This document shows, in pieces, positions 1 to 64,000 of a stretch of 64,000 nt of DNA. Where the stretch lies: positions 177,668-241,667 of the forward strand of contig CBDUZE010000002.1 of NCBI GenBank assembly GCA_965371625.1, in the 5' to 3' direction. Under the pieces are notes generated by a model. It saw nothing but the letters and a program-made list of their open reading frames with translations, ran no database searches and was not told where the DNA came from. How positions within the stretch are numbered: position 1 is the first letter of the stretch; each line of letters starts with the position of its first letter. This stretch comes from an uncultured Alphaproteobacteria bacterium (GTDB lineage Bacteria; Pseudomonadota; Alphaproteobacteria; CBDUZE01). The translations under genes and the position numbers were made by a program.

Positions 1-56
1 GAGCCTCGTCCCGAGAATCGCCCTCGGCTTTGCCATTTTGAAAGAATCATCGAACG

Positions 57-1169
57 ATGACGATCCCGATAACGACACCATACTTCTCGGAAGCGAGCCG
101 CAAACGCATTCTCGAAGGCATCGATGAGATTCTGTCCTCCGGCCGACTCATGATGGGACCGTATACGGAGAAATTCGAGACCGCTTTCAAGGAGTTGGTC
201 GGCGCGCCGTATGCCCTGACCGTCAACACCTGCACCACGGCTCTACAGATCTGTCTACAGTTCGCCGACGTCGCGGAGAGCGAGGTTCTGGTGCCGAGCG
301 GCTCCTTCGTGACCGATATCAGCGTCGTGCGCTGGGCCGGCGGCAGGCCGGTGCTGGTGGACATGAACCCGGATACGCTGTCTTTCGATCTCGACGATCT
401 CGAGCGCAAGGTCACGGCCGACACAAAGGCCATCATTTGGGTCCACCTGACCGGACTGATTTCGGCCGACTACCCGGAGATCGTCGCCTTCGCAAAGGAG
501 CACAAACTGTTTCTCATCGAGGACTGCGCCCACGCCCATGGCGCCACCATCGACGGAAGACACGCGGGGTCCCTGGCCGACGCCGGCTGCTTCAGCTTCT
601 ATCCGACCAAGGTCATCACTTCGGGCACGGGGGGCATGATCACCACCGCCAACGCCGAGCTCGTGCACTACGCCAAGGAGGTCCGTCTGCTTGGACGTGA
701 CGCCGAAACGGGTGATACCGTGAGGGTCGGCAACGACTGGTTCATGGACGAGATCCGCGCCTGTGTGGGCTACCATCAACTGGATGAAATCGAAGAGAAT
801 CTGGCGCACCGGCGCGCTGTCGCGGCCCGTTACGATACGGCGCTCCGCAATCAGCCCGGCATGAGCTTGTTGTCGGTGCCCGAGAACGCGCAATCCGCCT
901 ATTACCAGTACCCCGTATTCTTGAGCTCGTCGATCGCGCGCGAACGACTGATTGCGGCGCTCAGGGAAAACCACGACGTGGTCGCCAAGCAGATCTATCT
1001 CCCGACGCACCAGGAAGCCATCTTCCAGGAGCTGGACGACGGCACGCTGAAGAAGACCGAGGAAACCATGTGTCGGGCGCTGTGCCTGCCGATGTCGGCG
1101 CGGATCACCCACCAGGAGATCGACAAGGTGGCCGACGCCCTGATCGCCGAGGTAAGAGCCCTGCTGTGA
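57..1169 (+). CDS. DegT/DnrJ/EryC1/StrS family PLP-dependent sugar aminotransferase
   Basis: 370-aa ORF. The N-terminus 'TTPYFSEASRKRILEGIDEILSSGRLMMGPYTEKFE' and the overall layout are typical of nucleotide-sugar aminotransferases. It is the first gene of the glycan cluster. The stop overlaps the next start (GTGA). Confidence 0.85.
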   Translation: MTIPITTPYFSEASRKRILEGIDEILSSGRLMMGPYTEKFETAFKELVGAPYALTVNTCTTALQICLQFADVAESEVLVPSGSFVTDISVVRWAGGRPVLVDMNPDTLSFDLDDLERKVTADTKAIIWVHLTGLISADYPEIVAFAKEHKLFLIEDCAHAHGATIDGRHAGSLADAGCFSFYPTKVITSGTGGMITTANAELVHYAKEVRLLGRDAETGDTVRVGNDWFMDEIRACVGYHQLDEIEENLAHRRAVAARYDTALRNQPGMSLLSVPENAQSAYYQYPVFLSSSIARERLIAALRENHDVVAKQIYLPTHQEAIFQELDDGTLKKTEETMCRALCLPMSARITHQEIDKVADALIAEVRALL

Positions 1170-2086
1170 CTGTGAGGCTGCTCGTCACGGGTGCCAATGG
1201 CTTCCTGGGCGCACGACTCATCGAGCGATTGATCGCCCGGGGCGAGGTTACGATCACCGCGACCTTCCGCCGTGGCAAGGATCGCCTGCCCCCGCCGGTG
1301 GACGGCAATCCGGTCTATCTGCGCTGCGACCTCGCCGACGGCGCCGAGGTGGTGCGCCTGTTTGCCGCGCGACCGGTCGACGCGGTGATCCACGCCGCCG
1401 CCCTGCCCGGGCGCGATGTCGACGACCTGCGGGCCGCGCTGCGCGACAACGTGGCGGCCCAGACCAACCTGGTACACCAGGCCTTGGCGCAGCGCTGCCG
1501 CCGCTTCATCTATTGCTCGACGATCAGCGTCTACGAAGGAACGGCAAGCGAGCGCGATGCGTTCTCCGAGGGGGACTCGGTGCACCCGTCGAGCGTCTAC
1601 GGCCACAGCAAGTACGCGGCCGAGCAGGTGCTCGCACTGGCGCTCGGAAACCAAACCTCGATGACCGGCGCCAGCCTCCGCCTGGCAGGAGTCCATGGGC
1701 CGGGTCGCGACAGCGGCGTCGTACACCACATGCTGCGGGCGGCCCTCGATGGCCGGCCGCTGGTTGTCGAGGAGCCCAGGAGCCGCTTTCGGATGCTGTT
1801 CGTGGACGATGCCGTCGAAGCGATGTTGTCGGCGCTCCGAGCCGGCGCATCCGGCACCTCGTCCTGCTACAACGTGGCCGGCAAAGAGATTCTTACGCTC
1901 GAGGAATTGGCGACAAAGGTCCTCGCGGTCAGCGGCTCGTCCAGTGCGATCGAGGTGCGGGACAACGGCCGCAGGCGCAACCAGGTGATGGATATCACGC
2001 GGATCGAAAGCGAGCTCGGCTTCCGTCCCCGACCCCTGGAGCACAACCTCGCGCACTACTGTCGCTATCTGAAGGCGGCGGCGTAG
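1166..2086 (+). CDS. NAD-dependent epimerase/dehydratase (SDR family, nucleotide-sugar modifying)
   Basis: Rossmann motif 'LLVTGANGFLGARLIERL' at the N-terminus. The likely GTG start at 1166 or 1172 overlaps the upstream stop. The track ORF starts earlier (1070) inside the previous gene. Confidence 0.8.
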   Translation: MTVRLLVTGANGFLGARLIERLIARGEVTITATFRRGKDRLPPPVDGNPVYLRCDLADGAEVVRLFAARPVDAVIHAAALPGRDVDDLRAALRDNVAAQTNLVHQALAQRCRRFIYCSTISVYEGTASERDAFSEGDSVHPSSVYGHSKYAAEQVLALALGNQTSMTGASLRLAGVHGPGRDSGVVHHMLRAALDGRPLVVEEPRSRFRMLFVDDAVEAMLSALRAGASGTSSCYNVAGKEILTLEELATKVLAVSGSSSAIEVRDNGRRRNQVMDITRIESELGFRPRPLEHNLAHYCRYLKAAA

Positions 2087-2148
2087 CGCTCCGAGGGTCG
2101 CGCCGCGTCCTCACATCACGGCTCGCGCCCCGCACCAGTCCAGGCTCG

Positions 2149-2847
2149 ATGATCGTCGCCATTCACCAGCCCAACTACCTGCCCTGGCTGGGGTACTTCC
2201 ACAAGATCGCGGTCGCCGATGTGCTGGTGTTCCTCGACGACGTCCAGTTCCCGAAGAACAGCTACACCAACCGGGTGCGCATACTGGCAGACGGCAAGGC
2301 GCGCTGGCTCACGGTGCCCGTTACGGTGCACCTCGGCGAGCCCATAAACCGCGTACGACCGGCGACAGGCGACTGGGCCACGCGCCACCGCGACACCGTG
2401 TTCGGCTGCTACCGCCGGGCTCGAGCGTTCCGCGAGGTGTGGCCGCGCATCGAAGAGATGCTCGTCGGAGCGCCCGAGGCCGACCTCGCCGCCATCAACC
2501 GCTACCTGGTGGAGGCCCTGGCCGCCGAGTTGGGGCTCGCGTGTCGCTTCCTGGCCTCGTCCGAGCTCGGCATCGAGGACCAGACCGGCGACCAACGATT
2601 GGTCGCGTTGGTGGCGGCCGTCGACCCCTCGGGCAGCTATCTCTCGGGCCGGGGCGGCGCCAAGTACCAGGACGAAGGCAGGTTCGCCGAGGCCGGGCTC
2701 GGGTTCCGCTATGCCGAGTTCGCGGATCGGAGCTACGACCAGGGTGGGGAGGGCTTCGTCGCCGGCCTTTCGGCCCTCGACGCGGTGATGCACCTGGGCT
2801 GGGCGGGCGCCGCGGAGCTGATCGCCGGCGCGCGGATGCGGCAGTGA
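2149..2847 (+). CDS. WbqC-like family protein (O-antigen cluster-associated)
   Basis: 'MIVAIHQPNYLPWLGYFHKIAVADVLVFLDDVQFPKNSYTNRVRI' is the hallmark N-terminus of the WbqC family. ATG at 2149. The upstream part of track ORF 1513..2847 is a GC-rich in-frame extension overlapping the epimerase. Confidence 0.75.
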   Translation: MIVAIHQPNYLPWLGYFHKIAVADVLVFLDDVQFPKNSYTNRVRILADGKARWLTVPVTVHLGEPINRVRPATGDWATRHRDTVFGCYRRARAFREVWPRIEEMLVGAPEADLAAINRYLVEALAAELGLACRFLASSELGIEDQTGDQRLVALVAAVDPSGSYLSGRGGAKYQDEGRFAEAGLGFRYAEFADRSYDQGGEGFVAGLSALDAVMHLGWAGAAELIAGARMRQ

Positions 2848-4064
2848 CGCAGGCACCGCTCCGCGTCCTGTGCCTGGACATCGAGGGCGGGCATGGCGGC
2901 TCGTCACGCAGTCTTCACGAGTCGCTGCGACACATGGATCGGAGCCGCGTCGCGCCCGAGGTGTGGTGCCGCCGGGGTGGCCGCATCGAGGCGCTCTACG
3001 CCGAGCTCGGCATCCCCTGCCGCGTCGAACCCGCGCTGCCGAAGGTCAGCTCGCTGCCGCGCATCTCCCGCAACCTGATCGCCTACGCCGGCGCGCTGCC
3101 GGGCTTCGTCGCCGGACGGCCGGCGCTGCAGGCCTTGGCCCGCGAGGTCAACGATCGCTTCGAGGTCGTGCACTTCAACCACGAGGGTTTCTGGCTCCTT
3201 GCGCGCTGGCTTAGACCGCGCGCGCCGGCCCGCCTCGTCATGCACATCCGCACCAATCTGTGGGACACAGCGTTCGCCCGCCGGCAAATCCGCAGCATAT
3301 CGCGCATCGTGGACCGCTTGGTGTTCATCACCGAGAATGAACGCGCGCACTTCCGGTCGCTGGGCGGGCGGGGGCAAGGGACGGTGATCTACAACATCGT
3401 CGCGCCGCCCCAAGAGGGACTCACGCAGCACGCCGATATCCCGCGCGACGAGCGCTTCAAGCTCGCCTGCCTGAGCACCTATACCTGGAACCGGGGGCTC
3501 GACCGGCTGGCCGACGTGGCGGCGGCGCTCGAGGCCGCCGGACGGAGCGATTTCCTGTTCGTGATGGCGGGCGACATGCGGCTCAGCCGCTCGCTCCCCG
3601 GCCGGCTCGGCGCCATAGGCCGGCGCGGTGGTAGCCTCGCGGACTATGTCGCCGAGCGTGGCCTCGCGGACTCGTTCCTGTTCCTGGGTCACGTGGCGCA
3701 GCCCGAGCGCGTGCTGGCGGGTTGTCAGGCGCTGGCCAAGCCCACGCGCGAGGACAATCCCTGGGGACGCGACGTGCTCGAGGCGCTGGCCTCCGGCAAG
3801 CCGGTGCTGTCGGTGGGCTCGTGGGAGATCTTCGTCGAGGACGGCGTGACGGGTTTCCTCAAGCCCAGCTTCGACGCCGGGGAATGGGCGCGTGCGCTGA
3901 TCCGTCTGGCCGACGATCCGGAGCGGCGCCGGGCGATGGCCGAGGCAGGCAAGGCGCGCGTCATGAGCCTTTGCCACGGGCCGTCGCGGGCGGCCGAGCT
4001 GGCCCAGGTATGGCAGTCCGCGGGGCGCGCGTCGGGCCAGAAGACCTCGGGTCGGGTCGGGTGA
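2844..4064 (+). CDS. Glycosyltransferase family 1/4
   Basis: GTG at 2844 overlaps the WbqC stop (GTGA). The C-terminal GT-B motif 'EDNPWGRDVLEALASGKPVLS...FVEDGVTGFL' is the E-x7-E retaining GT4 signature. Confidence 0.8.
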   Translation: MTQAPLRVLCLDIEGGHGGSSRSLHESLRHMDRSRVAPEVWCRRGGRIEALYAELGIPCRVEPALPKVSSLPRISRNLIAYAGALPGFVAGRPALQALAREVNDRFEVVHFNHEGFWLLARWLRPRAPARLVMHIRTNLWDTAFARRQIRSISRIVDRLVFITENERAHFRSLGGRGQGTVIYNIVAPPQEGLTQHADIPRDERFKLACLSTYTWNRGLDRLADVAAALEAAGRSDFLFVMAGDMRLSRSLPGRLGAIGRRGGSLADYVAERGLADSFLFLGHVAQPERVLAGCQALAKPTREDNPWGRDVLEALASGKPVLSVGSWEIFVEDGVTGFLKPSFDAGEWARALIRLADDPERRRAMAEAGKARVMSLCHGPSRAAELAQVWQSAGRASGQKTSGRVG

Positions 4065-4141
4065 GCGTCGTCGCGCCCTCGGACCCGGGGTCCACGCAAG
4101 GACCGGGCGGCAACGCCGGCGCGTTGCCTCGCGGTCGGGCG

Positions 4142-4798
4142 ATGCCGACGCTTCTCGCCCAGCTCAGGCACATGCGTGCCCGCCGCCGGGCGCTGAACCG
4201 GGCCTTCTCGGTCGCCTCCGAGTTCGCCGCACTGGAGGAGTCCTGCATCCCCTCTTACCTCCACCGCAACCCGGTCCTGGCCTATGGCGCATGGTGGCGG
4301 CTGTTCGCGGCGGTGCGCCTGGGGCTGAGCGCATCGCCGCCGGGCCCGGTGCTCGACTTCGGCGCCGCGGCGGGAGAGCTCCATCACCTCCTTCCCCAGG
4401 ACACCGAGTATTGCTTCGTCGAGCACGACGAGAGACTGGCGCGAGCCCTCGACGAGGCCGTCCCCGCGGCCCGCCGGCTCCGTCTCGAGACCCTCCCCGA
4501 AGCCCGGTTCGCAACCGTGTTCGCGCTCGATTCGCTCGAGCATAACCCTTACCGGGTGGAAATCTTGCGGCGCCTCAGAGAGACTCTTGGCCCCCGGGGC
4601 GTTCTTGTCGTATCGGGACCCACCGAGAACGTGCTCTATCGCTTGGGGCGCGGGGCAGCCGGTTTCCGCGGCCACGGCCACGAGGCCGATATTTACGCCA
4701 TAGAGGACGAGATCAGCCGTCTGTTCCAGAGGAGAAAGCTGGTCTCGGGTCCCTTTGGACTGCCCTTGTTTCGCATCTCCGTTTGGGGGAAAAACTAG
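4142..4798 (+). CDS. Class I SAM-dependent methyltransferase
   Basis: Motif I 'VLDFGAAAGEL', post-I 'FVEHD', motif II 'TVFALDSLEH' and motif III 'GPRGVLVV'. ATG at 4142. An alternative GTG at 4061 overlaps the GT stop. Confidence 0.6.
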   Translation: MPTLLAQLRHMRARRRALNRAFSVASEFAALEESCIPSYLHRNPVLAYGAWWRLFAAVRLGLSASPPGPVLDFGAAAGELHHLLPQDTEYCFVEHDERLARALDEAVPAARRLRLETLPEARFATVFALDSLEHNPYRVEILRRLRETLGPRGVLVVSGPTENVLYRLGRGAAGFRGHGHEADIYAIEDEISRLFQRRKLVSGPFGLPLFRISVWGKN

Positions 4799-4799
4799 C

Positions 4800-6044
4800 G
4801 TGAAGCTGAGCCAAGTCCCGTATCGGAGCGCCCTCTTTGTTGCGGTCGTGATTGCCGTGCTCGTACGCCTTTTGGTGTTTGTGTTCGCAATCTACAATCC
4901 AATTCCCGACGAAAAAGGGGCGCCGGTCTCTCCGACCCTGGTCACGTCTTCAGTCGATTTCGGTTTCTATAGCCAGGCTGTTGAGACCTATTTCGGAGGT
5001 AACACCGGAACGATTATTGAATCTTTGCGTTCCTTCTACCAAGATCCCCGGAAGAACGGTACAGGATATATCGCTCCAGCTCCGCTTTTTCCTCTTTTCA
5101 TCCTTGGTTTTCGTTACGAGAAAGGTAACACGCTACCTCTATCCATCTGTTACTTGATACTCTCATGCGTGTTCTGCTGGGCATGGCTGAAGTGGCTGGA
5201 TTCGAGACAGGTCTCGGGTCTCTGGTTAGGCCTTTTTGCCCTCGTTCCAAATCCGATCTGGTACATGCTGGTCGTCTCTTCCGATTTACTATTCGCGGCG
5301 CTGTTTTGCGGATTCTATCTCTACTATTTCAAGGTCAGCTGGTCGACTCGGGATATCCTGTTATGGCTATTCTTCGGGGCGGCTTTGTTGCTGACCCGTC
5401 CGAACGCGACCTCGATCGCGCTGTTCGTGGTTGCCGATATCATCAGGCGACGGTACAGAGGCTCTCGAATGGGGCTTCTGATGATTGGCGGGTTCATTCT
5501 CTTCTCGGCCATCATGGTGGTGTTCTTTTATCCCTACTTCATCGTCTTCGTGAATGCGTCCCAGAAGCTCCCGTACTTTGGTTACGCCCCGGCCGACTAC
5601 GTCTCGGGCATTTACGAGTCCTTGCCAACCTGGTTAGACCGCGTGCTATCCGGCCTCAGTCTGGTCTTCGCGAAGATCTTGTACGCCGTGGGACTGCGGC
5701 CCTCCTACGGCGACACGCCTTTCCATCTCGTGGTGTTGCGATCCGCCCTCGGGATCGTGCTCCTGCCCGGTCTGATCTACATCGCCGTCAAGGGGGATTG
5801 GGCTCACCGGCTGTTGGTGGGCCTGGCGCTCGTGCCGGTTCTGGTCGGCGCGTCGCAGGACCGATATCTTCTGTTCATTCAACCGGTCATCTTCTTCTTC
5901 GGGGTTAGGGCGTACGGAGCGACGTGGGCGCTGCTCAGAGACCGACCGGCGTTTCGGGCCGTTCGGGCGCTCGCGGGGAACCGCGACGGGCGACTGGGGG
6001 CCGAGCGAGCGCCGCCGGAAGACCACCGGCTAAACCGACCTTGA
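4800..6044 (+). CDS. Polytopic membrane protein (about 10-11 TM), Wzy/O-antigen polymerase- or ligase-like
   Basis: GTG at 4800 immediately after the upstream TAG. Very hydrophobic and low-GC (~50%) relative to flanks, as is typical for wzy/wzx genes. No soluble catalytic motifs. Confidence 0.5.
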   Translation: MKLSQVPYRSALFVAVVIAVLVRLLVFVFAIYNPIPDEKGAPVSPTLVTSSVDFGFYSQAVETYFGGNTGTIIESLRSFYQDPRKNGTGYIAPAPLFPLFILGFRYEKGNTLPLSICYLILSCVFCWAWLKWLDSRQVSGLWLGLFALVPNPIWYMLVVSSDLLFAALFCGFYLYYFKVSWSTRDILLWLFFGAALLLTRPNATSIALFVVADIIRRRYRGSRMGLLMIGGFILFSAIMVVFFYPYFIVFVNASQKLPYFGYAPADYVSGIYESLPTWLDRVLSGLSLVFAKILYAVGLRPSYGDTPFHLVVLRSALGIVLLPGLIYIAVKGDWAHRLLVGLALVPVLVGASQDRYLLFIQPVIFFFGVRAYGATWALLRDRPAFRAVRALAGNRDGRLGAERAPPEDHRLNRP

Positions 6045-6170
6045 CGGCGCGTCCGGCTTCGCAGGCGCCAACGCATGGTGTATCGTTTTCATGCCGGCTC
6101 TTGGCCGGTGGGCGGCGGCGAGGCCGCGGGGCGGTGAGCTCGCGCCGGCGATTAAGCGCCGCGGAGAGAT

Positions 6171-6902
6171 ATGAAAGACCAACGCAACGGATCGGCTTCC
6201 AGGGTTCTGGTCTTCGTCCCGACCTTGAACGACACGGAGCTCTTGGCCGAGATCGTGGTCGGCGTGAGGCGCCTGTCGAATCGCTACAGCGTGTTAGTGC
6301 TCGACGACGGCTCCCACGCCGCCCACCTACCGGCGCTCGAGGATCTCGACTGCCTGCTCTTCCGCCTGCCCGACAACCTCGGGCTCGGCGCCTGCACGAA
6401 CATCGCCTTCGACCACGCGCTCAGGCACGACTACGAGGCCGTGATCCGGATCGACGCCGACGGCCAGCACCCGATCGAGCGCATTCCTGAGCTGCTGGCG
6501 CCGCTGGAGAGGGATGAGGCGGACGTGGTGGCGGGCTGCCGGGTCAACCACAACTTGGGCACGGGCGCCTCGGCGCTGGCGCGTAGATTGATCAAGTCCT
6601 ACTTTGTCGGGGTGGCCAAGATACTCACCCGCGGCAGGGCGCCAAGCGACCTCAACACCGGCTTCTTCGCCATGAACCGGCGCGCCGTCGCGACCATCAA
6701 TCAGCACCAGCTCGAGCGCTTTCCCGAACCCCAGCTTTATATTCTGGCCTGCCGCGAGCAGCTGCGGGTGACCGAGGTCCCGATAGAGCAGGTCGAGCGC
6801 AAGTTCGGCTCTTCCACGCTGAACCTGGCCCAGGCGGCGGCGATGTTCTACCGCTTCAACATGTTCGTTCTGGGCGAGCTGTTGCATGGCTCGCGCCGAT
6901 GA
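6171..6902 (+). CDS. Glycosyltransferase family 2 (DPM/DPG-synthase-like)
   Basis: 'VLVFVPTLNDTELLAEIVVG...VLVLDDGSHAA' carries the GT-A DxD-type N-terminus. RBS 'ggagag' before ATG 6171. Confidence 0.8.
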   Translation: MKDQRNGSASRVLVFVPTLNDTELLAEIVVGVRRLSNRYSVLVLDDGSHAAHLPALEDLDCLLFRLPDNLGLGACTNIAFDHALRHDYEAVIRIDADGQHPIERIPELLAPLERDEADVVAGCRVNHNLGTGASALARRLIKSYFVGVAKILTRGRAPSDLNTGFFAMNRRAVATINQHQLERFPEPQLYILACREQLRVTEVPIEQVERKFGSSTLNLAQAAAMFYRFNMFVLGELLHGSRR

Positions 6903-7273
6903 TCAAGCTGGCGATCATCCTGTTCCTGGCGCTGGCCCTGGTAATGCTGGTGCGGCGCGGCCTGATCCAGGTGGACCTCTCGTTTCCCTGGTTCCTGGCG
7001 ATCGTCGTTCTCGGCCTGCTCAGCACCCAGGAGACCTTCGTCGGTTGGATGGCGGCGCGGCTCGGCATCCTCTATGCGCCGATCGCCATCGTCTTCGTCA
7101 CCATCTTCATGCTCCTTGGGCTGGTGACCGCGCTGCTGGTCGGGCTCACCCGGCTCAGGCGCCGTCAGATACAGATCGTGCGCTATCTCGCCGCCCTGGA
7201 GCTCGCGGGTCAGGAAGCCGCGGGCTCGGGGCGCGGCCCGGGCGCTCAGCGGCCCGCCAACAAGGCGCGATAG
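6899..7273 (+). CDS. Small membrane protein, DUF2304-like partner of the GT2
   Basis: 124 aa with 3-4 TM segments ('MIKLAIILFLALALVMLV', 'FLAIVVLGLLS', 'IAIVFVTIFMLLGLVTALLVGL'). Its start is coupled (ATGA) to the GT2 stop. Confidence 0.5.
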   Translation: MIKLAIILFLALALVMLVRRGLIQVDLSFPWFLAIVVLGLLSTQETFVGWMAARLGILYAPIAIVFVTIFMLLGLVTALLVGLTRLRRRQIQIVRYLAALELAGQEAAGSGRGPGAQRPANKAR

Positions 7274-8397
7274 ACCTCGAGCGTCGCCGTCACCACCCGG
7301 TCCTCGGAGAAGCCGGCCTCGACCAGCTCCCGCCCGCGGTCGCCCATCCGCCGGCGCAGGGCCGGATCCTCGATCAGCCGAGCGAGCGCCGCCGCCAGCA
7401 CCTCGACGTCGCCGGGTGGCACCAACAAGCCGTTCTCGCCCTCGCGGGTGATCTCGCGGCAGCCCGGGATGTCGCTGGCGACGATCGGGCGGCCGCAGGC
7501 GGCGGCCTCGATCAGCACCTTGGGCACCCCTTCGCCATAGGTCGAGGGCAGGCAGACGACATGCGCCCCGGCGAACACCCGGGCCATGTCGGTGCGCCGC
7601 CCCCACCATTCCACCCCCCCTTCCCGCGACCATTTCTCGAGCGTCGGCTCCGGCACCGCGCGCGGGTTGCTGGCCTTGCTGTCGCCGATGAGGGCGAAGC
7701 GGGCCTCCACCCCTCGGGCGCGCAGCAGCCGCGCCGCCGCAACGAACTCGGCCACCCCCTTCTCCCAGATCATACGGGCGGGCAGGATGACGAGCGGCGG
7801 GCCGGCGGGCTCGGGGGAGGGCGCGAAGGCGCTCAAGGAAACGCCGGAGCCGCGGATCAGCACCATGCGCTCCGGCTTGACCGCGCCGCTCCGCGCCAGG
7901 GTCTCCATGTCGCCGGCGTTCTGGACGATGACCCGGCCGTTGGGATGGCCGGTGGCGATCCGGTAGGCCATGACCGCGAGCCGGCGCAAGAGCCCCGCGC
8001 CAGCGCCCGTGGAGACGAAGACCTGCCCCAGACCGGTCACCGCCGCCACCACCCCCGGCACGCCGAGCAGCCGCGCCGCCAAGCCACCATAGAGCAGCGG
8101 CTTGATGGTGAGCAGGTGCACGAGCTCGGGGCGCAGCCCGCGCATCAGGCGCCAGAGCGCGATCAGCGTCCTCACCTCCTGCCACGGGTTGGTGCCGCGG
8201 CGCGACAGCGGAATGGGGTGGAAGGCGAAGCCGGCGTCGCTGAGCGCCTGGACCGTGAAGCCTTCGGGCGCCCAGACGTGATCCTCGGGCGCTGCCACGT
8301 GGACCTGATAGCCCGCGGCGCGCGCCGCCCGGGCGATGGGCAGCCGATGCGACATGAAGAAGTAGGACTCGTTGACGATGTAGAGCAGCTTCGCCAT
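7246..8397 (-). CDS. Glycosyltransferase family 1/4
   Basis: Start ATG 'MAKLLYIVNESYFFMSHRLPIA' at 8397. GT-B C-terminal motif 'STYGEGVPKVLIEAAACGRPIVASD...GENGLLV'. The 5' part of the track ORF (to 9069) is a GC-rich extension. Confidence 0.8.
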   Translation of the reverse strand: MAKLLYIVNESYFFMSHRLPIARAARAAGYQVHVAAPEDHVWAPEGFTVQALSDAGFAFHPIPLSRRGTNPWQEVRTLIALWRLMRGLRPELVHLLTIKPLLYGGLAARLLGVPGVVAAVTGLGQVFVSTGAGAGLLRRLAVMAYRIATGHPNGRVIVQNAGDMETLARSGAVKPERMVLIRGSGVSLSAFAPSPEPAGPPLVILPARMIWEKGVAEFVAAARLLRARGVEARFALIGDSKASNPRAVPEPTLEKWSREGGVEWWGRRTDMARVFAGAHVVCLPSTYGEGVPKVLIEAAACGRPIVASDIPGCREITREGENGLLVPPGDVEVLAAALARLIEDPALRRRMGDRGRELVEAGFSEDRVVTATLEVYRALLAGR

Positions 8398-8423
8398 CTC
8401 GCCCCCGCGCGCCGAGCCCCGCC

Positions 8424-9500
8424 TCAACCGAGCAGCAAGCGAGAGAAGCTCGGCGCCACGCGCTCGAGCTCGAAGCGCGCCGGCAGCAGGCTCTGCCGCG
8501 GCCGCGAGACCGCTGCCGGCGCCACCCGGGCCATCGCCTGGACGAAGGCCTCGCCGGCCTCGGCCAGCGTCACCGCCCCTTCGGGCGCCGCCGCGGCGAC
8601 CTCGGCGATGCCGCCGGCTTCCGGCGTGGCGATCACCGGCGTGCCGCAGGCCAGCGCCTCGAGCGCCGCGTTGGGCATGCCTTCCCAGCGCGACGGCAGG
8701 AGGAAGGCGTCGGCGCCCGCGTAGGCCGCCCAGGGCGCCGCCACGAAGCCGGCGAAGGTGAGGCGATCGCGAAGCCCGAGCGCCGCCGCGCGACGCCTCA
8801 GGGGCTCGAGCTCGGGACCGTCGCCGAGGATGGTCAGGCAGGGCTCGCCGGCCAGGCCGGCGAACATCCCGAGCAGGCGATCGAACCCCTTCTGCCGCGA
8901 GAGCTTGCCGGCGGCGACGAAGCGGGGCCCCTCTCCCGCGACCCGCTGGGGCGAGCGGGCAGACTGGCGCAGCGCCGCGACGTCGACCGGATTGGCGAGA
9001 TAGGCGATCGATTGGGGCGCCACCGCGAAGTCCCGCACCAGCTCTTGGCCCATCAACCGCGACTGGCAAACGATGGTGTCGGCGCGGCGATAGAGCAGCC
9101 GGTAACCCAGGCGAAGCACCCCGCCATAGGCCAGATCGGGCAGGCTCTTGGACGGCGTGTTGGGCTCACGAATGACCACGCGGAGAGGCCCGGGCAGCAG
9201 TGGCTTCATGGCCAGGAGCGCCAGGTTGGCGTGGCCCATGGTGGCGCACACCACGTCGGGCGCAAGCCGCCGCAAGGTACGATAAAGCGCCGGCAGGGCG
9301 GCGCGCAGACGGCGGCGGCCGAGATCGTGGAGCGGCACGTCCTCGGGCAGGGCCGCGGCCAACGGGCCGCTGGTGTCGAACACCACGAGCTCGGGCGCGA
9401 TGCGCTCGCCGTCCACGGCGCCCGCCAGGGTCAGGAGCACGCGCTGGGCGCCGCCCCCGCTCAGCGAATGCAGCACGAAGACGACGCGAAGTTTGCTCAT
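8424..9500 (-). CDS. Glycosyltransferase family 4
   Basis: ATG 'MSKLRVVFVLHSLSGGGAQRVLLTLA' at 9500. GT-B C-terminus 'SRWEGMPNAALEALACGTPVIAT'. Confidence 0.8.
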   Translation of the reverse strand: MSKLRVVFVLHSLSGGGAQRVLLTLAGAVDGERIAPELVVFDTSGPLAAALPEDVPLHDLGRRRLRAALPALYRTLRRLAPDVVCATMGHANLALLAMKPLLPGPLRVVIREPNTPSKSLPDLAYGGVLRLGYRLLYRRADTIVCQSRLMGQELVRDFAVAPQSIAYLANPVDVAALRQSARSPQRVAGEGPRFVAAGKLSRQKGFDRLLGMFAGLAGEPCLTILGDGPELEPLRRRAAALGLRDRLTFAGFVAAPWAAYAGADAFLLPSRWEGMPNAALEALACGTPVIATPEAGGIAEVAAAAPEGAVTLAEAGEAFVQAMARVAPAAVSRPRQSLLPARFELERVAPSFSRLLLG

Positions 9501-9526
9501 TCGCGCCGCCAACGACCATGAGCCAT

Positions 9527-10657
9527 TCAGACGCGCCCTTGGGACGGGCCCAATACCGGCTTCGCATTGCCACCGCGTCCGGGTGTCCCCGCTAGCCAGG
9601 ACGCATACACCTCGCGAGAGGTCAGGAAAGTGAAAATGAAAACGACGAGTACCAAGTACCCGGTCCGGTAGCGTATGGCCGAGCCTGGATTCATGATTCC
9701 CAAGGGATAAGTCGAAAACAAAATCCAAAACGTCGTGAAAAGCCCGAGAATGAAATTATAGACAGGAACTTCTGGCAAGCGCTTAAGAAGAAAAAAGAGA
9801 AACATCGCGACCAAAATCGTACTTTCGATGAAGGACGAGATCTGTAAGATGCCCGTTGCCGCTTCGCTTAAGGTGGGACCGAAGAAGCTCTGGAACATGC
9901 CATAAGGCGCCTTCCAGAATACGTCGTATTGCTCCGTCCAATAGGGTTCTCGGGTCATTCGCCCAAAACCTACATTGAAATGACGTATGACTTCAAAGGA
10001 AAGTGCATCGATTTTATCACGAAAGGTATAAAGCGGAACAAGAGAAACAATGCCCACAGCTAGGGCGACGAACGCCTTCTGGCGAACCCGATATGCGATC
10101 TTCGAAACACCGATCAAGAATATGAACGCGATCACATACGGCAGCTTGAATATTGCGAGTGCTGCAAACGCAACTATGTGCAAGACGCTCAACTTCTCTC
10201 GATTGTAGTACATGTCAACAACATAGGAGCAACTAACCCCCACCGCGAAGACAACGATTGCTTCCTTTCCGGGAATCGAAGACCACACAGAAAACGATGG
10301 GAATAGAAGAATAAGTGCTACTCTTTTTCTGAACTTGGGCTCCAACGACATTAAGAACTTGACCAGCCCCACGAAAGCAACCGCCTGAAAGAACATGAAG
10401 ATCAAAAGCTCATTGCCGAAGCTGAGTATCTTAAAGAGACGTCCAAGATTCTGCGCTATGACGATCGCTATACCGCGCGATCCCTGGAGCGGGTCCGCCC
10501 CGAGCTGGACCACGTCAATCGCGGTGAAATCGGCACTGATGATTCGCGCTACGTCGCCGAGGCCGGTCAGGCGCGAGACGACAAAGAAGGCTAACGCGGA
10601 GTACGCGCAGCGATAAATGAACAGGAACACGTAGAAAGTGGGCCAGCCTATTGCCAT
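9527..10657 (-). CDS. Wzy-like O-antigen/EPS polymerase (polytopic membrane protein)
   Basis: ATG 'MAIGWPTFYVFLFIY' at 10657. About 10 TM. Low GC (~45%) embedded in a 68% GC locus. Adjacent to wzz. Confidence 0.55.
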   Translation of the reverse strand: MAIGWPTFYVFLFIYRCAYSALAFFVVSRLTGLGDVARIISADFTAIDVVQLGADPLQGSRGIAIVIAQNLGRLFKILSFGNELLIFMFFQAVAFVGLVKFLMSLEPKFRKRVALILLFPSFSVWSSIPGKEAIVVFAVGVSCSYVVDMYYNREKLSVLHIVAFAALAIFKLPYVIAFIFLIGVSKIAYRVRQKAFVALAVGIVSLVPLYTFRDKIDALSFEVIRHFNVGFGRMTREPYWTEQYDVFWKAPYGMFQSFFGPTLSEAATGILQISSFIESTILVAMFLFFLLKRLPEVPVYNFILGLFTTFWILFSTYPLGIMNPGSAIRYRTGYLVLVVFIFTFLTSREVYASWLAGTPGRGGNAKPVLGPSQGRV

Positions 10658-10727
10658 TGCTCGAATTTCGGACGCCGGCAAGGTTAGAGCTACAGGCCGC
10701 GGACGCAGAGCCCCAGCATTGACGAGA

Positions 10728-11735
10728 TCACCCTTCTCGCCGAAACAGGGCGACCAAAAGGATAAGCACGACGGCCAAGCCGAGCACGATCGCCACCGGA
10801 ATTCCAACCGATGCCGTCACCGAGGGCGAGGTCGGGATGTCGGAAACGAAGGCCGGCTCGATGATGCGGCCGGCGTAAGGCAGGGTGCTCTGAAGCATCA
10901 TGGCGGTATGCTCCTCGTTGGTGAGGAGCCCGATGAGGACGTCGCGCGTCTCCAACATCGAGGCGCTTCGCAGCTGTTCCTGAAGATAGGCTCGCCGTTC
11001 CGCAGTGGTCGCGCGATCCTGCTGGCGCAACAGCTCGTCGGCCTCGGCGTACACCGTGGTCAGGAGCTCGTAGGCAAAGTCGGGATCGGTGTGGGCGAAC
11101 GAGATACGCCGGAACGGCTCGAGCTTGAGCGTCTTGATCTCGATCGACGATTTGAGATACCTGGCCAGCGATTCGACCGTGGGCTCCGACCAGGTGCCGA
11201 GATGAAAGAGCCCCCGGAGGCGTTGTTCCCATTCGAATCTCCTGCCCGTGGGCCGGATCCATTTCCCTTCCTCGGGCGCCCACGATGCTTCGTAGACCTT
11301 CTGGAGGTACCCGTACTTCTGCTGCAGCAAACGAGCCAGGGTAAGCGAGGAGATCACCAGCTCCAGACGGTCGAAGGTCGTCGCCTGCTGCCCGCCGAGG
11401 TCGAGTCCGAAGCTCCTCGCCACACCCTTGAGACGGCTCGTCTGGCCGCCGGACTGCCCGATCGCGCCGCCCTGGGAGGGCGCAACGATCATTGCCGCCT
11501 CGAACTGCGGCACGAAATTGCGCATGTCCCTGAGGCCGTAGAGGGCGCCCAGGAAAACCAGCAGAAGGAGCAGCCATTTGCCGCGCCACACCGACCCGAC
11601 GAGAACCCGCAGATCGATGAGCTCCTCGCTCACGGGTCCGGCGACGGCGGTCGGGGCCGGGACGACGCCGGGGCTGGCGACCCGCGGCGAGCCTTGGGCC
11701 TGGTAGTCGGCGGGCTCCGGAACCTGCTCTGCCAT
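10728..11735 (-). CDS. Wzz/chain-length determinant (PCP-1 polysaccharide co-polymerase)
   Basis: ATG 'MAEQVPEPADYQ' at 11735. N-terminal TM 'WLLLLLVFLGALYGL', a long periplasmic coiled region, and C-terminal TM 'GIPVAIVLGLAVVLILLVALF'. 336 aa, so no kinase domain. Confidence 0.7.
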   Translation of the reverse strand: MAEQVPEPADYQAQGSPRVASPGVVPAPTAVAGPVSEELIDLRVLVGSVWRGKWLLLLLVFLGALYGLRDMRNFVPQFEAAMIVAPSQGGAIGQSGGQTSRLKGVARSFGLDLGGQQATTFDRLELVISSLTLARLLQQKYGYLQKVYEASWAPEEGKWIRPTGRRFEWEQRLRGLFHLGTWSEPTVESLARYLKSSIEIKTLKLEPFRRISFAHTDPDFAYELLTTVYAEADELLRQQDRATTAERRAYLQEQLRSASMLETRDVLIGLLTNEEHTAMMLQSTLPYAGRIIEPAFVSDIPTSPSVTASVGIPVAIVLGLAVVLILLVALFRREG

Positions 11736-12091
11736 GCCTGTGATCGAGGTTACCTTGGCGACGACACGTGCACCCCGCGACAGCCACACCCGCTGCCCCC
11801 GCGGCCGGCCGAAGAAACCAGGGCCCTCGTGGGCAATCGCGGGATTGCACAGGATCGTCGCAACTTGCGGGAACATGCCTAGCATACCTGAAGCGGTTAT
11901 TGAACAGTCGTGCATTCGCCGCCCGCCCGCATCGAGCGCGGGAATGGCCGGACGCGGTGCCTGCGGCCGGGGCAGCGGGGCGCTGGCGCGCGAGGCGCTC
12001 GCTCCCGGTTCTCCGGCGGCTTGATCGAGCGGGCCCGGCGCATCCCGGCACCTTGACCAAGCCGAGAAGCGCCAGCACTCTGCCTTCCGCG

Positions 12092-13252
12092 ATGACCCCC
12101 ACCCCTCGGACCAAGATCTGTCACGTCATCACCGGGCTGCCGACGGGCGGCGCCCAGTCGATGCTCGCCAACCTGATCTCGGGCTGCGACCGGGAGGCCT
12201 TCGAGATGGAAGTGATCTCGCTCACCGAGATGGGCCCGGTGGGGGAGCGCCTGGCCCGAATGGGGATCGCCGTCGCCGCGCTGGCGATGAGCCGCACCCT
12301 CCCCAACCCGGCCGATCTCCTTCGCCTCGGGGTCTGGCTTCGCCGCCGCCGTCCCCATGTGGTGCAGACCTGGATGTACCACGCCGATCTCGTCGGCGGC
12401 CTGGCGACGCGGTTTGGTGATCTGGCACCGGTGCTGTGGAACATTCGCCACAGCACCCTGGACCCCGCGGGCACCAAGAAAATGACCCGGTGGACGGCGC
12501 GGGCCTGCGCGCGACTGTCGCGCCACCTGCCGAGCCGCATCGTCTGTTGCTCCGAGGCCTCGCGAACCACCCACGCGGCGCTCGGCTACGCGGCCGACAA
12601 GATGCTGGTGATCCCCAACGGCGTCGACCTGTCCAGGTTCCGACCCGACCCGGGAGCGGCGGCCTCCTTCCGCCGCGAGATCGGAGTGGCCGGCGCGACG
12701 CCCCTGGTCGGATTGATCGGCCGCTTCCATCCCCAGAAGGACCATCGCGGCTTCGTCGCCGCGGCGGCCCGACTCGGAGCGCGCTTTCCCGAGGCCAGGT
12801 TCGTCCTTTGCGGCGATGGCATCACTTGGGAGAACGGCGAGCTCGTAGGCTGGATCCGGGAGTCCGGGTCGGCCGACAGGTTCCTGCTTCTAGGGCCGCG
12901 CGACGACGTGGCGCGAGTCGCCGCGGCGCTCGACCTCGCGGTCTCGTCCTCGGCCTTCGGCGAGGGCTTCAGCAACGCCGTCGTCGAAGCGATGGCCTGC
13001 GGCGTGCCTTGCGTCGTCACCGACGTGGGCGACTCCGCCTTTATCGTCGCTGACACCGGTTGGGTGGTGCCGCCACGGGACGCTGAAGCGCTCGCCGCCA
13101 CCTGCGCCGAGGCCCTGGAGATGGCGCCCGAGCGCCGCCGGGAGCGGGGCTCGGCGGCGCTCAGGCGCGCGACCCGGCATTTCGACCTCCCCGGGATCGT
13201 CGAGCAATACCAGCGACTCTATCTGGAACAGGCGCGCCAACCGCCCACTTGA
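12092..13252 (+). CDS. Glycosyltransferase family 4
   Basis: ATG 'MTPTPRTKICHVITGLPTGGAQSM' at 12092. GT-B C-terminal 'SSAFGEGFSNAVVEAMACGVPCVVTDVGD'. Confidence 0.8.
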   Translation: MTPTPRTKICHVITGLPTGGAQSMLANLISGCDREAFEMEVISLTEMGPVGERLARMGIAVAALAMSRTLPNPADLLRLGVWLRRRRPHVVQTWMYHADLVGGLATRFGDLAPVLWNIRHSTLDPAGTKKMTRWTARACARLSRHLPSRIVCCSEASRTTHAALGYAADKMLVIPNGVDLSRFRPDPGAAASFRREIGVAGATPLVGLIGRFHPQKDHRGFVAAAARLGARFPEARFVLCGDGITWENGELVGWIRESGSADRFLLLGPRDDVARVAAALDLAVSSSAFGEGFSNAVVEAMACGVPCVVTDVGDSAFIVADTGWVVPPRDAEALAATCAEALEMAPERRRERGSAALRRATRHFDLPGIVEQYQRLYLEQARQPPT

Positions 13253-13311
13253 GCGCCATCCCCCCACCACCGGGCCGCGACCCTATCCGACCCCCAAGAT
13301 AGGCTCTGAGG

Positions 13312-16300
13312 TCAATCGAGGATTTTGCTCCAGTAGCGGGCGACCGACCTGAGGCTGCCCTCCTGGGTCAGGAAGTAAAGGCGGTCCGGCACCGAGACCA
13401 TCTGACCGCCGTCGCGCGTGAGCGGGCGGAAGCTGAACAGACCCTTCGCGCGACTCGAGCGCAGCAGCAACGTGTCGAAGGGTATGGTGATGAAAAAGCC
13501 CTTGTCGAAGCTGCCCTCCCCGAAGTCATCGAACGAGACATCGGTGAAGGTGGTCCAGGCGCCGACGCGCATGCCGCTGCGAAACTCGCGGGAAAGCGTC
13601 AGGGTGACGCCATGGTCGCCGGCCAGGTAACGACCGACCTGGACCATGCCGAGCAGGTTGTACCAGGGCATCTCGTAATAGAGGCTGAGATGGCCGGTGA
13701 TGACGTCGTAGCCCCGGAAGTCGAAAAGCTGGTCGAAGTCGCGCTGACGCACGTAATTGACGTCGAGACCGAGCGCCCACCGCGCCCCGAAGGGCCGGTA
13801 GAGCAGCTCCGCCCCGACGCCGCCGAACATCTCCTCGAAGATCCCCGCGCTGACGCGGGCGTACCACTCGGGCCGCGGCGAGAAGACATAGGACGCATGC
13901 ATATTGATGATGTTGTTCTTGCCTTCCTTCAAGTACCTCTGGATGTCGCTTCTCACCCGGGGAAGCTTGCTATCGGACGGGGTCCGCAACCGGTCGAAGT
14001 TGTCGACCATGTTGACGCCGAACCTGGCGGTGAGGCTCAGGCCCCTCATCACCTCCACGCGGCTCGAAAAGGAGGTGAAGAGCTGATAGAGATAGAACGA
14101 CTCCGGCCCGCCGATGTGCTGGCGCAGCGCCGGCCGGATGTCCCAGCTAAACGCGGGATAGCGGTCCGGGTTGAGCGAGGCGTCATCCGCGATCTCACCA
14201 TCGGCCGGCCCCAGGCTGGCGTTGCTCCAGATCTCCTCCGGGCTCCCATTACTGGCGAGCGCGGCCTCGAGATCCCGGCGCATGATCGTGACCCGACTGA
14301 GCTCCATGCCCCGGGCCATGGTGACGACGCCGATCTCCTCGACCGAGGCCGGGGCGTGGTTGGCGACGACGCGGGCGGCGCGGCCGATGTTGCGGGCGGC
14401 CTCGGAAAACCGGGTAGGGGTAATGTAAACGGTTACCCGTTGCTCGGTCACGTGCACGGCGTCGGTCTCGAGGCCCTCCTTGGCGAGATCCTCGATCAGC
14501 GCCGCGTTATCGATACCCTCCGGGGCCCGCTCCGAAGCCGTCGGGCCCGCCGCCGCGGCTTCCCCTTTCTCGGCGACCTGAAGATCGCCGCTCGCGGGGC
14601 CTGAGTCATCGGGCGAGGAGCGGCGGAGCGTCCAGCGCCGGACCTCCGCTCCGGCGTGCATGCCAACCACCGTGATCTCGTCCATCGGTTCGGGCACCGT
14701 GTTCGACACGATCTCGGCCGCGGTGCGGTAGTCGGCGTCGCCGGACATCCCCGGGGCGGAGATATAGACGGTCGTGGTGCGGTGGGAGATGTCGACCGAT
14801 TCGAGATCGAAGCCCTCGGCCTCGAGGCCGTCGAAAAGGCTGTCGGCGACGGCGCTGCGCTTCATCTCCTCGCGGCGCAAAACGACGCGCTCGCGTTCGA
14901 CCCCGGCGGCCACGGTGATGATCCTGACCTGCTTCACGGGCATCGGCAGCGTTCTCAGCACCAGCCGGGCGGCCCGGCGATCGGCGAGATGGCCGCCGCC
15001 GCTGGGCCCGCGCGAGACGTAAACCTTGGCCTCGGAGTGGGACAGGTCGAGCGATTCGACCTCGAAGCCCTGGGCCTCCAGGCCGTCGAAGAGATAGTCG
15101 ACGATGGCCATCTCCTCGACCTGACCGCGCTCGAAGGTGACGCTCTTGCGCTCGCCCTTGGCGACCTCCGCCACCAGCGTGATCCTCTCGACCGGGCTGG
15201 GAACCGCTTCGGCCACCAACTGCGCCGCCCTGGCCAGGGCCAGGGAATCGTCGTTGAGCGCGCCGCGCTCGAGATAGACCCGGGCCTCGACGTGGGAAAG
15301 CTCGACCGAGGCGACCTCGAAGCCCTCGAGCTCCAGTCCGTCGAACAAGCGGTCCACCGCCGCCTCCCGGTCGCCGGGGGAGGGCGCCGCGCCGAGGGGT
15401 CGGTCCGCCTCGGGCGCCGGTGCCGTGGTGGGTAGCGAAGGCGCCAGCACCTTAGCCAGCGCTTGGTCCGCTTCCGGAACCTCGGGCAGTGGCGCCGGTG
15501 ACTCGGCCTCGGAGCCGGGACGCGGCCCCACCGCCGGGGGCGGCCGATCGAAGGGCTTCGGCAACCCCGGCGCATTGAGGTCGGAACGCACCGCGAAGCG
15601 CAGCATCAGCGAGTTGCCGCGTTCAAGGCCGATCGAGGCGTCGAACCACCGGAACGGCCGATAGTTGAGGGCGAAGTTGATCGGCAGGTCGACGTCGAAC
15701 CGGTTGGCGAGGGGCTCGCTTTTGTAGTCGTTGCCGTCGAACTCGAGCTTGGCGGTGAGGCCCCTGATCGGGGTGCGGTATTCGACCCCAAAGAACGGTG
15801 AGACGCTCCTGCCGGCGAAATAATCGTCGAATGAGGGCCGCCCGCCGCGCCCGCTGTCGGAATCGCGGCGGTTGAAGAGGCCCGAGAAAACCCTCATCGG
15901 ATTGGGCCACAGCCCGCGGCTGCCGGCATTGCCCCAGGCGATGCCGAAACTGAAGTCGAAGTCGTAGTAGCGCTTGCTGGCGACGATGTACTCGCTGGAG
16001 AACAGCCCCGTCCCCAATCCATCCTGGATGCCCACGGCAAGGGCCGGAAAATACTGGCTCTCGCGCACGAGCCTGATCTTGATGTCGGCGCCGCGATCCT
16101 TGAGCGTCTGATCGCCGCTGAACGCGGCACTGGAAGAGAACAGGCGATTGCGGATGTCAGTGTACCGAAAAGTCGCCTCGAGCCAGGGTAGGGCGTGGAG
16201 GTTTATGAAGTAGCGGCGGTACTCATCGACCAGGGAGGCGCCCACGTCGAGCTGCCCGTCGGGGCCGAAACGGGCGGTGCGTGTCTGGAGCAGCCCGACG

Positions 16301-16461
16301 CCGCCGAAATCGCTGCTCGAGACATGGTCTTCCAAGGGCGCGGTGCTCGGCTGGCCGACCGCCGGCGGCCCCGTCAGCAGCGCCAGCAGGCCGGCGCAGG
16401 CCGCGACAGCCTTGGGATTCGCCGCCACGCGCTTGCGTCGCGAGCCACGAGCCCGTTTCAT
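13312..16461 (-). CDS. yjbH: YjbH/GfcD-family outer-membrane polysaccharide protein with four internal ~87-aa repeats
   Basis: ATG 'MKRARGSRRKRVAANPKAVAACAGLLALL' (signal peptide) at 16461. The N-terminal YjbH-type region and the C-terminal region ending '...RYWSKILD' match YjbH architecture. The central segment (aa ~378-745) is made of 4 repeats, 'D.LFDGLE..GF...SV..SH....VY'. Confidence 0.7.
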   Translation of the reverse strand: MKRARGSRRKRVAANPKAVAACAGLLALLTGPPAVGQPSTAPLEDHVSSSDFGGVGLLQTRTARFGPDGQLDVGASLVDEYRRYFINLHALPWLEATFRYTDIRNRLFSSSAAFSGDQTLKDRGADIKIRLVRESQYFPALAVGIQDGLGTGLFSSEYIVASKRYYDFDFSFGIAWGNAGSRGLWPNPMRVFSGLFNRRDSDSGRGGRPSFDDYFAGRSVSPFFGVEYRTPIRGLTAKLEFDGNDYKSEPLANRFDVDLPINFALNYRPFRWFDASIGLERGNSLMLRFAVRSDLNAPGLPKPFDRPPPAVGPRPGSEAESPAPLPEVPEADQALAKVLAPSLPTTAPAPEADRPLGAAPSPGDREAAVDRLFDGLELEGFEVASVELSHVEARVYLERGALNDDSLALARAAQLVAEAVPSPVERITLVAEVAKGERKSVTFERGQVEEMAIVDYLFDGLEAQGFEVESLDLSHSEAKVYVSRGPSGGGHLADRRAARLVLRTLPMPVKQVRIITVAAGVERERVVLRREEMKRSAVADSLFDGLEAEGFDLESVDISHRTTTVYISAPGMSGDADYRTAAEIVSNTVPEPMDEITVVGMHAGAEVRRWTLRRSSPDDSGPASGDLQVAEKGEAAAAGPTASERAPEGIDNAALIEDLAKEGLETDAVHVTEQRVTVYITPTRFSEAARNIGRAARVVANHAPASVEEIGVVTMARGMELSRVTIMRRDLEAALASNGSPEEIWSNASLGPADGEIADDASLNPDRYPAFSWDIRPALRQHIGGPESFYLYQLFTSFSSRVEVMRGLSLTARFGVNMVDNFDRLRTPSDSKLPRVRSDIQRYLKEGKNNIINMHASYVFSPRPEWYARVSAGIFEEMFGGVGAELLYRPFGARWALGLDVNYVRQRDFDQLFDFRGYDVITGHLSLYYEMPWYNLLGMVQVGRYLAGDHGVTLTLSREFRSGMRVGAWTTFTDVSFDDFGEGSFDKGFFITIPFDTLLLRSSRAKGLFSFRPLTRDGGQMVSVPDRLYFLTQEGSLRSVARYWSKILD

Positions 16462-16685
16462 CAATCCGATATGGTCGCGACGCTGGGCCATGTGGCCTCA
16501 AGCAAGGAGCGAGGAGCGCAGGCCTGGGCGGCCATCATAAGCGATGAGCGACGACGGCTTGGGAGCAAAAACGGTACCTCGATTAACCTTGCGCCGGGCG
16601 TCGGCAGTCACGTCACACCGGCTCGACGATGCAACCGGCATCGCCTTCGCCGCAGCACCTGCCATCCGCCGCCCTTCGGAAAGGT

Positions 16686-19631
16686 CTAATTGCTGCTTAA
16701 GACGGCGAGGGATGCCGCCGTTATGGCTACCTGGCTCACCAGCAGGGTCATGTCCTTGGCGAACTGCAACAGGTTGAGCGGCGCCGGGTCCTTCGGCACC
16801 ACGATCGAGCTCCCGGGCGGTATCTGCACGGGCGTGAAGTTCCAGGCGCTGACCGACACCGGCTGCGCCTCGCCGTTGGGATAGACCACGAAGACACGGC
16901 TTTCATCGGCGGAGCGCTGGAAGCTGCCGGCCTGCTGAATATAGTCTTGGGCGGTCTTGCCGGCGGCAAATTGCAACGCCCCCGGGTTGAGCACGTCGCC
17001 GGTCACCGAGACGAAGTTGGGGCGCTTGGGCATGAACAGCCTGTCGCCCGGCTCGAGCACCGTATCGAGATCGGGACGCACTTGCAGCACCGTGGGATCC
17101 GCCTCGATCACGACGCGGCCCAACGCCTCGACCGACTGCACCTGCTGCGACAGCTCCTGGAGCGCCAGTACGCCGCGCGGGTCCGCTCCCGACTGCGCCG
17201 CGACCACGGCAAGGGCCGAGTTGAGTTCGCGGGCGGCGCGATTGAAGCCCACCTGCTGGGCCTTCTTTACCCGTTCGCGGGTAAAAACCGCGCCATAGGG
17301 ATAGGCCTGCGCCGTCAGGCCGCCGGCCCGGGCGACGAGTTCGGAGAGGCGTTCGCCGCGGCGAATGTGATAGAGGCCGGGCCGCAGGAACTCGCCCGAA
17401 AGCAAGACCGGCCCATCGTCGCGGTCGCTGAAGATGGCGTTGACGCGGATGACGTCGCCGGGATTGATCGCGACCTGTTGGGTCTCGGCGGCGCCCATAT
17501 CGACGCGGCGGCGCGAGATCGCGGCCGAAGCCTGCCCCGGGTCGCTGGGAAACTGGGACAACTCCACCTGCGAGAGATCGGCCTCGCGGGTCAGGCCGCC
17601 GGCGACGGCGACCAAAGAGGAGAGCGGCGTGCCCGGCGTGATCGGATAGGCGCCCGGCCGCCGTATCTCGCCGTTCACCGCCACCACGTGCTCGAGCAGG
17701 AACGGCAACATATCGGGGAACTGGTCGTAAAGCGGGGGACACGGCAGGCGGTTGGTGAAGGCCAGTTCGCTCTCGACGTCGATGGCGCGGACGGCGTTGG
17801 AAAAGCGTCCCTTTCGGCTGCCGGAAACGATCGCGGCGACGACCCGCAGGCCCGCGCAGACCTCTGCCACCGGTTCTTTCTTCTCGTCGCTCTCGAGGAC
17901 GATGCCCTTCCGGATGCCGGCTTGACGGCCACCGGTGTCCAAGAGACCCTCCAACAGGTCGCGGCGATCGCCGCCCGCGGCGGTCTCCCGATCCGAGTCC
18001 TCGGAACGCTGGCGACGTGCCTCGGTCTCCGCCTGCCTGCCGACGATCGCTCGTTTGGCGCGCTCGAGCCCGGGAACCGGCCGTCCCAGCAGCACGTCCT
18101 GAACGTCGGTCGACGAGAGATAGCGGACGTCATCGGCGCTCAGCACGATCAGCCTGTCGCCGTCGCGCAGGGAGAAATCCTCCTGGTTGCTCAGGACGCG
18201 CTGCAGGTTGATGGGAAAGAGGCGCCGCGAGCGGGTCGACGGATCGGTGGTCTCGAGCACCGCGAACAGGAGATAGGGGTTGTCCCGCAGCCGGTCCGGA
18301 GACGCGACCAGCGCCCGCACCGTCGGAGAAGATGCCAGCGAGCGCCGCCCCGGGACCCCAACGTGCCCCACGAACTCGACCGACCCGAGCTGCACGTCCA
18401 CGCGGCGCTGAACGATGACGATGTCGCCATCTGATACCGGCACCGAGGGGTCTCGTCGCTCGCTGACCTGTTGACGCCCGGTCTGATCGAACGAGATGTG
18501 ATAGAACACGTTTCCGCGCGGCCGCAGCGCGCCGCCCGCGTACCCGAGCAGGTCGGCGATGGTGATCTCCGAGCGGCCCTCGGCGAACTCATAAATGCCC
18601 GGGCGCTTGGCGTCGCCCCCAATGGCAACCGTCGAGCTGATCGACGGTACGAAGATGCGATCGCCGTCAAAAAGACGCAGGCTTCGCCCCACGTTGCCCG
18701 AGATCAGCAGCTCGTAAAGGTCGATCCAGAATATCTCGTCACCGCGGTGGACCTGTATGAGGCGAAGGCTTCCGGTCTTCTTTACGCCACCGGCGAATCC
18801 GATGGCGTCGATTATCGTCGACAACCCGGTAAGCTGGTGCAGCCCGGGACTGCCAACCTCACCCACGACAATCACCGAAATCAGTCGCACCGAACCCACC
18901 GAGACGAAGACGTCGGTACCGAGCAGCGCCGTCGCCGTGCGCGCCTCGAGCTCGCGACGGAACTCGCCGAAGGTCCTTCCGGCGGCGGCAATGGGCGGCA
19001 TGTTGCCGAGCACCACCCGGCCCTCGCGATCCACCAGGACGGATTGGGTGCCGGTCTCCTGGCCGAGAAAGGTGATGATGAGCTCGTCGCTAATGCCGAG
19101 AATGTAGTCCTCCGAAATCGCCCCCGTGGTCAGCTCCTCGAGCTCGAACTCGCCATCGAAGAGCTCGTAACCGAACTGCAAGAGCGTTTCCTGGGCGCGG
19201 GTGCAGTAGTCCCGCTCGAGCCTGGAGAACTTCTTGAGGGTGCGGACCAGCCGTAGGTTTTCCTCGCTGATCTCACCGCGGCAGAAGTCCTCGACCAGCA
19301 TCAGCTCGATCTCGGTGAAGCTGTTGCGCAGTTCCGGAGCGAAACCCAGGATCGATGATTCCCGGCGCGGCCGTTCTCGCCGCTCGATCCCGGGTCGGCT
19401 GCCGGCGCGGCGCGCGCGCTCGAGCTCGTTGGTGGCGCCACCCAAGATGGAGCCCCTGCCCCGCCCGCCCCCCTGCTGCAGCGTGTCGAGCTGCTGGAGG
19501 AAGTCGAGCAGCCCGCTGCCTGCTTGTTGCGCTTGCACGCGGTGGGCCGCCGCGTATGTCGACAACCCGACGACAAGGGCGCAAAATATGACCGCTGGCC
19601 TCGCCCACCGCTGTCTACCTGTCCGTCTCAT
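16686..19631 (-). CDS. Polysaccharide export protein, Wza/KpsD-like with Poly_export domain plus about 5 SLBB domains (981 aa)
   Basis: ATG 'MRRTGRQRWARPAVIFCALVVGLSTYAAAH' carries a signal peptide with no lipobox Cys. 'YILGISDELIITFLGQE...VLVDREGRVVLGNMPPIAAAGRTFGEFRREL' matches the Poly_export/PES motif. It is followed by repeated SLBB-like 'PGxY.l..g..l.dai..AGG' units and a C-terminal amphipathic helix. The track start at 19637 is a TTG. Confidence 0.75.
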   Translation of the reverse strand: MRRTGRQRWARPAVIFCALVVGLSTYAAAHRVQAQQAGSGLLDFLQQLDTLQQGGGRGRGSILGGATNELERARRAGSRPGIERRERPRRESSILGFAPELRNSFTEIELMLVEDFCRGEISEENLRLVRTLKKFSRLERDYCTRAQETLLQFGYELFDGEFELEELTTGAISEDYILGISDELIITFLGQETGTQSVLVDREGRVVLGNMPPIAAAGRTFGEFRRELEARTATALLGTDVFVSVGSVRLISVIVVGEVGSPGLHQLTGLSTIIDAIGFAGGVKKTGSLRLIQVHRGDEIFWIDLYELLISGNVGRSLRLFDGDRIFVPSISSTVAIGGDAKRPGIYEFAEGRSEITIADLLGYAGGALRPRGNVFYHISFDQTGRQQVSERRDPSVPVSDGDIVIVQRRVDVQLGSVEFVGHVGVPGRRSLASSPTVRALVASPDRLRDNPYLLFAVLETTDPSTRSRRLFPINLQRVLSNQEDFSLRDGDRLIVLSADDVRYLSSTDVQDVLLGRPVPGLERAKRAIVGRQAETEARRQRSEDSDRETAAGGDRRDLLEGLLDTGGRQAGIRKGIVLESDEKKEPVAEVCAGLRVVAAIVSGSRKGRFSNAVRAIDVESELAFTNRLPCPPLYDQFPDMLPFLLEHVVAVNGEIRRPGAYPITPGTPLSSLVAVAGGLTREADLSQVELSQFPSDPGQASAAISRRRVDMGAAETQQVAINPGDVIRVNAIFSDRDDGPVLLSGEFLRPGLYHIRRGERLSELVARAGGLTAQAYPYGAVFTRERVKKAQQVGFNRAARELNSALAVVAAQSGADPRGVLALQELSQQVQSVEALGRVVIEADPTVLQVRPDLDTVLEPGDRLFMPKRPNFVSVTGDVLNPGALQFAAGKTAQDYIQQAGSFQRSADESRVFVVYPNGEAQPVSVSAWNFTPVQIPPGSSIVVPKDPAPLNLLQFAKDMTLLVSQVAITAASLAVLSSN

Positions 19632-20331
19632 GCCCAAGACCCCAAATACTCAGCAGAGGTTCGGCGAGGCCGCGCTCCCGCGACGACGCGTGCTCGCTTG
19701 CGGCACCGCGTTCCTGCTTGCTGGGTGCGCGGACGTTCCGGTGCTGGCCAACGCCGTCGATGCCCTGAGGATTGCGGTCATCGGCGCGCCCGACCCGCCG
19801 ATCGAGCGGGCCGCGATCGCGAAATTACCATATGCCTCGATGAGCGCAAAGATCGGAAAGGGCGCGCGTGGCATGCTCGTTCTGGGGCGCTACGATGGCG
19901 ACGATTTACACTGGGTCGCGGGCGGTTCGGGCATCATCGTCACGCGCCACGGACGCGTGGTCAAGACCGCTGGCCTTCCCGTCAACCTCAAGGACACCCG
20001 CGCCTTCCGCGAGGACCCGGTGGCGACGCGGCTGCATCGGCTGGAAAAGCCGGTGGAATACGTCCGTTACGTCGATATCGAACCGGGTCACCGTTACGAC
20101 CTGCCGATTCGGTCGCGGTTCGAGACCGTTGGACCGCAGCGTATAACCATCGTCGAGATCGAGTTCAAGACCGTGCTCGTGCGCGAGGTCAACGAAGCCG
20201 GGACCATGAACTGGAAATTCGAGAACCTCTACTGGGTCGATATCTTCGACGGCTTCGTATGGAAAAGCCGCCAGCATATCGCGCGCGGGATGCCGCCACT
20301 CGAACTCGAGGTGCTCAAACCGGCGGCATAA
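19630..20331 (+). CDS. yjbF: YjbF/GfcB-family lipoprotein
   Basis: ATG at 19630. Signal peptide with lipobox 'AFLLAGC'. About 233 aa. Located in a yjbEFGH-like cluster. The start overlaps the divergent wza-like start (CATG). Confidence 0.6.
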   Translation: MPKTPNTQQRFGEAALPRRRVLACGTAFLLAGCADVPVLANAVDALRIAVIGAPDPPIERAAIAKLPYASMSAKIGKGARGMLVLGRYDGDDLHWVAGGSGIIVTRHGRVVKTAGLPVNLKDTRAFREDPVATRLHRLEKPVEYVRYVDIEPGHRYDLPIRSRFETVGPQRITIVEIEFKTVLVREVNEAGTMNWKFENLYWVDIFDGFVWKSRQHIARGMPPLELEVLKPAA

Positions 20332-20429
20332 GCGCCTGACCGGGGGCGCCGACCCGCACAGGCCTCGGCCTACGCGGCGCAGGCTCCGGTCCTCAACGTG
20401 ATTCGATCGCTTCGCGGTCCGGATCAGCG

Positions 20430-20705
20430 TCACTGCGCCGGCGCATTGGTGGCGGGGGTGGCCGTCGTGTTGTTGTCGGAGCTCGTGGCGCTAAGGGCGA
20501 TGACGATGGCGATCGCCGCGGCGAAACCGACGCCCGTGGCAACCAGCGCATCACGCAGCCTGTCGTCCTTATCGCTGAGGGCGCTCACGCCCGCGGCCGC
20601 GCCCTTGCCGGTATTGGTGGCCTGGGATTGGGCAAGCGCCGGCCCTGGGGAGGCCCCCAGCACCAAAGCAGCGAGGTACGAGATCAAGGTCTTCTTTGAA
20701 ACCAT
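20430..20705 (-). CDS. yjbE: YjbE-like small secreted Ala/Gly/Thr-rich protein
   Basis: 91 aa, 'MVSKKTLISYLAALVLGASPGPALAQSQATNTGKGAAAGVSALSD'. Signal peptide plus a low-complexity region, the size and composition of YjbE. Confidence 0.6.
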   Translation of the reverse strand: MVSKKTLISYLAALVLGASPGPALAQSQATNTGKGAAAGVSALSDKDDRLRDALVATGVGFAAAIAIVIALSATSSDNNTTATPATNAPAQ

Positions 20706-20887
20706 GTCGAATCACAACGACCCATCCGCCGCTGCGAGCATTCACCCCCTAGCGGACGAGCGGCACCAAATTATCACAGATCGTCTTGCCGGCCAAGCTC
20801 AGGTCAGGTCGGGCCTGGCGCCCCGGCGCCTGGTCGATGCCCCCGGGTTGCGAAGGCCAGGCCGCGAGAGTCGCTGTCGTCGCGCGA

Positions 20888-21157
20888 CTATCTGGTCTGG
20901 GTGGCGGTCGAGGAGGTGGTGGCAGCACCCGGGGAGCGGTTGCCGTCATCGAGGGCGAGGGCGAGAACAGGCAAGAGCAAGGCCTGCCCGCCCAGCCCCA
21001 GGAACTGGAATGGGATCGCCAGCTTCAGCGCTTGCTGCACGCCCGCGACCACCCCGAAGCCGGTCTTGGTGGCCTGGGACCTCGCCTGACCCGCAGACGG
21101 AGCGCCGGCGAGGACGAGCGCGAGAGCAGCGACGATCTGAATCTTCCCCGGAATCAC
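20888..21157 (-). CDS. Second YjbE-like small secreted protein (tandem paralog)
   Basis: GTG start 'VIPGKIQIVAALALVLAGAPSAGQARSQATKTGFGVVAGV'. Shares the 'SQATxTGxGxxAGV' core with the 20430..20705 gene. Confidence 0.5.
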   Translation of the reverse strand: MIPGKIQIVAALALVLAGAPSAGQARSQATKTGFGVVAGVQQALKLAIPFQFLGLGGQALLLPVLALALDDGNRSPGAATTSSTATQTR

Positions 21158-21545
21158 GGTGTTAGCTCTAAGTGCTTCGCCCCTTAGATCGTAATCCGAC
21201 TGCCACCTTGATCGCAAGTGCACTGGCCCGACGGAGGAATGAGCCGCGCCGCGCCGGACCCGCCTCCCGCCTCGCTGGAATGACCGCGGAGACGCTAGGC
21301 GCGGCCATCCCGCGGCAGCGCGCCCGACCGCGAGCGCACCAAGCGCGGCGCCTCGGAGGACCGCGGCGGAGGCTCGATTCGCCGGCGGCCCGGAGCCGCC
21401 CGGGGCCTCGATCGCGAGCCTCGCGGACACCGCGTCGAGCAACTGTTTGCTTGCCCGAAGCTCGAGAGCCGTGTTATCTGGCTCCCCGCACCGCCGCATC
21501 GGTTTGCGCCTCTCCCCGCCCGTCACTCGGCAGCGATCATCCGGT

Positions 21546-22472
21546 ATGAGGTTTCTCGGCTCCCTTATTGCCCTGGTCTTGGCGCTGGTCGTTGCCGGGC
21601 AGCCGTCGGCCCGCGCCGAGCAGTCGAGTCGCTACCACATCGGCTATGAGATCCTGCTGGCGGGGTTTTCGGTCGGCAACATCGAGGTGACGGTCGAGCT
21701 CTCCAAGAGCGAGTACCATGTCATTGCCGATACTCGGAATTCAGGCTTGCTGCGGCTGCTGGCCGGGTTCACATCGCGGGCCGAAAGCAGCGGCCGGACC
21801 AGCCTCGGGGAGGTAAGACCGCTAACCCATCGGGCCGACAACGTGTGGGTTGGCGAGAAGAGATACGTTCGCAACGCCTATGGCGACGATGGCGGCGTGA
21901 GCGTGGAGGTGCTTCCCTCCGCCGCCGCCGACGGGCGCGACCAGGTCCCCAGTCACCACCGGGCGGACACCATCGATCCCTTGAGCGCCGCTGTGCAGGC
22001 CAGCCTTCGGGCCGTCGGGGCGCGGGCCTGTCAGGGCAGCCTGGCCGTGTTCGACGGGCGGCGGCGCTACGACCTGCACTTCCGGCCCGTGGGCGAGGAG
22101 GAAGTATCGGGGCCGTTCTACAGCGGACCCGCCCTTCACTGTCATATCGATCTCGAACGCATCATCGGTTTCTCGCGCGACCCCTGGCTGCCCCGGGCCA
22201 AGTCGTCGGACGCGGCGGAGATCTGGTTCGCGCCCGTCGCGGCCGACTTGCCGCCGCTGCCGACGAGAATGATGACGGACCTCGGGCTGGGCACCGCCGA
22301 GGTCATCCTGGTGTCGCTGACCCCCGCCCCGGCGCCCCCGCGCGACCACGAAGCGCGGCCCTCGGCGCCCACCAAATCGGGAGCCGACAGAGCCGGTCAG
22401 GTCTCGCCGTCCGGGGGCGATGTAAGCGGCGACGCCCTCACCCAACTTCTCGAACCGAGGCGCCGCCCCTGA
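21546..22472 (+). CDS. Secreted DUF3108-like protein
   Basis: ATG 'MRFLGSLIALVLALVVAGQPSARA' signal peptide. 'YHIGYEILLAGFSVGNIEVTVE' start typical of DUF3108. Family assignment from memory only. Confidence 0.4.
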   Translation: MRFLGSLIALVLALVVAGQPSARAEQSSRYHIGYEILLAGFSVGNIEVTVELSKSEYHVIADTRNSGLLRLLAGFTSRAESSGRTSLGEVRPLTHRADNVWVGEKRYVRNAYGDDGGVSVEVLPSAAADGRDQVPSHHRADTIDPLSAAVQASLRAVGARACQGSLAVFDGRRRYDLHFRPVGEEEVSGPFYSGPALHCHIDLERIIGFSRDPWLPRAKSSDAAEIWFAPVAADLPPLPTRMMTDLGLGTAEVILVSLTPAPAPPRDHEARPSAPTKSGADRAGQVSPSGGDVSGDALTQLLEPRRRP

Positions 22473-22497
22473 GCCGAGCGCCGCCGCGGCGGCGGGG

Positions 22498-23997
22498 TCA
22501 GAAGCGAAACGTCCAGGTCGCCTCTATCGAGGCCAGGAAATCGCTCGTGCCCGGCGTGTTCGGTTCGTCGTCCTGGAGCCGCAGCTCGATGCCGAAGGTG
22601 CCCTTGCGCCAGGGAACGTTGAGGCCGATTTCAAACAGGTTGATGTCCTCGTTGTTGAGGCTCAAGGGTCGAGGGCTGGCGCTACCGCGATTGAGCTCGG
22701 CGTGATGGTAGGCCAGCCGGTAGGTCCAGTCGCGCAGGTCGGTCAGCGTGCCCACCACCGAGAACAGACGGGCGTCACCGTCGAGACTGTGGCCGAGGGC
22801 GCGGCGGCGATAGCGATAGCCGCTCTTGTAGATGAAGTGGTTGTAGAAGACGCCGAGACGGGCGTCGCTGAGGGGCAGGCCTCCCTGATAGGAGGTGCTG
22901 TCCGAATACTCGGTGGTCAGGCGCCACAGCCCCCCCTCGCCACCGATGCCGCCCCACAACGTCAGGCCGACAACCAGCCCCGCCAGGTCGGGATAGATGA
23001 GAAATTCCTCGGCCTCGCCGATGAGCTGACCGTACAGGGTGAAATACTGGCCGGCCAAACTCGAGGAGAAGCGCAGGTCGAGGCCCTCGAGCTGATTGCC
23101 GGGATCGTTGAGGGGATCGCCGGTGAAATCGTTGCCGATGAAGGAGTCGACGAAGGTGTCGAACTCGCAGGGCCGGCCGCCACCGCAAATCATCAGCGCG
23201 CGGGTGGCGCCGATCTCCAGGCCGGGCAAGGGATTGAACGCCACCCGGAAGCCGAGCACGAGCGGATTCGAGATCACCCGCCCACCCTCCTCGAGGACGC
23301 CGCCGAAGGCGTTGAACTGCCACGGTCCGATCCAGCTCAGCCACGGGTTCTCGAACGCCGTCGGGTTGCGGCGCATCAGCCCCACCCGGGGGAAGGGGCG
23401 CGCGTTGTTGGAAAGGATCAGGCTGCTCACCTCGCCCGGTCCCCACCACTGATCGAGGGTGCCGCCGTAGACGATCCAATTGGCGATGCTCAGGGCGAAG
23501 TAGCTGTCGTCGAAGGCAAGATCGCCGCCGCCGAAATCGATATCGCTCTGGTAACCGACGCTGAGCCGGGCAGCCATGGTCCTGGTCATCCACTCGGCCC
23601 GGGCCCGGGCATCGATCTCGCGCCGCCCGCTGGGACCGAAGTCGCGCACCAGCGCGGGCTCGCTCGAGAACCTGCCGATGGCTTCCATCCTGAAGCGCTT
23701 GATGGCGGTTTCCCGGGCCATGCGGTTCCGCACCCGCCTGAGGCTGCGGCGGACGTGCGGCGGCAGTCTGGACGCGTCCTCGACAACGAGGCGATTGGAG
23801 ATTTGTGCCCAGGGAATCGGCCACGTCGTGACCAGGCCGTCGATCAGGCCGTACTGGGTGAGCACCTCGATATCGCTTCTCAGCACCGCGTCGCCGACCT
23901 CGGCCCACGGCGACGCCGAGGCGGGCGTCGGAGCGGCCGAGAGGGCCCCCAGCAGGCCCAGCAAGCCGACGATCAAGGCCGCCCGAATTCTCGCCAT
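22498..23997 (-). CDS. wzi: Capsule assembly protein Wzi-like outer-membrane beta-barrel
   Basis: 499 aa, signal peptide 'MARIRAALIVGLLGLLGALSAAP'. 'LTQYGLIDGLVTTWPIPWAQI' Wzi-like N-terminal helical region. Aromatic-rich beta-strand pattern ending in C-terminal Phe ('ATWTFRF'). Adjacent to the wza/yjb genes. Confidence 0.6.
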   Translation of the reverse strand: MARIRAALIVGLLGLLGALSAAPTPASASPWAEVGDAVLRSDIEVLTQYGLIDGLVTTWPIPWAQISNRLVVEDASRLPPHVRRSLRRVRNRMARETAIKRFRMEAIGRFSSEPALVRDFGPSGRREIDARARAEWMTRTMAARLSVGYQSDIDFGGGDLAFDDSYFALSIANWIVYGGTLDQWWGPGEVSSLILSNNARPFPRVGLMRRNPTAFENPWLSWIGPWQFNAFGGVLEEGGRVISNPLVLGFRVAFNPLPGLEIGATRALMICGGGRPCEFDTFVDSFIGNDFTGDPLNDPGNQLEGLDLRFSSSLAGQYFTLYGQLIGEAEEFLIYPDLAGLVVGLTLWGGIGGEGGLWRLTTEYSDSTSYQGGLPLSDARLGVFYNHFIYKSGYRYRRRALGHSLDGDARLFSVVGTLTDLRDWTYRLAYHHAELNRGSASPRPLSLNNEDINLFEIGLNVPWRKGTFGIELRLQDDEPNTPGTSDFLASIEATWTFRF

Positions 23998-24203
23998 TCA
24001 CCCGTCTCCCGAGCCCCTCGAACGCGCCGCCCAACAGCGCCGGGAGCTTCGCGGCAAGCCCCCCGCTCGGGGGGACGCTAGCACGAAAGGAATTGTTCGG
24101 CCATCCGAGGGCACCGGCGTCCTCATCCGGGCGGCGGCGGCGGCCAGGGCGGCACGAGGGTTCGGGCGCCCCGCGATCGGGCGGCCCAAGCGGCCGGCCG
24201 GGC

Positions 24204-25013
24204 TCACCAGCGGCGATGGCGGTTGAGGAAGGCCAGGATCGTGGCCACGTTGCTCGGGTCCTTGAAGACGTCGTGGCCGCCGCCGCCCGCGAGCACGATC
24301 GAGCGCGCGGCCGGCCGGCGCGCCATGAAGCGGCCGCAGTCCCCGCCCTGGCCGCGGGTCCGATTGGGGGCGTACCAGGGGTCGTCGCGGTGGACGATGG
24401 CCAGGATCGGCTCTTCGGGCGGAGCGGCGATGCCGCGGACGATGGGCGCGCCGTTGCAGGTCCACTGGGCGATCACGCGGGCGTTGAACTCGTCGCCGCG
24501 ATAAAGCGCGACGGCGACCCCGCCCTCGCTGGAGCCGATCAGAAACAGGTTGCGGCGGTCGACCCACCCGAGCTCGACCGCGCGCCGCACGGCGAAGGCG
24601 ATCTCGGCCAGTCGGAACTCGTAGACGAACAGGTTGTGGCCACCGGTCTTGCTCTCGGGGTCGCACTGCAGGGGGCGATAGCGGCGGGCGAAGCTGTCGG
24701 GCGCGATGACCGCGAATCCCGCCGCCGCCAGTCGCATCAGGAAGTCGAGGTCGCCCAGGCCGGTGCAGCCATGGAGGTAGATCACCGTCGGCAGCCTCCG
24801 CGTCGCGGCGCCGGCGCTGGCCGGGTCACCGAAGGCGCTCTGGCCCATCTTCGCGTGGTGGATCGGAGTGCCGCCCATCGGCGGCAGGACAAGGGTGGCC
24901 CCGTCCCAGGTGCGCGCCAGATCGGACGGCGAGTCCGACGGCGAGTCCGACCGCCAGACCGCGCCGCAGGCGGCAAGCACGAGCAGCGGGAGGATGGCGA
25001 CGGCCTTCAGCAT
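24204..25013 (-). CDS. Dienelactone-hydrolase-like alpha/beta hydrolase lipoprotein
   Basis: ATG 'MLKAVAILPLLVLAACG' lipobox. 'VIYLHGCTG' and 'LIGSSEGG' nucleophile-elbow-like motifs. Confidence 0.55.
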   Translation of the reverse strand: MLKAVAILPLLVLAACGAVWRSDSPSDSPSDLARTWDGATLVLPPMGGTPIHHAKMGQSAFGDPASAGAATRRLPTVIYLHGCTGLGDLDFLMRLAAAGFAVIAPDSFARRYRPLQCDPESKTGGHNLFVYEFRLAEIAFAVRRAVELGWVDRRNLFLIGSSEGGVAVALYRGDEFNARVIAQWTCNGAPIVRGIAAPPEEPILAIVHRDDPWYAPNRTRGQGGDCGRFMARRPAARSIVLAGGGGHDVFKDPSNVATILAFLNRHRRW

Positions 25014-25035
25014 CGATGCGAGCGAACGCCGGCGC

Positions 25036-25953
25036 TCAGCGGCCGACGGCAAGCTTCGCCGGGTCGCGGCCCTGGCCTCGCGCGCGGCCTGCGATCAGCG
25101 GCGCCACCGCCACCCACCACTCCGGCTGGAGGGCGCGGGTCGCCGCCGCCGCCGCCTGAGCCGCCCGGGCCTCGGGAAAGATGCCGAAACAGGTGGCGCC
25201 ACTGCCCGACATCCGCGCCAGCAGACAGCCGGGCTGGTCCTCGAGCAGCCGCAACACTCGGCCAATCGCCGGGACCATCGCCGCCGCCGGCCGCTCGAGG
25301 TCGTTGCGCCGGCTCGCCAACAGCCCGGCCAACTGCGACGCCGAGGTCGGCGTCTCGGCGAAGCGCCCGGGCCCCGACGGCGCGCCGCGCAAGGCAGCGA
25401 AAACCTCCCCGGTCGGCGCCGGCGGTCCCGGGTTCACCAGCACCACGTCGACGGGCGGCAGCTTCTGAGCCGGCGCCACCTTCTCGCCGACGCCGCTCAC
25501 GAAGACGGTTTGCCCGGCCAGGCAGGCCGGCACGTCCGCCCCCAACGAGAGCCCGAGCGCGCGCAACTGGTCCTCATCGATCGCGAGCCCCCATAATTCG
25601 ACCAACGCCCGCAGCGCCGCCGCCGCGTCGGCCGAGCCCCCGCCCAGCCCCGCCGCCACCGGCAGACGCTTCTCGAGCGACATCCGCGCGCCGGCCTCGA
25701 CCCCGGCGGCGGCGGCCAACGCGCGGGCGGCTCGCATCACCAAGTTGCCGTCGTCGTCCGTGACCAGGGAAGCGAAAGGTCCGCTGACCGCGAGCGACAG
25801 CGCTGCCGCCGGACCCACCTCGAGGGCGTCGCCGACGGCGGCGAAGGCGACCAAGCTGTCGAGCAGGTGGTATCCGTCGGCCCGCTTGCCGACAACGTGG
25901 AGGTAGAGGTTGATCTTGGCGGGCGCGGCGCGGCGGACGACTCGCTCCTCCAC
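25036..25953 (-). CDS. ispE: 4-(cytidine 5'-diphospho)-2-C-methyl-D-erythritol kinase
   Basis: 'APAKINLYLHVVGKRADGYH' and the GHMP kinase motif 'PVAAGLGGGSADAAAAL'. GTG start. Confidence 0.85.
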   Translation of the reverse strand: MEERVVRRAAPAKINLYLHVVGKRADGYHLLDSLVAFAAVGDALEVGPAAALSLAVSGPFASLVTDDDGNLVMRAARALAAAAGVEAGARMSLEKRLPVAAGLGGGSADAAAALRALVELWGLAIDEDQLRALGLSLGADVPACLAGQTVFVSGVGEKVAPAQKLPPVDVVLVNPGPPAPTGEVFAALRGAPSGPGRFAETPTSASQLAGLLASRRNDLERPAAAMVPAIGRVLRLLEDQPGCLLARMSGSGATCFGIFPEARAAQAAAAATRALQPEWWVAVAPLIAGRARGQGRDPAKLAVGR

Positions 25954-25959
25954 GGGCGC

Positions 25960-27720
25960 TCAGCTCCCCTCTTTGGCGGGCTCGCGGGGCGTCAGGCCCA
26001 GCTTCAGCTTGGCCTCGATGGCCGGTACGAGCTCCTCGTCCGGGGTGAAGGAAAGCGCGCGCCGCCATTGGAATCGGGCCTCGTTAACACGATCGACGCG
26101 CCAGTATGCGTCGCCCAGATGGTCGTTGATGGTGGGGTCCTCGGGCCGCAGCTCGACCGCGCGCTCGAGCTGCTCCACGGCCTCGATGTAGCTGCCCATC
26201 CGGTAGTAGACCCAGCCCAGGCTGTCGACGATGTAACCGTCGTTGGGCCGCAGCTCGACCGCCTTCTCGATCATCCCCAGCGCCCGCTCGAAGTTGTCCC
26301 CTTGCTCGACCCAGGAATAGCCCAGGTAGTTGAGCACCAGAGGCTGGTCCGGCTTGAGCTCGAGGGCGTGGAGGAAATCGGCCTCGGCGCGAGTCCACTG
26401 GCGCGAGCGCTCGAGGGCGATGCCCCGCGCGTACAACAGCGACCAGTGGCGCTCCTCGAACTCGGAAATGCGCTCGAACACTCCGTCGTAGGCGTCCGCC
26501 GCCTCTTGGTAACGCTCGCGGCCGCGCAAGATGTCGGCCAAGGTGACCAGCGCCTCGATGCGCCCGGTGCGCTCCTCGGCCATCTCGCGGAGCCGCTCCA
26601 CCGCCTCGTCGGTGCGATCGATTCGATCCAGCGCCGAGGCGACGCGTAGGCGCGCGTTCCAACCATAGGGCGAGTCGCGGCCTATCTCGTCGTAGGTCTC
26701 GATGGCATCGTCCCAGCGGCGCTCGCCTTCGAACAGCTCGCCGAGCAGCGTCCGCGCCACCGCCAGATCGGACTGCATGAAGAGGGCGAGTCGGGAGTAG
26801 TTCTGAGCCGAGTCCTGCGCGTTGTCCTGTGCCAAGGCACTGGCGACGTCGAACAGCGCCTCGGCGACGCCGCTCGAGGGGTCGGCAACGAGAGCCCGCG
26901 GCGGCATCCCCTTGTCGAACCGCGCCAGGGTGTCCGAGATCACCGGATTATCGGGTCTGCGCTCCAGGTACTCGAGGTAAAGCTCCCGCGCCTCCTGCCC
27001 CCGACCGTTCTTTTCGAGGAACGAGCCGAAGGCCTCGATCATGCGTTGGGTGCCGCCGGAGGTCTCCTCGACGGCCTCCCGGAAGGCCGCTTCGGCCGCC
27101 TCGTCGCGCCCGGCGAAGTCGTGAATCAGGGCGCCATGAAAGGCGCGAAACGAGGCGAACGACTCGGTCTCCGTGAGTGCCTCGAGGGCGGCGACCGCGG
27201 CGTCGTACTGCTCGCCCGCGGCCAGCGCCCAGGCGCCGAGGAGTGGCACGAGCAAGGTATTGAAGCCCGAGCTCGGCGCTGCCTTCAGGCGCCCCAGCAC
27301 CGATTCGTAGTCGCCCTTCTTGAAGTCGCCGAGCGCCGCCACCAAGTGCGCGATGCCGGTGCGGGGGGACTGCTCGACGACCTTGATGGCGAGCGGCATC
27401 GCCTCGTCGATGCGGCCGTCGGCGACGAAGAGGAAGAAGGTCCGGCGCAGCAGCGCCACGTTGTCCGGATCCTCGGCCAGCGCCATGGCGTAAAAATCGG
27501 CCGCCGCCTCGATATCCTTGCCCGAGCGGGCGAAGCGTCCCGCCAGATAGCTGCCAAGGGGCGACTCGAGCCGGGCCTCCGGCATCGGCGCCGGTGCCTG
27601 CGGGACTGGCGCGGGTGGCGGGAGCTCCGATTGGGGCACGCAGGTGGCGATCAGGCCGAGAGCCAAGGCCAGCGCCACGGTCATCGCCGCGGTCGTCAAC
27701 GCCGAGTGTCGTCGCACCAA
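25960..27720 (-). CDS. Tetratricopeptide-repeat lipoprotein
   Basis: Signal peptide/lipobox 'ALALGLIATC'. Multiple TPR units ('AADFYAMALAEDPDN', 'YLGYSWVEQGDNFERALGMIEKAVELRPNDGY...'). Directly upstream of ispE, a conserved alphaproteobacterial arrangement. TTG start. Confidence 0.75.
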   Translation of the reverse strand: MVRRHSALTTAAMTVALALALGLIATCVPQSELPPPAPVPQAPAPMPEARLESPLGSYLAGRFARSGKDIEAAADFYAMALAEDPDNVALLRRTFFLFVADGRIDEAMPLAIKVVEQSPRTGIAHLVAALGDFKKGDYESVLGRLKAAPSSGFNTLLVPLLGAWALAAGEQYDAAVAALEALTETESFASFRAFHGALIHDFAGRDEAAEAAFREAVEETSGGTQRMIEAFGSFLEKNGRGQEARELYLEYLERRPDNPVISDTLARFDKGMPPRALVADPSSGVAEALFDVASALAQDNAQDSAQNYSRLALFMQSDLAVARTLLGELFEGERRWDDAIETYDEIGRDSPYGWNARLRVASALDRIDRTDEAVERLREMAEERTGRIEALVTLADILRGRERYQEAADAYDGVFERISEFEERHWSLLYARGIALERSRQWTRAEADFLHALELKPDQPLVLNYLGYSWVEQGDNFERALGMIEKAVELRPNDGYIVDSLGWVYYRMGSYIEAVEQLERAVELRPEDPTINDHLGDAYWRVDRVNEARFQWRRALSFTPDEELVPAIEAKLKLGLTPREPAKEGS

Positions 27721-27843
27721 TCGTATCCCTTGGCTCTTGCCTTCAGGCTCGATTCCCGAGCCCCGTCATAGCCGCCATTATACACAGGTCCGACGCGGTC
27801 ATGGACCCGTTATGCAGCCGCCCGCGAGAGCTCCCGGAGCCGC

Positions 27844-29496
27844 TTACATGTTGGGATAGTTGGGCCCGCCGCCGCCCTCGGGCACCACCCAATCGATGTT
27901 CTGAGTAGGGTCCTTGATGTCGCAGGTCTTGCAGTGAACGCAGTTCGGGGCGTTGATCTGCAGCCGCGGGTTGCCGCCGTCATCGTCCGCGACGATCTCG
28001 TAGACGCCGGCCGGACAGTATCTTTGTTCCGGGGCGTCGTAGCGCGCCAGGTTGACGGCGATGGGCACCGATTCGTCCTTGAGCCGGAGGTGGACCGGCT
28101 GGTCCTCCTCGTGGTTGGTGTTGGAGATGTAGACCGACGACAAGCGGTCGAAGCTCACCACCCCGTCGGGCTTGGGATAGTCGATCTTCTCGCACTCGGC
28201 CGCCGGTTTGAGGCTGAGATGGTCGGGATGGTGGTGAAAGGTCCACGGCGCGCGACCCCTGAGGAGCTTGAGCTCGAGGCCGGTATAGAGGGTTCCGGCG
28301 ATCAGGCCCCAGCGGAACGCAGGGCGCACGTTGCGCGCGACGCGAAGCTCGTCGTGGAGCCACGAGCCTGCGATCAGCTCGGGGTAGCGGGAGAGCTCGC
28401 GGCGCCCCTCGGCGCCCGGGCCAAGCGCCTCGAACACCGCTTCGGCCGCCAGCATGCCCGACTTCATGGCGGTGTGCGTGCCCTTGATCTTGGGTACGTT
28501 GAGAAACCCCGCCGCGCAGCCCACCAGGGCGCCGCCCGGGAACACCAGCTTGGGGACCGACTGCAGACCGCCCTCGTTGATCGCCCGCGCCCCGTAGGCG
28601 ACGCGTTCCCCGCCCTCGAAAGTGGGCCGGATCGCCGGGTGGGTCTTGAAGCGCTGGAACTCATCGAAGGGCGAGAGATGCGGGTTCTGGTAATCGAGGG
28701 CGACGACGAAGCCGACCGCAACCTGATGGTCCTCGAGGTGGTACATGAAGGAGCCGCCATAGGTCTTGCGGTCGAGCGGCCAGCCCGCGGTGTGCATCAC
28801 CAGCCCCTGGCGGTGCTTCTCGGGCGCGACCCGCCACAGCTCCTTGATGCCGATGCCGTAGATCTGGGGATCGGCGTCCTCGCGCAAGGCGAAGCGCTCA
28901 AAGAGGGTCTTCGAGAGCGAGCCCCGGCAGCCCTCGGCGAACAGCGTATGGCGCGCGTGGAGCTCCATGCCGGGCATGAAGGTGTCCTTGTGCGAGCCGT
29001 CGCCGGCGACCCCCATGTCGCCGGTGGCCACTCCCTTGACGCCGCCGTGGGCGTCATAGAGCACCTCGGCGGCGGCGAAGCCGGGATAGACCTCGACCCC
29101 CAGCTCCTCGGCCTGAGTGCCGAGCCAGCGGCACAGGCTGCCCAGGCTGATGACGTAGTTGCCGTGGTTGGCGAACTCGGGCGGGAGCAGGAAGTTGGGC
29201 ACCTTGAAGGCGCCGCCGGGGCCCAGGAACATCATCCGCTCCTCGGTCACCGGGGCGTTGAGCGGCGCCCCGCGGGCCTCCCAGTCGGGGATCAGCTCGT
29301 TGAGCGCACGGGGCTCGAGCACCGCGCCCGAGAGGATATGGGCGCCCACCTCCGAGCCCTTTTCGAGGACGCAGACGGTGACCTCGCGAGCGCTTTCCTG
29401 GGCCAACTGCTTGAGCCGGATCGCCGCGCTCAGGCCCGCCGGACCGGCGCCCACGATCACCACGTCGAACTCCATCGACTCGCGTTCCATCGCCAC
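27844..29496 (-). CDS. Electron-transfer flavoprotein:ubiquinone oxidoreductase
   Basis: FAD fold 'FDVVIVGAGPAGLSAAIRL'. C-terminal 4Fe-4S 'CPAGVYEI...NCVHCKTCDIKDP'. Confidence 0.9.
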   Translation of the reverse strand: MAMERESMEFDVVIVGAGPAGLSAAIRLKQLAQESAREVTVCVLEKGSEVGAHILSGAVLEPRALNELIPDWEARGAPLNAPVTEERMMFLGPGGAFKVPNFLLPPEFANHGNYVISLGSLCRWLGTQAEELGVEVYPGFAAAEVLYDAHGGVKGVATGDMGVAGDGSHKDTFMPGMELHARHTLFAEGCRGSLSKTLFERFALREDADPQIYGIGIKELWRVAPEKHRQGLVMHTAGWPLDRKTYGGSFMYHLEDHQVAVGFVVALDYQNPHLSPFDEFQRFKTHPAIRPTFEGGERVAYGARAINEGGLQSVPKLVFPGGALVGCAAGFLNVPKIKGTHTAMKSGMLAAEAVFEALGPGAEGRRELSRYPELIAGSWLHDELRVARNVRPAFRWGLIAGTLYTGLELKLLRGRAPWTFHHHPDHLSLKPAAECEKIDYPKPDGVVSFDRLSSVYISNTNHEEDQPVHLRLKDESVPIAVNLARYDAPEQRYCPAGVYEIVADDDGGNPRLQINAPNCVHCKTCDIKDPTQNIDWVVPEGGGGPNYPNM

Positions 29497-29812
29497 CCTC
29501 CCGAGCGCTCGCCACCGCCCTCGCCGCCCTCCGGGTTATGCCCCCGAAGCCCGGCGGCGGTCAATCGGGCCTGAGCCATAAACTAGGGCGCGGCACCGCC
29601 TTTGTCAGCGCCCGGGGCCTTGCCGCGGCGCTCAATGCGCGCGCCGCTCGAGAGCGTCGCCCGAACGGTGCGACGATGGCGGCCCGGCGCGGGGACGGCT
29701 ACAATCGCCGTGACCCGAGGGCTCTCCTGGACTGGGCGCCAACCAGGGGCGCTCGGTTTGCTCCGGCGCCAGCCAAAGGTCTCGCCATCGCCATGCCAGA
29801 GGCCCGAGACTG

Positions 29813-30301
29813 ATGACGTGGAAAGGCACCCTCGCCGCCGCGCTCGTGGCCGGGCTCGCCGCGGCCTGCGACGATGCGCCCAAGGACAAGCCCTACATCG
29901 AGTTCGCCGGCGGCGGCTTCATCTTCAACTACCGCATCGCCGAGGCCTATTACGGTTTTGTCGCCAGGGTGGTCCGCGAGCTCCCCGAGGGCACCGTCCT
30001 CGAGGCCGAGCTCGAGAACCCGAGCGGCGGCGCTCCCTTCATCGTCAGACGCCTCTTCCACAAGACGCAGATCACCTACACCTTCGAATCGCCACCGCTC
30101 GAGGGCGTCGAGGCCGGCCGCGACTATGGCGTCGAGCTGCGGCTCCTCGATCCCGGCGAGCAACGGCTGATCGCGCGTTACAGCCGCACCTTTCGCAGCG
30201 AGCTTGGCCAAGAGGCGCTGCCCAAGCACCCGCTCACCGTCGGGCCCGGCCACCAACCCAATCCCGACAGCCGAGCCCCGGCTCCCCTGACCAAGGAATG
30301 A
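29813..30301 (+). CDS. Hypothetical lipoprotein
   Basis: 'MTWKGTLAAALVAGLAAAC' lipobox. 162 aa. No recognisable catalytic motif. Confidence 0.5.
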   Translation: MTWKGTLAAALVAGLAAACDDAPKDKPYIEFAGGGFIFNYRIAEAYYGFVARVVRELPEGTVLEAELENPSGGAPFIVRRLFHKTQITYTFESPPLEGVEAGRDYGVELRLLDPGEQRLIARYSRTFRSELGQEALPKHPLTVGPGHQPNPDSRAPAPLTKE

Positions 30302-30348
30302 TACGGCAGCGCTGGCGAGCCGCCGTTTGGCCATGATACTGTGGCGCC

Positions 30349-31179
30349 ATGGCGGCAACACCCGGGTTGCGCGAGCTCCTCGAATGGTACCTCGAGGCCG
30401 GCGCCGACGAGGCCATCGGCGAGGCCCCGCGCGACCGCTACCGCGAGACGCCGGCGGCGGCCCCGGCGGAGGCGAGGAGGGCCTCGCCTGAACCCTCGCC
30501 ATCACGAGCCGCGGCGCAGCCCCCCGCGGCCAGAGCGGCGCCGCGCCGACCCGCCGGCGACCTCTTGGCAATGGCCTCGCCGCATTCGGCGGCGCAGAGC
30601 GCCGGCGAGCTCGCCGCCGCCTGCGGCACGCTCGACGAGCTGGCCGAGGTGGTGCGGAACTTCGAGGGCCTGGCGCTCAGGGAAACCGCCACCAACCTGG
30701 TCTTCGGCGACGGCAACCCGGAGGCCCAGGTGATGATCGTCGGCGAGGCGCCGGGCGCCGACGAGGATCGCCAGGGGCTGCCCTTCGTCGGCGTCTCGGG
30801 CCAGCTCCTCGACCGCATGCTGGCCGCCATCGGCCTCGACCGCCGCCACGTCTACATCACCAACATGCTGCACTGGCGGCCGCCCGGCAACCGCAAGCCG
30901 ACCACCGCCGAGATCACCGCCTCACTGCCCTTCATCGAGCGTCAGATCGAGCTGGTGGCGCCGCAAATCCTGGTGCCGGTGGGGGGCACCGCGGCAAGCA
31001 CGCTGCTCGGCACCTCGCAAGGCATCACCAAGCTGCGCGGGCGCTGGTGCTTCTATCGGCGGCCGGGCGTCGAGATCCCGGCGCTCCCGACCTATCACCC
31101 GGCCTTCCTTTTGCGCCAGCCGGCCCTAAAGCGAGACTCCTGGCATGATCTGCTGGAGATAAAAACCAAGCTAAGTTAA
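30349..31179 (+). CDS. Uracil-DNA glycosylase, family 4
   Basis: '[30 protein letters not shown]' (GEAPG motif) and 'HPAFLLRQP'. N-terminal Pro/Ala-rich extension. Confidence 0.8.
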
Positions 31180-31184
31180 CCATA

Positions 31185-31290
31185 TTGTTTTGTTATTTGT
31201 TGGGAATTTTAATAAAGTCTTAGCGAATTCTTATCTTTCGCGAGTTCTTTTTAATTGCCATCTACGCGTTAACAAGTTATTAATAATTGT
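31185..31290. promoter_or_regulatory. Strongly AT-rich intergenic block upstream of slt
   Basis: About 100 bp at ~25% GC ('ttgttttgttatttgttgggaattttaataaagtcttagcgaattcttatc...ttaacaagttattaataattgt'). Contains palindromic 'ttaacaagttattaa'. The rest of the window is ~68% GC. Confidence 0.3.
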
Positions 31291-33234
31291 ATGAGCGCTG
31301 ATCGGACCGCGCCGAGTGGCGCGCATTCCCGTTTTACCCTGTGCCCGCCGCTGCTGGCGGGCGCATTGGTGGCTGCCTGGGCGCTCGCCTCGCCGACCAC
31401 CGCCACCAGGCTGGCGGCCGCCGAGCTCGAGACCGCGGCCCTGGTGGGCGACGGGTTGCGCGGCCCAGACAGCTTCGAGACCGTTCCCCTGGCGCCGGCC
31501 AACGCCTCGCTCGCCACCGCCTCGCTCGCCACCGTCGCCGAGCTGCCGCGGGTGCTCGGCGCCAGCGACATCGCCCGCTTCCAGAGAATCTTCGCCTATC
31601 AGCGAGACCAGGACTGGCGCGCCGCCGAGCGCGAGGCCCAGGGGCTCGACGATCGGCTGTTGATGGGGCACGTGCGCTTCGAGCGCTACATGCATCCCAC
31701 CGGCTACCGCTCCAAGTACCCCGAGCTCTACGCCTGGCTCGAGGTCTACGCCGATCACCCGGGCGCGGACCGGGTCTATCGCCTGGCCCTCAAGCGCCGC
31801 CCGAGCGGCTGGAAGCGGCCGAAAAGGCCCGCCGTCAGGCAACCGCGATCCGCGGAGGCGATGCCGGGGCCGAGCGCGGAGGCCACCGCCAAGACCCCCT
31901 CGTCGGTCAAGAAACGCACCAAGGCGCAGGCCAGGATGGCGCGTCGCCTGGCGCGGAAGCTGGAGCGATACTTGGCGCGGGGCAGGATCGCGGCGGCCGA
32001 GAACCTGCTCCGCCACAAGCAGGTTCGCCGGGTGCTCGGTGAGCGCGAGCTCGACGTCGGGCGATCCAAGGTGGCGGCAGCGCTCTATTACACGGGCCAG
32101 GACGCCAAGGCGCTGAAGCTGGCACAAGTCGCGACGCGCTCGCGGGCGCAAGTGCCGCTCGCCGATTGGACCGCCGGCCTCGCCGCCTGGCGCCTCGGCG
32201 AGACCGAGCGCGCCGGCCCTCACTTCGAGGCCCTGGCCCATTCCACCACGGCCTCGGCCTGGAACGTGGCCGCTGGCGCCTATTGGGCGGCGCGGGCGAG
32301 CGCCGAGCACGGTGCCCGGGGCGAGCGTGATCGCCTGCTCGAGATCGCGGCCGCCCACCCCCGCACCTTTTACGGCCTGTTGGCGGGTCGCGTGCTGGCC
32401 TCGGATACCCCCTTCGCCTGGCAGCCGCTGCCGCTCGGGAGCGACGAGCTAACGCGGCTGATGGCCGACCCGGCGGTGCGGCGGGCGTTGGCGCTGGCCG
32501 AGGTCGGCCGCCACGATCTCGCCCAGCAGGAGATCGATCTCGTCCGCCGCGGCGCTGATGAGCCCCTCGCCCGGACGCTCCTGGCGTTGGCCAGCCGCCT
32601 CGGCATGGCGGCGATCGAGATGCGCCTCGGCAGCACCCTGGTCGACGCAAGAAGCCCCTATTTCGACAGCGTCAACTATCCGCTTTCGCCGTGGCGGCCC
32701 GAGACCGGCCTCAAGCTCGATCGTGCCCTGCTCCACGCCTTCATGCGCCAGGAATCGCGCTTCAGCAGCCGCGCCCGGAGCCGCAAGGGGGCGCACGGTC
32801 TGATGCAGTTGATGCCGCGAACCGCGAGCGAGGTGGCCGGCGACCGCTCGCTGGCGGGCCGCAACAGGCAAAAGCTGTTCTCGCCCGAGTTCAACCTCGA
32901 ACTGGGCCAGAGCTACCTCATCAAGCTGATCGATTCCAAGACCGTTCGCGGCAACCTGTTGCTGCTTGCCGCGGCCTATAACGCCGGCCCCGGCAAGCTC
33001 AAGAGCTGGCTCAAGACCGTCAGGCACGGCGACGACCCGTTGTTGTTCATGGAAAGCGTGCCGGTGCGCGAGACCCGCTTGTTCATCGAGCGCGTGATCA
33101 CTAACTTCTGGATCTATCGCCACCGCTTGCGACAGGATTCACCCTCGCTCGACGCCGTCGCGAGCGGCAATTGGCCTTACTACGTGACCCTCGACCGCAG
33201 GCACATCACGGTAGCTCGCAATGACAGTCGCTGA
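31291..33234 (+). CDS. slt: Soluble lytic murein transglycosylase (Slt family)
   Basis: SLT domain 'LLHAFMRQESRFSSRARSRKGAHGLMQLMPRTA...AAYNAGPGKLKSW'. Long N-terminal superhelical region. Confidence 0.8.
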   Translation: MSADRTAPSGAHSRFTLCPPLLAGALVAAWALASPTTATRLAAAELETAALVGDGLRGPDSFETVPLAPANASLATASLATVAELPRVLGASDIARFQRIFAYQRDQDWRAAEREAQGLDDRLLMGHVRFERYMHPTGYRSKYPELYAWLEVYADHPGADRVYRLALKRRPSGWKRPKRPAVRQPRSAEAMPGPSAEATAKTPSSVKKRTKAQARMARRLARKLERYLARGRIAAAENLLRHKQVRRVLGERELDVGRSKVAAALYYTGQDAKALKLAQVATRSRAQVPLADWTAGLAAWRLGETERAGPHFEALAHSTTASAWNVAAGAYWAARASAEHGARGERDRLLEIAAAHPRTFYGLLAGRVLASDTPFAWQPLPLGSDELTRLMADPAVRRALALAEVGRHDLAQQEIDLVRRGADEPLARTLLALASRLGMAAIEMRLGSTLVDARSPYFDSVNYPLSPWRPETGLKLDRALLHAFMRQESRFSSRARSRKGAHGLMQLMPRTASEVAGDRSLAGRNRQKLFSPEFNLELGQSYLIKLIDSKTVRGNLLLLAAAYNAGPGKLKSWLKTVRHGDDPLLFMESVPVRETRLFIERVITNFWIYRHRLRQDSPSLDAVASGNWPYYVTLDRRHITVARNDSR

Positions 33235-33769
33235 CAACGAGCGGTCCTTCCTGCCCGTCAACATCGCCGTTCTCACGGTCTCGGACACCCGGGAGCGCAA
33301 GGACGACACCTCCGGCCAGGTGCTGGTGGATCGCCTGACCGCGGCGGGCCACCGCCTCGCCGATCGGGCCATCGTGCGCGACGACACGGCCGGCATCGTC
33401 GCTCGCTTGCGCACCTGGATCGACGACGATCGGATCGACGTGATCATCGCCACCGGCGGCACCGGGCTGACCGGGCGGGACGTCACGCCCGAGGCCTTCA
33501 AGGAGGTCTGCGAGAAGGAGATCGCCGGCTTCGGCGAGCTCTTCCGCATGCTCAGCTTCGAGAAGATCGGCACCTCGACGATCCAGTCACGGGCCACCGC
33601 CGGGGTCGCCCGCGGCACCTATCTCTTCGCCCTGCCAGGCTCGCCCGGCGCCTGCAAGGACGCCTGGGACGGTATCCTCCTTTCCCAGCTCGATTACCGC
33701 CACCAGCCCTGCAACTTCGTCGAGCTGATGCCCCGGCTGTTGGAGCACCGGCCCCAGAAGATCGCCTGA
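33221..33769 (+). CDS. moaB: Molybdenum cofactor biosynthesis protein B (MoaB/MogA fold)
   Basis: 'IAVLTVSDTRERKDDTSGQVL' and 'DVIIATGGTGLTGRDVTPEA'. Confidence 0.75.
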   Translation: MTVADNERSFLPVNIAVLTVSDTRERKDDTSGQVLVDRLTAAGHRLADRAIVRDDTAGIVARLRTWIDDDRIDVIIATGGTGLTGRDVTPEAFKEVCEKEIAGFGELFRMLSFEKIGTSTIQSRATAGVARGTYLFALPGSPGACKDAWDGILLSQLDYRHQPCNFVELMPRLLEHRPQKIA

Positions 33770-33840
33770 GCCGGACCGCGAAGCGGCGAGGGCCCGGCGC
33801 CCGCGGCGACTCACTTCCCCCCGAGATCGGGAGCGTTTCC

Positions 33841-35376
33841 ATGACCGATCCGTTCATCTTGCGCCCGGGCGAGTTGACGCTCGGCGACCTGCGCCGACTC
33901 GACGATCCCGGACTCGCCGTGGTCCTCGACGAGGGCTGCGGCGCGGCGATCGCGGCGGCCCACGACGCCATCACCCGGGCGATCGCCGAGGAACGGCGCA
34001 TCTACGGCGTCAACACCGGCTTCGGCAGCCTCGCCGACACCCTGATCCCCGAGGACCAGATGCGCGAGCTGCAGCGCCGGCTGGTGTTGTCGAACGCGGT
34101 GGGAAGCGGCCCGTTGCTGCCCGACCGCGTGGTGCGGCGCATCGTGGTGCTCAAGGCCAACGCCCTGGCGCGGGCCCATTCGGGGGTCCGCCCGCGCCTC
34201 GTGGAGGCCCTGCTCGAGCTCTACAACGCCGGCCTCCAGCCTTGCATTCCGGGCAAGGGCTCGGTCGGCGCCTCGGGCGATCTGGCGCCCCTCGCCCACC
34301 TCGCGGCGGCGCTCATCGGGGTCGGCGAGATGCGCGTCGACGGCGAAGTGGCGCCGGCCGCCGAGGCGCTGGCCCGCGCCGGCCTCGAGCCCGTGGAGCT
34401 GGCGCCCAAGGAGGGGCTTTCGATGCTCAACGGCACCGAGGTCTCGACGGCGCTGGCGCTCGACGGCCTGTTCGCGCTCGAGGCGGTGTTCGCCGCCGCC
34501 CTGGTCGCCGGCGCGCTCAGCGTCGAGGCGGCGCTGGGCAGCGAGATCGCCTTCGCCGCCCCGATTCACGAGATCCGCGGTCAAGCGGGCGAGATCGAGG
34601 TCGCCGCGGTCTTGCGCCGGCTCCTGGCGGGAAGCGAGTTGCGCGTCCGCGCCGGCGAGAAGGGCCGCCTGCAGGACCCCTACAGCCTGCGCTGCCAGCC
34701 CCAGGTCATGGGCGCCTGCCTCGACAGCCTGCGCTTCGCCGCCGAGGTGCTGCTCCGCGAGGCCAACGCGGTGGGCGACAACCCGCTGGTCTTCGCCGAG
34801 GGCGGCGAGATCCTCTATGGCGGCAACTTCCACGGCGCCCCGGTGGCCATGGCGGCGGACCTGCTGGCGCTGGTGATCGCCCAGGTGAGCGGGCTCGCCG
34901 AGCGTCGCGTCGCCCTCCTGACCGACGCCAACATGAGCGGCCTGCCGCCCTTCCTGGTGGAGGGCAGCGGCCTCAACTCGGGCTTCATGGCGGCGCAGAT
35001 CGCGGCCGCGGCCCTGGCCAGCGAGACCAAGGCCCTGGCCCATCCCGGCAGCGCCGACAGCATCCCCACCGTGGCCAACTTCGAGGACTACGTCAGCATG
35101 GCCACCTACGCCTCGCGCCGGCTTTCGGAGATGGCCGAGAACGCCGCCACCGTGGTCGGGATCGAGCTCATGGCCGCGGCCCAGGGGTTCGGCTTCCACC
35201 GCCCGCTCACCACCAGCCCGGAGCTCGAGGCGGCGCTCGAGGCGCTCGCGGCGCGCGTCCCCCGCTTCACCGAGGACCGCTTCATGGCGCCCGAGATCGA
35301 GGCCATCAAGGAGCTGGTGCGGAGCGGCCACTTCCTGAGCTACCTGCCGCCCGGGCTCCTGCCCAGCGCCGCCTGA
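33841..35376 (+). CDS. MIO-dependent aromatic-amino-acid/histidine ammonia-lyase
   Basis: 'GSVGASGDLAPLAHLA' is the Ala-Ser-Gly MIO motif. 511 aa. No other hut genes nearby, so substrate (His vs Tyr/Phe) is unresolved. Confidence 0.85.
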   Translation: MTDPFILRPGELTLGDLRRLDDPGLAVVLDEGCGAAIAAAHDAITRAIAEERRIYGVNTGFGSLADTLIPEDQMRELQRRLVLSNAVGSGPLLPDRVVRRIVVLKANALARAHSGVRPRLVEALLELYNAGLQPCIPGKGSVGASGDLAPLAHLAAALIGVGEMRVDGEVAPAAEALARAGLEPVELAPKEGLSMLNGTEVSTALALDGLFALEAVFAAALVAGALSVEAALGSEIAFAAPIHEIRGQAGEIEVAAVLRRLLAGSELRVRAGEKGRLQDPYSLRCQPQVMGACLDSLRFAAEVLLREANAVGDNPLVFAEGGEILYGGNFHGAPVAMAADLLALVIAQVSGLAERRVALLTDANMSGLPPFLVEGSGLNSGFMAAQIAAAALASETKALAHPGSADSIPTVANFEDYVSMATYASRRLSEMAENAATVVGIELMAAAQGFGFHRPLTTSPELEAALEALAARVPRFTEDRFMAPEIEAIKELVRSGHFLSYLPPGLLPSAA

Positions 35377-35987
35377 CCGCGCCCGGCCCCGATCAGGCGC
35401 CAGCGGGCGTAGTCGGCGGCGTTGTCGACGTCGCTCAAGCGCTCGACGAAGGCCACCGAGAAGCGCGGCCCCAGGTTGGCCAGGGTGTCCTCGAGGGCGT
35501 GGACGCTCGACCAGCGCACGGCGCGAAAGAGGTCGGCGGGCGGCGGCGGGCGGCGCCGCGCCCCCACCAGCCAGTAGCCGCCGTCCTCGGCGGGGCCGAA
35601 CACCAGGTCGTGGCGGCCGAGCGCGGCGAAGGCCCGAGCGACGTGGCCGGCGCCCAGGCCCGGGATGTCGCTGCCGACGATGACCACCGGCCCCGGCGGC
35701 AGGATCTTGAGCGGCCGGGCCATGCGCTGGCCGAGGTCGCCCGGGCCCTGGGGCAGGCGGGGCAGACGCCTGGGCCAGAAGGCGCTCGCCGCGGCGAAGC
35801 GGTCGGGCGTGACGGCGAGCCAGCAGCGCCAACGCGGGTCATGCCCCAGGCGCGCCAGCACCGTGGTCGAGGTGGCGCGGTAGAAGCGCCGCGCCGCCAC
35901 CGCGCCGATCTCGCGCGCCAGCCGGCTCTTGACGGCGCCGAGGCGCGGCGCCTTCACCATCACCACCAGGTGGTTGACCAGGCCCAT
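35340..35987 (-). CDS. TIGR04282/DUF2064-family glycosyltransferase-like protein
   Basis: ATG 'MGLVNHLVVMVKAPRLGAVKSRLAREIG' at 35987. 'GSDIPGLG' and 'GPAEDGGYWLVG' motifs. Typically partnered with the upstream TIGR04283 GT2. Confidence 0.65.
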   Translation of the reverse strand: MGLVNHLVVMVKAPRLGAVKSRLAREIGAVAARRFYRATSTTVLARLGHDPRWRCWLAVTPDRFAAASAFWPRRLPRLPQGPGDLGQRMARPLKILPPGPVVIVGSDIPGLGAGHVARAFAALGRHDLVFGPAEDGGYWLVGARRRPPPPADLFRAVRWSSVHALEDTLANLGPRFSVAFVERLSDVDNAADYARWRLIGAGRGQAALGRSPGGR

Positions 35988-35995
35988 CGCCGGGC

Positions 35996-36682
35996 TCAGC
36001 CGTAGAGCCGCACCAGCAGCCGTGGCGGCACGCCGATGAAGTAAAGCCCCAGGCAGGCCAGGTTGCGGAGGCTGCGGCGCAGGTAGCCGGCGCGGCGGTA
36101 GCGCGCGGCCGAGGTGAGGGCGGCGGCCTCGAGCACGACCAGTCGCCTGGCGCCGATGCGGCGCACGATGTCCACGTCCTCCATCAGCGGCAGCGGCCGG
36201 AAGCCGCCGACACGCTTGTAGAGATCGCGATGGATCAGGAGGCCCTGGTCGCCATAAGGAAGCCCCAGCACCCGGCAGCGCCAGGCCACCAGCGCCTCGA
36301 GGCGGCGCGCCGCCACGTCCTCGTCGACGACGACGAAGCGAAAGACGGCGGCGCGCTGCGCGCTCCCGGCCGCGGCCATGAAGCTCCGCGCGGCCGCCTC
36401 CCAGCCCGCCTCGAGCGCGGTATCGGCGTGGAGGAACAACAACCACGGGCTGCTGGCCGCCTCGGCGCCGGCCGCGAGCTGGGAACCCCGCCCCCGCGCC
36501 GCCACGACCAGCCGCGCGCCGCCGCCCGCGGCGACGCTCGGGGTTGCGTCGCTCGAGCCGCCGTCGGCCACCACCACCTCGGCGACGAGGCCCGCGCGGC
36601 GCGCCGCCGCGAGCGCCGCGAGCGCGCGGCGAAGCTCGCCCGCCGCCTGATAGGCCGGGATCACCACGCTCACCTGGGCCAC
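35996..36682 (-). CDS. Glycosyltransferase family 2 (TIGR04283-like)
   Basis: 'VSVVIPAYQAAGELRRALAAL...VVADGGSSD...PYGDQGLLIHRDLY'. 8-bp gap to the DUF2064 gene. Confidence 0.7.
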   Translation of the reverse strand: MAQVSVVIPAYQAAGELRRALAALAAARRAGLVAEVVVADGGSSDATPSVAAGGGARLVVAARGRGSQLAAGAEAASSPWLLFLHADTALEAGWEAAARSFMAAAGSAQRAAVFRFVVVDEDVAARRLEALVAWRCRVLGLPYGDQGLLIHRDLYKRVGGFRPLPLMEDVDIVRRIGARRLVVLEAAALTSAARYRRAGYLRRSLRNLACLGLYFIGVPPRLLVRLYG

Positions 36683-36783
36683 CGCCCGACACCACCCGAT
36701 CGCTTGAACATTCCCCGATCATAGAGCAGATCGCCGGGGCCGCGGAGCAGCGGCTGCTTCTCGGGTCCCGCGCATGATCAAAT

Positions 36784-36807
36784 GTTCTTGTTTTGTTCGC
36801 TTCGTTC
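36784..36807 (+). promoter_or_regulatory. Alphaproteobacterial LexA/SOS box (GTTC-N7-GTTC) upstream of the radical SAM gene
   Basis: 'GTTCttgttttGTTCgcttcGTTC'. The first two half-sites sit at the exact N7 spacing. 16 bp upstream of the 36823 start codon. Confidence 0.5.
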
Positions 36808-36822
36808 TGCTAGCTTCGCCCC

Positions 36823-37914
36823 ATGGTCGATCTCGCGGCAAATCTGGCCGAGCCGGCGGCGCAACACGGGCGCGGCGCGCTCTCCAACGCCAGCGGGCGT
36901 TTCGAGCGCCTGAGCCGGGAACTCATCGACGACGGCTGGGAGCGGCCGGAGCCGGAAGCGCCGCGGCTGCGCACCACGGTGAGCCTCGACGCGAGCCGCA
37001 GCGTCATCGCCCACAACGACTCGCCCGACCTCGGCTTCGATCGCTCGATCAACCCCTACCGGGGCTGCGAGCACGGCTGCATCTACTGCTTCGCCCGGCC
37101 CAGCCACGCTTATCTGGGGCTCTCGCCGGGGCTCGACTTCGAGAGCCGCCTGTTCGTCAAGGCCGACGCCGCGCGGCTCCTCGAGGCCGAGCTCGCCCGG
37201 CCCGGTTATCGGCCGGCCCCGATCGCGCTCGGCACCAACACCGACCCCTACCAGCCGATCGAGCGGGAGTGGCGGGTGACCCGGGGGGTGCTGCAGGTGC
37301 TCGCCGCCCACGGCCATCCCGCGACCATCGTCACCAAGTCGGACCTGGTGACCCGCGACATCGACGTGCTCGCGCCGATGGCGGCCCAGGGGCTGGTCAA
37401 GGTGGCGCTCTCGGTCACCACCCTCGACGGACGACTGGCGCGCCGCATGGAGCCCCGGGCACCAAGGCCCAAGCGGCGGCTCGAGGCGATGCGCGCCTTG
37501 AGCCGGGCCGGGATCCCCACCGGGGTCATGGTGGCGCCGCTGATCCCGGCCCTCAACGATCCCGAGATCGAGGCCATCCTCGAGGCCGCGGCCGAGGCCG
37601 GGGCGCGGGAGGCGGGCTACATCCTGTTGCGCCTGCCCCACGAGATAAAGCATCTGTTCCGCGAGTGGCTCGATCAGCACGCGCCCCACCGCGCGGCGCG
37701 CATCATGCGCCTGGTGCGCGAGATGCGGGGCGGCCGCGACTATGACGCCACCTTCCATGAGCGCATGACCGGGACCGGGCGCTACGCCGAGCTGATCAAG
37801 CGGCGCTTCGACCTGGGGTGCCGGCGCTTCGGCCTCAACCGGGATCCGGCGCGGCTCGAGAGCCGCCGCTTCCGCGCCCCTCAGGCGGCGGAGGACCAGC
37901 TCGCGTTGTTCTAG
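36823..37914 (+). CDS. Radical SAM protein, PA0069 family
   Basis: 'CEHGCIYCFARPSHAY' CxxxCxxC motif. 363 aa. A family commonly found in LexA regulons. Confidence 0.8.
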   Translation: MVDLAANLAEPAAQHGRGALSNASGRFERLSRELIDDGWERPEPEAPRLRTTVSLDASRSVIAHNDSPDLGFDRSINPYRGCEHGCIYCFARPSHAYLGLSPGLDFESRLFVKADAARLLEAELARPGYRPAPIALGTNTDPYQPIEREWRVTRGVLQVLAAHGHPATIVTKSDLVTRDIDVLAPMAAQGLVKVALSVTTLDGRLARRMEPRAPRPKRRLEAMRALSRAGIPTGVMVAPLIPALNDPEIEAILEAAAEAGAREAGYILLRLPHEIKHLFREWLDQHAPHRAARIMRLVREMRGGRDYDATFHERMTGTGRYAELIKRRFDLGCRRFGLNRDPARLESRRFRAPQAAEDQLALF

Positions 37915-39081
37915 GGTGGCGCCCGCTCGAGGTCGCAACCCGCGCCATCTCCCAACTCGCGATCACGGCCTGTTGCACCCATCTCAGGGGCATGCAGGAA
38001 CGGTGCAACTAGGTATCCAAACCCCACCAGACGAACAAATTCGCGGCGCGCCGGAGCCCCCTGATGGGGTGCCGCGCGCTTTTCACAAGCGCCGCCGGCC
38101 AACGCGAGAACGGATTATCGCAACCAATAGTCGGTACACATCAATGACTTCGACAAATCTTGGTCGGGCGAAAACGTGTCGGCGTTGGTGGAAAACCAAG
38201 CTGGGAAAAGCAAGAACTACGGTTGATTAGGCACCCAGAGAGGTATAGTATGCGTTCTTCGATCTAAATGCGGGAAAGTATCTTCTAGGTACTTTATGGT
38301 GATTGCGGCCTCACTCCCATTTTGTACAAATTCGGCTTAAGAATCAACATCTTGCAGCCGTGTTGCGAGCGAGGCAAGGGGATACCTGGAGGCTCAATTG
38401 AGTTAGGTCGCCTATCCAGACCGATTTTGATCGGCACCTTATGGTGAGTCTCTGAGCATAGAAGTCACCGCGGATGCCAGCCTGGTGGCTGTTGTGACCC
38501 AGACGAGACGCTCGGATTGACCGACATGTCCCAATCGATGCTTTTGGGGGTGTGGCACACGAGAGACTGTAGGTATACGAACTGGCGTCCGTTTCGGCAC
38601 TCGGTCATTGGTTCTCTAGCCGGACGCCAGGACATCACTGACCCTGGCCGCTTTTCGCTCCTTCTGGTAACCGCGAGCCGCCCGTCAAACACTGGCGAGG
38701 CATTGCAATCAGGATTGGACCATAGAGGGAAGGTGTGGATCAGAACCCTCCGCGACGCAATCAGGATCGATTGGCATTTGACCGACCTGGTTCCCGGGCT
38801 TTGTTCGATAGCCAGAGACCAAATTGCGCATCGTTTATCACGTCTTGTTTCACGCCTGCTACAGGGTCAACCGCGCGCCCAATTCCCGGACCGCGGCTGT
38901 GGCATCATCATTTCCGGATTACCGGACAGGTCGAGAGGCTTGACGACGCGGCAGAAAATCCCTCCTGGGGCGCGAGCCAATCACTATGGCCATCACTCGC
39001 AGCTTCTTCTCACTTCATAGTGACCACGGTGGAAACAACTGGGTAACGTCGACTTTAGATCGGGAAGCAAAGGAGCACAAG

Positions 39082-39936
39082 ATGTGTACATTTTTGAAAT
39101 TTCTGCTTCTGAGTGTGAGTCTTCTGGTATACGCGGCCTATATCCCCGGGGCGCTCAGTCAAGACCCCAGTTTTGTAATGAAACGTGCGGTAAAGTATTT
39201 CGACGATACCGCCGTGCCGCAAATCATAGGAGGTACGATTGCAGATCCATCGGACTGGCCGGCAACGTTTGTATTTATTAGTCCTCAGGGTGGCGGCTGT
39301 ACGAGCACTGCAATTGGCCCAAAGGTAATCTTGACAGCAGCTCATTGCATTGGCGATAACGCTAAGGGTATTGTGGAACTGAATGGACGCACGGTGGCAG
39401 CTGCATGCTATCATCATCCTGATTACCACAACAACGTGTCGGACACTGATCCGAAATGGTCCGAAAAGGTATCTCCAGACTTTGCACTTTGTATAACTGA
39501 CGACCAGCTTGCAGGGTTAGATTTCGAGAACATCGATAAGGAGGGAACCGAGCTCAAGCTTGGGCAGACTATCCAACTTGTTGGTTTTGGATGCAATGCA
39601 ATCGGCGGAACGGACAACGGGTTTGGCGTTCTATATGAAGGCAATTCCGCCGTCCAGAGCCTGCCCACGCCACCGAGCTACTATACGATAACACTCGGTG
39701 GTGCGGCTGTCTGTTATGGAGATAGTGGCGGTGGAGCGTACGTACTCTTAAATCCACCGGCAAAGGCACGTCGGGTTTTGATGGGTGTGGCCTCTCGCGG
39801 CAACATCTCCACAAGATCCTTGCTCTCGACAACTAGCTTGTCTGGCTTTATTTCTTGGGCTGATTCCTTAGCCGGGCGACACAACACGAAGATATGCGGG
39901 ATAGATACCGGTGTTCCAGGGTGCAGATCGATGTAG
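39082..39936 (+). CDS. Secreted trypsin-like serine protease (S1 family)
   Basis: RBS 'aaggag' then ATG. Signal peptide 'MCTFLKFLLLSVSLLVYAAYIPGALS'. Propeptide then 'IIGG'. Catalytic triad 'LTAAHC', Asp, 'GDSGG'. GC ~48%. Confidence 0.8.
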   Translation: MCTFLKFLLLSVSLLVYAAYIPGALSQDPSFVMKRAVKYFDDTAVPQIIGGTIADPSDWPATFVFISPQGGGCTSTAIGPKVILTAAHCIGDNAKGIVELNGRTVAAACYHHPDYHNNVSDTDPKWSEKVSPDFALCITDDQLAGLDFENIDKEGTELKLGQTIQLVGFGCNAIGGTDNGFGVLYEGNSAVQSLPTPPSYYTITLGGAAVCYGDSGGGAYVLLNPPAKARRVLMGVASRGNISTRSLLSTTSLSGFISWADSLAGRHNTKICGIDTGVPGCRSM

Positions 39937-40010
39937 GACCCGATTTACCTTCACCCTAGAAATCATAAGACCAATTGTGATGTCCCCGGCATAATGAGGA
40001 GTGTATCGGC

Positions 40011-42113
40011 ATGCTGAGATTTGGGAATAGATTGACCATAATAGTAATTACCTTTTGTCTTACAGCGTCCACAAGTTCGCGCGGTGACATGGTTACCTTA
40101 TTCGTTGTTAGCTCCGCGATAACAAAAGACGTCGTCGAATATGTGGCAAGAATCGGCAAGCCCCAACGCATACACGTGAAGAAGGGTCAGAGATTTTCGG
40201 ATATTTTGAGAGCGCGATGCGGTCGCCTCAATAACAACTTCATTAATTTATTGAGAACGTCATCGGCGACAGAATTGGGAAAATTGTTGAATTTGGATTT
40301 TGCGTATGAAAGAGATCAATTTATAGAACTCCCTGCGTGTTTGAGTTTGCCACAATATACGGCCACAGAGAGAATAGTTGAAGAAGATGACAGCCCTTGG
40401 GATTATTTTTCCAATGACTCTGCAGGATTTATGTATTTTGAGACTCCATCGCCAATGGTGAAACGGATTGTGGCTACAGCGGCAGATGCTCCGACCACCT
40501 TTATGGACGCCTTTGGGCACTTGAATCCCGGCTTCACATCCTCGGGTATCATTCACGAAGGAGAAGTGGTTCAAGTACCAAAAACACCGGCTGTTTGGTC
40601 ATCTCTGCAAATTCGGCCCGATATCGCAGCGTTTCTCGAGCCGGTCTCAGATGTCCTTGCTCGGCTCTTGATGGAAGGAGGACAAACCCGAGAAACTGCA
40701 CTTATTGAGAGACCAGAAGAAATCATTCTGTATGCACCTCTAACTAATGCGCAGCTGGTTGAGTTTAAATCTTGTCAGGCATCACAGACCTCAACAAATC
40801 TTGACTATGCCTTTGACCCAATGGAGTTAACGAAAGTTATCACCGTCAACAAAAGGTTCCTCCAAGAAGAGCGGCGGTCGACCCCAGATAGGACGACAAT
40901 AGTGATCCCGGATACTGGTCTCTATACCCATGGGAGGACACCATTTCATAACGGACGCTTGATACTGGTCGATCGGTATAGTCCTAGCGATCCCTACGCG
41001 AGCATTCGTCCTTCATCCAAATACCCGTATCGTCATCACGGCACCTACGTAGCTTCAGTAGCCCTGGGGGGCGCGAGCTTTCTGCAGGCATTCGATGTCA
41101 TGGGAGTGGATATTAAGATTGCGCCTATTAATATAATCGAAGAAAAAGAAAGGATATGCTGGCGTTCAAATGCGGCTGCATACAGTTGCCCTTACCATCG
41201 CGTAAAGACGGAGGCTTTCAACAATGCAATGGCAAGTGCCGAGACTCACAATGCCATTCTCAATCTTAGCGTAGGGCGCCTAACACGATTTATCGGCCTT
41301 GAAAAATATCTGAATAAGGATAGTAGTATATTGTTCGTTGTGGCTGCTGGAAACGCCGGCCAGTCACTTTCGAAAAGAAAGACCTATCCGTCACGGTATG
41401 GCGGGAGCAATAATGATGGGAAGTACAATCTGATATCGGTGGCTGCGCTGGACTTAGACGGCTCGAGAGCTGGTTTTTCAAATTATGGAAGCGAATACGT
41501 TGACATCGCGGCACCAGGTTGTCGTCAGCGCGTGTTTGAATACAATGATGAGTCACGTAGCTTCAGCTTCCAGAGGAAATCGGGCACATCATTTGCAGCG
41601 CCGTTGGTCTCGTTTACTGCAGCATTGATCAAGTCCTTTTGGTTGGGCGCGTCGCCGCGTAAAATCAAACACCGCATTATCACAGCTTCGGATATTTCCG
41701 AAGAACTCTGGGGGAAGGGCGAAGTGGCCGGTGGGCGCATGCTAAATGTTGTGAAAGCGGTTTCTTTGTATCAAGACATAGTAGAAGCTAGAGCTGATGG
41801 AGAATCCAGACTTATTCGGGGTGAGATAGATTCAAATCATCGGATTTTCGAGTTTTGTGATGGGAGACTCACGCTTTACCGAAAGGATAACCCAGGGCGC
41901 CCGCAAATAAAGAAAATTACACCTATTGCAGACCCGACATCTCAGGAGCCGAGAATTCTGGTTTACTGGACCAATGTTGAGGGTGTATTGAGGCCTGAGA
42001 TATGCGCGCAACAAGAAATTACCATAAAGATAACAGAGGATTTTACCGGGCGGGTATACGAGTTACCGACAGATAGTATAATCGACGTTGTTTTTTCGGA
42101 GCGGTTGAACTAG
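40011..42113 (+). CDS. Secreted subtilisin-like serine protease (S8 family) with N- and C-terminal extra domains
   Basis: RBS 'gaggag'. Signal peptide 'MLRFGNRLTIIVITFCLTAS'. Catalytic 'VIPDTGL' (Asp), 'HGTYVASVALGG' (His), 'GTSFAAPLVS' (Ser). GC ~45%. Confidence 0.85.
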   Translation: MLRFGNRLTIIVITFCLTASTSSRGDMVTLFVVSSAITKDVVEYVARIGKPQRIHVKKGQRFSDILRARCGRLNNNFINLLRTSSATELGKLLNLDFAYERDQFIELPACLSLPQYTATERIVEEDDSPWDYFSNDSAGFMYFETPSPMVKRIVATAADAPTTFMDAFGHLNPGFTSSGIIHEGEVVQVPKTPAVWSSLQIRPDIAAFLEPVSDVLARLLMEGGQTRETALIERPEEIILYAPLTNAQLVEFKSCQASQTSTNLDYAFDPMELTKVITVNKRFLQEERRSTPDRTTIVIPDTGLYTHGRTPFHNGRLILVDRYSPSDPYASIRPSSKYPYRHHGTYVASVALGGASFLQAFDVMGVDIKIAPINIIEEKERICWRSNAAAYSCPYHRVKTEAFNNAMASAETHNAILNLSVGRLTRFIGLEKYLNKDSSILFVVAAGNAGQSLSKRKTYPSRYGGSNNDGKYNLISVAALDLDGSRAGFSNYGSEYVDIAAPGCRQRVFEYNDESRSFSFQRKSGTSFAAPLVSFTAALIKSFWLGASPRKIKHRIITASDISEELWGKGEVAGGRMLNVVKAVSLYQDIVEARADGESRLIRGEIDSNHRIFEFCDGRLTLYRKDNPGRPQIKKITPIADPTSQEPRILVYWTNVEGVLRPEICAQQEITIKITEDFTGRVYELPTDSIIDVVFSERLN

Positions 42114-42202
42114 CGACGGCTACCAGAGATTCCTGGCCGGAGCGGTATTTCACTGCGGGGCCAAGTCGTGGAACAATGCTTCATTGGCCCGGCTACCGTG
42201 GC

Positions 42203-43024
42203 CTACCTCCCAACGAAAGTGCCCTTGCGGCGCTCGAGAAAGGCGCGGAGGCCCTCGGCCGCGTCGGCACTGGCGAAGAGCCGGCGCTGGGTGGGGCCGA
42301 AATCGGCGGCCGCCGCCTGGCGCCCATCGGTCAGTGCCTTGAGCGCCGAGGCGCGGGTCGCGGCGACGGCCAGCGGCGCCTGCCGGGCGATGGTAGCGGC
42401 GATCTCGAGGGCCCGGTCGAGCTCCTCGCCGGGCGCCGTCACCTCCTGCACGAAGCCCAGACGCAAGGCCTCGTCGGCGCCGAACTCGTCGCCGGTCAAG
42501 AGATAGCGCATGGCGTTGCCCCAGCCGGCGCGCTCGACCATGCGGATGGTGGCGCCGGCCGCCGCCATGATGCCGCGCGCCACCTCGTGCTGGCGGAAGC
42601 GGGTGTCGGCCGCGGCCACGGTGACGTCGGCGCCGAGCAGGAGCTCGATGCCGAGCGTCAGGCACCAGCCGCACACCGCCACCACCACCGGCTTGACGCG
42701 CAACGGCGGGCGCAGGCCGAAGGGATCGACGGTGCCCTCGGGCAACAGACCCTCGCCGGCGCCCATGCGGGCGACGAAGCGGTCGAGCTGGATGCCGGCG
42801 GTGAAGTTGCCGCCGTGGGCGAAGAGCACCCCGCATCTCAGGCCAGGATCGTCGTCGAGCTCCGAGTAGGCGGCCGAGAGCGCGGCCATCATCTCGGGCG
42901 TGAAGGCATTGAGCTTGGCCGGCCGGTCGATGCCGATCAGCAACAGATGGCCGCGCCGCTCGGTGGCGATCCGGCCCTCTGTGCCGAGCCGTGCCGGCGC
43001 CCCGTTCTCATTATCCTTGGTCAT
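42203..43024 (-). CDS. Enoyl-CoA hydratase/isomerase family protein
   Basis: Crotonase fold 'LLLIGIDRPAKLNAFTPEMMAALSAAYSELDDDPGLRCGVLFAHGGNFTAGIQL'. Confidence 0.8.
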   Translation of the reverse strand: MTKDNENGAPARLGTEGRIATERRGHLLLIGIDRPAKLNAFTPEMMAALSAAYSELDDDPGLRCGVLFAHGGNFTAGIQLDRFVARMGAGEGLLPEGTVDPFGLRPPLRVKPVVVAVCGWCLTLGIELLLGADVTVAAADTRFRQHEVARGIMAAAGATIRMVERAGWGNAMRYLLTGDEFGADEALRLGFVQEVTAPGEELDRALEIAATIARQAPLAVAATRASALKALTDGRQAAAADFGPTQRRLFASADAAEGLRAFLERRKGTFVGR

Positions 43025-43102
43025 CCCTTCGCTCCGCTTTATCCCTGATCGCGGTCCCGTGCAGCGGCCGCAATACCTGCAACGATCATGCTATCGTCGA
43101 TG

Positions 43103-43131
43103 TTGAAAACACAACATTTTTGTTGTATAAA
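43103..43131 (+). promoter_or_regulatory. Putative hicAB promoter (TTGAAA-17-TATAAA) with embedded palindrome ACAACA-ttttt-GTTGT
   Basis: Near-consensus -35/-10 in the only AT-rich stretch upstream of hicA. The inverted repeat at 43111-43126 overlaps the spacer/-10, as expected for an antitoxin operator. Confidence 0.4.
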
Positions 43132-43139
43132 GCCGTGGC

Positions 43140-43322
43140 GTGAATAGCAATCAGTTCAGAAGATGGCTGGCCAAGCAGGGCTGCACGTTTGGCAAGAAAT
43201 CCGGCGGCCACATCACTATATTTCGCGGTGGCAGAGAAAGCCAAATGCCGGTGCACGGCGGCCGCAAGCAGCTCGGCAAAGGGCTTATGGCAAAGGTCAA
43301 GAAGGATCTAGGACTAGAATGA
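43140..43322 (+). CDS. hicA: HicA-family mRNA interferase toxin
   Basis: 60 aa 'MNSNQFRRWLAKQGCTFGKKSGGHITIFRGG...MPVHGGRKQLGKGLMAKVKKDLGL' carries the HicA dsRBD-like motif. GTG start. Confidence 0.75.
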   Translation: MNSNQFRRWLAKQGCTFGKKSGGHITIFRGGRESQMPVHGGRKQLGKGLMAKVKKDLGLE

Positions 43323-43750
43323 GGTACAGCTACCCGGTTGATTTGACGCCCGATGATAACGACACCCTGCTAGTGACGTTTCCCGACCTGCCGCCGGCCA
43401 CCACGTTTGGCGAAGACGAGGCGGACGCCCTGCTCCATGCCCGCGACGCTCTGACCGCAATGTTCGTCCATTTCATGGACGAGCGCCGGGCGATCCCGCG
43501 TCCCTCGAAGCCCAGGAAGGGCCAGCGGGTTGTCGAGGTAGCGCCCCTGGTTGCGGCGAAGCTCGCCCTTTACGAGGCCATGCGCGCCCAAGGGGTGACC
43601 AAGGCGGCGCTCGCCCGGCGGCTCGATTACCACGGCCCACAGGTCGACCGGCTGCTCGATCTCCATCACAAATCGCGCCTCGAGCACCTGACGCGGGCTC
43701 TTGCGACGCTCGGCAAACGGCTGGTGCTCGAGGTTCGCGACGCGGCTTGA
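43319..43750 (+). CDS. hicB: HicB-family antitoxin (RNase H-like N-domain plus C-terminal HTH)
   Basis: ATGA overlap with the hicA stop. 'LLVTFPDLPPATTFGEDEADALLHARDAL'. C-terminal HTH 'VTKAALARRLDYHGPQVDRLL'. Confidence 0.7.
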   Translation: MRYSYPVDLTPDDNDTLLVTFPDLPPATTFGEDEADALLHARDALTAMFVHFMDERRAIPRPSKPRKGQRVVEVAPLVAAKLALYEAMRAQGVTKAALARRLDYHGPQVDRLLDLHHKSRLEHLTRALATLGKRLVLEVRDAA

Positions 43751-43828
43751 GACCGCGCCGGCGTGGGGTTGACGACCGGACGCCCGAGTGAGCCCAGACC
43801 CGCCATTCCGCGTCCGCCCCGACCTCCG

Positions 43829-44412
43829 ATGCCTGACCTGAGCCTCGAGGCCCGGGCGCGGGGCCCGGCCGCCGGCATCGACGAGGCCGGACGCGGGCCC
43901 TGGGCGGGGCCGGTGGTGGCGGCGGCGGTGGTGCTCGATCCGGCGGCTATTCCCGAGGGCCTCGACGATTCGAAGAAGCTCAGCCCGGCCCGCCGCCGGT
44001 ACCTGTTCGAGGCCCTGGTGCCTTGCGCCCGGGTCGGCCTTGGCGCCGCCTCCGTCTCCGAGATCGACCGTCTCAACATCCTCGGCGCCACCATGCTCGC
44101 GATGGCCCGTGCGCTGGCCCGCCTCGGCCTGGTCCCGGCGCTGGCGCTGGTCGACGGCAACCGGGCGCCGGAGCTGCCGTGCCCGGCGCTGACGGTGGTG
44201 GGGGGCGATTCCCGCTCGCTTTCGATCGCCGCGGCCTCGATCGTCGCCAAGGTCACCCGCGACCGGCTGATGGCGCGCCTGGCCGCGGCCCACCCCGGCT
44301 TCGGCTGGGAACGCAACGCCGGCTACGGCACGCCCGAGCACCGCGCCGCGCTCTATCGGCTAGGGGTCACCCCTCACCACCGCACGAGCTTCGCGCCCAT
44401 ACGTAAGATATT

Positions 44413-44431
<19 letters not shown>
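43829..44431 (+). CDS. rnhB: Ribonuclease HII
   Basis: '[22 protein letters not shown]', 'DDSKKLS' and 'VDGN' motifs. Confidence 0.85.
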
Positions 44432-45553
<1,122 letters not shown>

Positions 45554-45585
45554 GGCGAGGGCCCCGGGGCCCGCCAAGGGTGAGG

Positions 45586-46326
45586 ATGAAGCGCATCGCG
45601 CGGGCCGCCCGCCCGGCCCTCGTGGCCCTGGCCGTGGCCCTGGCCGTGGCTCTGACCGTGGCTCTGACCGTGGCCCTCGCGCCGGCCGCGGCGAGCGCTG
45701 CCGGCGAGGTCCACCGCCAGGTGCCGGTCGAGGTGGATCCCGCGCGCAACTACCTCTTCTACCTGCACGGCGCCTGGATCGAGCGCCACGGCCTCGGCCA
45801 ACCCCATCCCATACATGGGCCGTACCGCTTCGAGGACATCGCCGCGGCGTTTGCCGCGCGAGGTTTCGTCGTCATCGCCGCGGCCCGGCTCCGGGAAACC
45901 GTGGCCCCGCGCTACGCCGAGGGGATCGCGGATCAGGTTCGCCACCTGCTCGCGCGCGGGGTGGCGCCCGAGAACATCACCATCGCCGGCCATTCGAAGG
46001 GCGGCATGATAACGCTCGCCGCCGCCACCCTGCTGCGGGCGCCCACCATCAACTTCGTGGTCATGGCCGGCTGTGGCCGCGAAGGGAGCTCGTTTCGCCG
46101 CGGCTACGAGCGCTTCATCGCGCGCCGCGCCGCCGCGCTCCAAGGGCACATTCTCTCGCTCTACGACCGCGCCGACCGCGAGGCCGGGAGCTGCCGGCAA
46201 GCCTTGGAGCGGGCCATCCGGGTCGACGGCCGCGAGACCACCTTCAGCACCGGGCTCGGCCACGGGCTTTTCTACGCCCCCCGCGACCTGTGGATCGACG
46301 CGGTCGTGAGCTGGGTGGGCGGCTAG
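45586..46326 (+). CDS. Secreted alpha/beta hydrolase
   Basis: Signal peptide 'MKRIARAARPALVALAVALAVALTVALTVALAPAAASA'. 'IAGHSKGG' nucleophile elbow. Confidence 0.6.
   Translation: MKRIARAARPALVALAVALAVALTVALTVALAPAAASAAGEVHRQVPVEVDPARNYLFYLHGAWIERHGLGQPHPIHGPYRFEDIAAAFAARGFVVIAAARLRETVAPRYAEGIADQVRHLLARGVAPENITIAGHSKGGMITLAAATLLRAPTINFVVMAGCGREGSSFRRGYERFIARRAAALQGHILSLYDRADREAGSCRQALERAIRVDGRETTFSTGLGHGLFYAPRDLWIDAVVSWVGG
45620..45682 (+). repeat. 12-bp tandem repeat (gtggc[ct]ctg[ga]cc), about 4.5 copies, encoding a (VALA/VALT)n signal-peptide core
   Basis: Direct reading 'gtggccctggcc gtggccctggcc gtggctctgacc gtggctctgacc gtggccctcgcg'. Confidence 0.7.
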
Positions 46327-46395
46327 CCGTCGCCGACCCCGCCCTCCCGCACCGCGCGGTGGCAGGGCACGATGAGCGAGATCGGATTCGTGATC
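46327..46395 (-). pseudogene. Remnant of an O6-methylguanine-DNA methyltransferase (Ogt) C-terminus
   Basis: The minus-strand translation '*LRKRITNPISLIVPCHRAVREGGVGDG*' contains the Ogt active-site 'PCHR' motif. A 28-nt identical core is shared with the ada 3' end at ~54212-54239. It is bounded by stops on both sides. Confidence 0.45.
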
Positions 46396-46477
46396 CGCTT
46401 TCGAAGCTATCGCGCGCGCTACTTCGAGATGGCGCCGTTGTCACGGCCCAAGGCTCTGAGAAAGCACGCCAGCCTAA

Positions 46478-47488
46478 CTACTCGCATTCCCTGATCGACA
46501 ACCCTTCCGGCAGCACCGTATCGCGATCACCGCAGGCTGTGTCGAGCTGATCCTGGACCAACCCCCTTGCCAGCTTGAGGTTGGCGCCGCGCAGGTCGGC
46601 ATTTCCAAGCACCGTAGCGGTGAGAATAGACCTTGCGAGGTTCGCGTCCTTCAAGACAGCGTTCCTCAAGTCGGCTCCTTCAAGGTTTGCTCTCCCCAGA
46701 TTGGACTTCGTCAGATTGGCGTCACGTAACACGGCTTGCTGTAGATTCGCTCGTTCCAGGTTTGCTGATTCCAGATGAGCACCTTGCAGCTGAGCGTTGC
46801 TCAGATCAGCTCTTTTCAGCTTGGCGCGGCGCAAGTCAACGCCGGTCATTATTGCTCCTCGCAGGATCGCCCTTTCCAATTCAGCAAATTCAAGGGTAGC
46901 TTTCGCGAGGTTGGCTTCGCTCAAGTCAGCCTCTTTCAGGTCCGCTCCATTCATTTTGCAGCCCGTGAGTATGGCGCGCACCAGGTTGGCTTTCTGCAGG
47001 TCCACTCGGCTCAAGTTGACTCGCTTGAGATCCGTGCCACTCAAGTCGGCTTTCTCCAGGTCGGCCCCACTCAACTTGGCCCCTCGCATTTTCGCCCCAC
47101 GCATGTTGGCCTTTTCCAATATGGCCCCGCGCAGATCAGCACCCCCGAGCATGGCCCCTGCGAGGTTCGCCTTCGACAGATCCGCCCCGTTCAAGTTCGC
47201 GGAGCTCAGCATGGCGCGACTGAGGTTTGCGCCATGAAGATCGGCCCGTGCCAAGTTGGCCGAATTCAGGATGGCCCGACTCAGATCGGCGCCTTTCAGG
47301 CTGGCGTTCTGGAGATCGGCGCGCGCCAGATCGGCTCCTTTAAGGTCGCAATTCGGGCATTCTCTCGTCGCCCTTAGCACGTCCACGCTCTTCTTATCGA
47401 AGGCGTGGCCATTGACGAACGGTACAAGCACAGTCGCTACGGCGATAGACGCAATCGTCAGCGTCTTCAGTCGTAGTTTTCTGGTCAT
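46478..47488 (-). CDS. Secreted pentapeptide-repeat protein (copy A)
   Basis: ATG 'MTRKLRLKTLTIASIAVATVLVPFVNGHA' signal peptide. Then about 50 A(D/N)LxxA(N/D)L pentapeptide repeats. C-terminal 'CGDRDTVLPEGLSIRECE'. Confidence 0.8.
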   Translation of the reverse strand: MTRKLRLKTLTIASIAVATVLVPFVNGHAFDKKSVDVLRATRECPNCDLKGADLARADLQNASLKGADLSRAILNSANLARADLHGANLSRAMLSSANLNGADLSKANLAGAMLGGADLRGAILEKANMRGAKMRGAKLSGADLEKADLSGTDLKRVNLSRVDLQKANLVRAILTGCKMNGADLKEADLSEANLAKATLEFAELERAILRGAIMTGVDLRRAKLKRADLSNAQLQGAHLESANLERANLQQAVLRDANLTKSNLGRANLEGADLRNAVLKDANLARSILTATVLGNADLRGANLKLARGLVQDQLDTACGDRDTVLPEGLSIRECE

Positions 47489-47697
47489 CACAGGTTCCTT
47501 CTCAAGTTCCAATCTGCTGAAAAGCCCCTCCTTTGTCACTGATTTGGGTGATACGTTTCCTTATCAAACCCTCCATCCGCATCCGACATTTGCGCCAATT
47601 GCCGTGCTCATGCTATCTCCGCTGGGCCAGTGGGCCGCCGAGAGCGAAGAGCATACCGTGGCCGAGTTGCCGCCGCGCGGCATCACTGCTCGGCGCG
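46478..47697. repeat. Segmental duplication copy A (about 1.22 kb, ~93% identical to 49091-50307)
   Basis: Identity starts exactly at the PRP stop codon and extends ~210 bp upstream of the PRP start. Small indels in the 5' flank. Confidence 0.85.
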
Positions 47698-48287
47698 TCC
47701 TTCTCCTCAATTCGCCCATCAATCAATGATAGACATGGCGCCAGAAATGACAATCAGGATGTCCCCTTAATGTTCTACGTGAATCCCCTTAGCCAAGATC
47801 GCCCAGATGGCTTCTCCCGGCTGCCGACGGCGATAGCACAACGGACGTTCGTGCCACAACTCCCACACTAACCAGCACGGTAGGTCACGATCCTCCCTCT
47901 ACCTGGCTGACTGAGTTGGCGATGGGAAACCCCGCCAAACCGTCAACTCAGGCGCCAAGGGCACGCCTCGCCTTGGGGCGGCCTTGTTTCGGTACCGGGA
48001 ACCTTGAGATTGGCGCACCCCGTTCTCGGGACACAATTCATCGGCGCGCCTGAAGGCGTGGAGCGATGCGTCTCCGCCCTCTTGTTGGCTCGTCGAGCCG
48101 GCGCTGAATTTTCGGTTCTTCTCTCTAGAAAAAAGGAGCGACCCGGACGCCGCCCCTTAACTTTGCGCCGTTAAGCTTGCGGTCGGCCGCTGAGCGTTAC
48201 TTCATCTTCGCCGCGCGATTGGCCAATTTAAGAGCCTCTTGAAGCATTTGCTCCGCTCTTTCGGAATTATGGAGACCCATGCTGCGA

Positions 48288-48720
48288 TCAAGCAATACGA
48301 AGTTGATCATCGAGGCTGAAAACCGGTACTTCAACCCACTTCTTTAGGTGCGGCAAGGCCTTATTGCCTTCCTGATGGCACGCCATGCACGCGCTGCGAA
48401 CACCGGCGAATTTTTGCGAGGCCGGTGTCGCGACCATGAAGGTATGGGAGGAGACATCCCTTGGGTGTGGTTTACTGGCGGTCTTGTTTGAGCGATACCC
48501 GATCGTCGCCATATGACAATCGACGCATTTGACGCCAGCCTTCTCCATCGGGCTTCCCGCATACATCTTGGCATTGGGCCGCATGGCATAGCCGTTCTCG
48601 GAATGACAACTTATACACAACTTTTCAGGCTTCATGCGGAGTTAAGCGTTCTCCCATTTGCCGTGGAAGGTGTGACAGGTCACGCAGCTCATACCGGCCG
48701 TATTGAAGTGGGTACTCTTA
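48288..48720 (-). pseudogene. Fragmented multiheme c-type cytochrome (4 CxxCH motifs in two frames)
   Basis: ORF 48288..48635 has 'CISCH', 'CVDCH' and 'CMACH'. It has no signal peptide or TM. Immediately upstream, in another frame, 'PDFTKSTHFNTAGMSCVTCHTFHGKWENA*' carries a fourth CxxCH. This is consistent with a frameshifted and truncated NapC/NrfH-like or larger multiheme gene. GC ~52%. Confidence 0.5.
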
Positions 48721-49090
48721 GTGAAATCCGGCCACTACGAAGTGAGCGTCCTTGAAAGAATCCTGGCCAGATTGAACACGTTGCGCCTCCCGTAGCATCG
48801 TCAGTGTGTCGGTGGGCGAATCTACGCTCCCGGTATCCTAGGCCAACGAAAATCCGCCCAGGAAAACGAGGTATGCACCTGCCAGAAATACCGAACTAGC
48901 CAGTCGAACGAGCCTCTAGAACGGTTCCAGGTCAATTGGAGCCGCTCTCAGGCCGCGCCGGCGCGGACCCTTGGATCCGCTGCCGTGAGCGAAAAGAATC
49001 TGGAGCGATTCCAGGCGACCTGGAATTGCTCTGGAATACTCGGGTCATTTCTTGAATTCTCTGGCCGATGCATGTGGGAAATGCAGCTAT

Positions 49091-50101
49091 CTACTCGCAT
49101 TCCCTGATCGACAACCCCTCCGGCAGCACCGTATCGCGATCACCGCAGGCTGTGTCGAGCTGATCCTGGACCAACCCCCTTGCCAGCTTGAGGTTGGCGC
49201 CGCGCAGGTCGGCATTTCCAAGCACCGTAGCGGTGAGAATAGACCTTGCGAGGTTCGCGTCCTTCAAGACAGCGTTCCTCAAGTCGGCTCCTTCAAGGTT
49301 TGCTCTTCCCAGATTGGACTTCGTCAGATTGGCGTCACGTAACACGGCATGCTGTAGATTCGCTCGTTCCAGGTTTGCTGATTCCAGATTCGACCGGTTC
49401 AAGTGAGCGTTGCTCAGATCAGCTCTTTTCAGCTTGGCGCGGCTCAAGTTAACGTCGGTCATTATTGTTCCTCGCAGGATCGCCCTTTCCAATTCAGCAA
49501 ATTCAAGGATGGCTTTCGCGAGGTTGGCTTCGCTCAAGTCAGCCTCTTTCAGGTCCGCTCCACTCATTTTGCAGCCCGTGAGTATGGCGCCCTTCAGGTT
49601 GGCTTTCTGCAGGTCCACTCGGCTCAAGTTGACTCGCTTGAGGTCCGTGCCACTCAAGTCGGCTTTCTCCAGGTCGGCCCCGCTCAACTTGGCCCCTCGC
49701 ATTTTCGCCCCACGCATGTTGGCCTTTTCCAAAATGGCCCCGCGCAGGTCAGCACCCCCGAGCATGGCCCCTGCGAGGTTCGCCTTCGACAGATCCGCCC
49801 CGTTCAAGTTCGCGGAGCTCAGCATGGCGCGACTGAGGTCCGCTCCATGAAGATCGGCCCACCCCAAGTTGGCCGAATTCAGGATGGCCCGACTCAGATC
49901 GGCACCTTTCAGATTGGCATTCCGGAGATCAGCGCGCGCGAGATCGGCTCCTTTCAGGTCACAACCCGGGCATTCTCTCGACGCCCTTAGCACGTCCATA
50001 CTCTTCTGCTCGAAAGCGTGACCATTGACGAATGGTCCAAGCACAGCCGCTACGGTTATAGACGCAATCGTCAGCGCCTTCAGTCGTAGTTTGCTGGTCA
50101 T
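49091..50101 (-). CDS. Secreted pentapeptide-repeat protein (copy B)
   Basis: 336 aa, a near-identical paralog of 46478..47488 with the same signal peptide and repeat array. Confidence 0.8.
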   Translation of the reverse strand: MTSKLRLKALTIASITVAAVLGPFVNGHAFEQKSMDVLRASRECPGCDLKGADLARADLRNANLKGADLSRAILNSANLGWADLHGADLSRAMLSSANLNGADLSKANLAGAMLGGADLRGAILEKANMRGAKMRGAKLSGADLEKADLSGTDLKRVNLSRVDLQKANLKGAILTGCKMSGADLKEADLSEANLAKAILEFAELERAILRGTIMTDVNLSRAKLKRADLSNAHLNRSNLESANLERANLQHAVLRDANLTKSNLGRANLEGADLRNAVLKDANLARSILTATVLGNADLRGANLKLARGLVQDQLDTACGDRDTVLPEGLSIRECE

Positions 50102-50307
50102 CACAGGCTCCTTCTCAAGTTCTAATCCGCTGAAAAGCCTCTCTTTTGTCACTGATTTGGGTGATACGTTTCCTTATCAAACCCTCCATTCGTATCCGGA
50201 ACTCGTGCCAATTGCTGTGCTCGTGCCATCTCCGCCGGGCGAGTGCACCGCTGAGAGCGGAGAGCATACTGTGGCCGAGTTGCGCCGCGCGGCATCACTG
50301 CTCGGCG
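49091..50307. repeat. Segmental duplication copy B
   Basis: See copy A. Confidence 0.85.
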
Positions 50308-50374
50308 CTTCCCTGTCCGGGCAGCCCCGCGGCCTCGCTTGAGCGGTGCGCGTCCCTCTCGAAAAGGGCTCGCG

Positions 50375-50587
50375 CTAGTCCATCCCGCCGCCGCGGACCC
50401 GCACGCGCCGTCCCGCCAGCTCCGCGATCACGGTGACCACGGCGATGGCCAGAAATATCAGGGCGCCCAGACCCCAGACCCGGATGCTGGGCGGCATGTA
50501 GATCATCGGGATGGTGGCGTAGAGCGTCGCCAGGACGCCCCATACCGCGAAGATGCTGCCGATGAGCAATGCGTCGAAGCTCTTCAT
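50375..50587 (-). CDS. Small 2-TM membrane protein, last gene of the oxidase operon
   Basis: RBS 'aaaggaga' then ATG 'MKSFDALLIGSIFAVWGVLATLYATIPMIYMPPSIRVWGLGALIFLAIAVVTVIAEL'. 23 bp after the subunit I stop. Confidence 0.45.
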   Translation of the reverse strand: MKSFDALLIGSIFAVWGVLATLYATIPMIYMPPSIRVWGLGALIFLAIAVVTVIAELAGRRVRVRGGGMD

Positions 50588-50610
50588 GACCTTTTCTCCT
50601 TTACTGTGGT

Positions 50611-52296
50611 TCAGTGGCCGCCAGCGGCGCTGCCGCCCACGACGATGGGAACGCTTTCCAGAATCTCGAAGCTCACGGCGGTGAAGGCGTACATGGCGCC
50701 GATCAAGACGAACACGCAAAGCGGTCCGACCCAGGCGCCGTGCCGACCGATGGCCGCACCGCCCCAGGAGACGCTCGATAGATCCTCGATGCCTTGGCCC
50801 GCGCGGCCGACCTCTCCGACCAGACTCCGCACGAGGGCGTAGACGTACACCGCCAGCGCGACCGTCATGAACGTGGCGCCGATACCGACGACACCCATCG
50901 CCGTCCCCCAGACGAAGGGAGCATCGCCTTCATAGCTGAGGTCGAAGAGACGCCGCGGGACGCCCTTGTATCCGGCCACGAGACCGGCGCTGCCGAACAG
51001 CAGCAGCCCCAAGGTGGTGACGTAGGGCATCCTGGCGAGAAGCGATGGGCGCCAGATTCGGCCCCCCGCCAGCGCCGGGATCACGTAGATCAGGGCGGCA
51101 ATGAAGGTGAGCGTGACCGTGCCCAACGTCAGGAAGTGGAAGTAGCCCGGTACGAAGAAGGTATCGCTCAACAACAGCGCCAGCTTCTCCTGAATGAGCA
51201 CGAAGGAGAACACGCCGCCCAGGGCGAGATTGATCACCGCCATCCCGATCGCCGCCATCGCCGGATTGCTCCAGGGGAGCATACCCACCCACCCGAACAG
51301 ACCGCGGGCACCTTGGGCCCTGGCGTGCGATTCGAGCGAGGCGACGATGATCAAAAACACCAAAATCGTCGGCACGGCGATGAACAAGGAGAGCAGTGAC
51401 CCGGACATCCGCACGGCGTCGGCCAACCCGGGCTCGAGGAACATGTGGTAGAGCGAGGTGGGCGGCACGAAGATCAGGTACATGGCGAAAACGAATTTCG
51501 AGACGCGCGCTCCGAAAATCGATTTGACCCCGGTGATGACCTCGACCAGCACGTACCAGATCACAACCGTGGCCATGAGCGGCAGGTAGTGCATGTTGTG
51601 GAACAAGACGTGCCAGCTCATGGTGTAGCCGGAGACCTCGGGCCCGAGCCCGAACGCCCACAGCATGGCGGGCAGAAAGGCGTTGACGCCGGCGACGGCA
51701 CTGACCATGAGCAACCCGGCCCAGGCCACGGAGGCGAAGGCAATCGAGGACCAGGTGTCGATCTTGCCCGCGAGCTTGGGGCGCAGCGCCGTCATCAGGC
51801 TCGAGGCGGCGACCACGAAGAGACCGGCACTGAGCAGGATGTAGCCGAGATAGAAGTAGCCCGCCTCGGTCATCTCGAACTCGACCAGCTCCGGATTGCC
51901 GTCGTAGAGCAGGATCGCTCCCAGGTTGGGCGCGATCTCGCTCAACACGAACCCCGCGGTCATCAGGATCAGGCCCAGCCACGCCAGCGGTCGCCAGGCG
52001 ATGCCTTCGCTGCCATCGGTGTAGACGCTGGCCAGGATGAGCACGAAAGCCGCCTGCATGAAGTAGAGCCAGTAAAAGAAAATGGTGGTTCCATGCAGGC
52101 TCAGCATTGTGTACGCCGTCTCCGGCCCGAGCTCGACAAAGCCAGCGCGGTCGAAGGCCGAAAACGCGCCGTAGACGAGTCCCAAAGCCAGGGCGACGAT
52201 GGCCAGGGCGGTGAAACTCAACAGCAGCCTCTTGTCTCCCTGGGGAAGGGCCTTCAGGCCCTCGACCAGTGGATTCTTGATCGCTTTCTCAGTCAT
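50611..52296 (-). CDS. Heme-copper oxidase superfamily subunit I-like protein (divergent)
   Basis: 561 aa, at least 12 TM. His residues are spaced like HCO helices II/VI/VII/X ('LSLHGTT', 'WHVLFHNMHY', 'YHMF', 'YFHF'). Canonical HH and HxH appear as YH and YxH. RBS 'ggagcag'. Confidence 0.7.
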   Translation of the reverse strand: MTEKAIKNPLVEGLKALPQGDKRLLLSFTALAIVALALGLVYGAFSAFDRAGFVELGPETAYTMLSLHGTTIFFYWLYFMQAAFVLILASVYTDGSEGIAWRPLAWLGLILMTAGFVLSEIAPNLGAILLYDGNPELVEFEMTEAGYFYLGYILLSAGLFVVAASSLMTALRPKLAGKIDTWSSIAFASVAWAGLLMVSAVAGVNAFLPAMLWAFGLGPEVSGYTMSWHVLFHNMHYLPLMATVVIWYVLVEVITGVKSIFGARVSKFVFAMYLIFVPPTSLYHMFLEPGLADAVRMSGSLLSLFIAVPTILVFLIIVASLESHARAQGARGLFGWVGMLPWSNPAMAAIGMAVINLALGGVFSFVLIQEKLALLLSDTFFVPGYFHFLTLGTVTLTFIAALIYVIPALAGGRIWRPSLLARMPYVTTLGLLLFGSAGLVAGYKGVPRRLFDLSYEGDAPFVWGTAMGVVGIGATFMTVALAVYVYALVRSLVGEVGRAGQGIEDLSSVSWGGAAIGRHGAWVGPLCVFVLIGAMYAFTAVSFEILESVPIVVGGSAAGGH

Positions 52297-52317
52297 CGTT
52301 CTGCTCCTGCCCTGCCG

Positions 52318-53319
52318 TCACTCGACGATGATCTTGCCCTTCATCATGTCGTGACCGAGGCCGCAGTAGACGGTGCAGTAGACCAGGTACTCGCCGGGCT
52401 CGGTGAAGGTCATGGTCATCTCGGCCATGGTCCGCGCCGGACGACGCATGATGTGCCCGGCAAATCCGACGTTGACGGAGGCGCCGTGGATGGCGTCCAT
52501 CGACATGATGCGGAAGCGGTAGGGAAGGTCCGCCTCGAGCCGAAGCACCTCGGGCTCGTAGGCGTAGCGCATCGCCATCATATAGATGTCGATCGGCCCG
52601 GTGTCGTCTTGGCCCGGTGAGGTGCTGCCGTGCTCCGCTTCGGCTTCGTCGTGCCCCGCTTCGGCCGCGCCATGCTCCGCTTCGGCTTCGTCATGAGCCG
52701 GTGGGACTACGACGGGCTCCGACTCGGCCGCCTGGTGGCGGTCGCCCGTGGTCCCCATCGAGAGCTCCGCGACCCCCGCGATCGCCTGTTGCTGAACCTC
52801 GGTGAACGCCTGGGCCGAGATCTCGCCCACCGTGTAAGCACGGTAGGCCGCGGTCAGCTCCAATAGCCCGATCGGCGTGTGGACACGGCCCATTTGGTGC
52901 TCGTCGGCCATTGCCTCGTCACCGTGACGGGCAGGGGCAAGCGCCGTTTGGTCGTCGTCGCCATGACCGACGTCACCGGGCATGGCGTTTCGCCCGGACT
53001 CGGACTCCATATGACGCCTGGGTTTGACGCTGCCGTCAGGCAGACTGAACTTTTCGACGAACGCTTCGGTGCGGAGGCGGAAATCGGCCGGCGTCATTCC
53101 GCCGGCAGCGCCGCCGTGACCGCCGTGAACCGCTTTGCTTGCGCCGACCGCCTGTGCTTCGGACAGGAATCTGAAGCTGGTCGGCGCGGCATCATAGGCC
53201 GCCCATACGAAGTAGAGGCTGATGACGGCGAACCCGACCGTGGCAACGAAACCCCACCTCGTGGTGAAATGCCTTCTCGGGCTCTCGCCCGCGAGGCCTT
53301 CGTTCTCTTGCTCTGACAT
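52318..53319 (-). CDS. Heme-copper oxidase subunit II-like protein with CuA cupredoxin domain
   Basis: ATG 'MSEQENEGLAG' after RBS 'ggaggg'. One N-terminal TM. His/Glu-rich duplicated linker 'GHDEAEAEHGAAEAGHDEAEAEHG'. The C-terminal 'AGH...YCTVYCGLGHDMM' gives H..CxxxCxxxHxxM, a complete CuA ligand set. Confidence 0.7.
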   Translation of the reverse strand: MSEQENEGLAGESPRRHFTTRWGFVATVGFAVISLYFVWAAYDAAPTSFRFLSEAQAVGASKAVHGGHGGAAGGMTPADFRLRTEAFVEKFSLPDGSVKPRRHMESESGRNAMPGDVGHGDDDQTALAPARHGDEAMADEHQMGRVHTPIGLLELTAAYRAYTVGEISAQAFTEVQQQAIAGVAELSMGTTGDRHQAAESEPVVVPPAHDEAEAEHGAAEAGHDEAEAEHGSTSPGQDDTGPIDIYMMAMRYAYEPEVLRLEADLPYRFRIMSMDAIHGASVNVGFAGHIMRRPARTMAEMTMTFTEPGEYLVYCTVYCGLGHDMMKGKIIVE

Positions 53320-53486
53320 GACCCAGTCCCTCCGTGAAAGACATTGCTGCCACGCTAGCCCTGGCACCGCGACGGACCCCGCTCGCGGGGAGTGGGTGCC
53401 GCCCTGAACCGTGCTGGAGGCTGGGATCGCTTAGCTGCGGTGGCGCGACAAAACGCGGCGCCACGCGTCAACGACGACAGCCGGGG

Positions 53487-53834
53487 CTAGCACTGAGAGG
53501 GATGGTGGGGAGGGCCGCGGGCCCATCGAACGATCTGGGGCCTTGCGACCAAGACGCCGTCGCTGTCGGGCTCGCCGAGCGCCGGGACGACGCCGTCATG
53601 GGCCGTGGCGGTAGCGAGGGTCGCCAGGGCCAGCCCGCACGGCATAACGCAGGGACAGATCTGCGGGCAGTTAGTGCAAAATGCCTCTTGCGAACCGTGG
53701 TGCGAGGTTTCCCGAGCTGCGGCCGCCGCGCCCTCGTGGGGCGCGGACGGCATCGCGGCATGCACGAGTGGACCGCTGGCGACAGTAATCACCAGCAGGA
53801 TCAGCAATAGGCGCTTGAGAAGCGGCGATATCAT
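53487..53834 (-). CDS. Secreted Cys/His-rich small protein
   Basis: ATG 'MISPLLKRLLLILLVITVASGPLVHA'. 'SHHGSQEAFCTNCPQICPCVMPC' metal-binding-like cluster. Sits between the FNR box and the oxidase genes. Confidence 0.35.
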   Translation of the reverse strand: MISPLLKRLLLILLVITVASGPLVHAAMPSAPHEGAAAAARETSHHGSQEAFCTNCPQICPCVMPCGLALATLATATAHDGVVPALGEPDSDGVLVARPQIVRWARGPPHHPSQC

Positions 53835-53964
53835 CTGCAACGTGCCGGGGTCGCCGCCCGGTTCTTGCGTCAGCCGTGGGTACCGGACGGCTCGACCAGC
53901 GCAACAATAGAACCATGATCAAGACCCGAGAATGTGACACGGTGTCCTGCGACAATTTGTCTCA

Positions 53965-53978
53965 ATGATCTCGATCAA
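53965..53978. promoter_or_regulatory. FixK/FNR-type box (aTGAT-ctcg-ATCAA) upstream of the oxidase operon
   Basis: 9/10 match to TTGAT-N4-ATCAA. Located in a locally AT-rich segment ~130 bp upstream of the Cys-rich gene start. Confidence 0.45.
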
Positions 53979-54110
53979 TGGTTGCGGGAAACGCGCGACG
54001 CGCTGCGCTCCCGCCGCAGGTGATTTGGACGTCAGACGACCGCGCGAACGGCTATCGCCGCCGATCCGCCCGCGGTGCCGGGCCGAGGTTCGCGCCGGTC
54101 TTGGGCGGGC

Positions 54111-55229
54111 TCACCCGGCGGCGGCCCGCTTCTGCCGCGCGGCGGCGCGTTCGCTGGCGAGCAATGCCTCCTTGCGCTCGAGGCCCCAGCGATAACCGCC
54201 GAGACCGCCGTCCTCGCGCAGCGCGCGGTGGCAGGGCACGATGAGCGAGACCGGGTTGGTGGCGCAGGCCCGGCCCACGGCGCGCTGGGCCTTGGGTTTG
54301 CCGAGGCGGGCGGCGATCTCGCCGTAGCTCCGGGTCTCGCCCAGGGGGATGCGCTTGAGCTCCTCCCAGACCCGCCACTGGAAGGCGGTGGCGCGCACGT
54401 CGAGCGGGAGGTCGAGGCGCGGCTCGGCGCCCGCCAGGTAGCCGACCAGCGCCGCGCTCCAGCGCCCCAGGCCACGGTCGTCGCGGCGGATCTCGGCGGC
54501 CGGGTATTCCTGGGCGAGCTCGCCCTCGAGCTCGGCATCGTCGTCGCCGAGATAGACCGCGCAGACGCCGCGCTCGGTGGCGCCGACCAAGAGCCGGCCG
54601 AGCGAGGAGGCGACGACGCTGTAGCGGATGCGGGCGCCGCGTCCGCCCTTGGCGTAGGTCGCCGGGGTCATGCCGAGCTGCGTCGGCGCGCGCTCGTAAA
54701 GCCGGCTCGAGGAGCCGTAGCCGGCCTCGTAGAGCGCCCCCGTCACCGGCTCGCCGCGGCGCAGACCGGCCTTGAGCCGGCCCAAACGGCGGGCGTCGGC
54801 GTACTGGCGCGGGGTGATGCCCATGACGCGCTTGAAGGTGCGCTGCAGATGGTAGGGGCTGAGGCCGGCGTGGCTCGAGAGCTCGGCCAGCGTCGGCGGC
54901 CCGCCGTCGCCATTGCCGGCACCCTGGCCAGCGCCCTGGCCATCGATGTACCGGCACACCCGGCGCACCATGTCGAGGTGGGGATCGCCGGCCTCGGCGT
55001 CGCCGGGGCGGCAGCGGCGGCAGGCGCGGTAGCCGGCCTGCTCGGCGGCCTCGGGCACGGCGAAGAAGTGGACGTTCTCGCGCCGCGGCCGGCGGCTCGG
55101 GCACGACGGCCGGCAGTAGATGCCGGTCGAGCTTACGGCGTAAACGAAGCTGCCGTCGAAACCGGCATCGCGGCTCTCGACGGCGTGCCAGTGCTCATTC
55201 ACGGTCATGGTCGTTGTCTCCGGTGGCAT
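54111..55229 (-). CDS. ada: Bifunctional Ada: N-terminal Zn methylphosphotriester domain/AraC-type HTH plus O6-methylguanine-DNA methyltransferase
   Basis: 'YCRPSCPSRRPRR...CRRCRP' Ada N-terminal Cys4 domain. HTH 'LAELSSHAGLSPYHLQRTFK'. C-terminal 'LIVPCHRAL' Ogt active site. The start is possibly at 55208 ('MTVNEHWH'). Confidence 0.85.
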   Translation of the reverse strand: MPPETTTMTVNEHWHAVESRDAGFDGSFVYAVSSTGIYCRPSCPSRRPRRENVHFFAVPEAAEQAGYRACRRCRPGDAEAGDPHLDMVRRVCRYIDGQGAGQGAGNGDGGPPTLAELSSHAGLSPYHLQRTFKRVMGITPRQYADARRLGRLKAGLRRGEPVTGALYEAGYGSSSRLYERAPTQLGMTPATYAKGGRGARIRYSVVASSLGRLLVGATERGVCAVYLGDDDAELEGELAQEYPAAEIRRDDRGLGRWSAALVGYLAGAEPRLDLPLDVRATAFQWRVWEELKRIPLGETRSYGEIAARLGKPKAQRAVGRACATNPVSLIVPCHRALREDGGLGGYRWGLERKEALLASERAAARQKRAAAG

Positions 55230-55271
55230 GATCTCGATCCCCGGTGTTAGAGCACGGGCGCGGGCGCCATT

Positions 55272-56384
55272 CTATCCGAAGCTTGCGCCCGAATCCTCCC
55301 CGGGCGCCGCGCCCCGGGCGTGGCGGATCACCTTCTTCATCAGGGTCGGCAGCGCCAGCGCCTCCAAACGCCCTAAGGGATGCCAGCGGGCGCCGTCGGG
55401 GGGCGCGGCCTCAGCCTCCGCCGCCCACCCCGTCATCACCATGAGCTCGAGGTGAAAGTGGCTGAAGGTGTGGCCCACCGAGCCCTCGACGAGGCGCCAG
55501 TCGGCGGCGAGCGGGGCCAGCGCCCGGGCCTCGGCGGCGTGCCACGCCCGCGCCCGCCACGGCGTCGAGGGCACCTCGGTCATGCCGCCCAACAAGCCGC
55601 GCTCGGGGCGCCGCCGCACCAACAGCTCGCCCGCTCCCGGAAGCGCGCGTTTGAGCGCCACGAAGGCGACGCCGTGGCGCCTCGGCCGCGCCGCCTTGGG
55701 GGCTCGCCTGGGCAGGCGCTCGGGCCGGCCCCGGGCGCGGGCGACGCAGGCCGCGGCCCAGGGACAGCGACCGCACGCGGGCTTGCGCGGCAGACAGATC
55801 GTGGCGCCGAGCTCCATCACCGCCTGGGCGTAGTCGCCGGCGCGCTCCGCGGGCGTGAGCCGCGCCGCCAGCTCCTTGAGCCGGGGCTTCGCCGCCGGCA
55901 GCGGCTCGGCGACGCCAAAGAGGCGCGCCATCACCCGCTCGACGTTGCCGTCCACCACCACCGCTCGGCGCTCGAAGGCGATGGCCGCGATGGCGGCCGC
56001 GGTGTAGGGCCCGATACCGGGCAGCGCGCGAAGCTCCGCCTCGTCCTCGGGAAAGCGCCCGCCCAGGCGCTCGCTGAGCTCTCGGGCGCAGCGCACGAGG
56101 TTGCGCGCGCGGGCGTAGTAGCCGAGCCCCTGCCAGGCATGGAGCACCTCCTCGAGCGGCGCCTTGCTGAGCGCGCCGAGGCTGGGCCAGCGGCCGACGA
56201 AGTCGTGGAAGTAGGGAACCACCGTGGCCGCGGTGGTCTGCTGCAACATGACCTCGCTGAGCCACACCCGGTAGGGGTCGGGGCGGGTCCCCGGCGAGGC
56301 CCGCCAGGGCAGCTTTCGGCGCTGGCGGTCGTACCAGGCCAGCAGCTCGGAAGGCCGCGGATCTCGCCTCGCCGTCTTGGACAT
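55272..56384 (-). CDS. mutY: A/G-specific adenine DNA glycosylase
   Basis: 'VMLQQTTAATVVPYFHDFVGRWPSL...WQGLGYYARARNL' HhH-GPD motif. Four-Cys cluster 'CLPRKPACGRCPWAAAC'. C-terminal NUDIX-like domain. Confidence 0.85.
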   Translation of the reverse strand: MSKTARRDPRPSELLAWYDRQRRKLPWRASPGTRPDPYRVWLSEVMLQQTTAATVVPYFHDFVGRWPSLGALSKAPLEEVLHAWQGLGYYARARNLVRCARELSERLGGRFPEDEAELRALPGIGPYTAAAIAAIAFERRAVVVDGNVERVMARLFGVAEPLPAAKPRLKELAARLTPAERAGDYAQAVMELGATICLPRKPACGRCPWAAACVARARGRPERLPRRAPKAARPRRHGVAFVALKRALPGAGELLVRRRPERGLLGGMTEVPSTPWRARAWHAAEARALAPLAADWRLVEGSVGHTFSHFHLELMVMTGWAAEAEAAPPDGARWHPLGRLEALALPTLMKKVIRHARGAAPGEDSGASFG

Positions 56385-56454
56385 TTCCTGTCACCCGAGG
56401 GGACGATTAGCTATATCATGGACGCGCCGCGATCGGACCTTCTGTGGGCGAGGG

Positions 56455-56958
56455 ATGAGCATGCAGACGAGGCCGCAGGCCAGGGGACCAAGGCGCTTGG
56501 CGGCGGCGCTCTCGAAGGCGACCCGCGCCACCTTCCGCCGCCGCGGCTTCGCCCACGCCGGGGTCTTGAGCCGCTGGCCGGAGATCGTCGGCGACGAGCT
56601 CGCCACCATGAGCTGCCCGGAGAAGCTCAGCTTCCCGCCCGGGCGCGGCGACGGCGGGACCCTGCAGGTGCGCGTGGCGGGCGGCTTCGCCACCGAGCTC
56701 CAACATCTCGAGCCGCTGGTGATCGAGCGCATCAACACCTTCTTCGGCTACGCGGCGGTCGGCCGCCTGGCGCTGAAGCAGGGACCGTTGCCGGCGCGGC
56801 GCCAGGTACGCAGGCCCGGGCGGGCGCTGGGCCGGGCCGAGGAAGAGGCGCTCGGCGCGCGCGTCGCCGGCACCGCGGATCAGGGCCTCAAGTCGGCGCT
56901 GCTCGATCTCGGCCGCCGCATCGCCGCCCGCCTGCCCGCCGCGGAGCGGAGGGGATGA
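56455..56958 (+). CDS. DUF721-family protein
   Basis: ATG 'MSMQTRPQARGPRRLAAALSKATRATFRRRGFAHAGVLSRWPEIVGDELATMSCPEKL'. Conserved mutY-DUF721-dsbA-smc neighbourhood in Alphaproteobacteria. The track ORF begins with a TTG at 56377. Confidence 0.55.
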   Translation: MSMQTRPQARGPRRLAAALSKATRATFRRRGFAHAGVLSRWPEIVGDELATMSCPEKLSFPPGRGDGGTLQVRVAGGFATELQHLEPLVIERINTFFGYAAVGRLALKQGPLPARRQVRRPGRALGRAEEEALGARVAGTADQGLKSALLDLGRRIAARLPAAERRG

Positions 56959-57032
56959 GCGCTGGCGCCGGCGGCCGGGCTCGGGGGAGGGCCGTGACAG
57001 GGGCCGAGATTGGGGCCGGCGCGGCGGCGTCC

Positions 57033-57061
57033 TTGAGCCCCGCCGATCGACAGCCTATACT
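57033..57061 (+). promoter_or_regulatory. Putative sigma70-type promoter (TTGAGC-17-TATACT) for the dsbA-smc transcription unit
   Basis: Exact 17-bp spacer. Followed by RBS 'aggagg' 57075-57080 and GTG at 57086. Confidence 0.4.
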
Positions 57062-57085
57062 AGATCTTGTGGTTAGGAGGATACG

Positions 57086-57709
57086 GTGACACTAAAGAGA
57101 AGGGATTTTCTTGCCTTCGCCCTCGGCGTCGCACCCTTCGCCGGGGCCTTCCCTTGGCGCTCTTCCGCGGCCTGGGCCGAAGCCTACGCCACCGGCGACA
57201 TGGCGCTCGGTTCGCCGGACGCGCCGGTCACGGTGATCGAGTACGCCTCAATGACCTGTCCCCACTGCGCCTACTTCCATGAGGAGAGCTTCCCCGACCT
57301 CAAGTCCAAGTACATCGAGACCGGCAAGGTACGCTTCATCTATCGCGAGTTTCCCCTCGACGGGGCGGCCCTGCGCGCCTCGATGCTGGCCCGTTGCGCC
57401 GGCGAGAAGCGCTTCTTCGCCTTCATAGAGGTGCTGTTCCGCGAGCAAGACCGCTGGCGGCTCTCGCCCGACCCGATCGGGGCGCTGGCCAAGCTCGGCC
57501 GCGTCGGCGGCATCGGAAGGAAGGACTTCGAGGCCTGCATGAACAACAAGGCGCTGGGCGACAGCATCCTCTCGACGCGGCTTGTCGGCAGCCAGAAGTT
57601 CGACGTCCAATCGACGCCCACCTTCATCATCAACGGCAAGAAGCACCCGGGCGCGCTCAGCATCGATCAACTCGCCCGCATCATCGACCCCCTGGTGGGC
57701 CAGGACTAG
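57086..57709 (+). CDS. DsbA-family thiol:disulfide oxidoreductase with Tat-type signal
   Basis: 'RRDFLAF' twin-arginine motif. Active site 'MTCPHCAYFH' (CPHC). C-terminal 'TPTFIINGK'. Confidence 0.8.
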   Translation: MTLKRRDFLAFALGVAPFAGAFPWRSSAAWAEAYATGDMALGSPDAPVTVIEYASMTCPHCAYFHEESFPDLKSKYIETGKVRFIYREFPLDGAALRASMLARCAGEKRFFAFIEVLFREQDRWRLSPDPIGALAKLGRVGGIGRKDFEACMNNKALGDSILSTRLVGSQKFDVQSTPTFIINGKKHPGALSIDQLARIIDPLVGQD

Positions 57710-57736
57710 GGCCAAGACGAACGACGGACCGCGCCG

Positions 57737-60700
57737 GTGCAATTCACCCGTTTGCGCCTCTCGGGCTTCAAGTCCTTCGTCGAGGCCACCGAGCTCCACA
57801 TCGAGCCTGGTTTGACCGGCTTGGTGGGCCCCAACGGCTGCGGCAAATCGAATATCGTCGAGGCGCTGGGCTGGGTCATGGGCGAGACCTCGGCCAAGCG
57901 GATGCGTGGCGAGGGTATGGACGACGTCATCTTCGCCGGTACCGTCGACCGCCCGCCGAGGAACCTGGCCGAGGTCTCGCTCCAGCTCGACAACGCCGAG
58001 CGGCGGGCGCCGGCCCAGTTCAACGAAGCCGAGGTGCTGGAGGTGATCCGCCGCATCGAGCGCGGCAGCGGCTCCGCCTACCGCGTCAACGGCCGCGAGG
58101 TGCGCGCCCGCGACGTCCAGCTGCTGTTCGCCGACGCCACCACCGGCGCCCGTTCGACGGCCCTGGTGAGCCAGGGCCGGGTCGACGCCCTGATCAACGC
58201 CAAGCCGACCGACCGTCGCGCGCTCCTGGAAGAGGCCGCGGGCATCACCGGCCTCCACTCGCGGCGCCACGAGGCCGAGCTCCGTCTGCGCGCGGCGGAC
58301 GTCAACCTGGAGCGCCTCGACGACGTGATGGCGGCCCTCGAGACCCAGCTTCTGGGCCTCAAACGCCAGGCCCGCCAGGCCTCGCGCTATCGCAATATCT
58401 CGGGCCACATCCGGCGCACCGAGGCGACCCTGCTCCATCTCCGCTGGGCCGCGGCCAGGGCCGAGACGCAAGCCGCCCAAGCGCGGCTCAAGGAGGCCGA
58501 GGCGGCGGTCGCCCGGCTCACCGCCGCGGCCGCCCGGGCGTCGAGCGCCGAGGCCGCGTCGGCCGCGCGGCTGCCGGGGCTCAGGGACGAGGAGGCCAGG
58601 TCGGCGGCAGGGCTCCACCGCCTGGCGGTGGCGCGCGAAGGTCTCGAGGCCGAGGAAGAGCGGGTGCGCGCCGACCAACGCCAATTGCAGGCACGCCTCG
58701 ATCAGATCGCCGAGGACACGGCCCGCGAGCAGGAGCTGGCGGCGGACGCGGCGGGAGCGCTGGCACGGCTCGAGGAGGAGACGGTCCGGCTCGAGGCAGC
58801 GCGAGGCGACGAAGAGACCGCCCGTGTCGCGGCCGGGGAGCGGCTCGACAAGGCGCGCGCGGCGCTCGGCGACCACGAGGGCGAGCTTCAAGCACTGACC
58901 GAGAAGGTCGCCGCCTCTGGCGCCCGGCGTCAAAGCCTCGGCCAGCGGATCAGCGATCTCGGCGAGCGCATCGCCGAGCTATATGGGCGTGCCCAGACCG
59001 CGGCGGCGGAGCGCGAGGGGCTCGAGGGAGCGAGCGGCGGCGACGACAGCGGCGCCGATGAGGAGGCCCTTGCGGCGGCCAAGGGGCGCGCCGGGACGGC
59101 CCGCGAGGCCGCTCGAGAAGCCGAGCAGGAGCGCGAGCGCGGCCAGGATCTGGAAGGCGAAGCGCGCGAGCGGCTCAAGGGCGCCGAGGAGGAGGTGGCC
59201 AAGCTCCGCGCCGAACGGGACGCGCTGGTCGCCCTCCTCGCGGTCAACGAGGACGACATGTGGCCGCCCCTGATCGACGCGGTGCGGGTCGAGGGCGGCT
59301 ATGAGCGCGCCCTCGGCGCGGCGCTCGGCGACGACCTTTCGTTTCCCGCCGACGAAGCCGCACCGGTGCACTGGAAGGTGCTCGAGGAAGACGACGAGGC
59401 CCCGGCCCTGCCCTCGGGCGCCGAAGCCCTGAGCCGCTTCGTCACGGCGCCGGCGGCGCTTACGCGACGCCTCGCGCAGATCGGCGTGGTGGCCGACGGC
59501 GAGGGGCCGAAGCTGGCGCTCGGGCTCAAGCAGGGACAGCGCCTGGTGACCCGTTCGGGGGCGCTGTGGCGCTGGGACGGCTACACGGTCTCGGCCGGCG
59601 CGCCGACCGCAACCGCGACCCGTCTCGGCCAGCGCAACCGGCTCGACGAGCTGCGCCAAGCGCTGGGGCCGGCGGAGAAGCGCGCCAACAAGGCCCGGGA
59701 CCAGTTCGACGCCGCCCACCAAGCCGCCCTGGCCGCGGTCGAACAGGATAGGGCGGCGCGCGCCGCCCTGGCGCAAGCCGACGACTCGCTACGCGCCACC
59801 GGCGAGGCCCGGGCCGAGGCGATCCAGCGCGCGGCCGCCGCCGCGAGCCGGCGCGCCGCCCTCGAAGCGACCGCGGAGCGCCTCACCGCCGAGCTCCAAG
59901 ATGCCGAGCGCCAGCGCGCCGAGGCCGCGGCGGCGGTGGCGGCGCTGCCCGGAGAGGACGCCGACCGCCATGCCCTCGCCGAGCTCCGCGAGACGGTCTC
60001 CGGCCTGCGCGACCGCTTGGGCCAAGCGCAAAGCGTGCACGATCGCCAGGGCGCCGAGGCGGCGGCTCGGGCGGCCAGGCTCGAGGCTGTGGTCGCCGAG
60101 GCGGGCTCGTGGCGGCGCCGCGCCGAGGCCGCCGGGCGCCAGCTCGAGGAACTGTCGAAACGCCACGCCGAGGTCGAGGCGGCGCTCGGCGCGCTTGCCA
60201 CCCGCCCGGGGCAAATCGCCGAGAAGCGCGCCGCCCTCTTCGCCCAGATCGGCAGCGCCGAAAAGGAGCGCGACCGGGCGGCGGATGCGTTGGCCGCCGC
60301 CGAGCGCGAGGTCGCGGATCTCGACAAGACCACCCGCGAGGCGCAGCAGGCGTTGACCGAGGGACGTGAGGACGGCATCAGGCGCGAGGCCGCGGCGAGC
60401 CAGGCCGACGCCCATGAGGCCGAGGTGGTGGCGCGCATCCGCGAGGCGCTCGACTGCGAGCCCGAGCGGACCTTGGAGCTGGCCGAGCTCAAGGATCCCG
60501 ACAACCCGCCCGACCTCGAGTGGGCCGAGACCCGGCTGGCGCGGCTCAAGCGCGAGCGCGACAACATGGGCCCGGTGAACCTGCTGGCCGAGCAGGAGGC
60601 CCTGGAAGTGGGCGAGCAGCTCGAGACCTTGCGCACCGAGCGCGCCGACCTCGAGGGTGCGATCGCCCGGCTGCGCCAGGGCATCAGCGCGCTCAACCGC

Positions 60701-61192
60701 GAGGGTCGGGAGCGCCTGCTGGCCGCCTTCGGCAAGGTCGACGAGCACTTCCGCGAGCTTTTCGTGCGCCTTTTCGGGGGCGGCCACGCCGAGCTCGCGC
60801 TCACCGAGTCCGACGACCCGCTCGAGGCCGGCCTGGAGATCATGGCGAGCCCCGCCGGCAAGCGGCTCCAGATGATGTCGCTGATGTCGGGCGGCGAACA
60901 GGCGTTGAGCGCGCTGGCGCTTCTGTTCGCCATGTTCCTCACCAACCCGGCGCCGATCTGCGTCCTCGACGAGGTCGACGCGCCCCTCGACGACAACAAC
61001 GTCTCGCGTTTTTGCGACCTGGTCGACGAGATCGCCCGCGCCACCGCCACCCGTTTCCTCCTGGTCACCCACAACCCCATCACCATGGCCCGCATGGACC
61101 GGCTCTTCGGGGTTACCATGGGCGAGCTCGGGATCTCCCAATTGGTCTCCGTCGACCTCGCCAGCGCGGAAGCCCTGAGGGAGGCAAGCTGA
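57737..61192 (+). CDS. smc: Chromosome segregation protein SMC
   Basis: Walker A 'GLVGPNGCGKSNIVEAL'. Long coiled coils and hinge. C-terminal signature 'LSGGEQALSALALLFA' and Walker B 'ICVLDEVDAPLD'. Confidence 0.9.
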   Translation: MQFTRLRLSGFKSFVEATELHIEPGLTGLVGPNGCGKSNIVEALGWVMGETSAKRMRGEGMDDVIFAGTVDRPPRNLAEVSLQLDNAERRAPAQFNEAEVLEVIRRIERGSGSAYRVNGREVRARDVQLLFADATTGARSTALVSQGRVDALINAKPTDRRALLEEAAGITGLHSRRHEAELRLRAADVNLERLDDVMAALETQLLGLKRQARQASRYRNISGHIRRTEATLLHLRWAAARAETQAAQARLKEAEAAVARLTAAAARASSAEAASAARLPGLRDEEARSAAGLHRLAVAREGLEAEEERVRADQRQLQARLDQIAEDTAREQELAADAAGALARLEEETVRLEAARGDEETARVAAGERLDKARAALGDHEGELQALTEKVAASGARRQSLGQRISDLGERIAELYGRAQTAAAEREGLEGASGGDDSGADEEALAAAKGRAGTAREAAREAEQERERGQDLEGEARERLKGAEEEVAKLRAERDALVALLAVNEDDMWPPLIDAVRVEGGYERALGAALGDDLSFPADEAAPVHWKVLEEDDEAPALPSGAEALSRFVTAPAALTRRLAQIGVVADGEGPKLALGLKQGQRLVTRSGALWRWDGYTVSAGAPTATATRLGQRNRLDELRQALGPAEKRANKARDQFDAAHQAALAAVEQDRAARAALAQADDSLRATGEARAEAIQRAAAAASRRAALEATAERLTAELQDAERQRAEAAAAVAALPGEDADRHALAELRETVSGLRDRLGQAQSVHDRQGAEAAARAARLEAVVAEAGSWRRRAEAAGRQLEELSKRHAEVEAALGALATRPGQIAEKRAALFAQIGSAEKERDRAADALAAAEREVADLDKTTREAQQALTEGREDGIRREAAASQADAHEAEVVARIREALDCEPERTLELAELKDPDNPPDLEWAETRLARLKRERDNMGPVNLLAEQEALEVGEQLETLRTERADLEGAIARLRQGISALNREGRERLLAAFGKVDEHFRELFVRLFGGGHAELALTESDDPLEAGLEIMASPAGKRLQMMSLMSGGEQALSALALLFAMFLTNPAPICVLDEVDAPLDDNNVSRFCDLVDEIARATATRFLLVTHNPITMARMDRLFGVTMGELGISQLVSVDLASAEALREAS

Positions 61193-61251
61193 GCCTCGCT
61201 ATTGTCAAAATTCTCTTCTATTTCAATAACTTAGAGGCGATCCCGCGGACC

Positions 61252-61280
61252 TTGACAGGCCCCGAACGAGCCCCTATCGT
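61252..61280 (+). promoter_or_regulatory. Putative sigma70 promoter (TTGACA-17-TATCGT) for the atpI-atpB-atpE-atpF2-atpF operon
   Basis: Perfect -35 hexamer and 17-nt spacer ~60 bp upstream of atpI. The preceding 61196-61250 is AT-rich. Confidence 0.4.
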
Positions 61281-61340
61281 GCACCCGCTTCTGCGGGGGG
61301 CCGGGGGCAAACCTGGGCTGCGGGGCGCCGGTATAAGGTA

Positions 61341-61682
61341 ATGAGCGAAGACGGCAGCCCTCCATCGCTCGAGGACCTCGACAGTCGCTTGAGGAAGGCC
61401 CGCAAGGCGCGCTGGCCGGAGCGCGACCCGGCCCAGCCAGGGAGCAACATGGGCCTGGGGTTGCGCCTCGCCATCGAGATGGCGGCGGCGGTCGCGGTGG
61501 CGGTAGCTATCGGCTGGTTCTTCGACGGTTGGCTGGGCACGCGTCCGTGGCTCATGATCGTGTTCCTGGCCTTCGGGTTTGCCGCCGGGGTATTGAACGT
61601 TTACCGTGTCGCCTCCCGCCAGGTAGGTTCCCCGGCCGCTCGGACGAGAACAGACGAATCGCGGGAAAGCGAAGAGAGTTAG
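61341..61682 (+). CDS. AtpZ/AtpI-family small membrane protein
   Basis: 113 aa with two TM ('LAIEMAAAVAVAVAIGWFF', 'WLMIVFLAFGFAAGVLNVY'). Immediately upstream of atpB. Confidence 0.6.
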   Translation: MSEDGSPPSLEDLDSRLRKARKARWPERDPAQPGSNMGLGLRLAIEMAAAVAVAVAIGWFFDGWLGTRPWLMIVFLAFGFAAGVLNVYRVASRQVGSPAARTRTDESRESEES

Positions 61683-61700
61683 CGAAGCCTGGGCGAGCGG

Positions 61701-62432
61701 ATGCTGGAAATCGGTGACCCCCTTCATCAGTTCGAGATCGGCCGCCTGATTGCGGTCGAGATCGCCGGTCTCGACGTGTCCTTCACCAAGTCGTCGGCCT
61801 TCATGGTCATCGCGGTGGTGCTGATCACGGGGTTTCTCACCGCCAGCATGCAGGGCCGGGCGATGGTGCCGGGACGCTGGCAGTCGCTGGCCGAACTGAG
61901 CTACGAGTTCATCGCCGGGATGTTGCGCGACAACGTGGGCACCGAGGGGCGACGCTACTTCCCCTTCGTCTTCAGCCTGTTCATGTTCATCCTGTTCTCC
62001 AACGCCCTGGGACTGCTTCCCTACAGCTTCACCGTCACCAGCCACGTCATCATCACCTTCGCCATGGCGCTGGTCGTCTTCATCGGCGTAACGATCATCG
62101 GCTTCGTCAAACACGGGCTTGGCTTTTTCGGCTTCTTCCTGCCCCACGGGGTGCCCTGGTACATCGCCCCGGTGCTGGTTCCGGTCGAGATCCTGTCCTA
62201 CCTGGTGCGGCCCGTGAGCCTGTCGCTGCGGCTCTTCGCCAACATGATGGCCGGCCACACCATGCTCAAGGTGTTCGCAAGCTTCGTCGTCGCGCTCGGC
62301 TTCTTCGGCGTGATTCCCTTCGCCCTGCTCATAGCGCTGACCGGCCTCGAGATCGTGGTCGCGTTCCTCCAGGCCTACGTGTTCACGATCCTCACCTGCG
62401 TTTACCTCAACGACGCGCTTCACATGCACTAG
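61701..62432 (+). CDS. atpB: F0F1 ATP synthase subunit a
   Basis: 'LSLRLFANMMAGH' with the conserved Arg. 5-6 TM. Confidence 0.9.
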   Translation: MLEIGDPLHQFEIGRLIAVEIAGLDVSFTKSSAFMVIAVVLITGFLTASMQGRAMVPGRWQSLAELSYEFIAGMLRDNVGTEGRRYFPFVFSLFMFILFSNALGLLPYSFTVTSHVIITFAMALVVFIGVTIIGFVKHGLGFFGFFLPHGVPWYIAPVLVPVEILSYLVRPVSLSLRLFANMMAGHTMLKVFASFVVALGFFGVIPFALLIALTGLEIVVAFLQAYVFTILTCVYLNDALHMH

Positions 62433-62523
62433 AGGGAAATGCGCCCCGATCCGGTGTTCTCCGGATCTTCCAGTGACGAACAACAACGGCCAGTGCCGAA
62501 CAACAACGGAAGGAAACCAAGCG

Positions 62524-62751
62524 ATGGAAGCAGACGCTGCAAAGCTGATTGGCGCGGGATTGGCGGCGATCGGACTCGGCGGTGTGGGGGTCGGCATCGG
62601 CAACGTCTTCTCGTCGATGATCTCCTCCGTAGCCCGCAACCCCGCGGCGGCCCCCGACGTCCAGCTCTTCATGTGGATCGGCTTCGCGTTGGTCGAGGCG
62701 GTGGCGTTCTATGCCCTCTTGATCTCGCTCTTGATCCTGTTCGTCTTCTAG
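62524..62751 (+). CDS. atpE: F0F1 ATP synthase subunit c
   Basis: ATG 'MEADAAKLIGAGLAAIGLGGVGVGIG...ARNP...FMWIGFALVEAVAFYALLISL'. Glu in helix 2. Confidence 0.85.
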   Translation: MEADAAKLIGAGLAAIGLGGVGVGIGNVFSSMISSVARNPAAAPDVQLFMWIGFALVEAVAFYALLISLLILFVF

Positions 62752-62799
62752 GCCCGGGCCCGGCCCGCTGCGGTTCGAGCCCAACAGACGGGACCCGAG

Positions 62800-63285
62800 A
62801 TGCCCCAGCTGGATCCAACCACCTTCGCACCCCAGCTGATCTGGCTCGCGATCACCTTCGTCGCGCTCTATCTGCTGATGGCGCGGGTGGCGCTGCCGCG
62901 CATCGCCCGGGTGCTCGAGGAACGCCAGGATCGCATCGCCGACGATCTCGAGCAGGCCGAGAAGCTCAGCGAGGAGGCGCGCGCCGCCGAGGCGGCTTAC
63001 GAATCGGCGCTGGCGGAAGCCCGCGAGGAAGCCCACGCGGTGGCTTCCCATGCCCGCGAGCGGGCCGCGGCCGAGGCCGCCGAGCGCGCCGCGGAGGACG
63101 GCCGCGCCCTGGCGGCGCGGGTCGCCGAGGCCGAGGCGCGCATCGCCGAGGCCAAGGGCGAGGCGATGGCCGAGCTGCGCGCCACCGCCAGCGACATCGC
63201 CCGGGCGGCGACGGCCAAACTGATCGGCCTCGAGATCGAGGCCGAGGCCGCGGCACGAGCGGTCGAGGCCGAGGGCAGTGGGTGA
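62800..63285 (+). CDS. atpF2: F0F1 ATP synthase subunit b'
   Basis: Single N-terminal TM 'QLIWLAITFVALYLLMA', then a long Ala/Glu/Arg-rich helix. Confidence 0.75.
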   Translation: MPQLDPTTFAPQLIWLAITFVALYLLMARVALPRIARVLEERQDRIADDLEQAEKLSEEARAAEAAYESALAEAREEAHAVASHARERAAAEAAERAAEDGRALAARVAEAEARIAEAKGEAMAELRATASDIARAATAKLIGLEIEAEAAARAVEAEGSG

Positions 63286-63761
63286 TGGACGCCAGCTTCT
63301 GGGTCGCCGCCGCCTTCGTCTTGTTCGTGGCGTTGATCGCCAAGCGGGGCTACCAGTTCATTACCGAGGGCTTGGATAAGCGGGCCGCGCGCATCAAGAC
63401 CGAGCTCGAGGAGGCGGTGCGCCTGCGCGAGGAGGCGCAAGCCCTGCTCGCCAGCTATCAGCGCAAGCAGCGCGACGCGGTCAGGGAGGCCGAGGAGATC
63501 GTCGAGCGCGCCAGGCGCGAAGCGGCGCGCATCGCCGAGCAGGCGGAGGAGGACCTGGCGGCAGCGCTCGAGCGCCGCACCCGGCTGGCGGAAGCCAAGA
63601 TCTCCCAGGCCGAGGCCCAGGCGCTGGCGGAGGTGCGCAACCAGGCGGTCGACATGGCGCTGGCGGCGACCCGCCGGCTGATGGCCGAGAACCTCGATGA
63701 GAGCCGCGCCGAGGCCCTCATCGACGAGGCCATCGCCGAGCTCGGCGACAAGCTGAACTAA
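63285..63761 (+). CDS. atpF: F0F1 ATP synthase subunit b
   Basis: ATG overlaps the atpF2 stop (ATGA). 'MDASFWVAAAFVLFVALIAKRGYQFI' TM plus coiled helix. The track ORF 62439..63761 is an in-frame GC-rich extension. Confidence 0.75.
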   Translation: MDASFWVAAAFVLFVALIAKRGYQFITEGLDKRAARIKTELEEAVRLREEAQALLASYQRKQRDAVREAEEIVERARREAARIAEQAEEDLAAALERRTRLAEAKISQAEAQALAEVRNQAVDMALAATRRLMAENLDESRAEALIDEAIAELGDKLN

Positions 63762-63764
63762 CCT

Positions 63765-64000
63765 TACTCCGCGGCGTCGCTCACCGGGCTGCCAGCGCAA
63801 GATCGGCTGGCGCGCGGCCCTGGTCTCGTCGAGGCGGCGGCGGGGCGCGAGCCGGGGCGCGCCGGTGAAGCGCTCGACCTCGCCCGCCTTGGCGGCGAGC
63901 GCCAGCGCCCTCAGTGAGGCGATGAAGCGATCCAGGCTCTCCTTGCTCTCGCTCTCGGTGGGCTCGACCAAGAGCGCGCCGTGCACCACCAGCGGGAAGT
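63765..64000 (-). CDS. gcvPB: Glycine dehydrogenase (decarboxylating) subunit 2, 3' end (partial, runs off the window)
   Basis: 'HGALLVEPTESESKESLDRFIASL...RRLDETRAARQPILRW' matches the GcvPB C-terminus. No in-frame stop appears until 62997, far into the antisense of atpF. A TAA in the +1 frame at 63765-63767 is the likely true end, implying a frameshift or sequence error near 63780. Confidence 0.5.

Follow-up and report, generated by a model that had tools for sequence, protein, structure and literature searches.

Between a radical SAM gene and an enoyl-CoA hydratase (ECH) gene of an alphaproteobacterium, a low-GC islet was found which encodes an S1 protease and an S8 subtilase side by side. 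The window, i.e. the whole stretch of DNA that was analysed, spans 64 kb. Horizontal acquisition of the islet was directly demonstrated and represents a clean case of recent gene gain, and S1 and S8 were shown to form a rare, conserved, co-diverging and sometimes fused module, not an arbitrary pair. The catalytic residues are kept in both proteases, which on this ground are predicted to be intact. As a whole, the observations are probably best explained by a foreign 4.3-kb insertion that carries one functional S1 + S8 protease unit.

Composition and extent of the islet

In 400-nt windows, GC content dropped from 0.71-0.77 to 0.43-0.58 between ~37900 and ~42200 and then returned to 0.74; across 37913-42227 the fall is from ~0.72 to 0.47-0.55. 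The islet has a GC content of 0.505, compared with 0.679 in the remainder of the 64 kb, and is the minimum among all 4.3-kb windows of this DNA (mean 0.667, sd 0.047). GC at third codon positions (GC3) was 0.50 for S1 and 0.47 for S8, versus 0.92-0.96 for radical SAM, ECH and further genes nearby. An initial annotation had placed a low-GC islet here at 38040-42160; the islet is real, but its true bounds are wider, and we delimited it to 37913-42227 (4315 nt), or to 42248 on the right if the divergent patch of ECH is included.

The left flank is a native high-GC radical SAM gene (36823-37914, + strand; Pfam PF04055, 65.9 bits; GC3 0.93). The islet begins with a gene-free segment (37913-38110) that is missing from relatives with an empty site and whose 198 nt, at a GC of 0.66, are invisible to composition alone. 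It is followed by ~1 kb without recognisable gene (38111-39081, GC 0.48-0.57), the gene of the S1A protease precursor (39082-39936, + strand; 284 aa; Pfam PF00089), that of the S8 subtilase precursor (40011-42113, + strand; 700 aa; Pfam PF00082), and an 89-nt tail (42114-42202) which separates the convergent stop codons of S8 and ECH. No convincing terminator was detected in this tail (fold z-score -0.57, and the terminator scan gave none there). The full ECH gene occupies 42203-43024 on the - strand. Its final 15 codons (42203-42248), which are ECH-like, diverged and of lower GC3, form the right junction, and the remainder (42249-43024, - strand; Pfam PF00378, 126 bits; GC3 0.92) is native. 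HicAB adjoins the islet neighbourhood within the window.

The islet is a recent insertion

Two metagenome contigs from different samples (L084 and L086) showed 99% nucleotide identity to both islet flanks, spanning 3242 + 1744 nt, and their site is empty. Since these nearly identical contigs have no islet and the radical-SAM and ECH stop codons are separated there by 22 bp, the islet is a recent insertion. The initial annotation had proposed horizontal acquisition and named the same genes at this locus in close relatives as what would speak against it; the two contigs display the opposite. Two hallmarks of genomic islands, an unusual composition and variable presence in close relatives, are both seen in the islet.

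Presence and absence alone do not give the direction of the change, so we also considered that the islet is ancestral here and that the lineages of the two contigs lost it by deletion. However, the low GC3 of both protease genes contrasts with the 0.92-0.96 of a genome in which third positions are strongly ameliorated, the native high-GC ECH 3' end of the empty site could not be recreated by deletion, and the nearest related cassette (L088) also has a GC of 0.47 in a different genomic context. This reading is close to refuted, and its probability is negligible.

The left junction lies at 37912/37913, within the radical-SAM stop codon, which is TAG here and TGA in both contigs; the left flank matches them at 99% nucleotide identity up to position 37912. 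The right junction falls within the last 15 ECH codons, which have been rewritten in lower-GC codons with length and frame unchanged, so that the C-terminus reads RKGTFVGR here versus RAGAFEGR in the empty site. Seven mismatches to the empty site are clustered in 42218-42248, further into ECH the difference is ~1%, and ungapped identity is absent left of 42214. These diverged, lower-GC codons indicate that the islet arrived with an ECH 3' end of its own. The original 22-bp intergenic sequence has been lost from the islet-bearing locus.

Integrase-mediated islands typically replace the 3' end of their target gene by an element-borne homologous copy. The replaced ECH 3' end is consistent with a remnant of an integrative element, inserted at this end by a tyrosine recombinase, whose recombinase and att sites have since decayed, leaving behind the 1.1 kb without gene on the left. 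The 1.17 kb without gene at one islet end would agree with this, and one related cassette, on plasmid pColt5.8a, lies ~5 kb from a tyrosine recombinase gene. Nevertheless, searches of Pfam, NCBIfam and PHROGs at E<=0.1 revealed no integrase-like frame, and there was no recombinase or transposase domain in stop-free frames of >=45 aa in 37880-39120, nor elsewhere in the islet. The two islet ends share no significant direct or inverted repeat, and the loss of the original 22 bp also argues against the remnant. The displaced ECH 3' end is absent from the left end of the islet, where 183 of 500 shuffles scored equally well, and 37913-38110 has no significant similarity to either this sequence or the islet's right end. 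We regard the remnant as an unlikely but still credible origin. A classical integrative island was rejected, the islet having no integrase, no tRNA/tmRNA neighbour and no flanking direct repeats. Searches also gave no tRNA in the 64 kb, and no Rfam family or repeat above chance expectation in the islet, in agreement with the initial annotation, which had seen no integrase, transposase, tRNA or direct repeat.

The gene-poor left part

The initial annotation had seen no convincing gene in the ~1 kb at the 5' side, and the searches bear this out. Stop-free frames of the left part (up to 190 aa) had no match in Pfam, NCBIfam or PHROGs, and 38111-39081 gave no Rfam match at E<=1, no blastn match among plasmids, and no tblastn or tblastx match to the upstream genes of related loci. 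A promoter-like scan of this segment gave scores no better than shuffles; presumably it contains the promoter of the protease genes. Related cassettes carry a lipoprotein gene at this place: a gene with a lipobox lies immediately upstream of S1 in 4 of the 5 independent relatives examined (L088, 173 aa; L090, 167 aa; L001, 346 aa; L092, 443 aa). No lipoprotein ORF or remnant was found upstream of the islet S1, and the cassette here may lack a part or be regulated in another way.

The S1 protease

The best start of S1 is the ATG at 39082, six nt past an AAGGAG at 39070-39075, and the gene ends at 39936; the program-made ORF list starts it at 38986 instead (316-aa ORF). With the GAGGAG at 39996-40001 before S8, both strong ribosome-binding sites that had been claimed were located. 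The protein matched Pfam Trypsin PF00089 with 40.4 bits (cut-off 20.6; E 3.9e-10) over residues 80-272 of the 316-aa ORF, and contains the motifs IIGG, TAAHC and GDSGG. As shown by an alignment of 24 homologs, H88 (TAAHC), D133 (SPDFALC), D214 and S215 (GDSGG) are invariant, as are eight cysteines. Read from the sequence, a signal peptide is predicted at about residues 1-26, followed by a propeptide at 27-47 ending in VPQ, and the mature chain would start at I48 (IIGG, nt 39223), where the PDB alignment also begins. IIGG (residues 48-51) and the invariant D214 are the predicted zymogen apparatus. By profile threshold, triad order and this apparatus, S1 belongs to peptidase family S1A.

Trypsin, which cuts after Lys or Arg, owes this specificity to the Asp that lies at the base of its S1 pocket (chymotrypsin position 189). 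In the islet protein, the residue that we take to be position 189, six residues ahead of the catalytic Ser, is A209, and this Ala is nearly invariant in the family. S1 is thus not expected to be trypsin-specific, and a strict trypsin was rejected. At E<=1e-3, 137 homologs were retrieved, all from bacterial genomes or metagenomes, and those with names are from Alphaproteobacteria (Sinorhizobium, Prosthecomicrobium, Roseobacter and Caulobacter). Eukaryotic elastases aligned over only ~45 N-terminal residues (E 3e-8), and a eukaryotic derivation was rejected on the basis of these searches. The label 'eukaryote-like trypsin' given by the initial annotation needs revision: the S1A fold and the IIGG N-terminus stand, but neither the eukaryotic nor the trypsin part of the label is supported.

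The S8 subtilase

The 700-aa protein was correctly recognised as a subtilase: Pfam Peptidase_S8 PF00082 gave 95.7 bits (cut-off 21.8), and D301 (DTG), H343 (HGT), N448 and S527 (GTSFAAP) were invariant in alignments of 17 and 13 sequences. Profile, Asp-His-Ser triad and oxyanion Asn place it in peptidase family S8. Both proteases retain the catalytic residues whose loss the initial annotation had named as refuting, and signal-peptide-like N-termini, at about residues 1-23 in S8, agree with its view that both are secreted. Five cysteines of S8 are invariant.

The supposed N-terminal domain of ~300 aa corresponds to a family-specific region at residues 24-296 (nt 40080-40898), ahead of the catalytic domain at about residues 297-582. 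This region of ~270 aa occurs in only 127 of 1.84 billion cluster representatives. It seems to consist of two LysM-like modules and a prodomain, with the beta-alpha-alpha-beta sequence pattern hxVxxGQTxxDhxxxxCG...YxxLL...LP; the second of these modules contains a long insert and is absent from short family members (~600 aa). The full protein had no match to Pfam LysM (PF01476) at E<=0.01. P0194, a paralog in the family, carries a bona fide PG_binding_1 that adjoins the N-domain at an equivalent place. The C-terminal domain (residues 583-700, 118 aa, nt 41757-42110) is all-beta without close structural match, consistent with the earlier description of a domain without assigned function.

Two known types were tried for S8 and rejected: a type VII secretion mycosin (TIGR03921), at 68.3 bits versus an equivalog cut-off of 278.75; and the anti-phage subtilase IetS/IteS, with PADLOC PDLC02197 giving 19.1 bits over residues 341-461 only, NCBIfam NF042956 giving 14.4 bits versus a cut-off of 900, and no ATPase gene in the islet.

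An intracellular conflict or anti-phage system, akin to subtilase-containing defence such as IetAS, was also weighed. Weak PADLOC matches (IetS, E 7.9e-5; 'subtilase', E 0.002) and the NCBIfam match to IteS (E 0.0085) point this way; the variable regions in which several relatives lie contain PIN, DUF2971, caspase, kinase-helicase or toxin-antitoxin genes, and HicAB adjoins the islet here. However, the IteS score is far below its cut-off, the matches are limited to the generic catalytic core, the ATPase partner is absent, and there are no PHROG or phage links except a generic protease family. The predicted signal peptides, invariant cysteines and lipoprotein neighbours indicate the envelope instead. 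We consider a defence role highly improbable.

The pair in other bacteria

At least five independent loci have S8 directly after S1 (L001/L002, L088/L089, L092/L093, L090 and L003), one of which (L090) is the Rhizobium rhizogenes plasmid pColt5.8a, where the two genes overlap. The closest relatives of the islet proteases are metagenome contigs, and the named, more distant ones belong to Hyphomicrobiales and are often plasmid-borne; the expectation that the nearest neighbours would lie outside Alphaproteobacteria found no support. Ten S8 homologs come from contigs whose length equals that of a contig with an S1 homolog. In at least nine cluster representatives (8 of 8 tested matches of ~900 aa, plus P0015), the two are fused as S1::N-domain::S8. 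The S1 part of the fusions is 21-37% identical to the islet S1 from residue 47-64 onward, and an AxA-type signal cleavage site stands directly before IVGG, IING or VISG. In four fusions the catalytic His of S1 is replaced (Q, I, S, V), so the S1 partner does not act as a protease in every case, and a simple cascade becomes less likely.

The two genes could instead be independent degradative exoenzymes for protein scavenging that hitch-hike together and are functionally uncoupled. Bulk degradation is a common task of secreted S1 and S8 proteases, both classes being carried, for example, as cargo by Myxococcus outer-membrane vesicles (PMC9738627), and some homologs occur singly (S1 in L094; S8 in L087, Mesorhizobium loti). 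Against this, adjacency persists across loci at 27-49% (S8) and 30-67% (S1) identity, the similarities of S1 and S8 to the islet proteins are correlated (Spearman rho 0.83, n=12, p=8e-4), and the fusions exist and retain catalytically dead S1 domains. Uncoupled enzymes are accordingly improbable. The preferred reading of S1 and S8 as one functional unit is drawn from adjacency, co-divergence and fusions.

Proposed mechanism

Under the preferred explanation, the foreign DNA would have entered between the convergent radical-SAM and ECH stop codons of a high-GC alphaproteobacterium. Its right end would have been joined via a short homology to the end of ECH and its left end without homology, probably by homology-facilitated illegitimate recombination or a similar process with one-sided homology. 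The donor may have had ~47-50% GC, with S8 already tail-to-tail with an ECH homolog. For both route and donor, the evidence is one junction.

Both proteases would be exported across the inner membrane by the Sec pathway. An extracytoplasmic location is suggested because of hydrophobic N-terminal leaders, invariant cysteines and lipoprotein neighbours in four loci. Removal of the 21-residue propeptide would activate S1 by freeing the Ile48 N-terminus, and in the fused forms signal peptidase itself would expose it. The LysM-like modules could hold the subtilase on a glycan surface, either peptidoglycan or another GlcNAc polymer, a tether proposed because of the beta-alpha-alpha-beta pattern and the PG_binding_1 in P0194. 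S1 and S8 might then form a complex, or a short cascade of activation, that attacks protein substrates outside the cytoplasm, although any order of activation between them would be a guess. The ecological role may be antagonism, predation or protein scavenging; the predation or nutrient acquisition suggested by the initial annotation is likewise a guess.

Comparison with known systems

The islet S1 shares the chymotrypsin fold, triad, TAAHC, GDSGG and His-loop cysteines with S1A proteases such as Streptomyces griseus trypsin, Vibrio cholerae VesA/B/C and eukaryotic elastases, together with the zymogen-type I-I-G-G N-terminus and an invariant Asp beside the catalytic Ser. However, it is only ~20-30% similar to solved structures, chiefly over the first 45 residues, and differs from trypsins by Ala for Asp at position 189. 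Its propeptide ends in Gln or Leu, not Lys/Arg, and has a conserved F-x-M motif; further differences are an ICG...GCR extension at the C-terminus, which adds a cysteine pair, and the genetic tie to a subtilase.

The islet S8 shares triad and oxyanion Asn with subtilisin/kexin-type subtilases, mycosins, dentilisin PrtP, LanP and PfSUB1, but stays below every cut-off of the curated subfamilies (PrtP, 30 vs 300 bits; PatA, 27 vs 421 bits) and differs by its family-specific N-region and all-beta C-domain. The beta-alpha-alpha-beta sequence pattern of its N-region resembles that of LysM cell-wall hydrolases and LysM effectors or receptors (Ecp6, CEBiP, EPR3, NlpC/P60 with LysM). Unlike these, the islet S8 falls outside the Pfam LysM profile and has an invariant Cys in the first helix region, and its glycan binding is putative.

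One major class of diversity within species consists of small variable segments (PMC2884548), and the same paper cites de Vries and Wackernagel 2002 and Prudhomme et al. 2002 for homology-facilitated illegitimate recombination. Like other small integrase-less islets, the one described here is below 10 kb, strain-variable and without mobility genes, lies between conserved genes, and has one homologous and one non-homologous junction. Its mechanism is suggested by the junctions only, and its homologous anchor differs in being very short, ~46 nt of diverged sequence plus the crossover.

A low-GC islet was recently inserted between the radical SAM and enoyl-CoA hydratase genes

GC content in 400-nt windows was 0.71-0.77 up to position 37800, 0.43-0.58 at 38000-42200, and 0.74 from 42200. 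The islet (37913-42227, 4315 nt) had a GC content of 0.505 vs 0.679 in the remaining window and was the GC minimum among all 4.3-kb windows (mean 0.667, SD 0.047), confirming the GC drop described in the initial annotation. Its gene content was also as annotated: the radical SAM gene (36823-37914, +), the S1 protease gene (ATG 39082 to 39936, with AAGGAG 6 nt before the start), the S8 subtilase gene (40011-42113, +, with GAGGAG 9 nt upstream), and the enoyl-CoA hydratase (ECH) gene (42203-43024, -). The S1 start was placed at ATG 39082 because a normal signal peptide results from it. Third-position GC was 0.50 in S1 and 0.47 in S8, compared with 0.93 in radical SAM, 0.92 in ECH, and 0.86-0.96 in other neighbours.

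We next compared relatives at this junction, as had been suggested. Through members of the flanking proteins' 90%-identity clusters, we reached two metagenome contigs from different samples, L084 (ENA ERZ26661914, 5021 bp) and L086 (Logan SRR22302374), which were identical to one another and matched both flanks in the window (34671-37912, left; 42214-43957, right) at 99% DNA identity. In both the site was empty: 22 bp separated the radical-SAM and ECH stops, with nothing between. This result demonstrated that the islet is a recent insertion acquired horizontally, as had been proposed.

Both junctions were resolved to the base. The left one lies within the radical-SAM stop codon, which reads T|AG in the window and T|GA at the empty site. 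On the right side, ungapped identity was regained at 42214, with seven mismatches packed into 42218-42248 and then about 1% background. The final nine ECH codons were present in the window, in frame and at equal length, using lower-GC codons with three amino acid changes (RKGTFVGR in the window, RAGAFEGR at the empty site, each followed by the stop), indicating that the incoming DNA brought its own ECH-like 3' end and that the crossover fell inside ECH. A deletion in the relatives was rejected, as it could not recreate the native high-GC ECH end; since the cargo is also not yet ameliorating, the direction of insertion is beyond doubt.

The main alternative is that the islet is a decayed integrative element. 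The absence of tRNA, integrase, transposase, and direct repeat reported earlier was borne out: no tRNA, Rfam family, or repeat exceeding chance was found in the 64-kb window, no recombinase or transposase match in any islet frame, and no significant direct or inverted repeat between the islet ends. An att-site or displaced-3'-end model was rejected, because local alignment against shuffles was not significant and the displaced native ECH end was not found by it at the left end of the islet. A reverse-complement match at about 38068-38092 (p ~0.04, uncorrected) was not relied on. We infer instead that the junctions reflect homology-facilitated illegitimate recombination, in which homologous recombination on one side only, in ECH, would have been paired with illegitimate joining on the other. 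Small variable segments that lack an integrase are known to arise in this way (PMC2884548 and references therein).

At the radical-SAM stop codon, L084 (3234-3253) and the matching place in L086 carry a tandem duplication, GTTGTTCTGA GTTGTTCTGA, and the window has one GTTGTTCT followed by AG. The duplication may be the footprint of an earlier event or simply a local duplication.

The islet is a textbook-quality natural case of very recent gene acquisition without a mobility gene: filled and empty sites are 99% identical, both junctions are base-resolved, and at one of them donor DNA has replaced the end of a coding sequence.

The S1 protease has the S1A fold, and its database homologs are bacterial

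The 284-aa S1 protein matched Pfam Trypsin with 40.4 bits (threshold 20.6), and H88, D133, D214, S215, and eight cysteines were invariant in an alignment of 24 homologs. Its N-terminus consists of a hydrophobic leader to ALS|Q, a segment of 21 residues in which an F-x-M motif is conserved, and VPQ|IIGG, a layout which, judged from sequence, is that of an S1A zymogen. Position 189, which lies six residues before the catalytic Ser and sets trypsin specificity, is a nearly invariant Ala, indicating that "trypsin" names the fold only and should be dropped as a label. The description "eukaryote-like", which should be dropped as well, was not supported past the common S1A fold, and all 137 database homologs were bacterial. 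The few named ones came from Sinorhizobium medicae, Prosthecomicrobium, Roseobacter, and Caulobacter. The closest solved structures were human neutrophil elastase and its relatives (E 3e-8, mainly over about 45 residues).

The S8 subtilase carries a rare N-terminal domain

The 700-aa S8 protein matched Pfam Peptidase_S8 with 95.7 bits, and D301, H343, N448, S527, and five cysteines were invariant among its homologs. According to these alignments, both proteases keep an intact catalytic machinery, in agreement with the initial annotation. All curated S8 subfamily models fell far short of their cut-offs (mycosin, 68 vs 279 bits; PrtP, 30 vs 300; PatA, 27 vs 421; IteS, 14 vs 900), and PADLOC matches were marginal and confined to the core. 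Close homologs were few: 13 at 36-49% identity, all metagenomic, followed by Mesorhizobium loti at 26%. LFVVAAGN and NLITVAALD proved to be generic S8 motifs, and a contig scan with them gave 80 loci with unrelated subtilases; a single-protein metagenome scan gave no match, and exact look-ups of the window S8 (P0001) and of a 316-aa variant of the S1 ORF (P0030) retrieved no contig.

Among 1.84 billion cluster representatives, a profile of the N-domain (residues 24-296) matched 127 proteins at E<=1e-3, and only 14 passed E<=1e-30. Almost all of the matches were 650-750 aa long. By this profile, the N-terminal region is rare and family-specific. An AlphaFold model built from a 13-sequence alignment (pLDDT 76.5) predicted three parts: two beta-alpha-alpha-beta units, the second of them broken by a poorly predicted insert, and an alpha/beta segment. 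The consensus hxVxxGQTxxDhxxxxCG...YxxLL...LPxC resembles LysM but Pfam LysM had no match in S8, so we call them putative LysM-like modules. The second module is missing from short (~600 aa) family members, and a true PG_binding_1 domain adjoins the N-domain in one member.

S1 and S8 recur as a pair, diverge together, and can be fused

S8 lay directly 3' of S1 in all related loci whose sequence extended far enough, the exceptions being an S8 without S1 in M. loti, one S1 without a downstream S8, and a more distant S8 in another setting on S. meliloti pEm1132a (L091, below). The closest relative, L088/L089 (S1 68% and S8 49% identical), encodes a 173-aa lipoprotein, S1, and S8. The same order was found in L092/L093 and L001/L002, with lipoproteins of 443 and 346 aa, and in L090, on Rhizobium rhizogenes plasmid pColt5.8a, where a 167-aa lipoprotein is followed by a trypsin-like protease and S8 with overlapping genes. 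In L003, S1 is followed by an S1::S8 fusion. For 10 S8 homologs, a contig of equal size also carried an S1 homolog, which is indirect evidence. Similarities of S1 and S8 to the window proteins were correlated (Spearman 0.83, p 8e-4, 12 pairs).

All eight of the ~900-aa N-domain profile matches tested, together with P0015, were Trypsin::N-domain::S8 fusions. The S1 part of these proteins is of one family with the window S1 (21-37% identity) and starts from residues 47-64 of the latter. Most fusions have an AxA-type signal cleavage site directly before IVGG, IING, or VISG, so cleavage by signal peptidase would itself free the activating N-terminus, with no propeptide involved. The catalytic His was lost in four of the nine fusions (P0015, P0203, P0215, and P0253), being replaced by Q, I, S, or V (TAAQC, TAAIC, TAASC, TAGVC), and the remaining fusions keep AHC. 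Such loss argues for a physical partnership over a purely enzymatic relay. His-less P0015 is the fusion encoded in L003, with the separate intact S1 gene just upstream.

These results showed that S1 and S8 are a conserved, co-diverging, and fusable pair, and their repeated adjacency, co-divergence, and fusion suggest that they act jointly in an extracytoplasmic setting. The islet cargo defines a family pair that is rare, and no S1-S8 cassette was described in the literature searched.

Judged from the names in the ECH cluster, the islet's host is an alphaproteobacterial MAG. For both proteases, the relatives with names were Alphaproteobacteria too, often plasmid-borne, and the expectation of nearest neighbours outside this class was not borne out. 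Cassette GC was close to that of the host in L001 (0.63 vs 0.62-0.63) and L092 (0.645 vs 0.67-0.69), and was 0.47 in L088 (flanks 0.57-0.58). With 0.47-0.51, the window copy resembles the L088 lineage, and the donor GC was probably about 47-50%.

The 5' segment contains no recognisable lipoprotein gene

The 1.17 kb from the left junction to the S1 start held no recognisable gene. Its stop-free frames (up to 190 aa) had no match in Pfam, NCBIfam, or PHROGs, Rfam gave nothing at E<=1, no similarity to plasmids was found, and no promoter stood out; the 89-nt islet tail showed no terminator or structured RNA. Neither tblastn with three lipoproteins nor tblastx against all related loci revealed a lipoprotein-gene remnant; the segment may be a decayed gene or may never have been coding. 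The four upstream lipoproteins of relatives share lipobox and position and almost no sequence (sole mutual match, a 45-residue stretch at E 0.001 in a six-sequence database), and that of L088 had no detectable homolog in the database search, so a decayed copy could easily escape notice.

Neighbouring regions and related loci

Just past ECH lie HicA toxin (43140-43322) and HicB antitoxin (43316-43750), both on the + strand, in a GC dip of 0.545. The 99%-identity alignment of L084 (42214-43957) spans both, so this pair is not polymorphic here, unlike the islet. Farther on, two paralogous 353-aa pentapeptide-repeat proteins (46478-47539 and 49091-50152, both -) flank a multihaem-cytochrome-like 115-aa ORF (48288-48635, -), with GC 0.56-0.59 over ~4 kb, followed by a COX1-family oxidase subunit (50611-52296, -). 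Further GC dips at 5001-6000 (0.567) and 10001-11000 (0.545) may be other small acquired segments; Pfam gave no family for their longest ORFs (5165-5908, +; 9527-10807, -).

L091, on Sinorhizobium meliloti plasmid pEm1132a (NZ_CP148087.1, 82679-93721), is an exported-hydrolase cluster with an M4 metallopeptidase, two hypothetical genes, a serine hydrolase, an 800-aa S8, and an M12 metallopeptidase. This more distant S8 shares 31% identity with the window S8 over its C-terminal half, including the C-terminal domain, and several Sinorhizobium megaplasmids carry similar genes. The S1 / S1::S8 locus in L003 (JGI 3300075321 contig Ga0633495_0001183, 385-20174) neighbours a caspase (Peptidase_C14)-GH25 fusion, DUF3859, a PP2C phosphatase, and a 1136-aa protein kinase-helicase, and looks like a variable, conflict-type neighbourhood. 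The cassette in L090 (116590-133960) is flanked by a tyrosinase-family gene, PIN-domain and DUF2971 genes, a tyrosine recombinase, and IS66 elements.

Proposed mechanism and comparison with known systems

Sequence features suggest that S1 and S8 would both be exported by Sec, that the S1 zymogen would be activated when Ile48 becomes exposed, and that S8 may carry a prodomain and glycan-binding modules. We would guess at a partnership in which one protease matures its partner or the two form a complex on the cell wall or another GlcNAc-polymer surface, serving antagonism, predation, or protein scavenging.

A bolder reading, which we regard as rather unlikely, would make the pair, usually with the upstream lipoprotein, a mobile protease system of the envelope that has not been described before. 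In it, a glycan-tethered subtilase would form an obligate complex with an S1-fold subunit that has lost catalysis in some lineages, for example in cell-wall-directed antagonism or self-remodelling; the lipoprotein would be an inhibitor or anchor, and the window would hold a lipoprotein-less copy freshly moved into a new host. Should the LysM-like tether and the complex prove real, rhizobial plasmids and soil or water bacteria would carry a two-protease module of a new kind, with relevance to antagonism among bacteria or to plant-microbe surfaces; otherwise, the two are just a pair of scavenging exoproteases.

Myxococcus loads both protease classes into predatory vesicles (PMC9738627), although kinship to the window pair is not established. 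Compared with known systems, the islet belongs with secreted protease operons on small islets and nothing in it is categorically new; it adds an empty site exact to the base and a rare S1-S8 module now recognised as such.

Follow-up and report, generated by a model that had tools for sequence, protein, structure and literature searches.

Two-step filling of the spacer between a hydrolase-like gene and ada in an uncultured alphaproteobacterium

The spacer between a hydrolase-like gene and ada in an uncultured Alphaproteobacteria bacterium was filled in two steps. The window analysed here is a stretch of 64,000 nucleotides (GCA_965371625.1 CBDUZE010000002.1:177668-241667), and the 7.8 kb between these two genes is a nested pair of separately acquired foreign blocks lying between genes that are natively tail-to-tail. 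It is not the single segment that the initial annotation had proposed, since relatives in an intermediate state carry an oxidase-like module without either the block of pentapeptide-repeat protein (PRP) genes or the methyltransferase remnant, which places the remnant in the younger 4.0 kb insert alone. Taking the two steps together with the source of this remnant, we consider it fairly probable that it is what is left of a same-clade ada gene that had once been disrupted by the PRP block.

Locus architecture and allelic states

The relatives used for comparison of the locus are metagenomic contigs (L001, L002, L083, L084, L104, L105, L106, L107 and L108). Three allelic states were drawn from independent assemblies, state C being seen only in the window's own contig. 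In state A (L001, L002), ccrM and the hydrolase-like gene stand tail-to-tail with ada and mutY with nothing between them, the stop-to-stop gap between hydrolase and ada being 6-17 nt (19-35 nt unaligned); the suggestion that DNA had been inserted beside ada is thus borne out. In state B (L083, L084, L104, L105), the spacer holds an oxidase-like operon, the PRP genes and the remnant are absent, and a spacer of about 25-35 nt is found in place of the PRP block. State C, that of the window, is state B with a further 4,023 bp (46342-50364). The L104 contig, representing state B, covers rnhB through smc, and the right-hand junction of the oxidase-like module is supported by L108 at 98% identity. 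No intact second ogt was seen in the relatives. The features of the window are as follows.

44465-45553, plus strand: ccrM-type N6-adenine DNA methyltransferase, left native flank (Pfam N6_N4_Mtase and RAMA)
45580-46326, plus strand: alpha/beta-hydrolase-like gene (weak Abhydrolase matches), left native flank; in state A it converges with ada
46324-46341, unstranded: hydrolase stop codon and first 15 nt of spacer, native (GVGDG and stop), 15/18 identical to L104/L105
46342-46392, minus strand: ada-derived patch, TNPISLIVPCHRAVREG (17 codons), forming the left edge of the younger insert and cut short at both ends (similarity to ada)
46393-50364, minus strand: PRP block, younger insert, with PRP1, cytochrome pseudogene and PRP2; GC 0.574; missing in state B
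46478-47539, minus strand: pentapeptide-repeat protein 1 (PRP1; PF00805, E = 2.7e-75)
48288-48700, minus strand: remains of the C-terminal part of a multihaem c-type cytochrome, decayed; four CXXCH in one frame, in-frame stops
49091-50152, minus strand: pentapeptide-repeat protein 2 (PRP2), inside a 1.23 kb duplicated unit
50365-54108, minus strand: oxidase-like module, older insert; GC 0.650; present in state B, absent in state A
50375-50587, minus strand: 70-aa membrane protein of the oxidase-like module
50611-52296, minus strand: COX1-like gene (PF00115, 8e-38)
52318-53367, minus strand: CuA subunit-II-like gene (CuA motif; weak CoxB and NosZ C-terminal matches)
53487-53840, minus strand: Cys-rich ORF (no family match)
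54111-55229, minus strand: bifunctional ada, intact, native (NCBIfam Ada equivalog NF011964, 375.7 bits, cutoff 345)
55272-56384, minus strand: mutY, right native flank (tblastn match to the L001 gene beside ada)

The flanks are native. The ccrM gene is 95-96% identical at the nucleotide level in L083, L104 and L106 and has a GC3 of 0.93, the native genes as a whole ranging over 0.91-0.93. For the hydrolase-like gene 22 homologues were recovered in all, and its final 300 nt are 99.0% identical to L104/L105; at the place of mutY, L104 has an HhH-GPD/NUDIX_4 gene. The intact ada, which is the working gene, has all its Pfam domains (Ada_Zn_binding, AraC HTH, Methyltransf_1N and DNA_binding_1). 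Over its 3' end, counting the stop codon and 2 nt beyond, identity is 94.8% with L002 and 95.3% with L104, and both arms of its repeat copy match the insert-free L002 at 71/72 positions. The resident ada is native throughout, 3' end and stop codon included.

GC content is 0.71-0.75 in the flanks, and 0.57 and 0.65 inside the 7.8 kb stretch. The two blocks also differ from each other: GC is 0.574 and GC3 0.67 in the PRP block (the latter against 0.91-0.93 in native genes), versus 0.650 and 0.80-0.92 in the oxidase-like module. A spacer of about 25 nt (GGCGG[C/T]GATC...) is common to both state-B types and missing in the window, and because of this state B is not derivable from state C by deletion. 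State B is older than state C.

The ada-derived patch

In the minus-strand frame at the fragment we read K-stop-RAR-stop-LRKRITNPISLIVPCHRAVREGGVGDG-stop, so that a fragment with stops on both sides does exist where it had been described. A repeat search gave a direct repeat of 69 nt between 46324-46392 and 54193-54261, 81% identical, with copies 7,869 nt apart; the identical core that had been noticed is real, its length being 29 nt and not 28. Between the patch at 46343-46392 and its counterpart within ada (54210-54261), 45/50 nt are identical. Searching the window with the ada 3' region returned 46335-46392 at 88% over 59 nt (blastn E = 1e-14, next matches E >= 0.003), and the Ada protein matched the patch with a tblastn E = 1.4e-5. 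The similarity is far beyond chance. However, only 17 of the 23 codons then assigned to the remnant can be regarded as ada-derived: the last six (GVGDG and stop) are native spacer, found also in state B, and the similarity of 46324-46341 to ada is insignificant (p ~0.9). The demonstrably methyltransferase-derived part is 46343-46392 only.

The patch keeps the NP.S....PCHR motif of the methyltransferase domain, including the active-site Cys. A complete domain of about 80 residues in an open frame was not found, only 17 codons; homology to ada stops at 46392 and 46342, stops lie 5 and 9 codons upstream, there is no start, and the last ~37 ada codons are absent. The remnant had been called one of Ogt; it is derived from a methyltransferase, but it is a scrap of an Ada-type gene at the edge of the younger block, a pseudogene fragment without function and not a second ogt. 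The breakpoint signature holds, the break in the ada-type coding sequence being at 46392/46393. The patch is absent in states A and B.

With regard to the source of the patch, it has a GC3 of 16/17; given the codon usage of the PRP block, P for such a value would be 0.012. Among 113 Ada homologues the 17-aa peptide matches an 85%-identical orthologue at 15/17 positions and the resident Ada at 14/17, versus 9-12/17 for most others. Its best DNA match among plasmid and chromid records (7.3 Gb) reached 46 bits, compared with 72.5 bits to the resident ada. These results suggest that the patch is of host-clade type, nearest to the clade's own Ada orthologues; for 50 nt this specificity is suggestive only, because the resident ada can be matched at 84.5% over 58 nt even by generic GC-rich methyltransferase genes. 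The patch differs from the window's ada at 6/51 nt, and all six differences are likewise seen against the L002 allele; its blastn identities to the ada of L104 and L108 equal those to L002 and the resident gene. Depending on neutral divergence, the probability of at least 6 differences in 51 nt is 1.6e-5 to 0.045 (for 1-5%) or 0.045-0.23 (at 5-8%); at the higher divergence a local origin is still conceivable. The residues NPI and REG are rare in functional Ada proteins (1/113 and 3/113), and these states look like neutral decay, so that the age and source of the patch are loosely constrained.

The two inserted blocks

The contents of the stretch are as originally described: two PRP ORFs, a decayed multihaem cytochrome, COX1-like and CuA-motif genes and a Cys-rich ORF. 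In the younger block, the duplicated unit at 49087-50318 and its other copy at 46474-47706 are 93.5% identical over 1,231 nt, and the 353-aa ORFs of PRP1 and PRP2 share 323/353 residues. Their PF00805 scores are 248 and 251 bits (gathering cutoff 20.2; E ~1e-75), and Qnr/MfpA equivalogs are all below cutoffs. PRP1 probably starts with the ATG at 47488, after which comes a signal-peptide-like N-terminus, and an RBS-like GAGAAGGAA precedes codon 17/18. The cytochrome pseudogene has sub-threshold matches to NrfB, MtrC and c552 models. None of 10 start choices retrieved the PRP proteins from the protein collection, and state C therefore rests on one contig. A search for the donor state, a PRP block next to a longer ada, found none, the best JGI metagenome PRP relative being 42% identical, and plasmids likewise yielded no PRP donor.

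The older block is 91-98% identical at the nucleotide level in L083, L084, L104, L105 and L108 and absent in L001 and L002. Its triad of COX2, COX1 and small gene is kept in 80 genome loci. The subunit II-like protein carries the CuA motif YCTVYCGLGHDMM, and the His-x3-Tyr cross-link motif HN[MLV]HY is present in 82/82 loci. The full set of six canonical His ligands of B-family haem-copper oxygen reductases was not found in the COX1-like protein: in the window's protein Tyr stands in place of two ba3 ligands, His282 (to CuB) and His384 (to haem a3), and the motif VPGYFH, with His384 changed to Tyr, is seen in 81/82 loci. The oxidase-like proteins score far under the CtaD/CoxB equivalog cutoffs.

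Junctions and a possible course of events

Pfam and NCBIfam searches of all ORFs of at least 45 aa found no integrase, excisionase or transposase in 46.3-54.1 kb. End-versus-end alignments of the PRP block were no better than shuffles (p = 0.06-0.75), giving no terminal repeats, and neither a tRNA or Rfam match in the inserted stretch nor a target-site duplication at the insert was found. An IS or composite transposon was rejected, there being no transposase, terminal inverted repeats or target-site duplication. The joins have 0-4 nt of microhomology (GACC/CC overlap at 46337-46341), and about 25 nt of recipient spacer was lost in step 2. Joins with at most 2-4 nt of microhomology indicate illegitimate recombination; absence in relatives, repeat-free joins, microhomology and a small deletion are all as expected of illegitimate or homology-facilitated illegitimate recombination.

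The two steps were as follows. In the passage from state A to state B, an operon of ~3.75 kb, GC-rich and encoding the CuA subunit-II-like protein, the ba3-related COX1-like protein and the 70-aa membrane protein, entered at the point where the spacer meets the ada stop codon. From B to C, the 4,023-bp piece (46342-50364) replaced ~25 nt of leftover spacer. The body of this piece is foreign (57% GC), with two PRP genes around the dead cytochrome gene, and its first 50 nt are a GC-rich Ada-type methyltransferase scrap cut at both ends. We infer that the PRP block had earlier inserted into an ada of the same clade, at the Ala|Thr-Asn-Pro codons, and left the patch as a relic, and that a sister locus with this disrupted ada recombined with a state-B locus. 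This exchange would have been one-sided, with homology on one side and an illegitimate join on the other, and would result in the order hydrolase, scrap, PRP block, oxidase module and intact ada. A sister-locus exchange is proposed because ada natively adjoins the hydrolase tail-to-tail. One relative, L107, carries a truncated ada, so disrupted ada genes do occur in the clade.

Alternative origins of the patch

A local origin, in which the resident ada, at that time 3.8 kb off, supplied ~50 nt that were copied into the junction of the PRP block (templated filler or partial duplication) and later decayed, strikes us as rather unlikely. It would account for the shared orientation, the identical 29-nt core and the closeness to the resident-type ada, which no other known sequence equals (72.5 bits); the two rare residues, I and G, resemble neutral decay, and with 8% neutral divergence the probability of at least 6/51 differences is 0.23. 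However, the 99% identity of the hydrolase end beside the patch to state-B L104 implies that the event was recent, and at 1-3% divergence this probability falls to 1.6e-5 to 0.005. Moreover, none of the six differences falls within the 29-nt core (P = 0.03), 5/6 are synonymous or I/L/V exchanges (P = 0.02), and the patch shares Val with the more distant orthologue L001 at a position that is Leu in the window's ada and in the L002 allele. As a partial duplication of the resident ada 3' end, the version of the initial annotation, or as a displaced native 3' end, this origin fails: ada is native through its stop codon, and the patch differs at 6/51 positions and lacks the last ~37 codons. A chance likeness, the scrap coming from the ogt/ada of an unrelated GC-rich bacterium beside the PRP block and resembling ada through motif conservation and GC-biased codons, seems improbable. 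No part of the domain is more conserved than this one, the resident ada is matched at 84.5% over 58 nt by an actinobacterial gene, and the finding was picked out for looking coincidental; yet the peptide SLIVPCHRAVRE occurs in only a few of the 113 Ada homologues, the closest orthologues among them, the best match outside the clade is 46 bits against 72.5, and the patch lies in native orientation exactly where ada natively adjoins the hydrolase.

An assembly artefact, with the PRP block as a chimeric insertion in a metagenome-assembled contig, would fit the single occurrence of state C, the absence of the PRP proteins from the protein collection with 10 start choices and the different GC of the block. 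We regard it as very unlikely: two false joins would be needed, both into the same 54-nt spacer within ~25 nt, neither junction crosses a repeat shared with the flanks, and the block has its own internal structure, the 93.5% duplication. Same-orientation repeats with an identical 29-nt core and diverged arms around compositionally atypical DNA are also what site-specific integration would leave, with the PCHR-coding copies as attL and attR of an excisable 7.9 kb integrative island targeting the ada 3' region. This is the least probable origin and hardly credible, as 46.3-54.1 kb lacks integrase, excisionase and transposase; the ada copy has native sequence in both arms (71/72 positions as in L002) and hence forms no hybrid att, the left copy being diverged on both arms; state B has the oxidase module without the left repeat; and in the empty site it is the ada stop codon, rather than the ada core, that is joined to the hydrolase. 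The att-site model and a fresh duplication of the 3' end were rejected because ada is native to its 3' end and no integrase, transposase, terminal repeat or tRNA is present. It is a long shot that the PCHR-coding 29-nt core is a preferred capture or recombination site for integrase-less cassettes such as the PRP block, used repeatedly, perhaps via a trans-acting recombinase; if so, it would be a functional site in the clade's ada-type genes rather than a relic.

Comparison with known systems

Integrase-mediated islands at the 3' end of genes or tRNAs resemble this locus in the direct repeat of a 3'-proximal segment around atypical DNA and in the empty site of relatives. They differ in that here there is no integrase or other recombinase, ada has its own native 3' end instead of one brought in by the island, hybrid repeat arms are absent, one of the repeats is missing in an intermediate state, and the empty site is not a single repeat copy. 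Like the Ada/Ogt family (PF01035), the patch has NP.S....PCHR with the active-site Cys and is closest to clade Ada orthologues; in contrast to functional members, it spans 17 of ~80 domain codons, with upstream stops, no start and two rare residues. Among ba3-type B-family haem-copper oxidases, T. thermophilus ba3 subunit I is the best solved relative of the cargo COX1-like protein (E = 2e-28, residues 21-493). The equivalents of His233-x3-Tyr237, His283, His72 and His386 are retained, and the cargo subunit II has the CuA motif C...CG..H..M, whereas the His282 and His384 equivalents are Tyr and scores stay below the CtaD/CoxB cutoffs.

Homology-facilitated illegitimate recombination, which combines a one-sided homologous anchor with a microhomology join, has been described for naturally transformable bacteria. 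Here such a mechanism is read from junction anatomy only, and no donor was found. The locus resembles strain-specific islets acquired by illegitimate recombination in having an insert without recombinase, terminal repeats or target duplication, joins of 0-4 nt microhomology, a recipient loss of ~25 nt and a neutral spacer between convergent genes as the target. A population with dS ~0.1 contains empty, intermediate and filled alleles side by side, and the locus is a case of ordinary strain-level genome flux.

Three states of the locus in close relatives

Comparison with related contigs shows that the region between the hydrolase gene and ada exists in three states. The hydrolase has 22 homologues in total, and the contigs compared were the carriers of its closest relatives together with members of the 90% clusters of the window's proteins.

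States of the locus between ccrM-hydrolase and ada(-mutY)
State A: L001 (JGI; 81-87% nucleotide identity) and L002 (Logan; 91-95%); ccrM-hydrolase lies directly tail-to-tail with ada(-mutY)
State B: L083 (JGI), L084 (NCBI metagenome), L104 (ENA, 16 kb, rnhB to smc) and L105 (Logan); as A, plus an oxidase-like module
State C: the window; as B, plus a block with pentapeptide-repeat protein (PRP) genes

In state A only 6-17 nt separate the stop codons of hydrolase and ada. Window positions 45074/45416-46319 and from 54109 onward align to L001 and L002, and nothing between them does, so the proposal of the initial annotation that DNA was inserted next to ada holds. In state B the order is hydrolase, a spacer of ~51-54 nt, a 70-aa gene, COX1-like and COX2-like genes, ~0.7 kb, ada and mutY; window 46342-50364 is absent from all four contigs. 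Further confirmation of the right-hand part, ada included, comes from contig L108 (98% identical). With a dS of ~0.07-0.16 separating the window from L002, L083 or L084, the three states are alleles within one shallow population. Moreover, ~25 nt of spacer (..GGCGG[C/T]GATC..) are kept in state B, where they are common to both B types, and are absent from the window. State C therefore derives from a B-like state and not the reverse. The distant hydrolase homologue P0004 lies in an unrelated context.

Several other features were seen nearby or in relatives. In L106, a contig 95.7% identical to window 43844-45553 over rnhB-ccrM, similarity ends exactly at the ccrM stop codon and hprK-rapZ-PTS-ahcY follow instead of hydrolase-ada-mutY, so that synteny among close relatives breaks at the 3' end of ccrM. 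Window 43140-43750, between an enoyl-CoA hydratase gene and rnhB, holds a hicA/hicB-like toxin-antitoxin pair in a GC dip of 0.57 (HicA_toxin E = 6e-6, 0.4 bits under the gathering score; HicB-like match above cutoff). A second, stronger low-GC island (38000-42100, GC 0.46-0.55) contains a 700-aa subtilase (Peptidase_S8) ORF at 40011-42113. The ada gene of L104 (7515-8228) is called as only 237 aa, with ~100 nt replacing 10 nt of the window (54905-54914) in a Gly/Gln-rich linker region; repeat expansion, a frameshift or a gap in the assembly could account for this.

Boundaries and contents of the two inserts

46342-50364: younger insert, 4,023 bp, its first 50 nt being the ada-like patch
46342-46392, minus strand: ada-like patch, 17 codons with the PCHR motif
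46393-50364: PRP block
46478-47539, minus strand: PRP1
49091-50152, minus strand: PRP2
50365-54108, minus strand: oxidase-like module, the older insert
50611-52296, minus strand: COX1-like gene
54111-55229, minus strand: resident ada, 372 aa

Between the two ada-like sequences GC is 0.55-0.65, against 0.70-0.78 outside. The gene contents listed in the initial annotation were all found: two PRP ORFs, a dead multihaem cytochrome (four CXXCH motifs, in-frame stops), COX1-like and CuA subunit-II-like genes followed by the 70-aa membrane protein, and a Cys-rich ORF that had no family match in profile scans. What did not stand was their reading as one 7.8 kb unit. The oxidase-like module occurs in state B without the PRP block or the left repeat, and the two parts differ in composition (PRP block against module: GC 0.574 vs 0.650, GC3 0.67 vs 0.80-0.92). 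A conserved two-module island was likewise rejected, as none of 80 loci with the COX1-like protein (50-71% identity) has PRP, methyltransferase, cytochrome or Cys-rich neighbours.

The left boundary lies at 46341/46342, because the hydrolase stop codon and the next 15 nt are common to the window, L104 and L105 (window TAGCCGTCGCCGACCCCG vs L104 TAGCCGCCGCCGACCGCG) and have no significant similarity to ada. These two contigs displaced an earlier candidate boundary at 46323/46324 with a 69-nt remnant of 81% identity. Tested as decayed ada remnants, 46324-46341 and the state-B spacers were not significant (p = 0.16-0.9). The last six codons (GVGDG*), formerly counted as remnant, are instead native spacer common to L104 and L105 (p ~0.9 for ada similarity).

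The PRP units (46474-47706 and 49087-50318) are 93.5% identical overall but reach 98-100% in their first ~300 nt, where the 3' ends of the genes lie, a gradient that suggests gene conversion between the copies. No donor was found for PRP1 in JGI metagenomes (best match 42% identical), and a search of plasmids with the block gave only three weak PRP matches. In the PRP1 homologue search, the matches listed were generic pentapeptide-repeat proteins, without a self match. Neither PRP1 nor PRP2, tried with ten start variants in total, had an exact match in the protein collection, and the same was true of the products of the Cys-rich and cytochrome ORFs.

The ada-like patch

A repeat search identified 46324-46392 and 54193-54261 as a 69-nt direct repeat, 81% identical, with copies 7,869 nt apart; the identical core is 29 nt in the alignment, and the right copy lies inside the 3' part of resident ada. 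The match is unique in the window (blastn E = 1e-14, next match E = 0.003), is also found with the Ada protein (tblastn E = 1.4e-5), and over 46343-46392 reaches 45/50 identities, scoring far above all shuffles. The initial observation of an ada-like fragment with atypical DNA beside it is therefore confirmed. The minus strand of 46302-46442 translates to DNGAISK*RAR*LRKRITNPISLIVPCHRAVREGGVGDG*, in which the 17 codons of the patch are TNPISLIVPCHRAVREG. Homology to ada ends at 46392/46393, exactly at the drop in GC (junction string 46370-46403, GAGCGAGATCGGATTCGTGATCCGCTTTCGAAGC), which agrees with the proposed breakpoint within an ada-type gene. The patch is thus cut at both ends. As only 85 nt lie between it and the PRP1 stop codon, it has no natural gene context. 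It is a pseudogene fragment of the Ada family and not a second ogt; the intact ada passes the Ada equivalog cutoff.

The patch has the codon usage of the host, with a GC3 of 16/17 (P = 0.012 under PRP-block usage, 0.60 under host usage). The breakpoint at 46392/46393 consequently separates GC-rich ada DNA from foreign DNA of lower GC. Among the best 113 Ada homologues, the nearest orthologues match the 17-aa peptide best: 15/17 to an 85%-identical protein, 14/17 to the resident and to a 79%-identical one, and 9-12/17 to most others. The best DNA match among plasmid and chromid records (7.3 Gb) was 46 bits, compared with 72.5 bits to resident ada; as a control, the segment of resident ada itself reaches 65 bits to an actinobacterial gene. 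These scores mean that assignment of the patch to the ada type of this clade is supported but not proven. A coincidental piece of an unrelated methyltransferase gene, for which that control leaves some room, is in our view improbable given the preference for the nearest orthologues.

Alternative explanations

A short repeat at both sides of foreign DNA naturally brings to mind an att site or replacement of the ada 3' end. However, both flanks of the core in resident ada are native, as is the gene up to and including its stop codon: it is 71/72 identical to L002 across the repeat and, over 54109-54300, 94.8% identical to L002 and 95.3% to L104. The intact ada is not the bracketing signature of an insertion that it had been supposed to be. 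The oxidase-like module sits in state B without the left repeat, no recombinase genes were found in the insert region, a tRNA scan of the window found none, Rfam had no match on 44.0-56.5 kb, and terminal direct or inverted repeats at module ends were no better than shuffles. We regard an att site as having practically no chance of being correct.

Duplication of the ada 3' end had also been suggested. Its fresh, partial form was rejected, the last ~37 codons being absent from the patch. Besides, the patch differs from resident-type alleles at the same 6/51 nt (base by base for the window and L002, with blastn identities that match for L104 and L108), and identity to L104 is 99.0% in the 300 nt of hydrolase beside it; for 1-5% neutral divergence, six or more differences have P = 1.6e-5 to 0.045. 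Three of the six are synonymous and the others are V/I, L/V and D/G. The patch Val agrees with the more distant orthologue L001, and few functional Ada proteins have its Ile (1/113) or its Gly (3/113). Together these states suggest a mixture of divergence before truncation and later decay. A local templated copy that decayed afterwards would suit the rare residues and the 72.5-bit match to resident ada, and fits poorly with six differences next to a hydrolase end so close to that of L104; we consider it unlikely, if worth keeping in mind. That state C is an assembly chimera is very improbable.

The oxidase-like cargo

The COX1-like protein is one of a family, with at least 178 relatives in GTDB species genomes; the closest relative of known structure is ba3 oxidase subunit I (E = 2e-28). 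The positions of ba3 His282 (CuB ligand) and His384 (haem a3 axial ligand) are occupied by Tyr in the window's protein (YHMF, VPGYFHF), whereas His233-x3-Tyr237 is kept in the family as HN[MLV]HY. VPGYFH occurs in 81/82 loci, and the protein fails the six-histidine test for haem-copper oxidases. According to a 2024 survey (PMC11214002), gNOR is the one haem-copper family in which the active-site histidines are not conserved, so this family may be undescribed. It was rejected as sNOR, gNOR or eNOR, described as having no active-site tyrosine (PMC11214002), because it keeps that residue. In 13-20/79 genomes (L003-L082), metal-related genes lie within 5 kb of the operon: a heavy-metal P-type ATPase (YHS + HMBD), an RND pump with membrane-fusion protein, an ICMT-like membrane protein and a Met-rich LTXXQ protein. 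From such neighbours there is a hint that the operon is linked to copper or metal homeostasis rather than respiration. The N-terminal part of the COX2-like gene contains three 42-nt tandem units (52599-52724) encoding His/Asp/Glu-rich HDEAEAEHG repeats; L108 appears to have an extra copy (382 aa called vs 349 or 333 aa in the window).

Proposed history and significance

Taken together, the observations show that the oxidase-like module entered the hydrolase-ada spacer (A to B), and that a 4.0 kb piece with an ada scrap at its edge arrived later (B to C). Both insertions have joins with 0-4 nt microhomology and carry no recombinase signatures, and ~25 nt of recipient DNA were lost. Of these two steps by themselves we are highly confident. 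As to the source of the scrap, the PRP block probably resided inside an ada gene of this clade at one time. In the simplest history, a sister locus with PRP-disrupted ada would have recombined with a B-type locus, because ada of state A abuts the hydrolase in the orientation of the patch; one side of the exchange would have been by homology and the other an illegitimate join. The two flanks are about equally close to L104, so that either partner may have been the recipient. L107 (ENA scaffold, 2.1 kb, compared with window 55060-55527) keeps only the first ~57 codons of ada, joined to the 3' end of a xerD-like recombinase gene; its mutY is truncated too, followed by low-GC DNA. Truncated ada genes thus occur in this clade, though L107 may be a chimeric contig if it is not a further rearranged form of the locus. 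We find the whole history, observed and supposed steps combined, somewhat more credible than not.

Recovered empty, half-filled and filled from independent metagenomes, the locus is of value mainly as a worked example of how accessory DNA accumulates stepwise in a spacer between convergent genes without a dedicated recombinase. It also illustrates how a small piece of a gene at the edge of an island can mimic an att site or a duplication while being neither. Knowledge of Ada/Ogt and of island biology is unchanged, and the oxidase-like cargo, which is outside this finding, is the more unusual item. The locus is an ordinary example of stepwise accretion of accessory DNA. None of the defining features tested for integrase islands or for transposons was found in it, and it behaves like the recombinase-free islets that arise by illegitimate or homology-facilitated illegitimate recombination.

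Follow-up and report, generated by a model that had tools for sequence, protein, structure and literature searches.

A probable acquired islet with two pentapeptide-repeat protein genes around a decayed octaheme cytochrome gene, next to a heme-copper oxidase operon

The window analyzed here, a stretch of 64,000 nucleotides from an uncultured Alphaproteobacteria bacterium, contains a segment of ~4.02 kb (46342–50364) that is set between native genes. On one side lies a heme-copper oxidase operon on the minus strand (50375–53367; GC3 0.80–0.92), comprising cox2 (52318–53367, −), a gene for a divergent heme-copper subunit I (50611–52296, −), and, as its last gene, a 70-aa membrane ORF (50375–50587, −); on the other side lies a convergent α/β-hydrolase-like gene (45580–46326, +), with ccrM and rnhB further upstream. 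The segment itself, hereafter the islet, carries two direct repeats, each with a gene for a pentapeptide-repeat protein (PRP), a spacer with the remnant of a multiheme cytochrome gene, and two short edges. The unique left edge of 52 bp (50313–50364, −) lies between the last gene of the oxidase operon and repeat B, and the right edge holds a fragment of an O6-alkylguanine-DNA methyltransferase gene (46343–46388, −; ..NPISLIVPCHRAVREGG..), 39 nt of which are 95% identical to the ada/ogt-like gene of the window (54212–54250) and to positions 8089–8127 of a related contig (L090).

Self-BLAST of the window, a check of the dot-plot type, reproduces the two direct copies as a single off-diagonal match of 46470–47700 (copy A, −) with 49084–50312 (copy B, −), showing 93.3% identity over 1232 columns with 78 mismatches and 4 gap openings, and this match is beyond chance. 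The repeat unit comprises the 212 nt before the ATG and the coding sequence up to the TAG, copy A being composed of a 5′ region (47489–47700) and the PRP-A coding sequence, and copy B of a 5′ region (50102–50312) and the PRP-B coding sequence; past the TAG, the copies share imperfect microhomology of ~10 nt at most. The original prediction of two ~1.22-kb copies with ~93% nucleotide identity, each with ~210 bp of upstream region and with an identity boundary at the stop codon, is thus borne out. Also as predicted, a spacer given as 1.39 kb, with four CxxCH motifs of a cytochrome remnant, separates the copies (47701–49083, 1383 bp); its GC content is 55.8%, not the ~52% stated earlier.

Each repeat contains an intact minus-strand ORF for a 336-aa protein, PRP-A (46478–47488) or PRP-B (49091–50101), with the ATG at 47488 and 50101, respectively, and AAGGA 5′ of it in each copy; the longest ORFs use an upstream GTG start and encode 353 aa. 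The two proteins are 91.4% identical. Their N-terminal 8 residues have a net charge of +4 (copy A) or +3 (copy B) and are followed by a 17-residue hydrophobic core (mean Kyte–Doolittle value, 2.1–2.2) and then by GHA|F, with small residues at −3/−1 (MTRKLRLK-TLTIASIAVATVLVPFV-NGHA|F). From a heuristic reading of the charge, the core, and the cleavage residues, a secretion signal is predicted for both PRPs. In both copies, 52 unbroken pentapeptides occupy residues 47–306, placing the proteins in the PF00805 superfamily, for which the criterion is a run of eight or more contiguous A(D/N)LXX-type pentapeptides (Pfam E-values, 2.7e-75 and 2.7e-76). The protein length, the signal peptide, and the about 50 A(D/N)LxxA(N/D)L repeats proposed earlier therefore all stand. 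Two Cys pairs are kept in both copies, an N-terminal CxxC just before/at the first repeat (Cys44/Cys47; CPNC in A, CPGC in B) and Cys319/Cys335 past the last repeat, in addition to an internal Cys177. The C-terminus (...TVLPEGLSIRECE, ending in SIRECE) is short, net acidic, and without lysines. The best database matches are long cyanobacterial PRPs with ≤50% identity, and no close homologue of the PRPs is known. An AlphaFold2 model based on a 40-sequence alignment (pLDDT 91.3; 41 for the single-sequence model) forms one continuous β-helix with one strand per five residues from ~43 to ~310, and the top 49 Foldseek matches in the PDB are all pentapeptide-repeat or PRP-derived solenoid structures. 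The predicted fold is hence a right-handed quadrilateral β-helix of ~13 coils.

Both PRP reading frames have stayed open despite 57 substitutions, with no indel between the two coding sequences, and the dN/dS ratio between PRP-A and PRP-B is 0.41; these values are moderate evidence of constraint, and both PRPs look functional as judged from their coding sequences. The divergence is unevenly distributed, being 11.8% in the first 262 nt versus 3.5% in the remainder (P = 3e-6), with a run of 189 nt lacking any difference (P = 3e-4) and only 3 differing sites in the last 260 nt. The gradient is not due to protein-level selection, because dS itself falls along the gene, from 0.22–0.23 to 0.03. Furthermore, the PRP copy in a closely related contig (L092) combines variants of the A type with variants of the B type, and the mosaic identity of the copies fits gene conversion. 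In the unconverted 5′ part, dS is 0.22, a value derived from ~15 synonymous differences and only marginally above the dS between the host and its relatives (0.09–0.16).

The spacer holds a pseudogene (48197–49048, −) of an octaheme cytochrome c whose intact 588-aa homologue in contig L117 shows 90–94% nucleotide identity to it; a search for the parent cytochrome had been suggested. Intact homologues of 586–588 aa were found (P0152–P0155; L116 and L117). The pseudogene retains the signal peptide, the N-terminus, the C-terminal helix, and four of the eight CxxCH motifs (hemes 5–8) but has lost hemes 1–4. Its lesions relative to L117 are an 899-bp deletion, a 131-bp deletion, a 115-bp insertion, and an in-frame TAA together with other stops, confirming the predicted decay and leading us to reject an intact octaheme gene in the window. 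The 115-bp insertion (48922–49036, −), located just after codon 4, contains short palindromes and is absent from L117, and no second copy turned up elsewhere in the window or among the retrieved loci. Four motifs had been predicted, split over two frames; the four (CVTCH, CISCH, CVDCH, and CMACH) are indeed present but share a single reading frame broken by the in-frame TAA, and the frame changes lie further upstream of the motifs and near the C-terminus. Both the start codon (49048–49046) and the stop codon (48199–48197) are within the spacer and the damage is internal, contrary to the suggestion that the duplication had captured or disrupted the gene; as read from the sequence, the cytochrome decayed through internal lesions and not through the duplication.

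A terminator-like hairpin with a T-run (48133–48158, −) follows 39 nt after the pseudogene stop codon, in a stretch homologous to the L117 sequence that follows the cytochrome gene there. From the end of this homology to repeat A there are a further 299 bp (47701–47999, −), which include the only sigma-70-like match (47753–47726). The parent family (~586 aa, P0152–P0271) belongs to the NrfA/octaheme nitrite reductase superfamily and carries the NCBI label "ammonia-forming cytochrome c nitrite reductase subunit c552", yet it reaches no NCBIfam equivalog cut-off. An assignment to pentaheme NrfA is rejected, since the L117 homologue has eight CxxCH motifs, the heme motifs of the family are all CxxCH with no CxxCK, and the score with the NrfA model PRK11125 is 21.9 bits (cut-off, 595).

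The islet is absent from five related contigs (L089, L090, L091, L113, and L114; 90–95% nucleotide identity over the aligned flanks), in which an empty site of 24–50 bp separates the 70-aa gene of the oxidase operon from the convergent hydrolase gene. Homology to these contigs breaks off at 50364–50365 and picks up again at 46323–46341. They represent at least three sequence variants with one common intact intergenic hairpin, a 12-bp GC hairpin (−30.7 kcal/mol) of which the insertion displaced the left arm, the islet taking the place of ~24–27 bp of this native sequence. Filled sites are found in L092 and L115, where the 52-nt left edge, absent from the empty-site relatives, is 100% identical. 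L092, from a different assembly and a strain 98.4% identical overall, has the identical oxidase-to-islet junction and backs the left junction, not the internal ones of PRP-B with the cytochrome and of the spacer with repeat A; it stops 191 nt into the PRP gene, and L115 already 37 nt into the repeat. The GC content of the islet is 57.5%, compared with ~69% in the flanks, and GC3 is 0.67–0.68 in the PRP genes and 0.64–0.65 in the intact cytochrome homologues, compared with 0.80–0.93 in host genes including cox1. The nearest relatives of the cytochrome are low-GC inserts in other backgrounds as well. Presence/absence polymorphism in close relatives combined with deviant composition is what defines a genomic island, and the islet is probably a small, non-autonomous, horizontally acquired insertion, confined to one bacterial lineage. 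The homology to L117 sets in 2 nt past the stop codon of PRP-B, a coincidence that counts against the explanation as a whole.

An assembly artefact would mean that strain variants of a PRP gene present only once, or a chimeric join, had given a false tandem repeat around unrelated DNA. It might be suspected from the source, which looks like a metagenome-assembled contig, from the short-read assemblies of the region, in which L092 and L115 stop within the repeat or at its edge, and from the near identity of the last 260 nt of the copies. It is nevertheless very unlikely: such copies are normally expected to be identical, whereas these differ at 78 positions and by 4 indels; the unique sequence differs on every side, and variant sites occur no more than one read length from each exit; the pseudogene that forms the spacer is unique, is degraded in a specific way, and must adjoin PRP sequence on both sides; and L092 independently confirms the left junction.

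It is also unlikely that the islet was already at this site in the ancestor and that the relatives lost it, by recombination for instance, rather than that the window lineage gained it. Direct repeats promote deletions, the islet carries no mobility genes, and the 5′ dS of 0.22 between copies A and B points to a divergence no younger than the separation from the empty-site relatives (dS 0.09–0.16), all of which would suit such a loss. However, recombination between the repeats would leave one PRP copy rather than a clean empty site, the same intact hairpin is common to the five contigs with their different sequence variants, and the islet GC3 of 0.67 is far below that of the host (0.86–0.93), to which the low-GC inserts formed elsewhere by the closest kin of the cytochrome may be added.

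The sharp ends of the repeat unit, from 212 nt upstream to the stop codon, and the sequence GTTAGGC 3′ of the PRP-A stop codon, which fits the integron core GTTRRRY, raise the further idea that the leader and PRP form a mobile cassette or that the PRP–cytochrome–PRP block resembles a composite transposon or an integron. We regard this as extremely unlikely, because the GTTRRRY match is confined to copy A, being lost in copy B and L117, no integrase or transposase ORF was found in or beside the islet, the repeat search gave no inverted-repeat pair, no target duplication was seen at the islet junctions, and further copies of the unit were found neither in the window nor in any collection searched. 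The window also has no tRNA, and the absence of an integrase, a tRNA target, and a target duplication, which would be further marks of a genomic island, counts against the acquired islet as well.

As the islet is an insertion absent from five relatives, its adjacency to the oxidase is an accident of insertion, and the link to a terminal oxidase implied by the original prediction does not hold. The alternative that the PRPs are periplasmic accessory or scaffold partners of the adjacent oxidase, or of the octaheme cytochrome in the donor, deserves consideration in view of the position of PRP-B, which lies in the same orientation as the oxidase operon and 273 nt downstream of its last gene; no terminator is predicted in this interval and the native terminator hairpin has been displaced, so that read-through is possible; in addition, only 42 nt separate the PRP-B stop codon from the cytochrome start codon, a GC3 of ~0.65 is common to PRP and cytochrome, and pedD beside a PQQ alcohol dehydrogenase and cytochrome c550 provides a precedent (PMC12997753). 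Apart from the empty sites in close relatives, this alternative is made improbable by the occurrence of PRP or octaheme cytochrome genes in none of 80 loci with homologues of oxidase subunit I, by that of a secreted PRP of the window type in none of five intact-cytochrome loci (L081, L085, L116, L117, and L118), and by the dead state of the cytochrome next to two intact PRPs; likewise, no multiheme cytochrome occurs at any of 20 distant PRP loci. That the PRP and the octaheme cytochrome c, encoded in the order PRP–42 nt–cytochrome and with matching codon composition, were a periplasmic working pair in the donor, with the PRP as a rigid scaffold or docking partner, and that the PRP, by now duplicated, retained a separate envelope role in the host after the cytochrome was lost, we consider quite unlikely; if true, an extracytoplasmic PRP would for the first time be functionally tied to a multiheme electron carrier.

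The locus is best described as an acquired islet of an ordinary kind in which a gene was duplicated, not as a respiratory module, and the explanation that we hold to be probable as a whole is an acquired islet with duplicated functional PRP genes around a dead octaheme gene, with an envelope role assigned by analogy. The islet would have entered the terminator hairpin between the native heme-copper oxidase operon and the convergent hydrolase gene. The PRP paralogues, each of which has a 212-nt leader and a ribosome-binding site of its own, in 1.23-kb direct repeats around the dead cytochrome, would have arisen by duplication of the leader–PRP unit, probably at or before the entry of the islet into the lineage, and would later have been partly homogenized by gene conversion; the cytochrome would have decayed independently through deletions within the gene, an insertion, and in-frame stops. 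The PRP is predicted to be a Sec-exported β-helix of ~13 coils in the periplasm or envelope, bracketed by the CxxC and the C-terminal Cys pair.

The window PRPs are worth comparing with known PRP systems. They share the Rfr fold with the cytoplasmic DNA-gyrase mimics Qnr, MfpA, and AlbG, which are dimers of ~8–10 coils, with loops in Qnr, whereas the window PRP has a signal peptide; a gyrase-protecting PRP is rejected on account of this signal and of scores below the cut-offs (NCBIfam penta_rpt_Qnr, 140.5 bits versus 240; MfpA, 78.8 versus 360). PedD (PP_2673/PA1981) of the Pseudomonas ped/exa cluster is, like the window PRP, a predicted extracytoplasmic PRP beside periplasmic redox genes (PMC12997753). 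Its neighborhood, with the PQQ dehydrogenase and cytochrome c550, is conserved and co-regulated (PMC12997753), whereas that of the window PRP is not conserved, with empty sites in relatives and a dead cytochrome. Cyanothece Rfr23 (2O6W) and Rfr32 (2F3L/2G0Y) and Arabidopsis At2g44920 (3N90), which match the window PRP in sequence and fold, resemble it in the signal peptide and uninterrupted Rfr coils, Rfr23 also in an N-terminal CxxC "disulfide bracket" (Cys39/Cys42), and Rfr32 and At2g44920 in a disulfide-stabilized C-terminal cap (PMC8145042); they have ~5 coils versus ~13, and their sequence identity to the window PRP is at the level expected from the common repeat.

The lack of an assigned function, which the original prediction noted for periplasmic PRPs, is partly outdated, because a secreted YjbI-type PRP of Caulobacter has been given a role at the outer membrane and in envelope stress (PMC12864828). 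The type is further characterized by a location at the outer membrane/LPS layer and by repression of envelope-stress pathways (PMC12864828). Among its conserved features are a secretion signal and a Cys pair on either side of the helix, and a charged, Lys-containing C-terminal tail is needed for YjbI function (PMC12864828). The window PRPs share with YjbI/PerA (CCNA_01968, Caulobacter crescentus) the N-terminal secretion signal (PMC12864828), a quadrilateral β-helix with one Cys pair per end, an alphaproteobacterial host, and an extracytoplasmic location, here predicted, which excludes a gyrase-mimic mechanism. They differ in size (336 aa with 52 repeats versus 183 aa), in the extra Cys177, and in the short acidic C-terminus, which lacks the tail with terminal lysines that belongs to the full YjbI-type feature set; moreover, the window gene is strain-specific, duplicated, and horizontally acquired, whereas YjbI is conserved and chromosomal, the two being likened by features and not by orthology. 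By this analogy, we infer that the window PRP is most likely an envelope-associated binding or sentinel protein of the YjbI type, a role that would be independent of the adjoining oxidase and of the dead cytochrome.

The self-comparison of the 45.5–51.0 kb region reveals a single off-diagonal match, between 46470–47700 (repeat A) and 49084–50312 (repeat B), whose 1232-column alignment is 93.3% identical and contains 78 mismatches and 4 gap openings; this bears out the two copies of about 93% identity that had been predicted originally. The two repeats have the same orientation at a distance of 2613 bp, and each contains an intact minus-strand ORF for a 336-residue secreted pentapeptide-repeat protein (PRP), starting from the ATG at 47488 in PRP-A (46478–47488) and at 50101 in PRP-B (49091–50101). 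The repeat unit starts 212 nt 5′ of the ATG, in line with the expected upstream region of about 210 bp, and ends at the TAG stop codon, beyond which only an imperfect microhomology of at most about 10 nt is seen (TAGTTAGGCTG versus TAGATAG-CTG); the identity boundary had indeed been placed at the stop codon. The duplicated 212-nt leader has no Rfam match at the gathering score and only a chance snoRNA match at E ≤ 1, and RNAalifold on three leaders gave 0 compensatory pairs; a structured leader RNA or riboswitch in this region was rejected on these results.

The spacer between the repeats (47701–49083, 1383 bp) has a GC content of 55.8% instead of the approximately 52% previously estimated. 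It does contain four CxxCH motifs as described; these are, however, not split over two frames but share one frame with an in-frame TAA between them. A 115-residue ORF and its neighboring frames match multiheme cytochromes, and the repaired translation used as a protein query gave partial homologues, one of which led to a metagenome contig (L086) with DNA 88% identical to the remnant. With the reconstructed 586-residue parent as the query, a well-populated family of octaheme cytochromes of about 586 residues was found, occurring in Azospira, Azoarcus, and many metagenome-assembled genomes, and generically labeled by NCBI as "cytochrome c nitrite reductase subunit c552". The spacer thus holds a decayed multiheme cytochrome, as had been thought, and its parent is an octaheme cytochrome present in intact form (588 residues, eight CxxCH) in contig L117, with 90–94% nucleotide identity to the remnant. 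In the alignment with L117, positions 4671–4722 (40 nt upstream and codons 1–4) correspond to window positions 49089–49037, followed by a 115-bp insertion (49036–48922) absent in L117, an aligned block (4723–4907; window 48921–48737), an 899-bp deletion removing hemes 1–4 (4908–5806), a second aligned block (5807–6229; window 48736–48314), a 131-bp deletion (6230–6360), and a last block (6361–6672; window 48313–48000) holding the stop codon and a terminator-like hairpin. The pseudogene therefore extends from 49048 to 48197, and since both of its ends lie within the spacer, the cytochrome was not truncated by the duplication, contrary to the original prediction that the duplication had captured or disrupted a respiratory gene. 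The remaining 299 bp of the spacer (47701–47999) matches nothing, and no other copies were found of this segment, the 115-bp insertion, or the islet edges.

The homology to L117 starts 2 nt past the PRP-B stop codon, which fits either a donor that carried the PRP gene directly upstream of the cytochrome gene or a junction made by illegitimate recombination at the TAG/TTAG microhomology. PRP remnants beside the cytochrome were sought in L086, L087, L116, L117, and L118, and none were found; a secreted PRP of the window type is also absent near the intact cytochrome genes in L081, L085, L116, L117, and L118, whose neighbors are NrfC/NrfD-like genes, a P19-type "Iron_transport" gene, two-component regulators, or a paralogous cytochrome. 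A multiheme cytochrome was seen in none of the 20 metagenome loci with distant PRP relatives. The cytochrome gene of L117 does lie just downstream of a PRP gene, but this is a coincidence; the encoded protein is unrelated, cytoplasmic, 449 residues long, with a host-like GC3 (GC content at third codon positions) of 0.94 and only generic repeat similarity. The intact cytochrome gene of L117 and its 600-bp upstream region (L117:4107–6477) have 53–54% GC within surroundings of 68–71%, and the gene looks to be horizontally acquired there as well. Decay of the octaheme cytochrome gene seems to be under way in a further lineage; L086 (1189–1861) and L087, from different metagenome samples, have a common gene copy with TGA for the second Cys of CISCH and CVDCR where CVDCH is expected, and an intact version 99% identical to it exists (P0152, L116).

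The entire feature is an ordinary small acquired islet (about 46342–50364), made up of a pseudogene and two secreted-PRP genes that arose by duplication and undergo gene conversion. Exact look-ups showed cox1, ccrM, and the 70-residue ORF of the window to be present in public collections, and the 90%-identity clusters of these genes led to five related contigs (L089, L090, L091, L113, and L114) with 90–95% nucleotide identity to the window across the aligned flanks. In each, the 70-residue ORF that closes the oxidase operon lies 24–50 bp from the convergent hydrolase gene (window 45580–46326, plus strand), which ccrM and rnhB follow. Their homology to the window ends at 50364–50365 and restarts at 46323–46341, so that about 4.02 kb is extra in the window. 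The intergenic DNA of the relatives is a 12-bp GC hairpin (−30.7 kcal/mol), whose left arm was lost through the insertion. Two further sequences carry the islet: L092 (ENA ERZ26661859), a second strain from another assembly that shares 98.4% identity with the window over 2.8 kb, and L115, which shows 100% identity and probably derives from the window's own sample. A Logan contig from SRR22302371 matches 51312–50276 at 100% and may have this same source. The GC3 values of PRP-A and PRP-B (0.67–0.68) and of the intact cytochrome homologues (0.64–0.65), against 0.80–0.93 for host genes including cox1 and ccrM, agree with a foreign origin. No tRNA, recombinase, inverted repeats, or target duplication was seen at the islet, and an integron cassette or composite transposon was rejected on the lack of the last three. 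The right edge of the islet retains part of an O6-alkylguanine-DNA methyltransferase gene (NPISLIVPCHR...); over 39 nt, this fragment (46343–46388, PCHR active-site region) shares 95% identity with an ada/ogt-like gene that the window itself carries 8 kb away (54212–54250), and it may be either a host copy or islet cargo. A second low-GC islet is found at 38500–42150 (46–50% GC against a background of about 70%), encoding a Trypsin-family protease (38986–39936, plus strand) and a 700-residue Peptidase_S8 subtilase (40011–42113, plus strand), and a HicB-like antitoxin gene is located at 43163–43750.

Between PRP-A and PRP-B, 57 of 1011 coding positions and 29 of 336 residues differ; the absence of stops and indels, together with a dN/dS of 0.41, is moderate evidence that selection keeps both copies. 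The divergence is uneven, being 11.8% in the first 262 nt versus 3.5% in the rest (P = 3e-6), with a longest identical run of 189 nt (P = 3e-4). Because the synonymous divergence itself declines along the gene, from a dS of 0.22–0.23 over the 5′ third to one of 0.03 at its 3′ end, protein-level selection does not explain the gradient, which fits gene conversion. In L092, A-type and B-type variants take turns along the copy in the "B" position, a mosaic that fits exchange between the copies, although it may possibly represent the ancestral state. The PRP pair is an example of concerted evolution, with gene conversion acting between young paralogues of an uncultured alphaproteobacterium. As the dS of the unconverted 5′ part is about 0.22 (from only about 15 synonymous differences), compared with 0.09–0.16 for host genes versus the empty-site relatives, the duplication probably does not postdate the acquisition of the islet.

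The PRP genes owe their place beside a respiratory operon solely to the landing of a foreign 4-kb fragment in the operon's terminator. The empty-site relatives speak against a role of the PRPs as an oxidase accessory, and so does the finding that none of 80 genome loci with oxidase subunit I homologues (51–71% identity) has a PRP or this octaheme cytochrome. The oxidase operon had been suspected from its 64% GC of belonging to the same foreign island, which was rejected on its host-like GC3 (0.80–0.92) and its same place in the relatives. The "terminal oxidase" (50375–53367, minus strand) is itself a very divergent heme-copper enzyme, matching Pfam COX1 at only E 8e-38 and NCBIfam CtaD at 26 bits (cut-off 670), with a CuA-type subunit II and the conserved 70-residue third ORF; it may be either an O2 reductase of the B family or an NO reductase derived from that family (eNOR/sNOR type, PMC11214002). 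A homologous operon in the metagenome-assembled genome L002 adjoins nirK; all that lies between them, downstream of the operon (L002:7526–8086), is an oppositely oriented piece of an rnhB-like gene, its C-terminal approximately 45 codons, a remnant of the window's rnhB neighborhood. In L113 (1–2933), whose homology to the window begins at 50711, cox2 and most of cox1 are lacking; genes for MarR and an adenine glycosylase stand ahead of the 70-residue ORF and the hydrolase gene, both of which are retained, so that variation within the clade extends to the oxidase operon. The adjacency of PRP and oxidase genes, plus a wrecked "respiratory" gene unharmed by the duplication, illustrates how guilt by association can mislead; the consequences are modest, and no long-standing question is opened.

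No PRP homologue with more than 50% identity was found among 5.8 billion proteins (best match, 50%); a scan of JGI metagenomes gave 46% at best, and plasmid searches by DNA and by protein revealed nothing close and no donor locus. Both PRPs, with three alternative starts, are also absent by exact look-up from a 15-billion-protein collection that contains cox1, ccrM, and the 70-residue ORF of the same 280-kb contig, an absence that may be a gene-calling or filtering effect.

Both PRPs match PF00805 (Pfam) at E of about 1e-75, and their sequence matches in PDB are all pentapeptide-repeat proteins. AAGGA stands at a suitable spacing before the ATG, and the resulting protein begins with a predicted signal peptide (net charge +4 in copy A and +3 in copy B, a hydrophobic core of 17 residues, and GHA|F), followed by 52 uninterrupted pentapeptides (residues 47–306, about 13 coils), in agreement with the signal peptide and about 50 repeats noticed originally. 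The AlphaFold2 model based on a 40-sequence alignment (pLDDT 91.3), adopted in place of a single-sequence model (pLDDT 41), shows a single continuous β-helix with a short N-terminal capping helix, residues 4–25 (the predicted signal peptide) forming a low-confidence helix; the top 49 Foldseek matches in PDB are pentapeptide-repeat or PRP-derived solenoid structures. By analogy with YjbI/Rfr-type PRPs, we infer a role as an envelope-associated β-helix protein. Cys residues are located at 177, at 44/47 (a CxxC reaching from just ahead of the first repeat into it), and at 319/335 (past the last repeat). An N-terminal CxxC "disulfide bracket" is known in Rfr23, and a disulfide-stabilized C-terminal cap in Rfr32 and At2g44920 (PMC8145042). 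The conserved features of YjbI-type secreted PRPs include a secretion signal and two flanking Cys pairs and, as the third, a charged, Lys-containing C-terminal tail (PMC12864828), which is absent from the window PRPs. The two proteins belong to the known extracytoplasmic (YjbI/Rfr-type) PRP class as new members of unusual length, adding a new secreted sequence to a class first studied functionally only in 2026.
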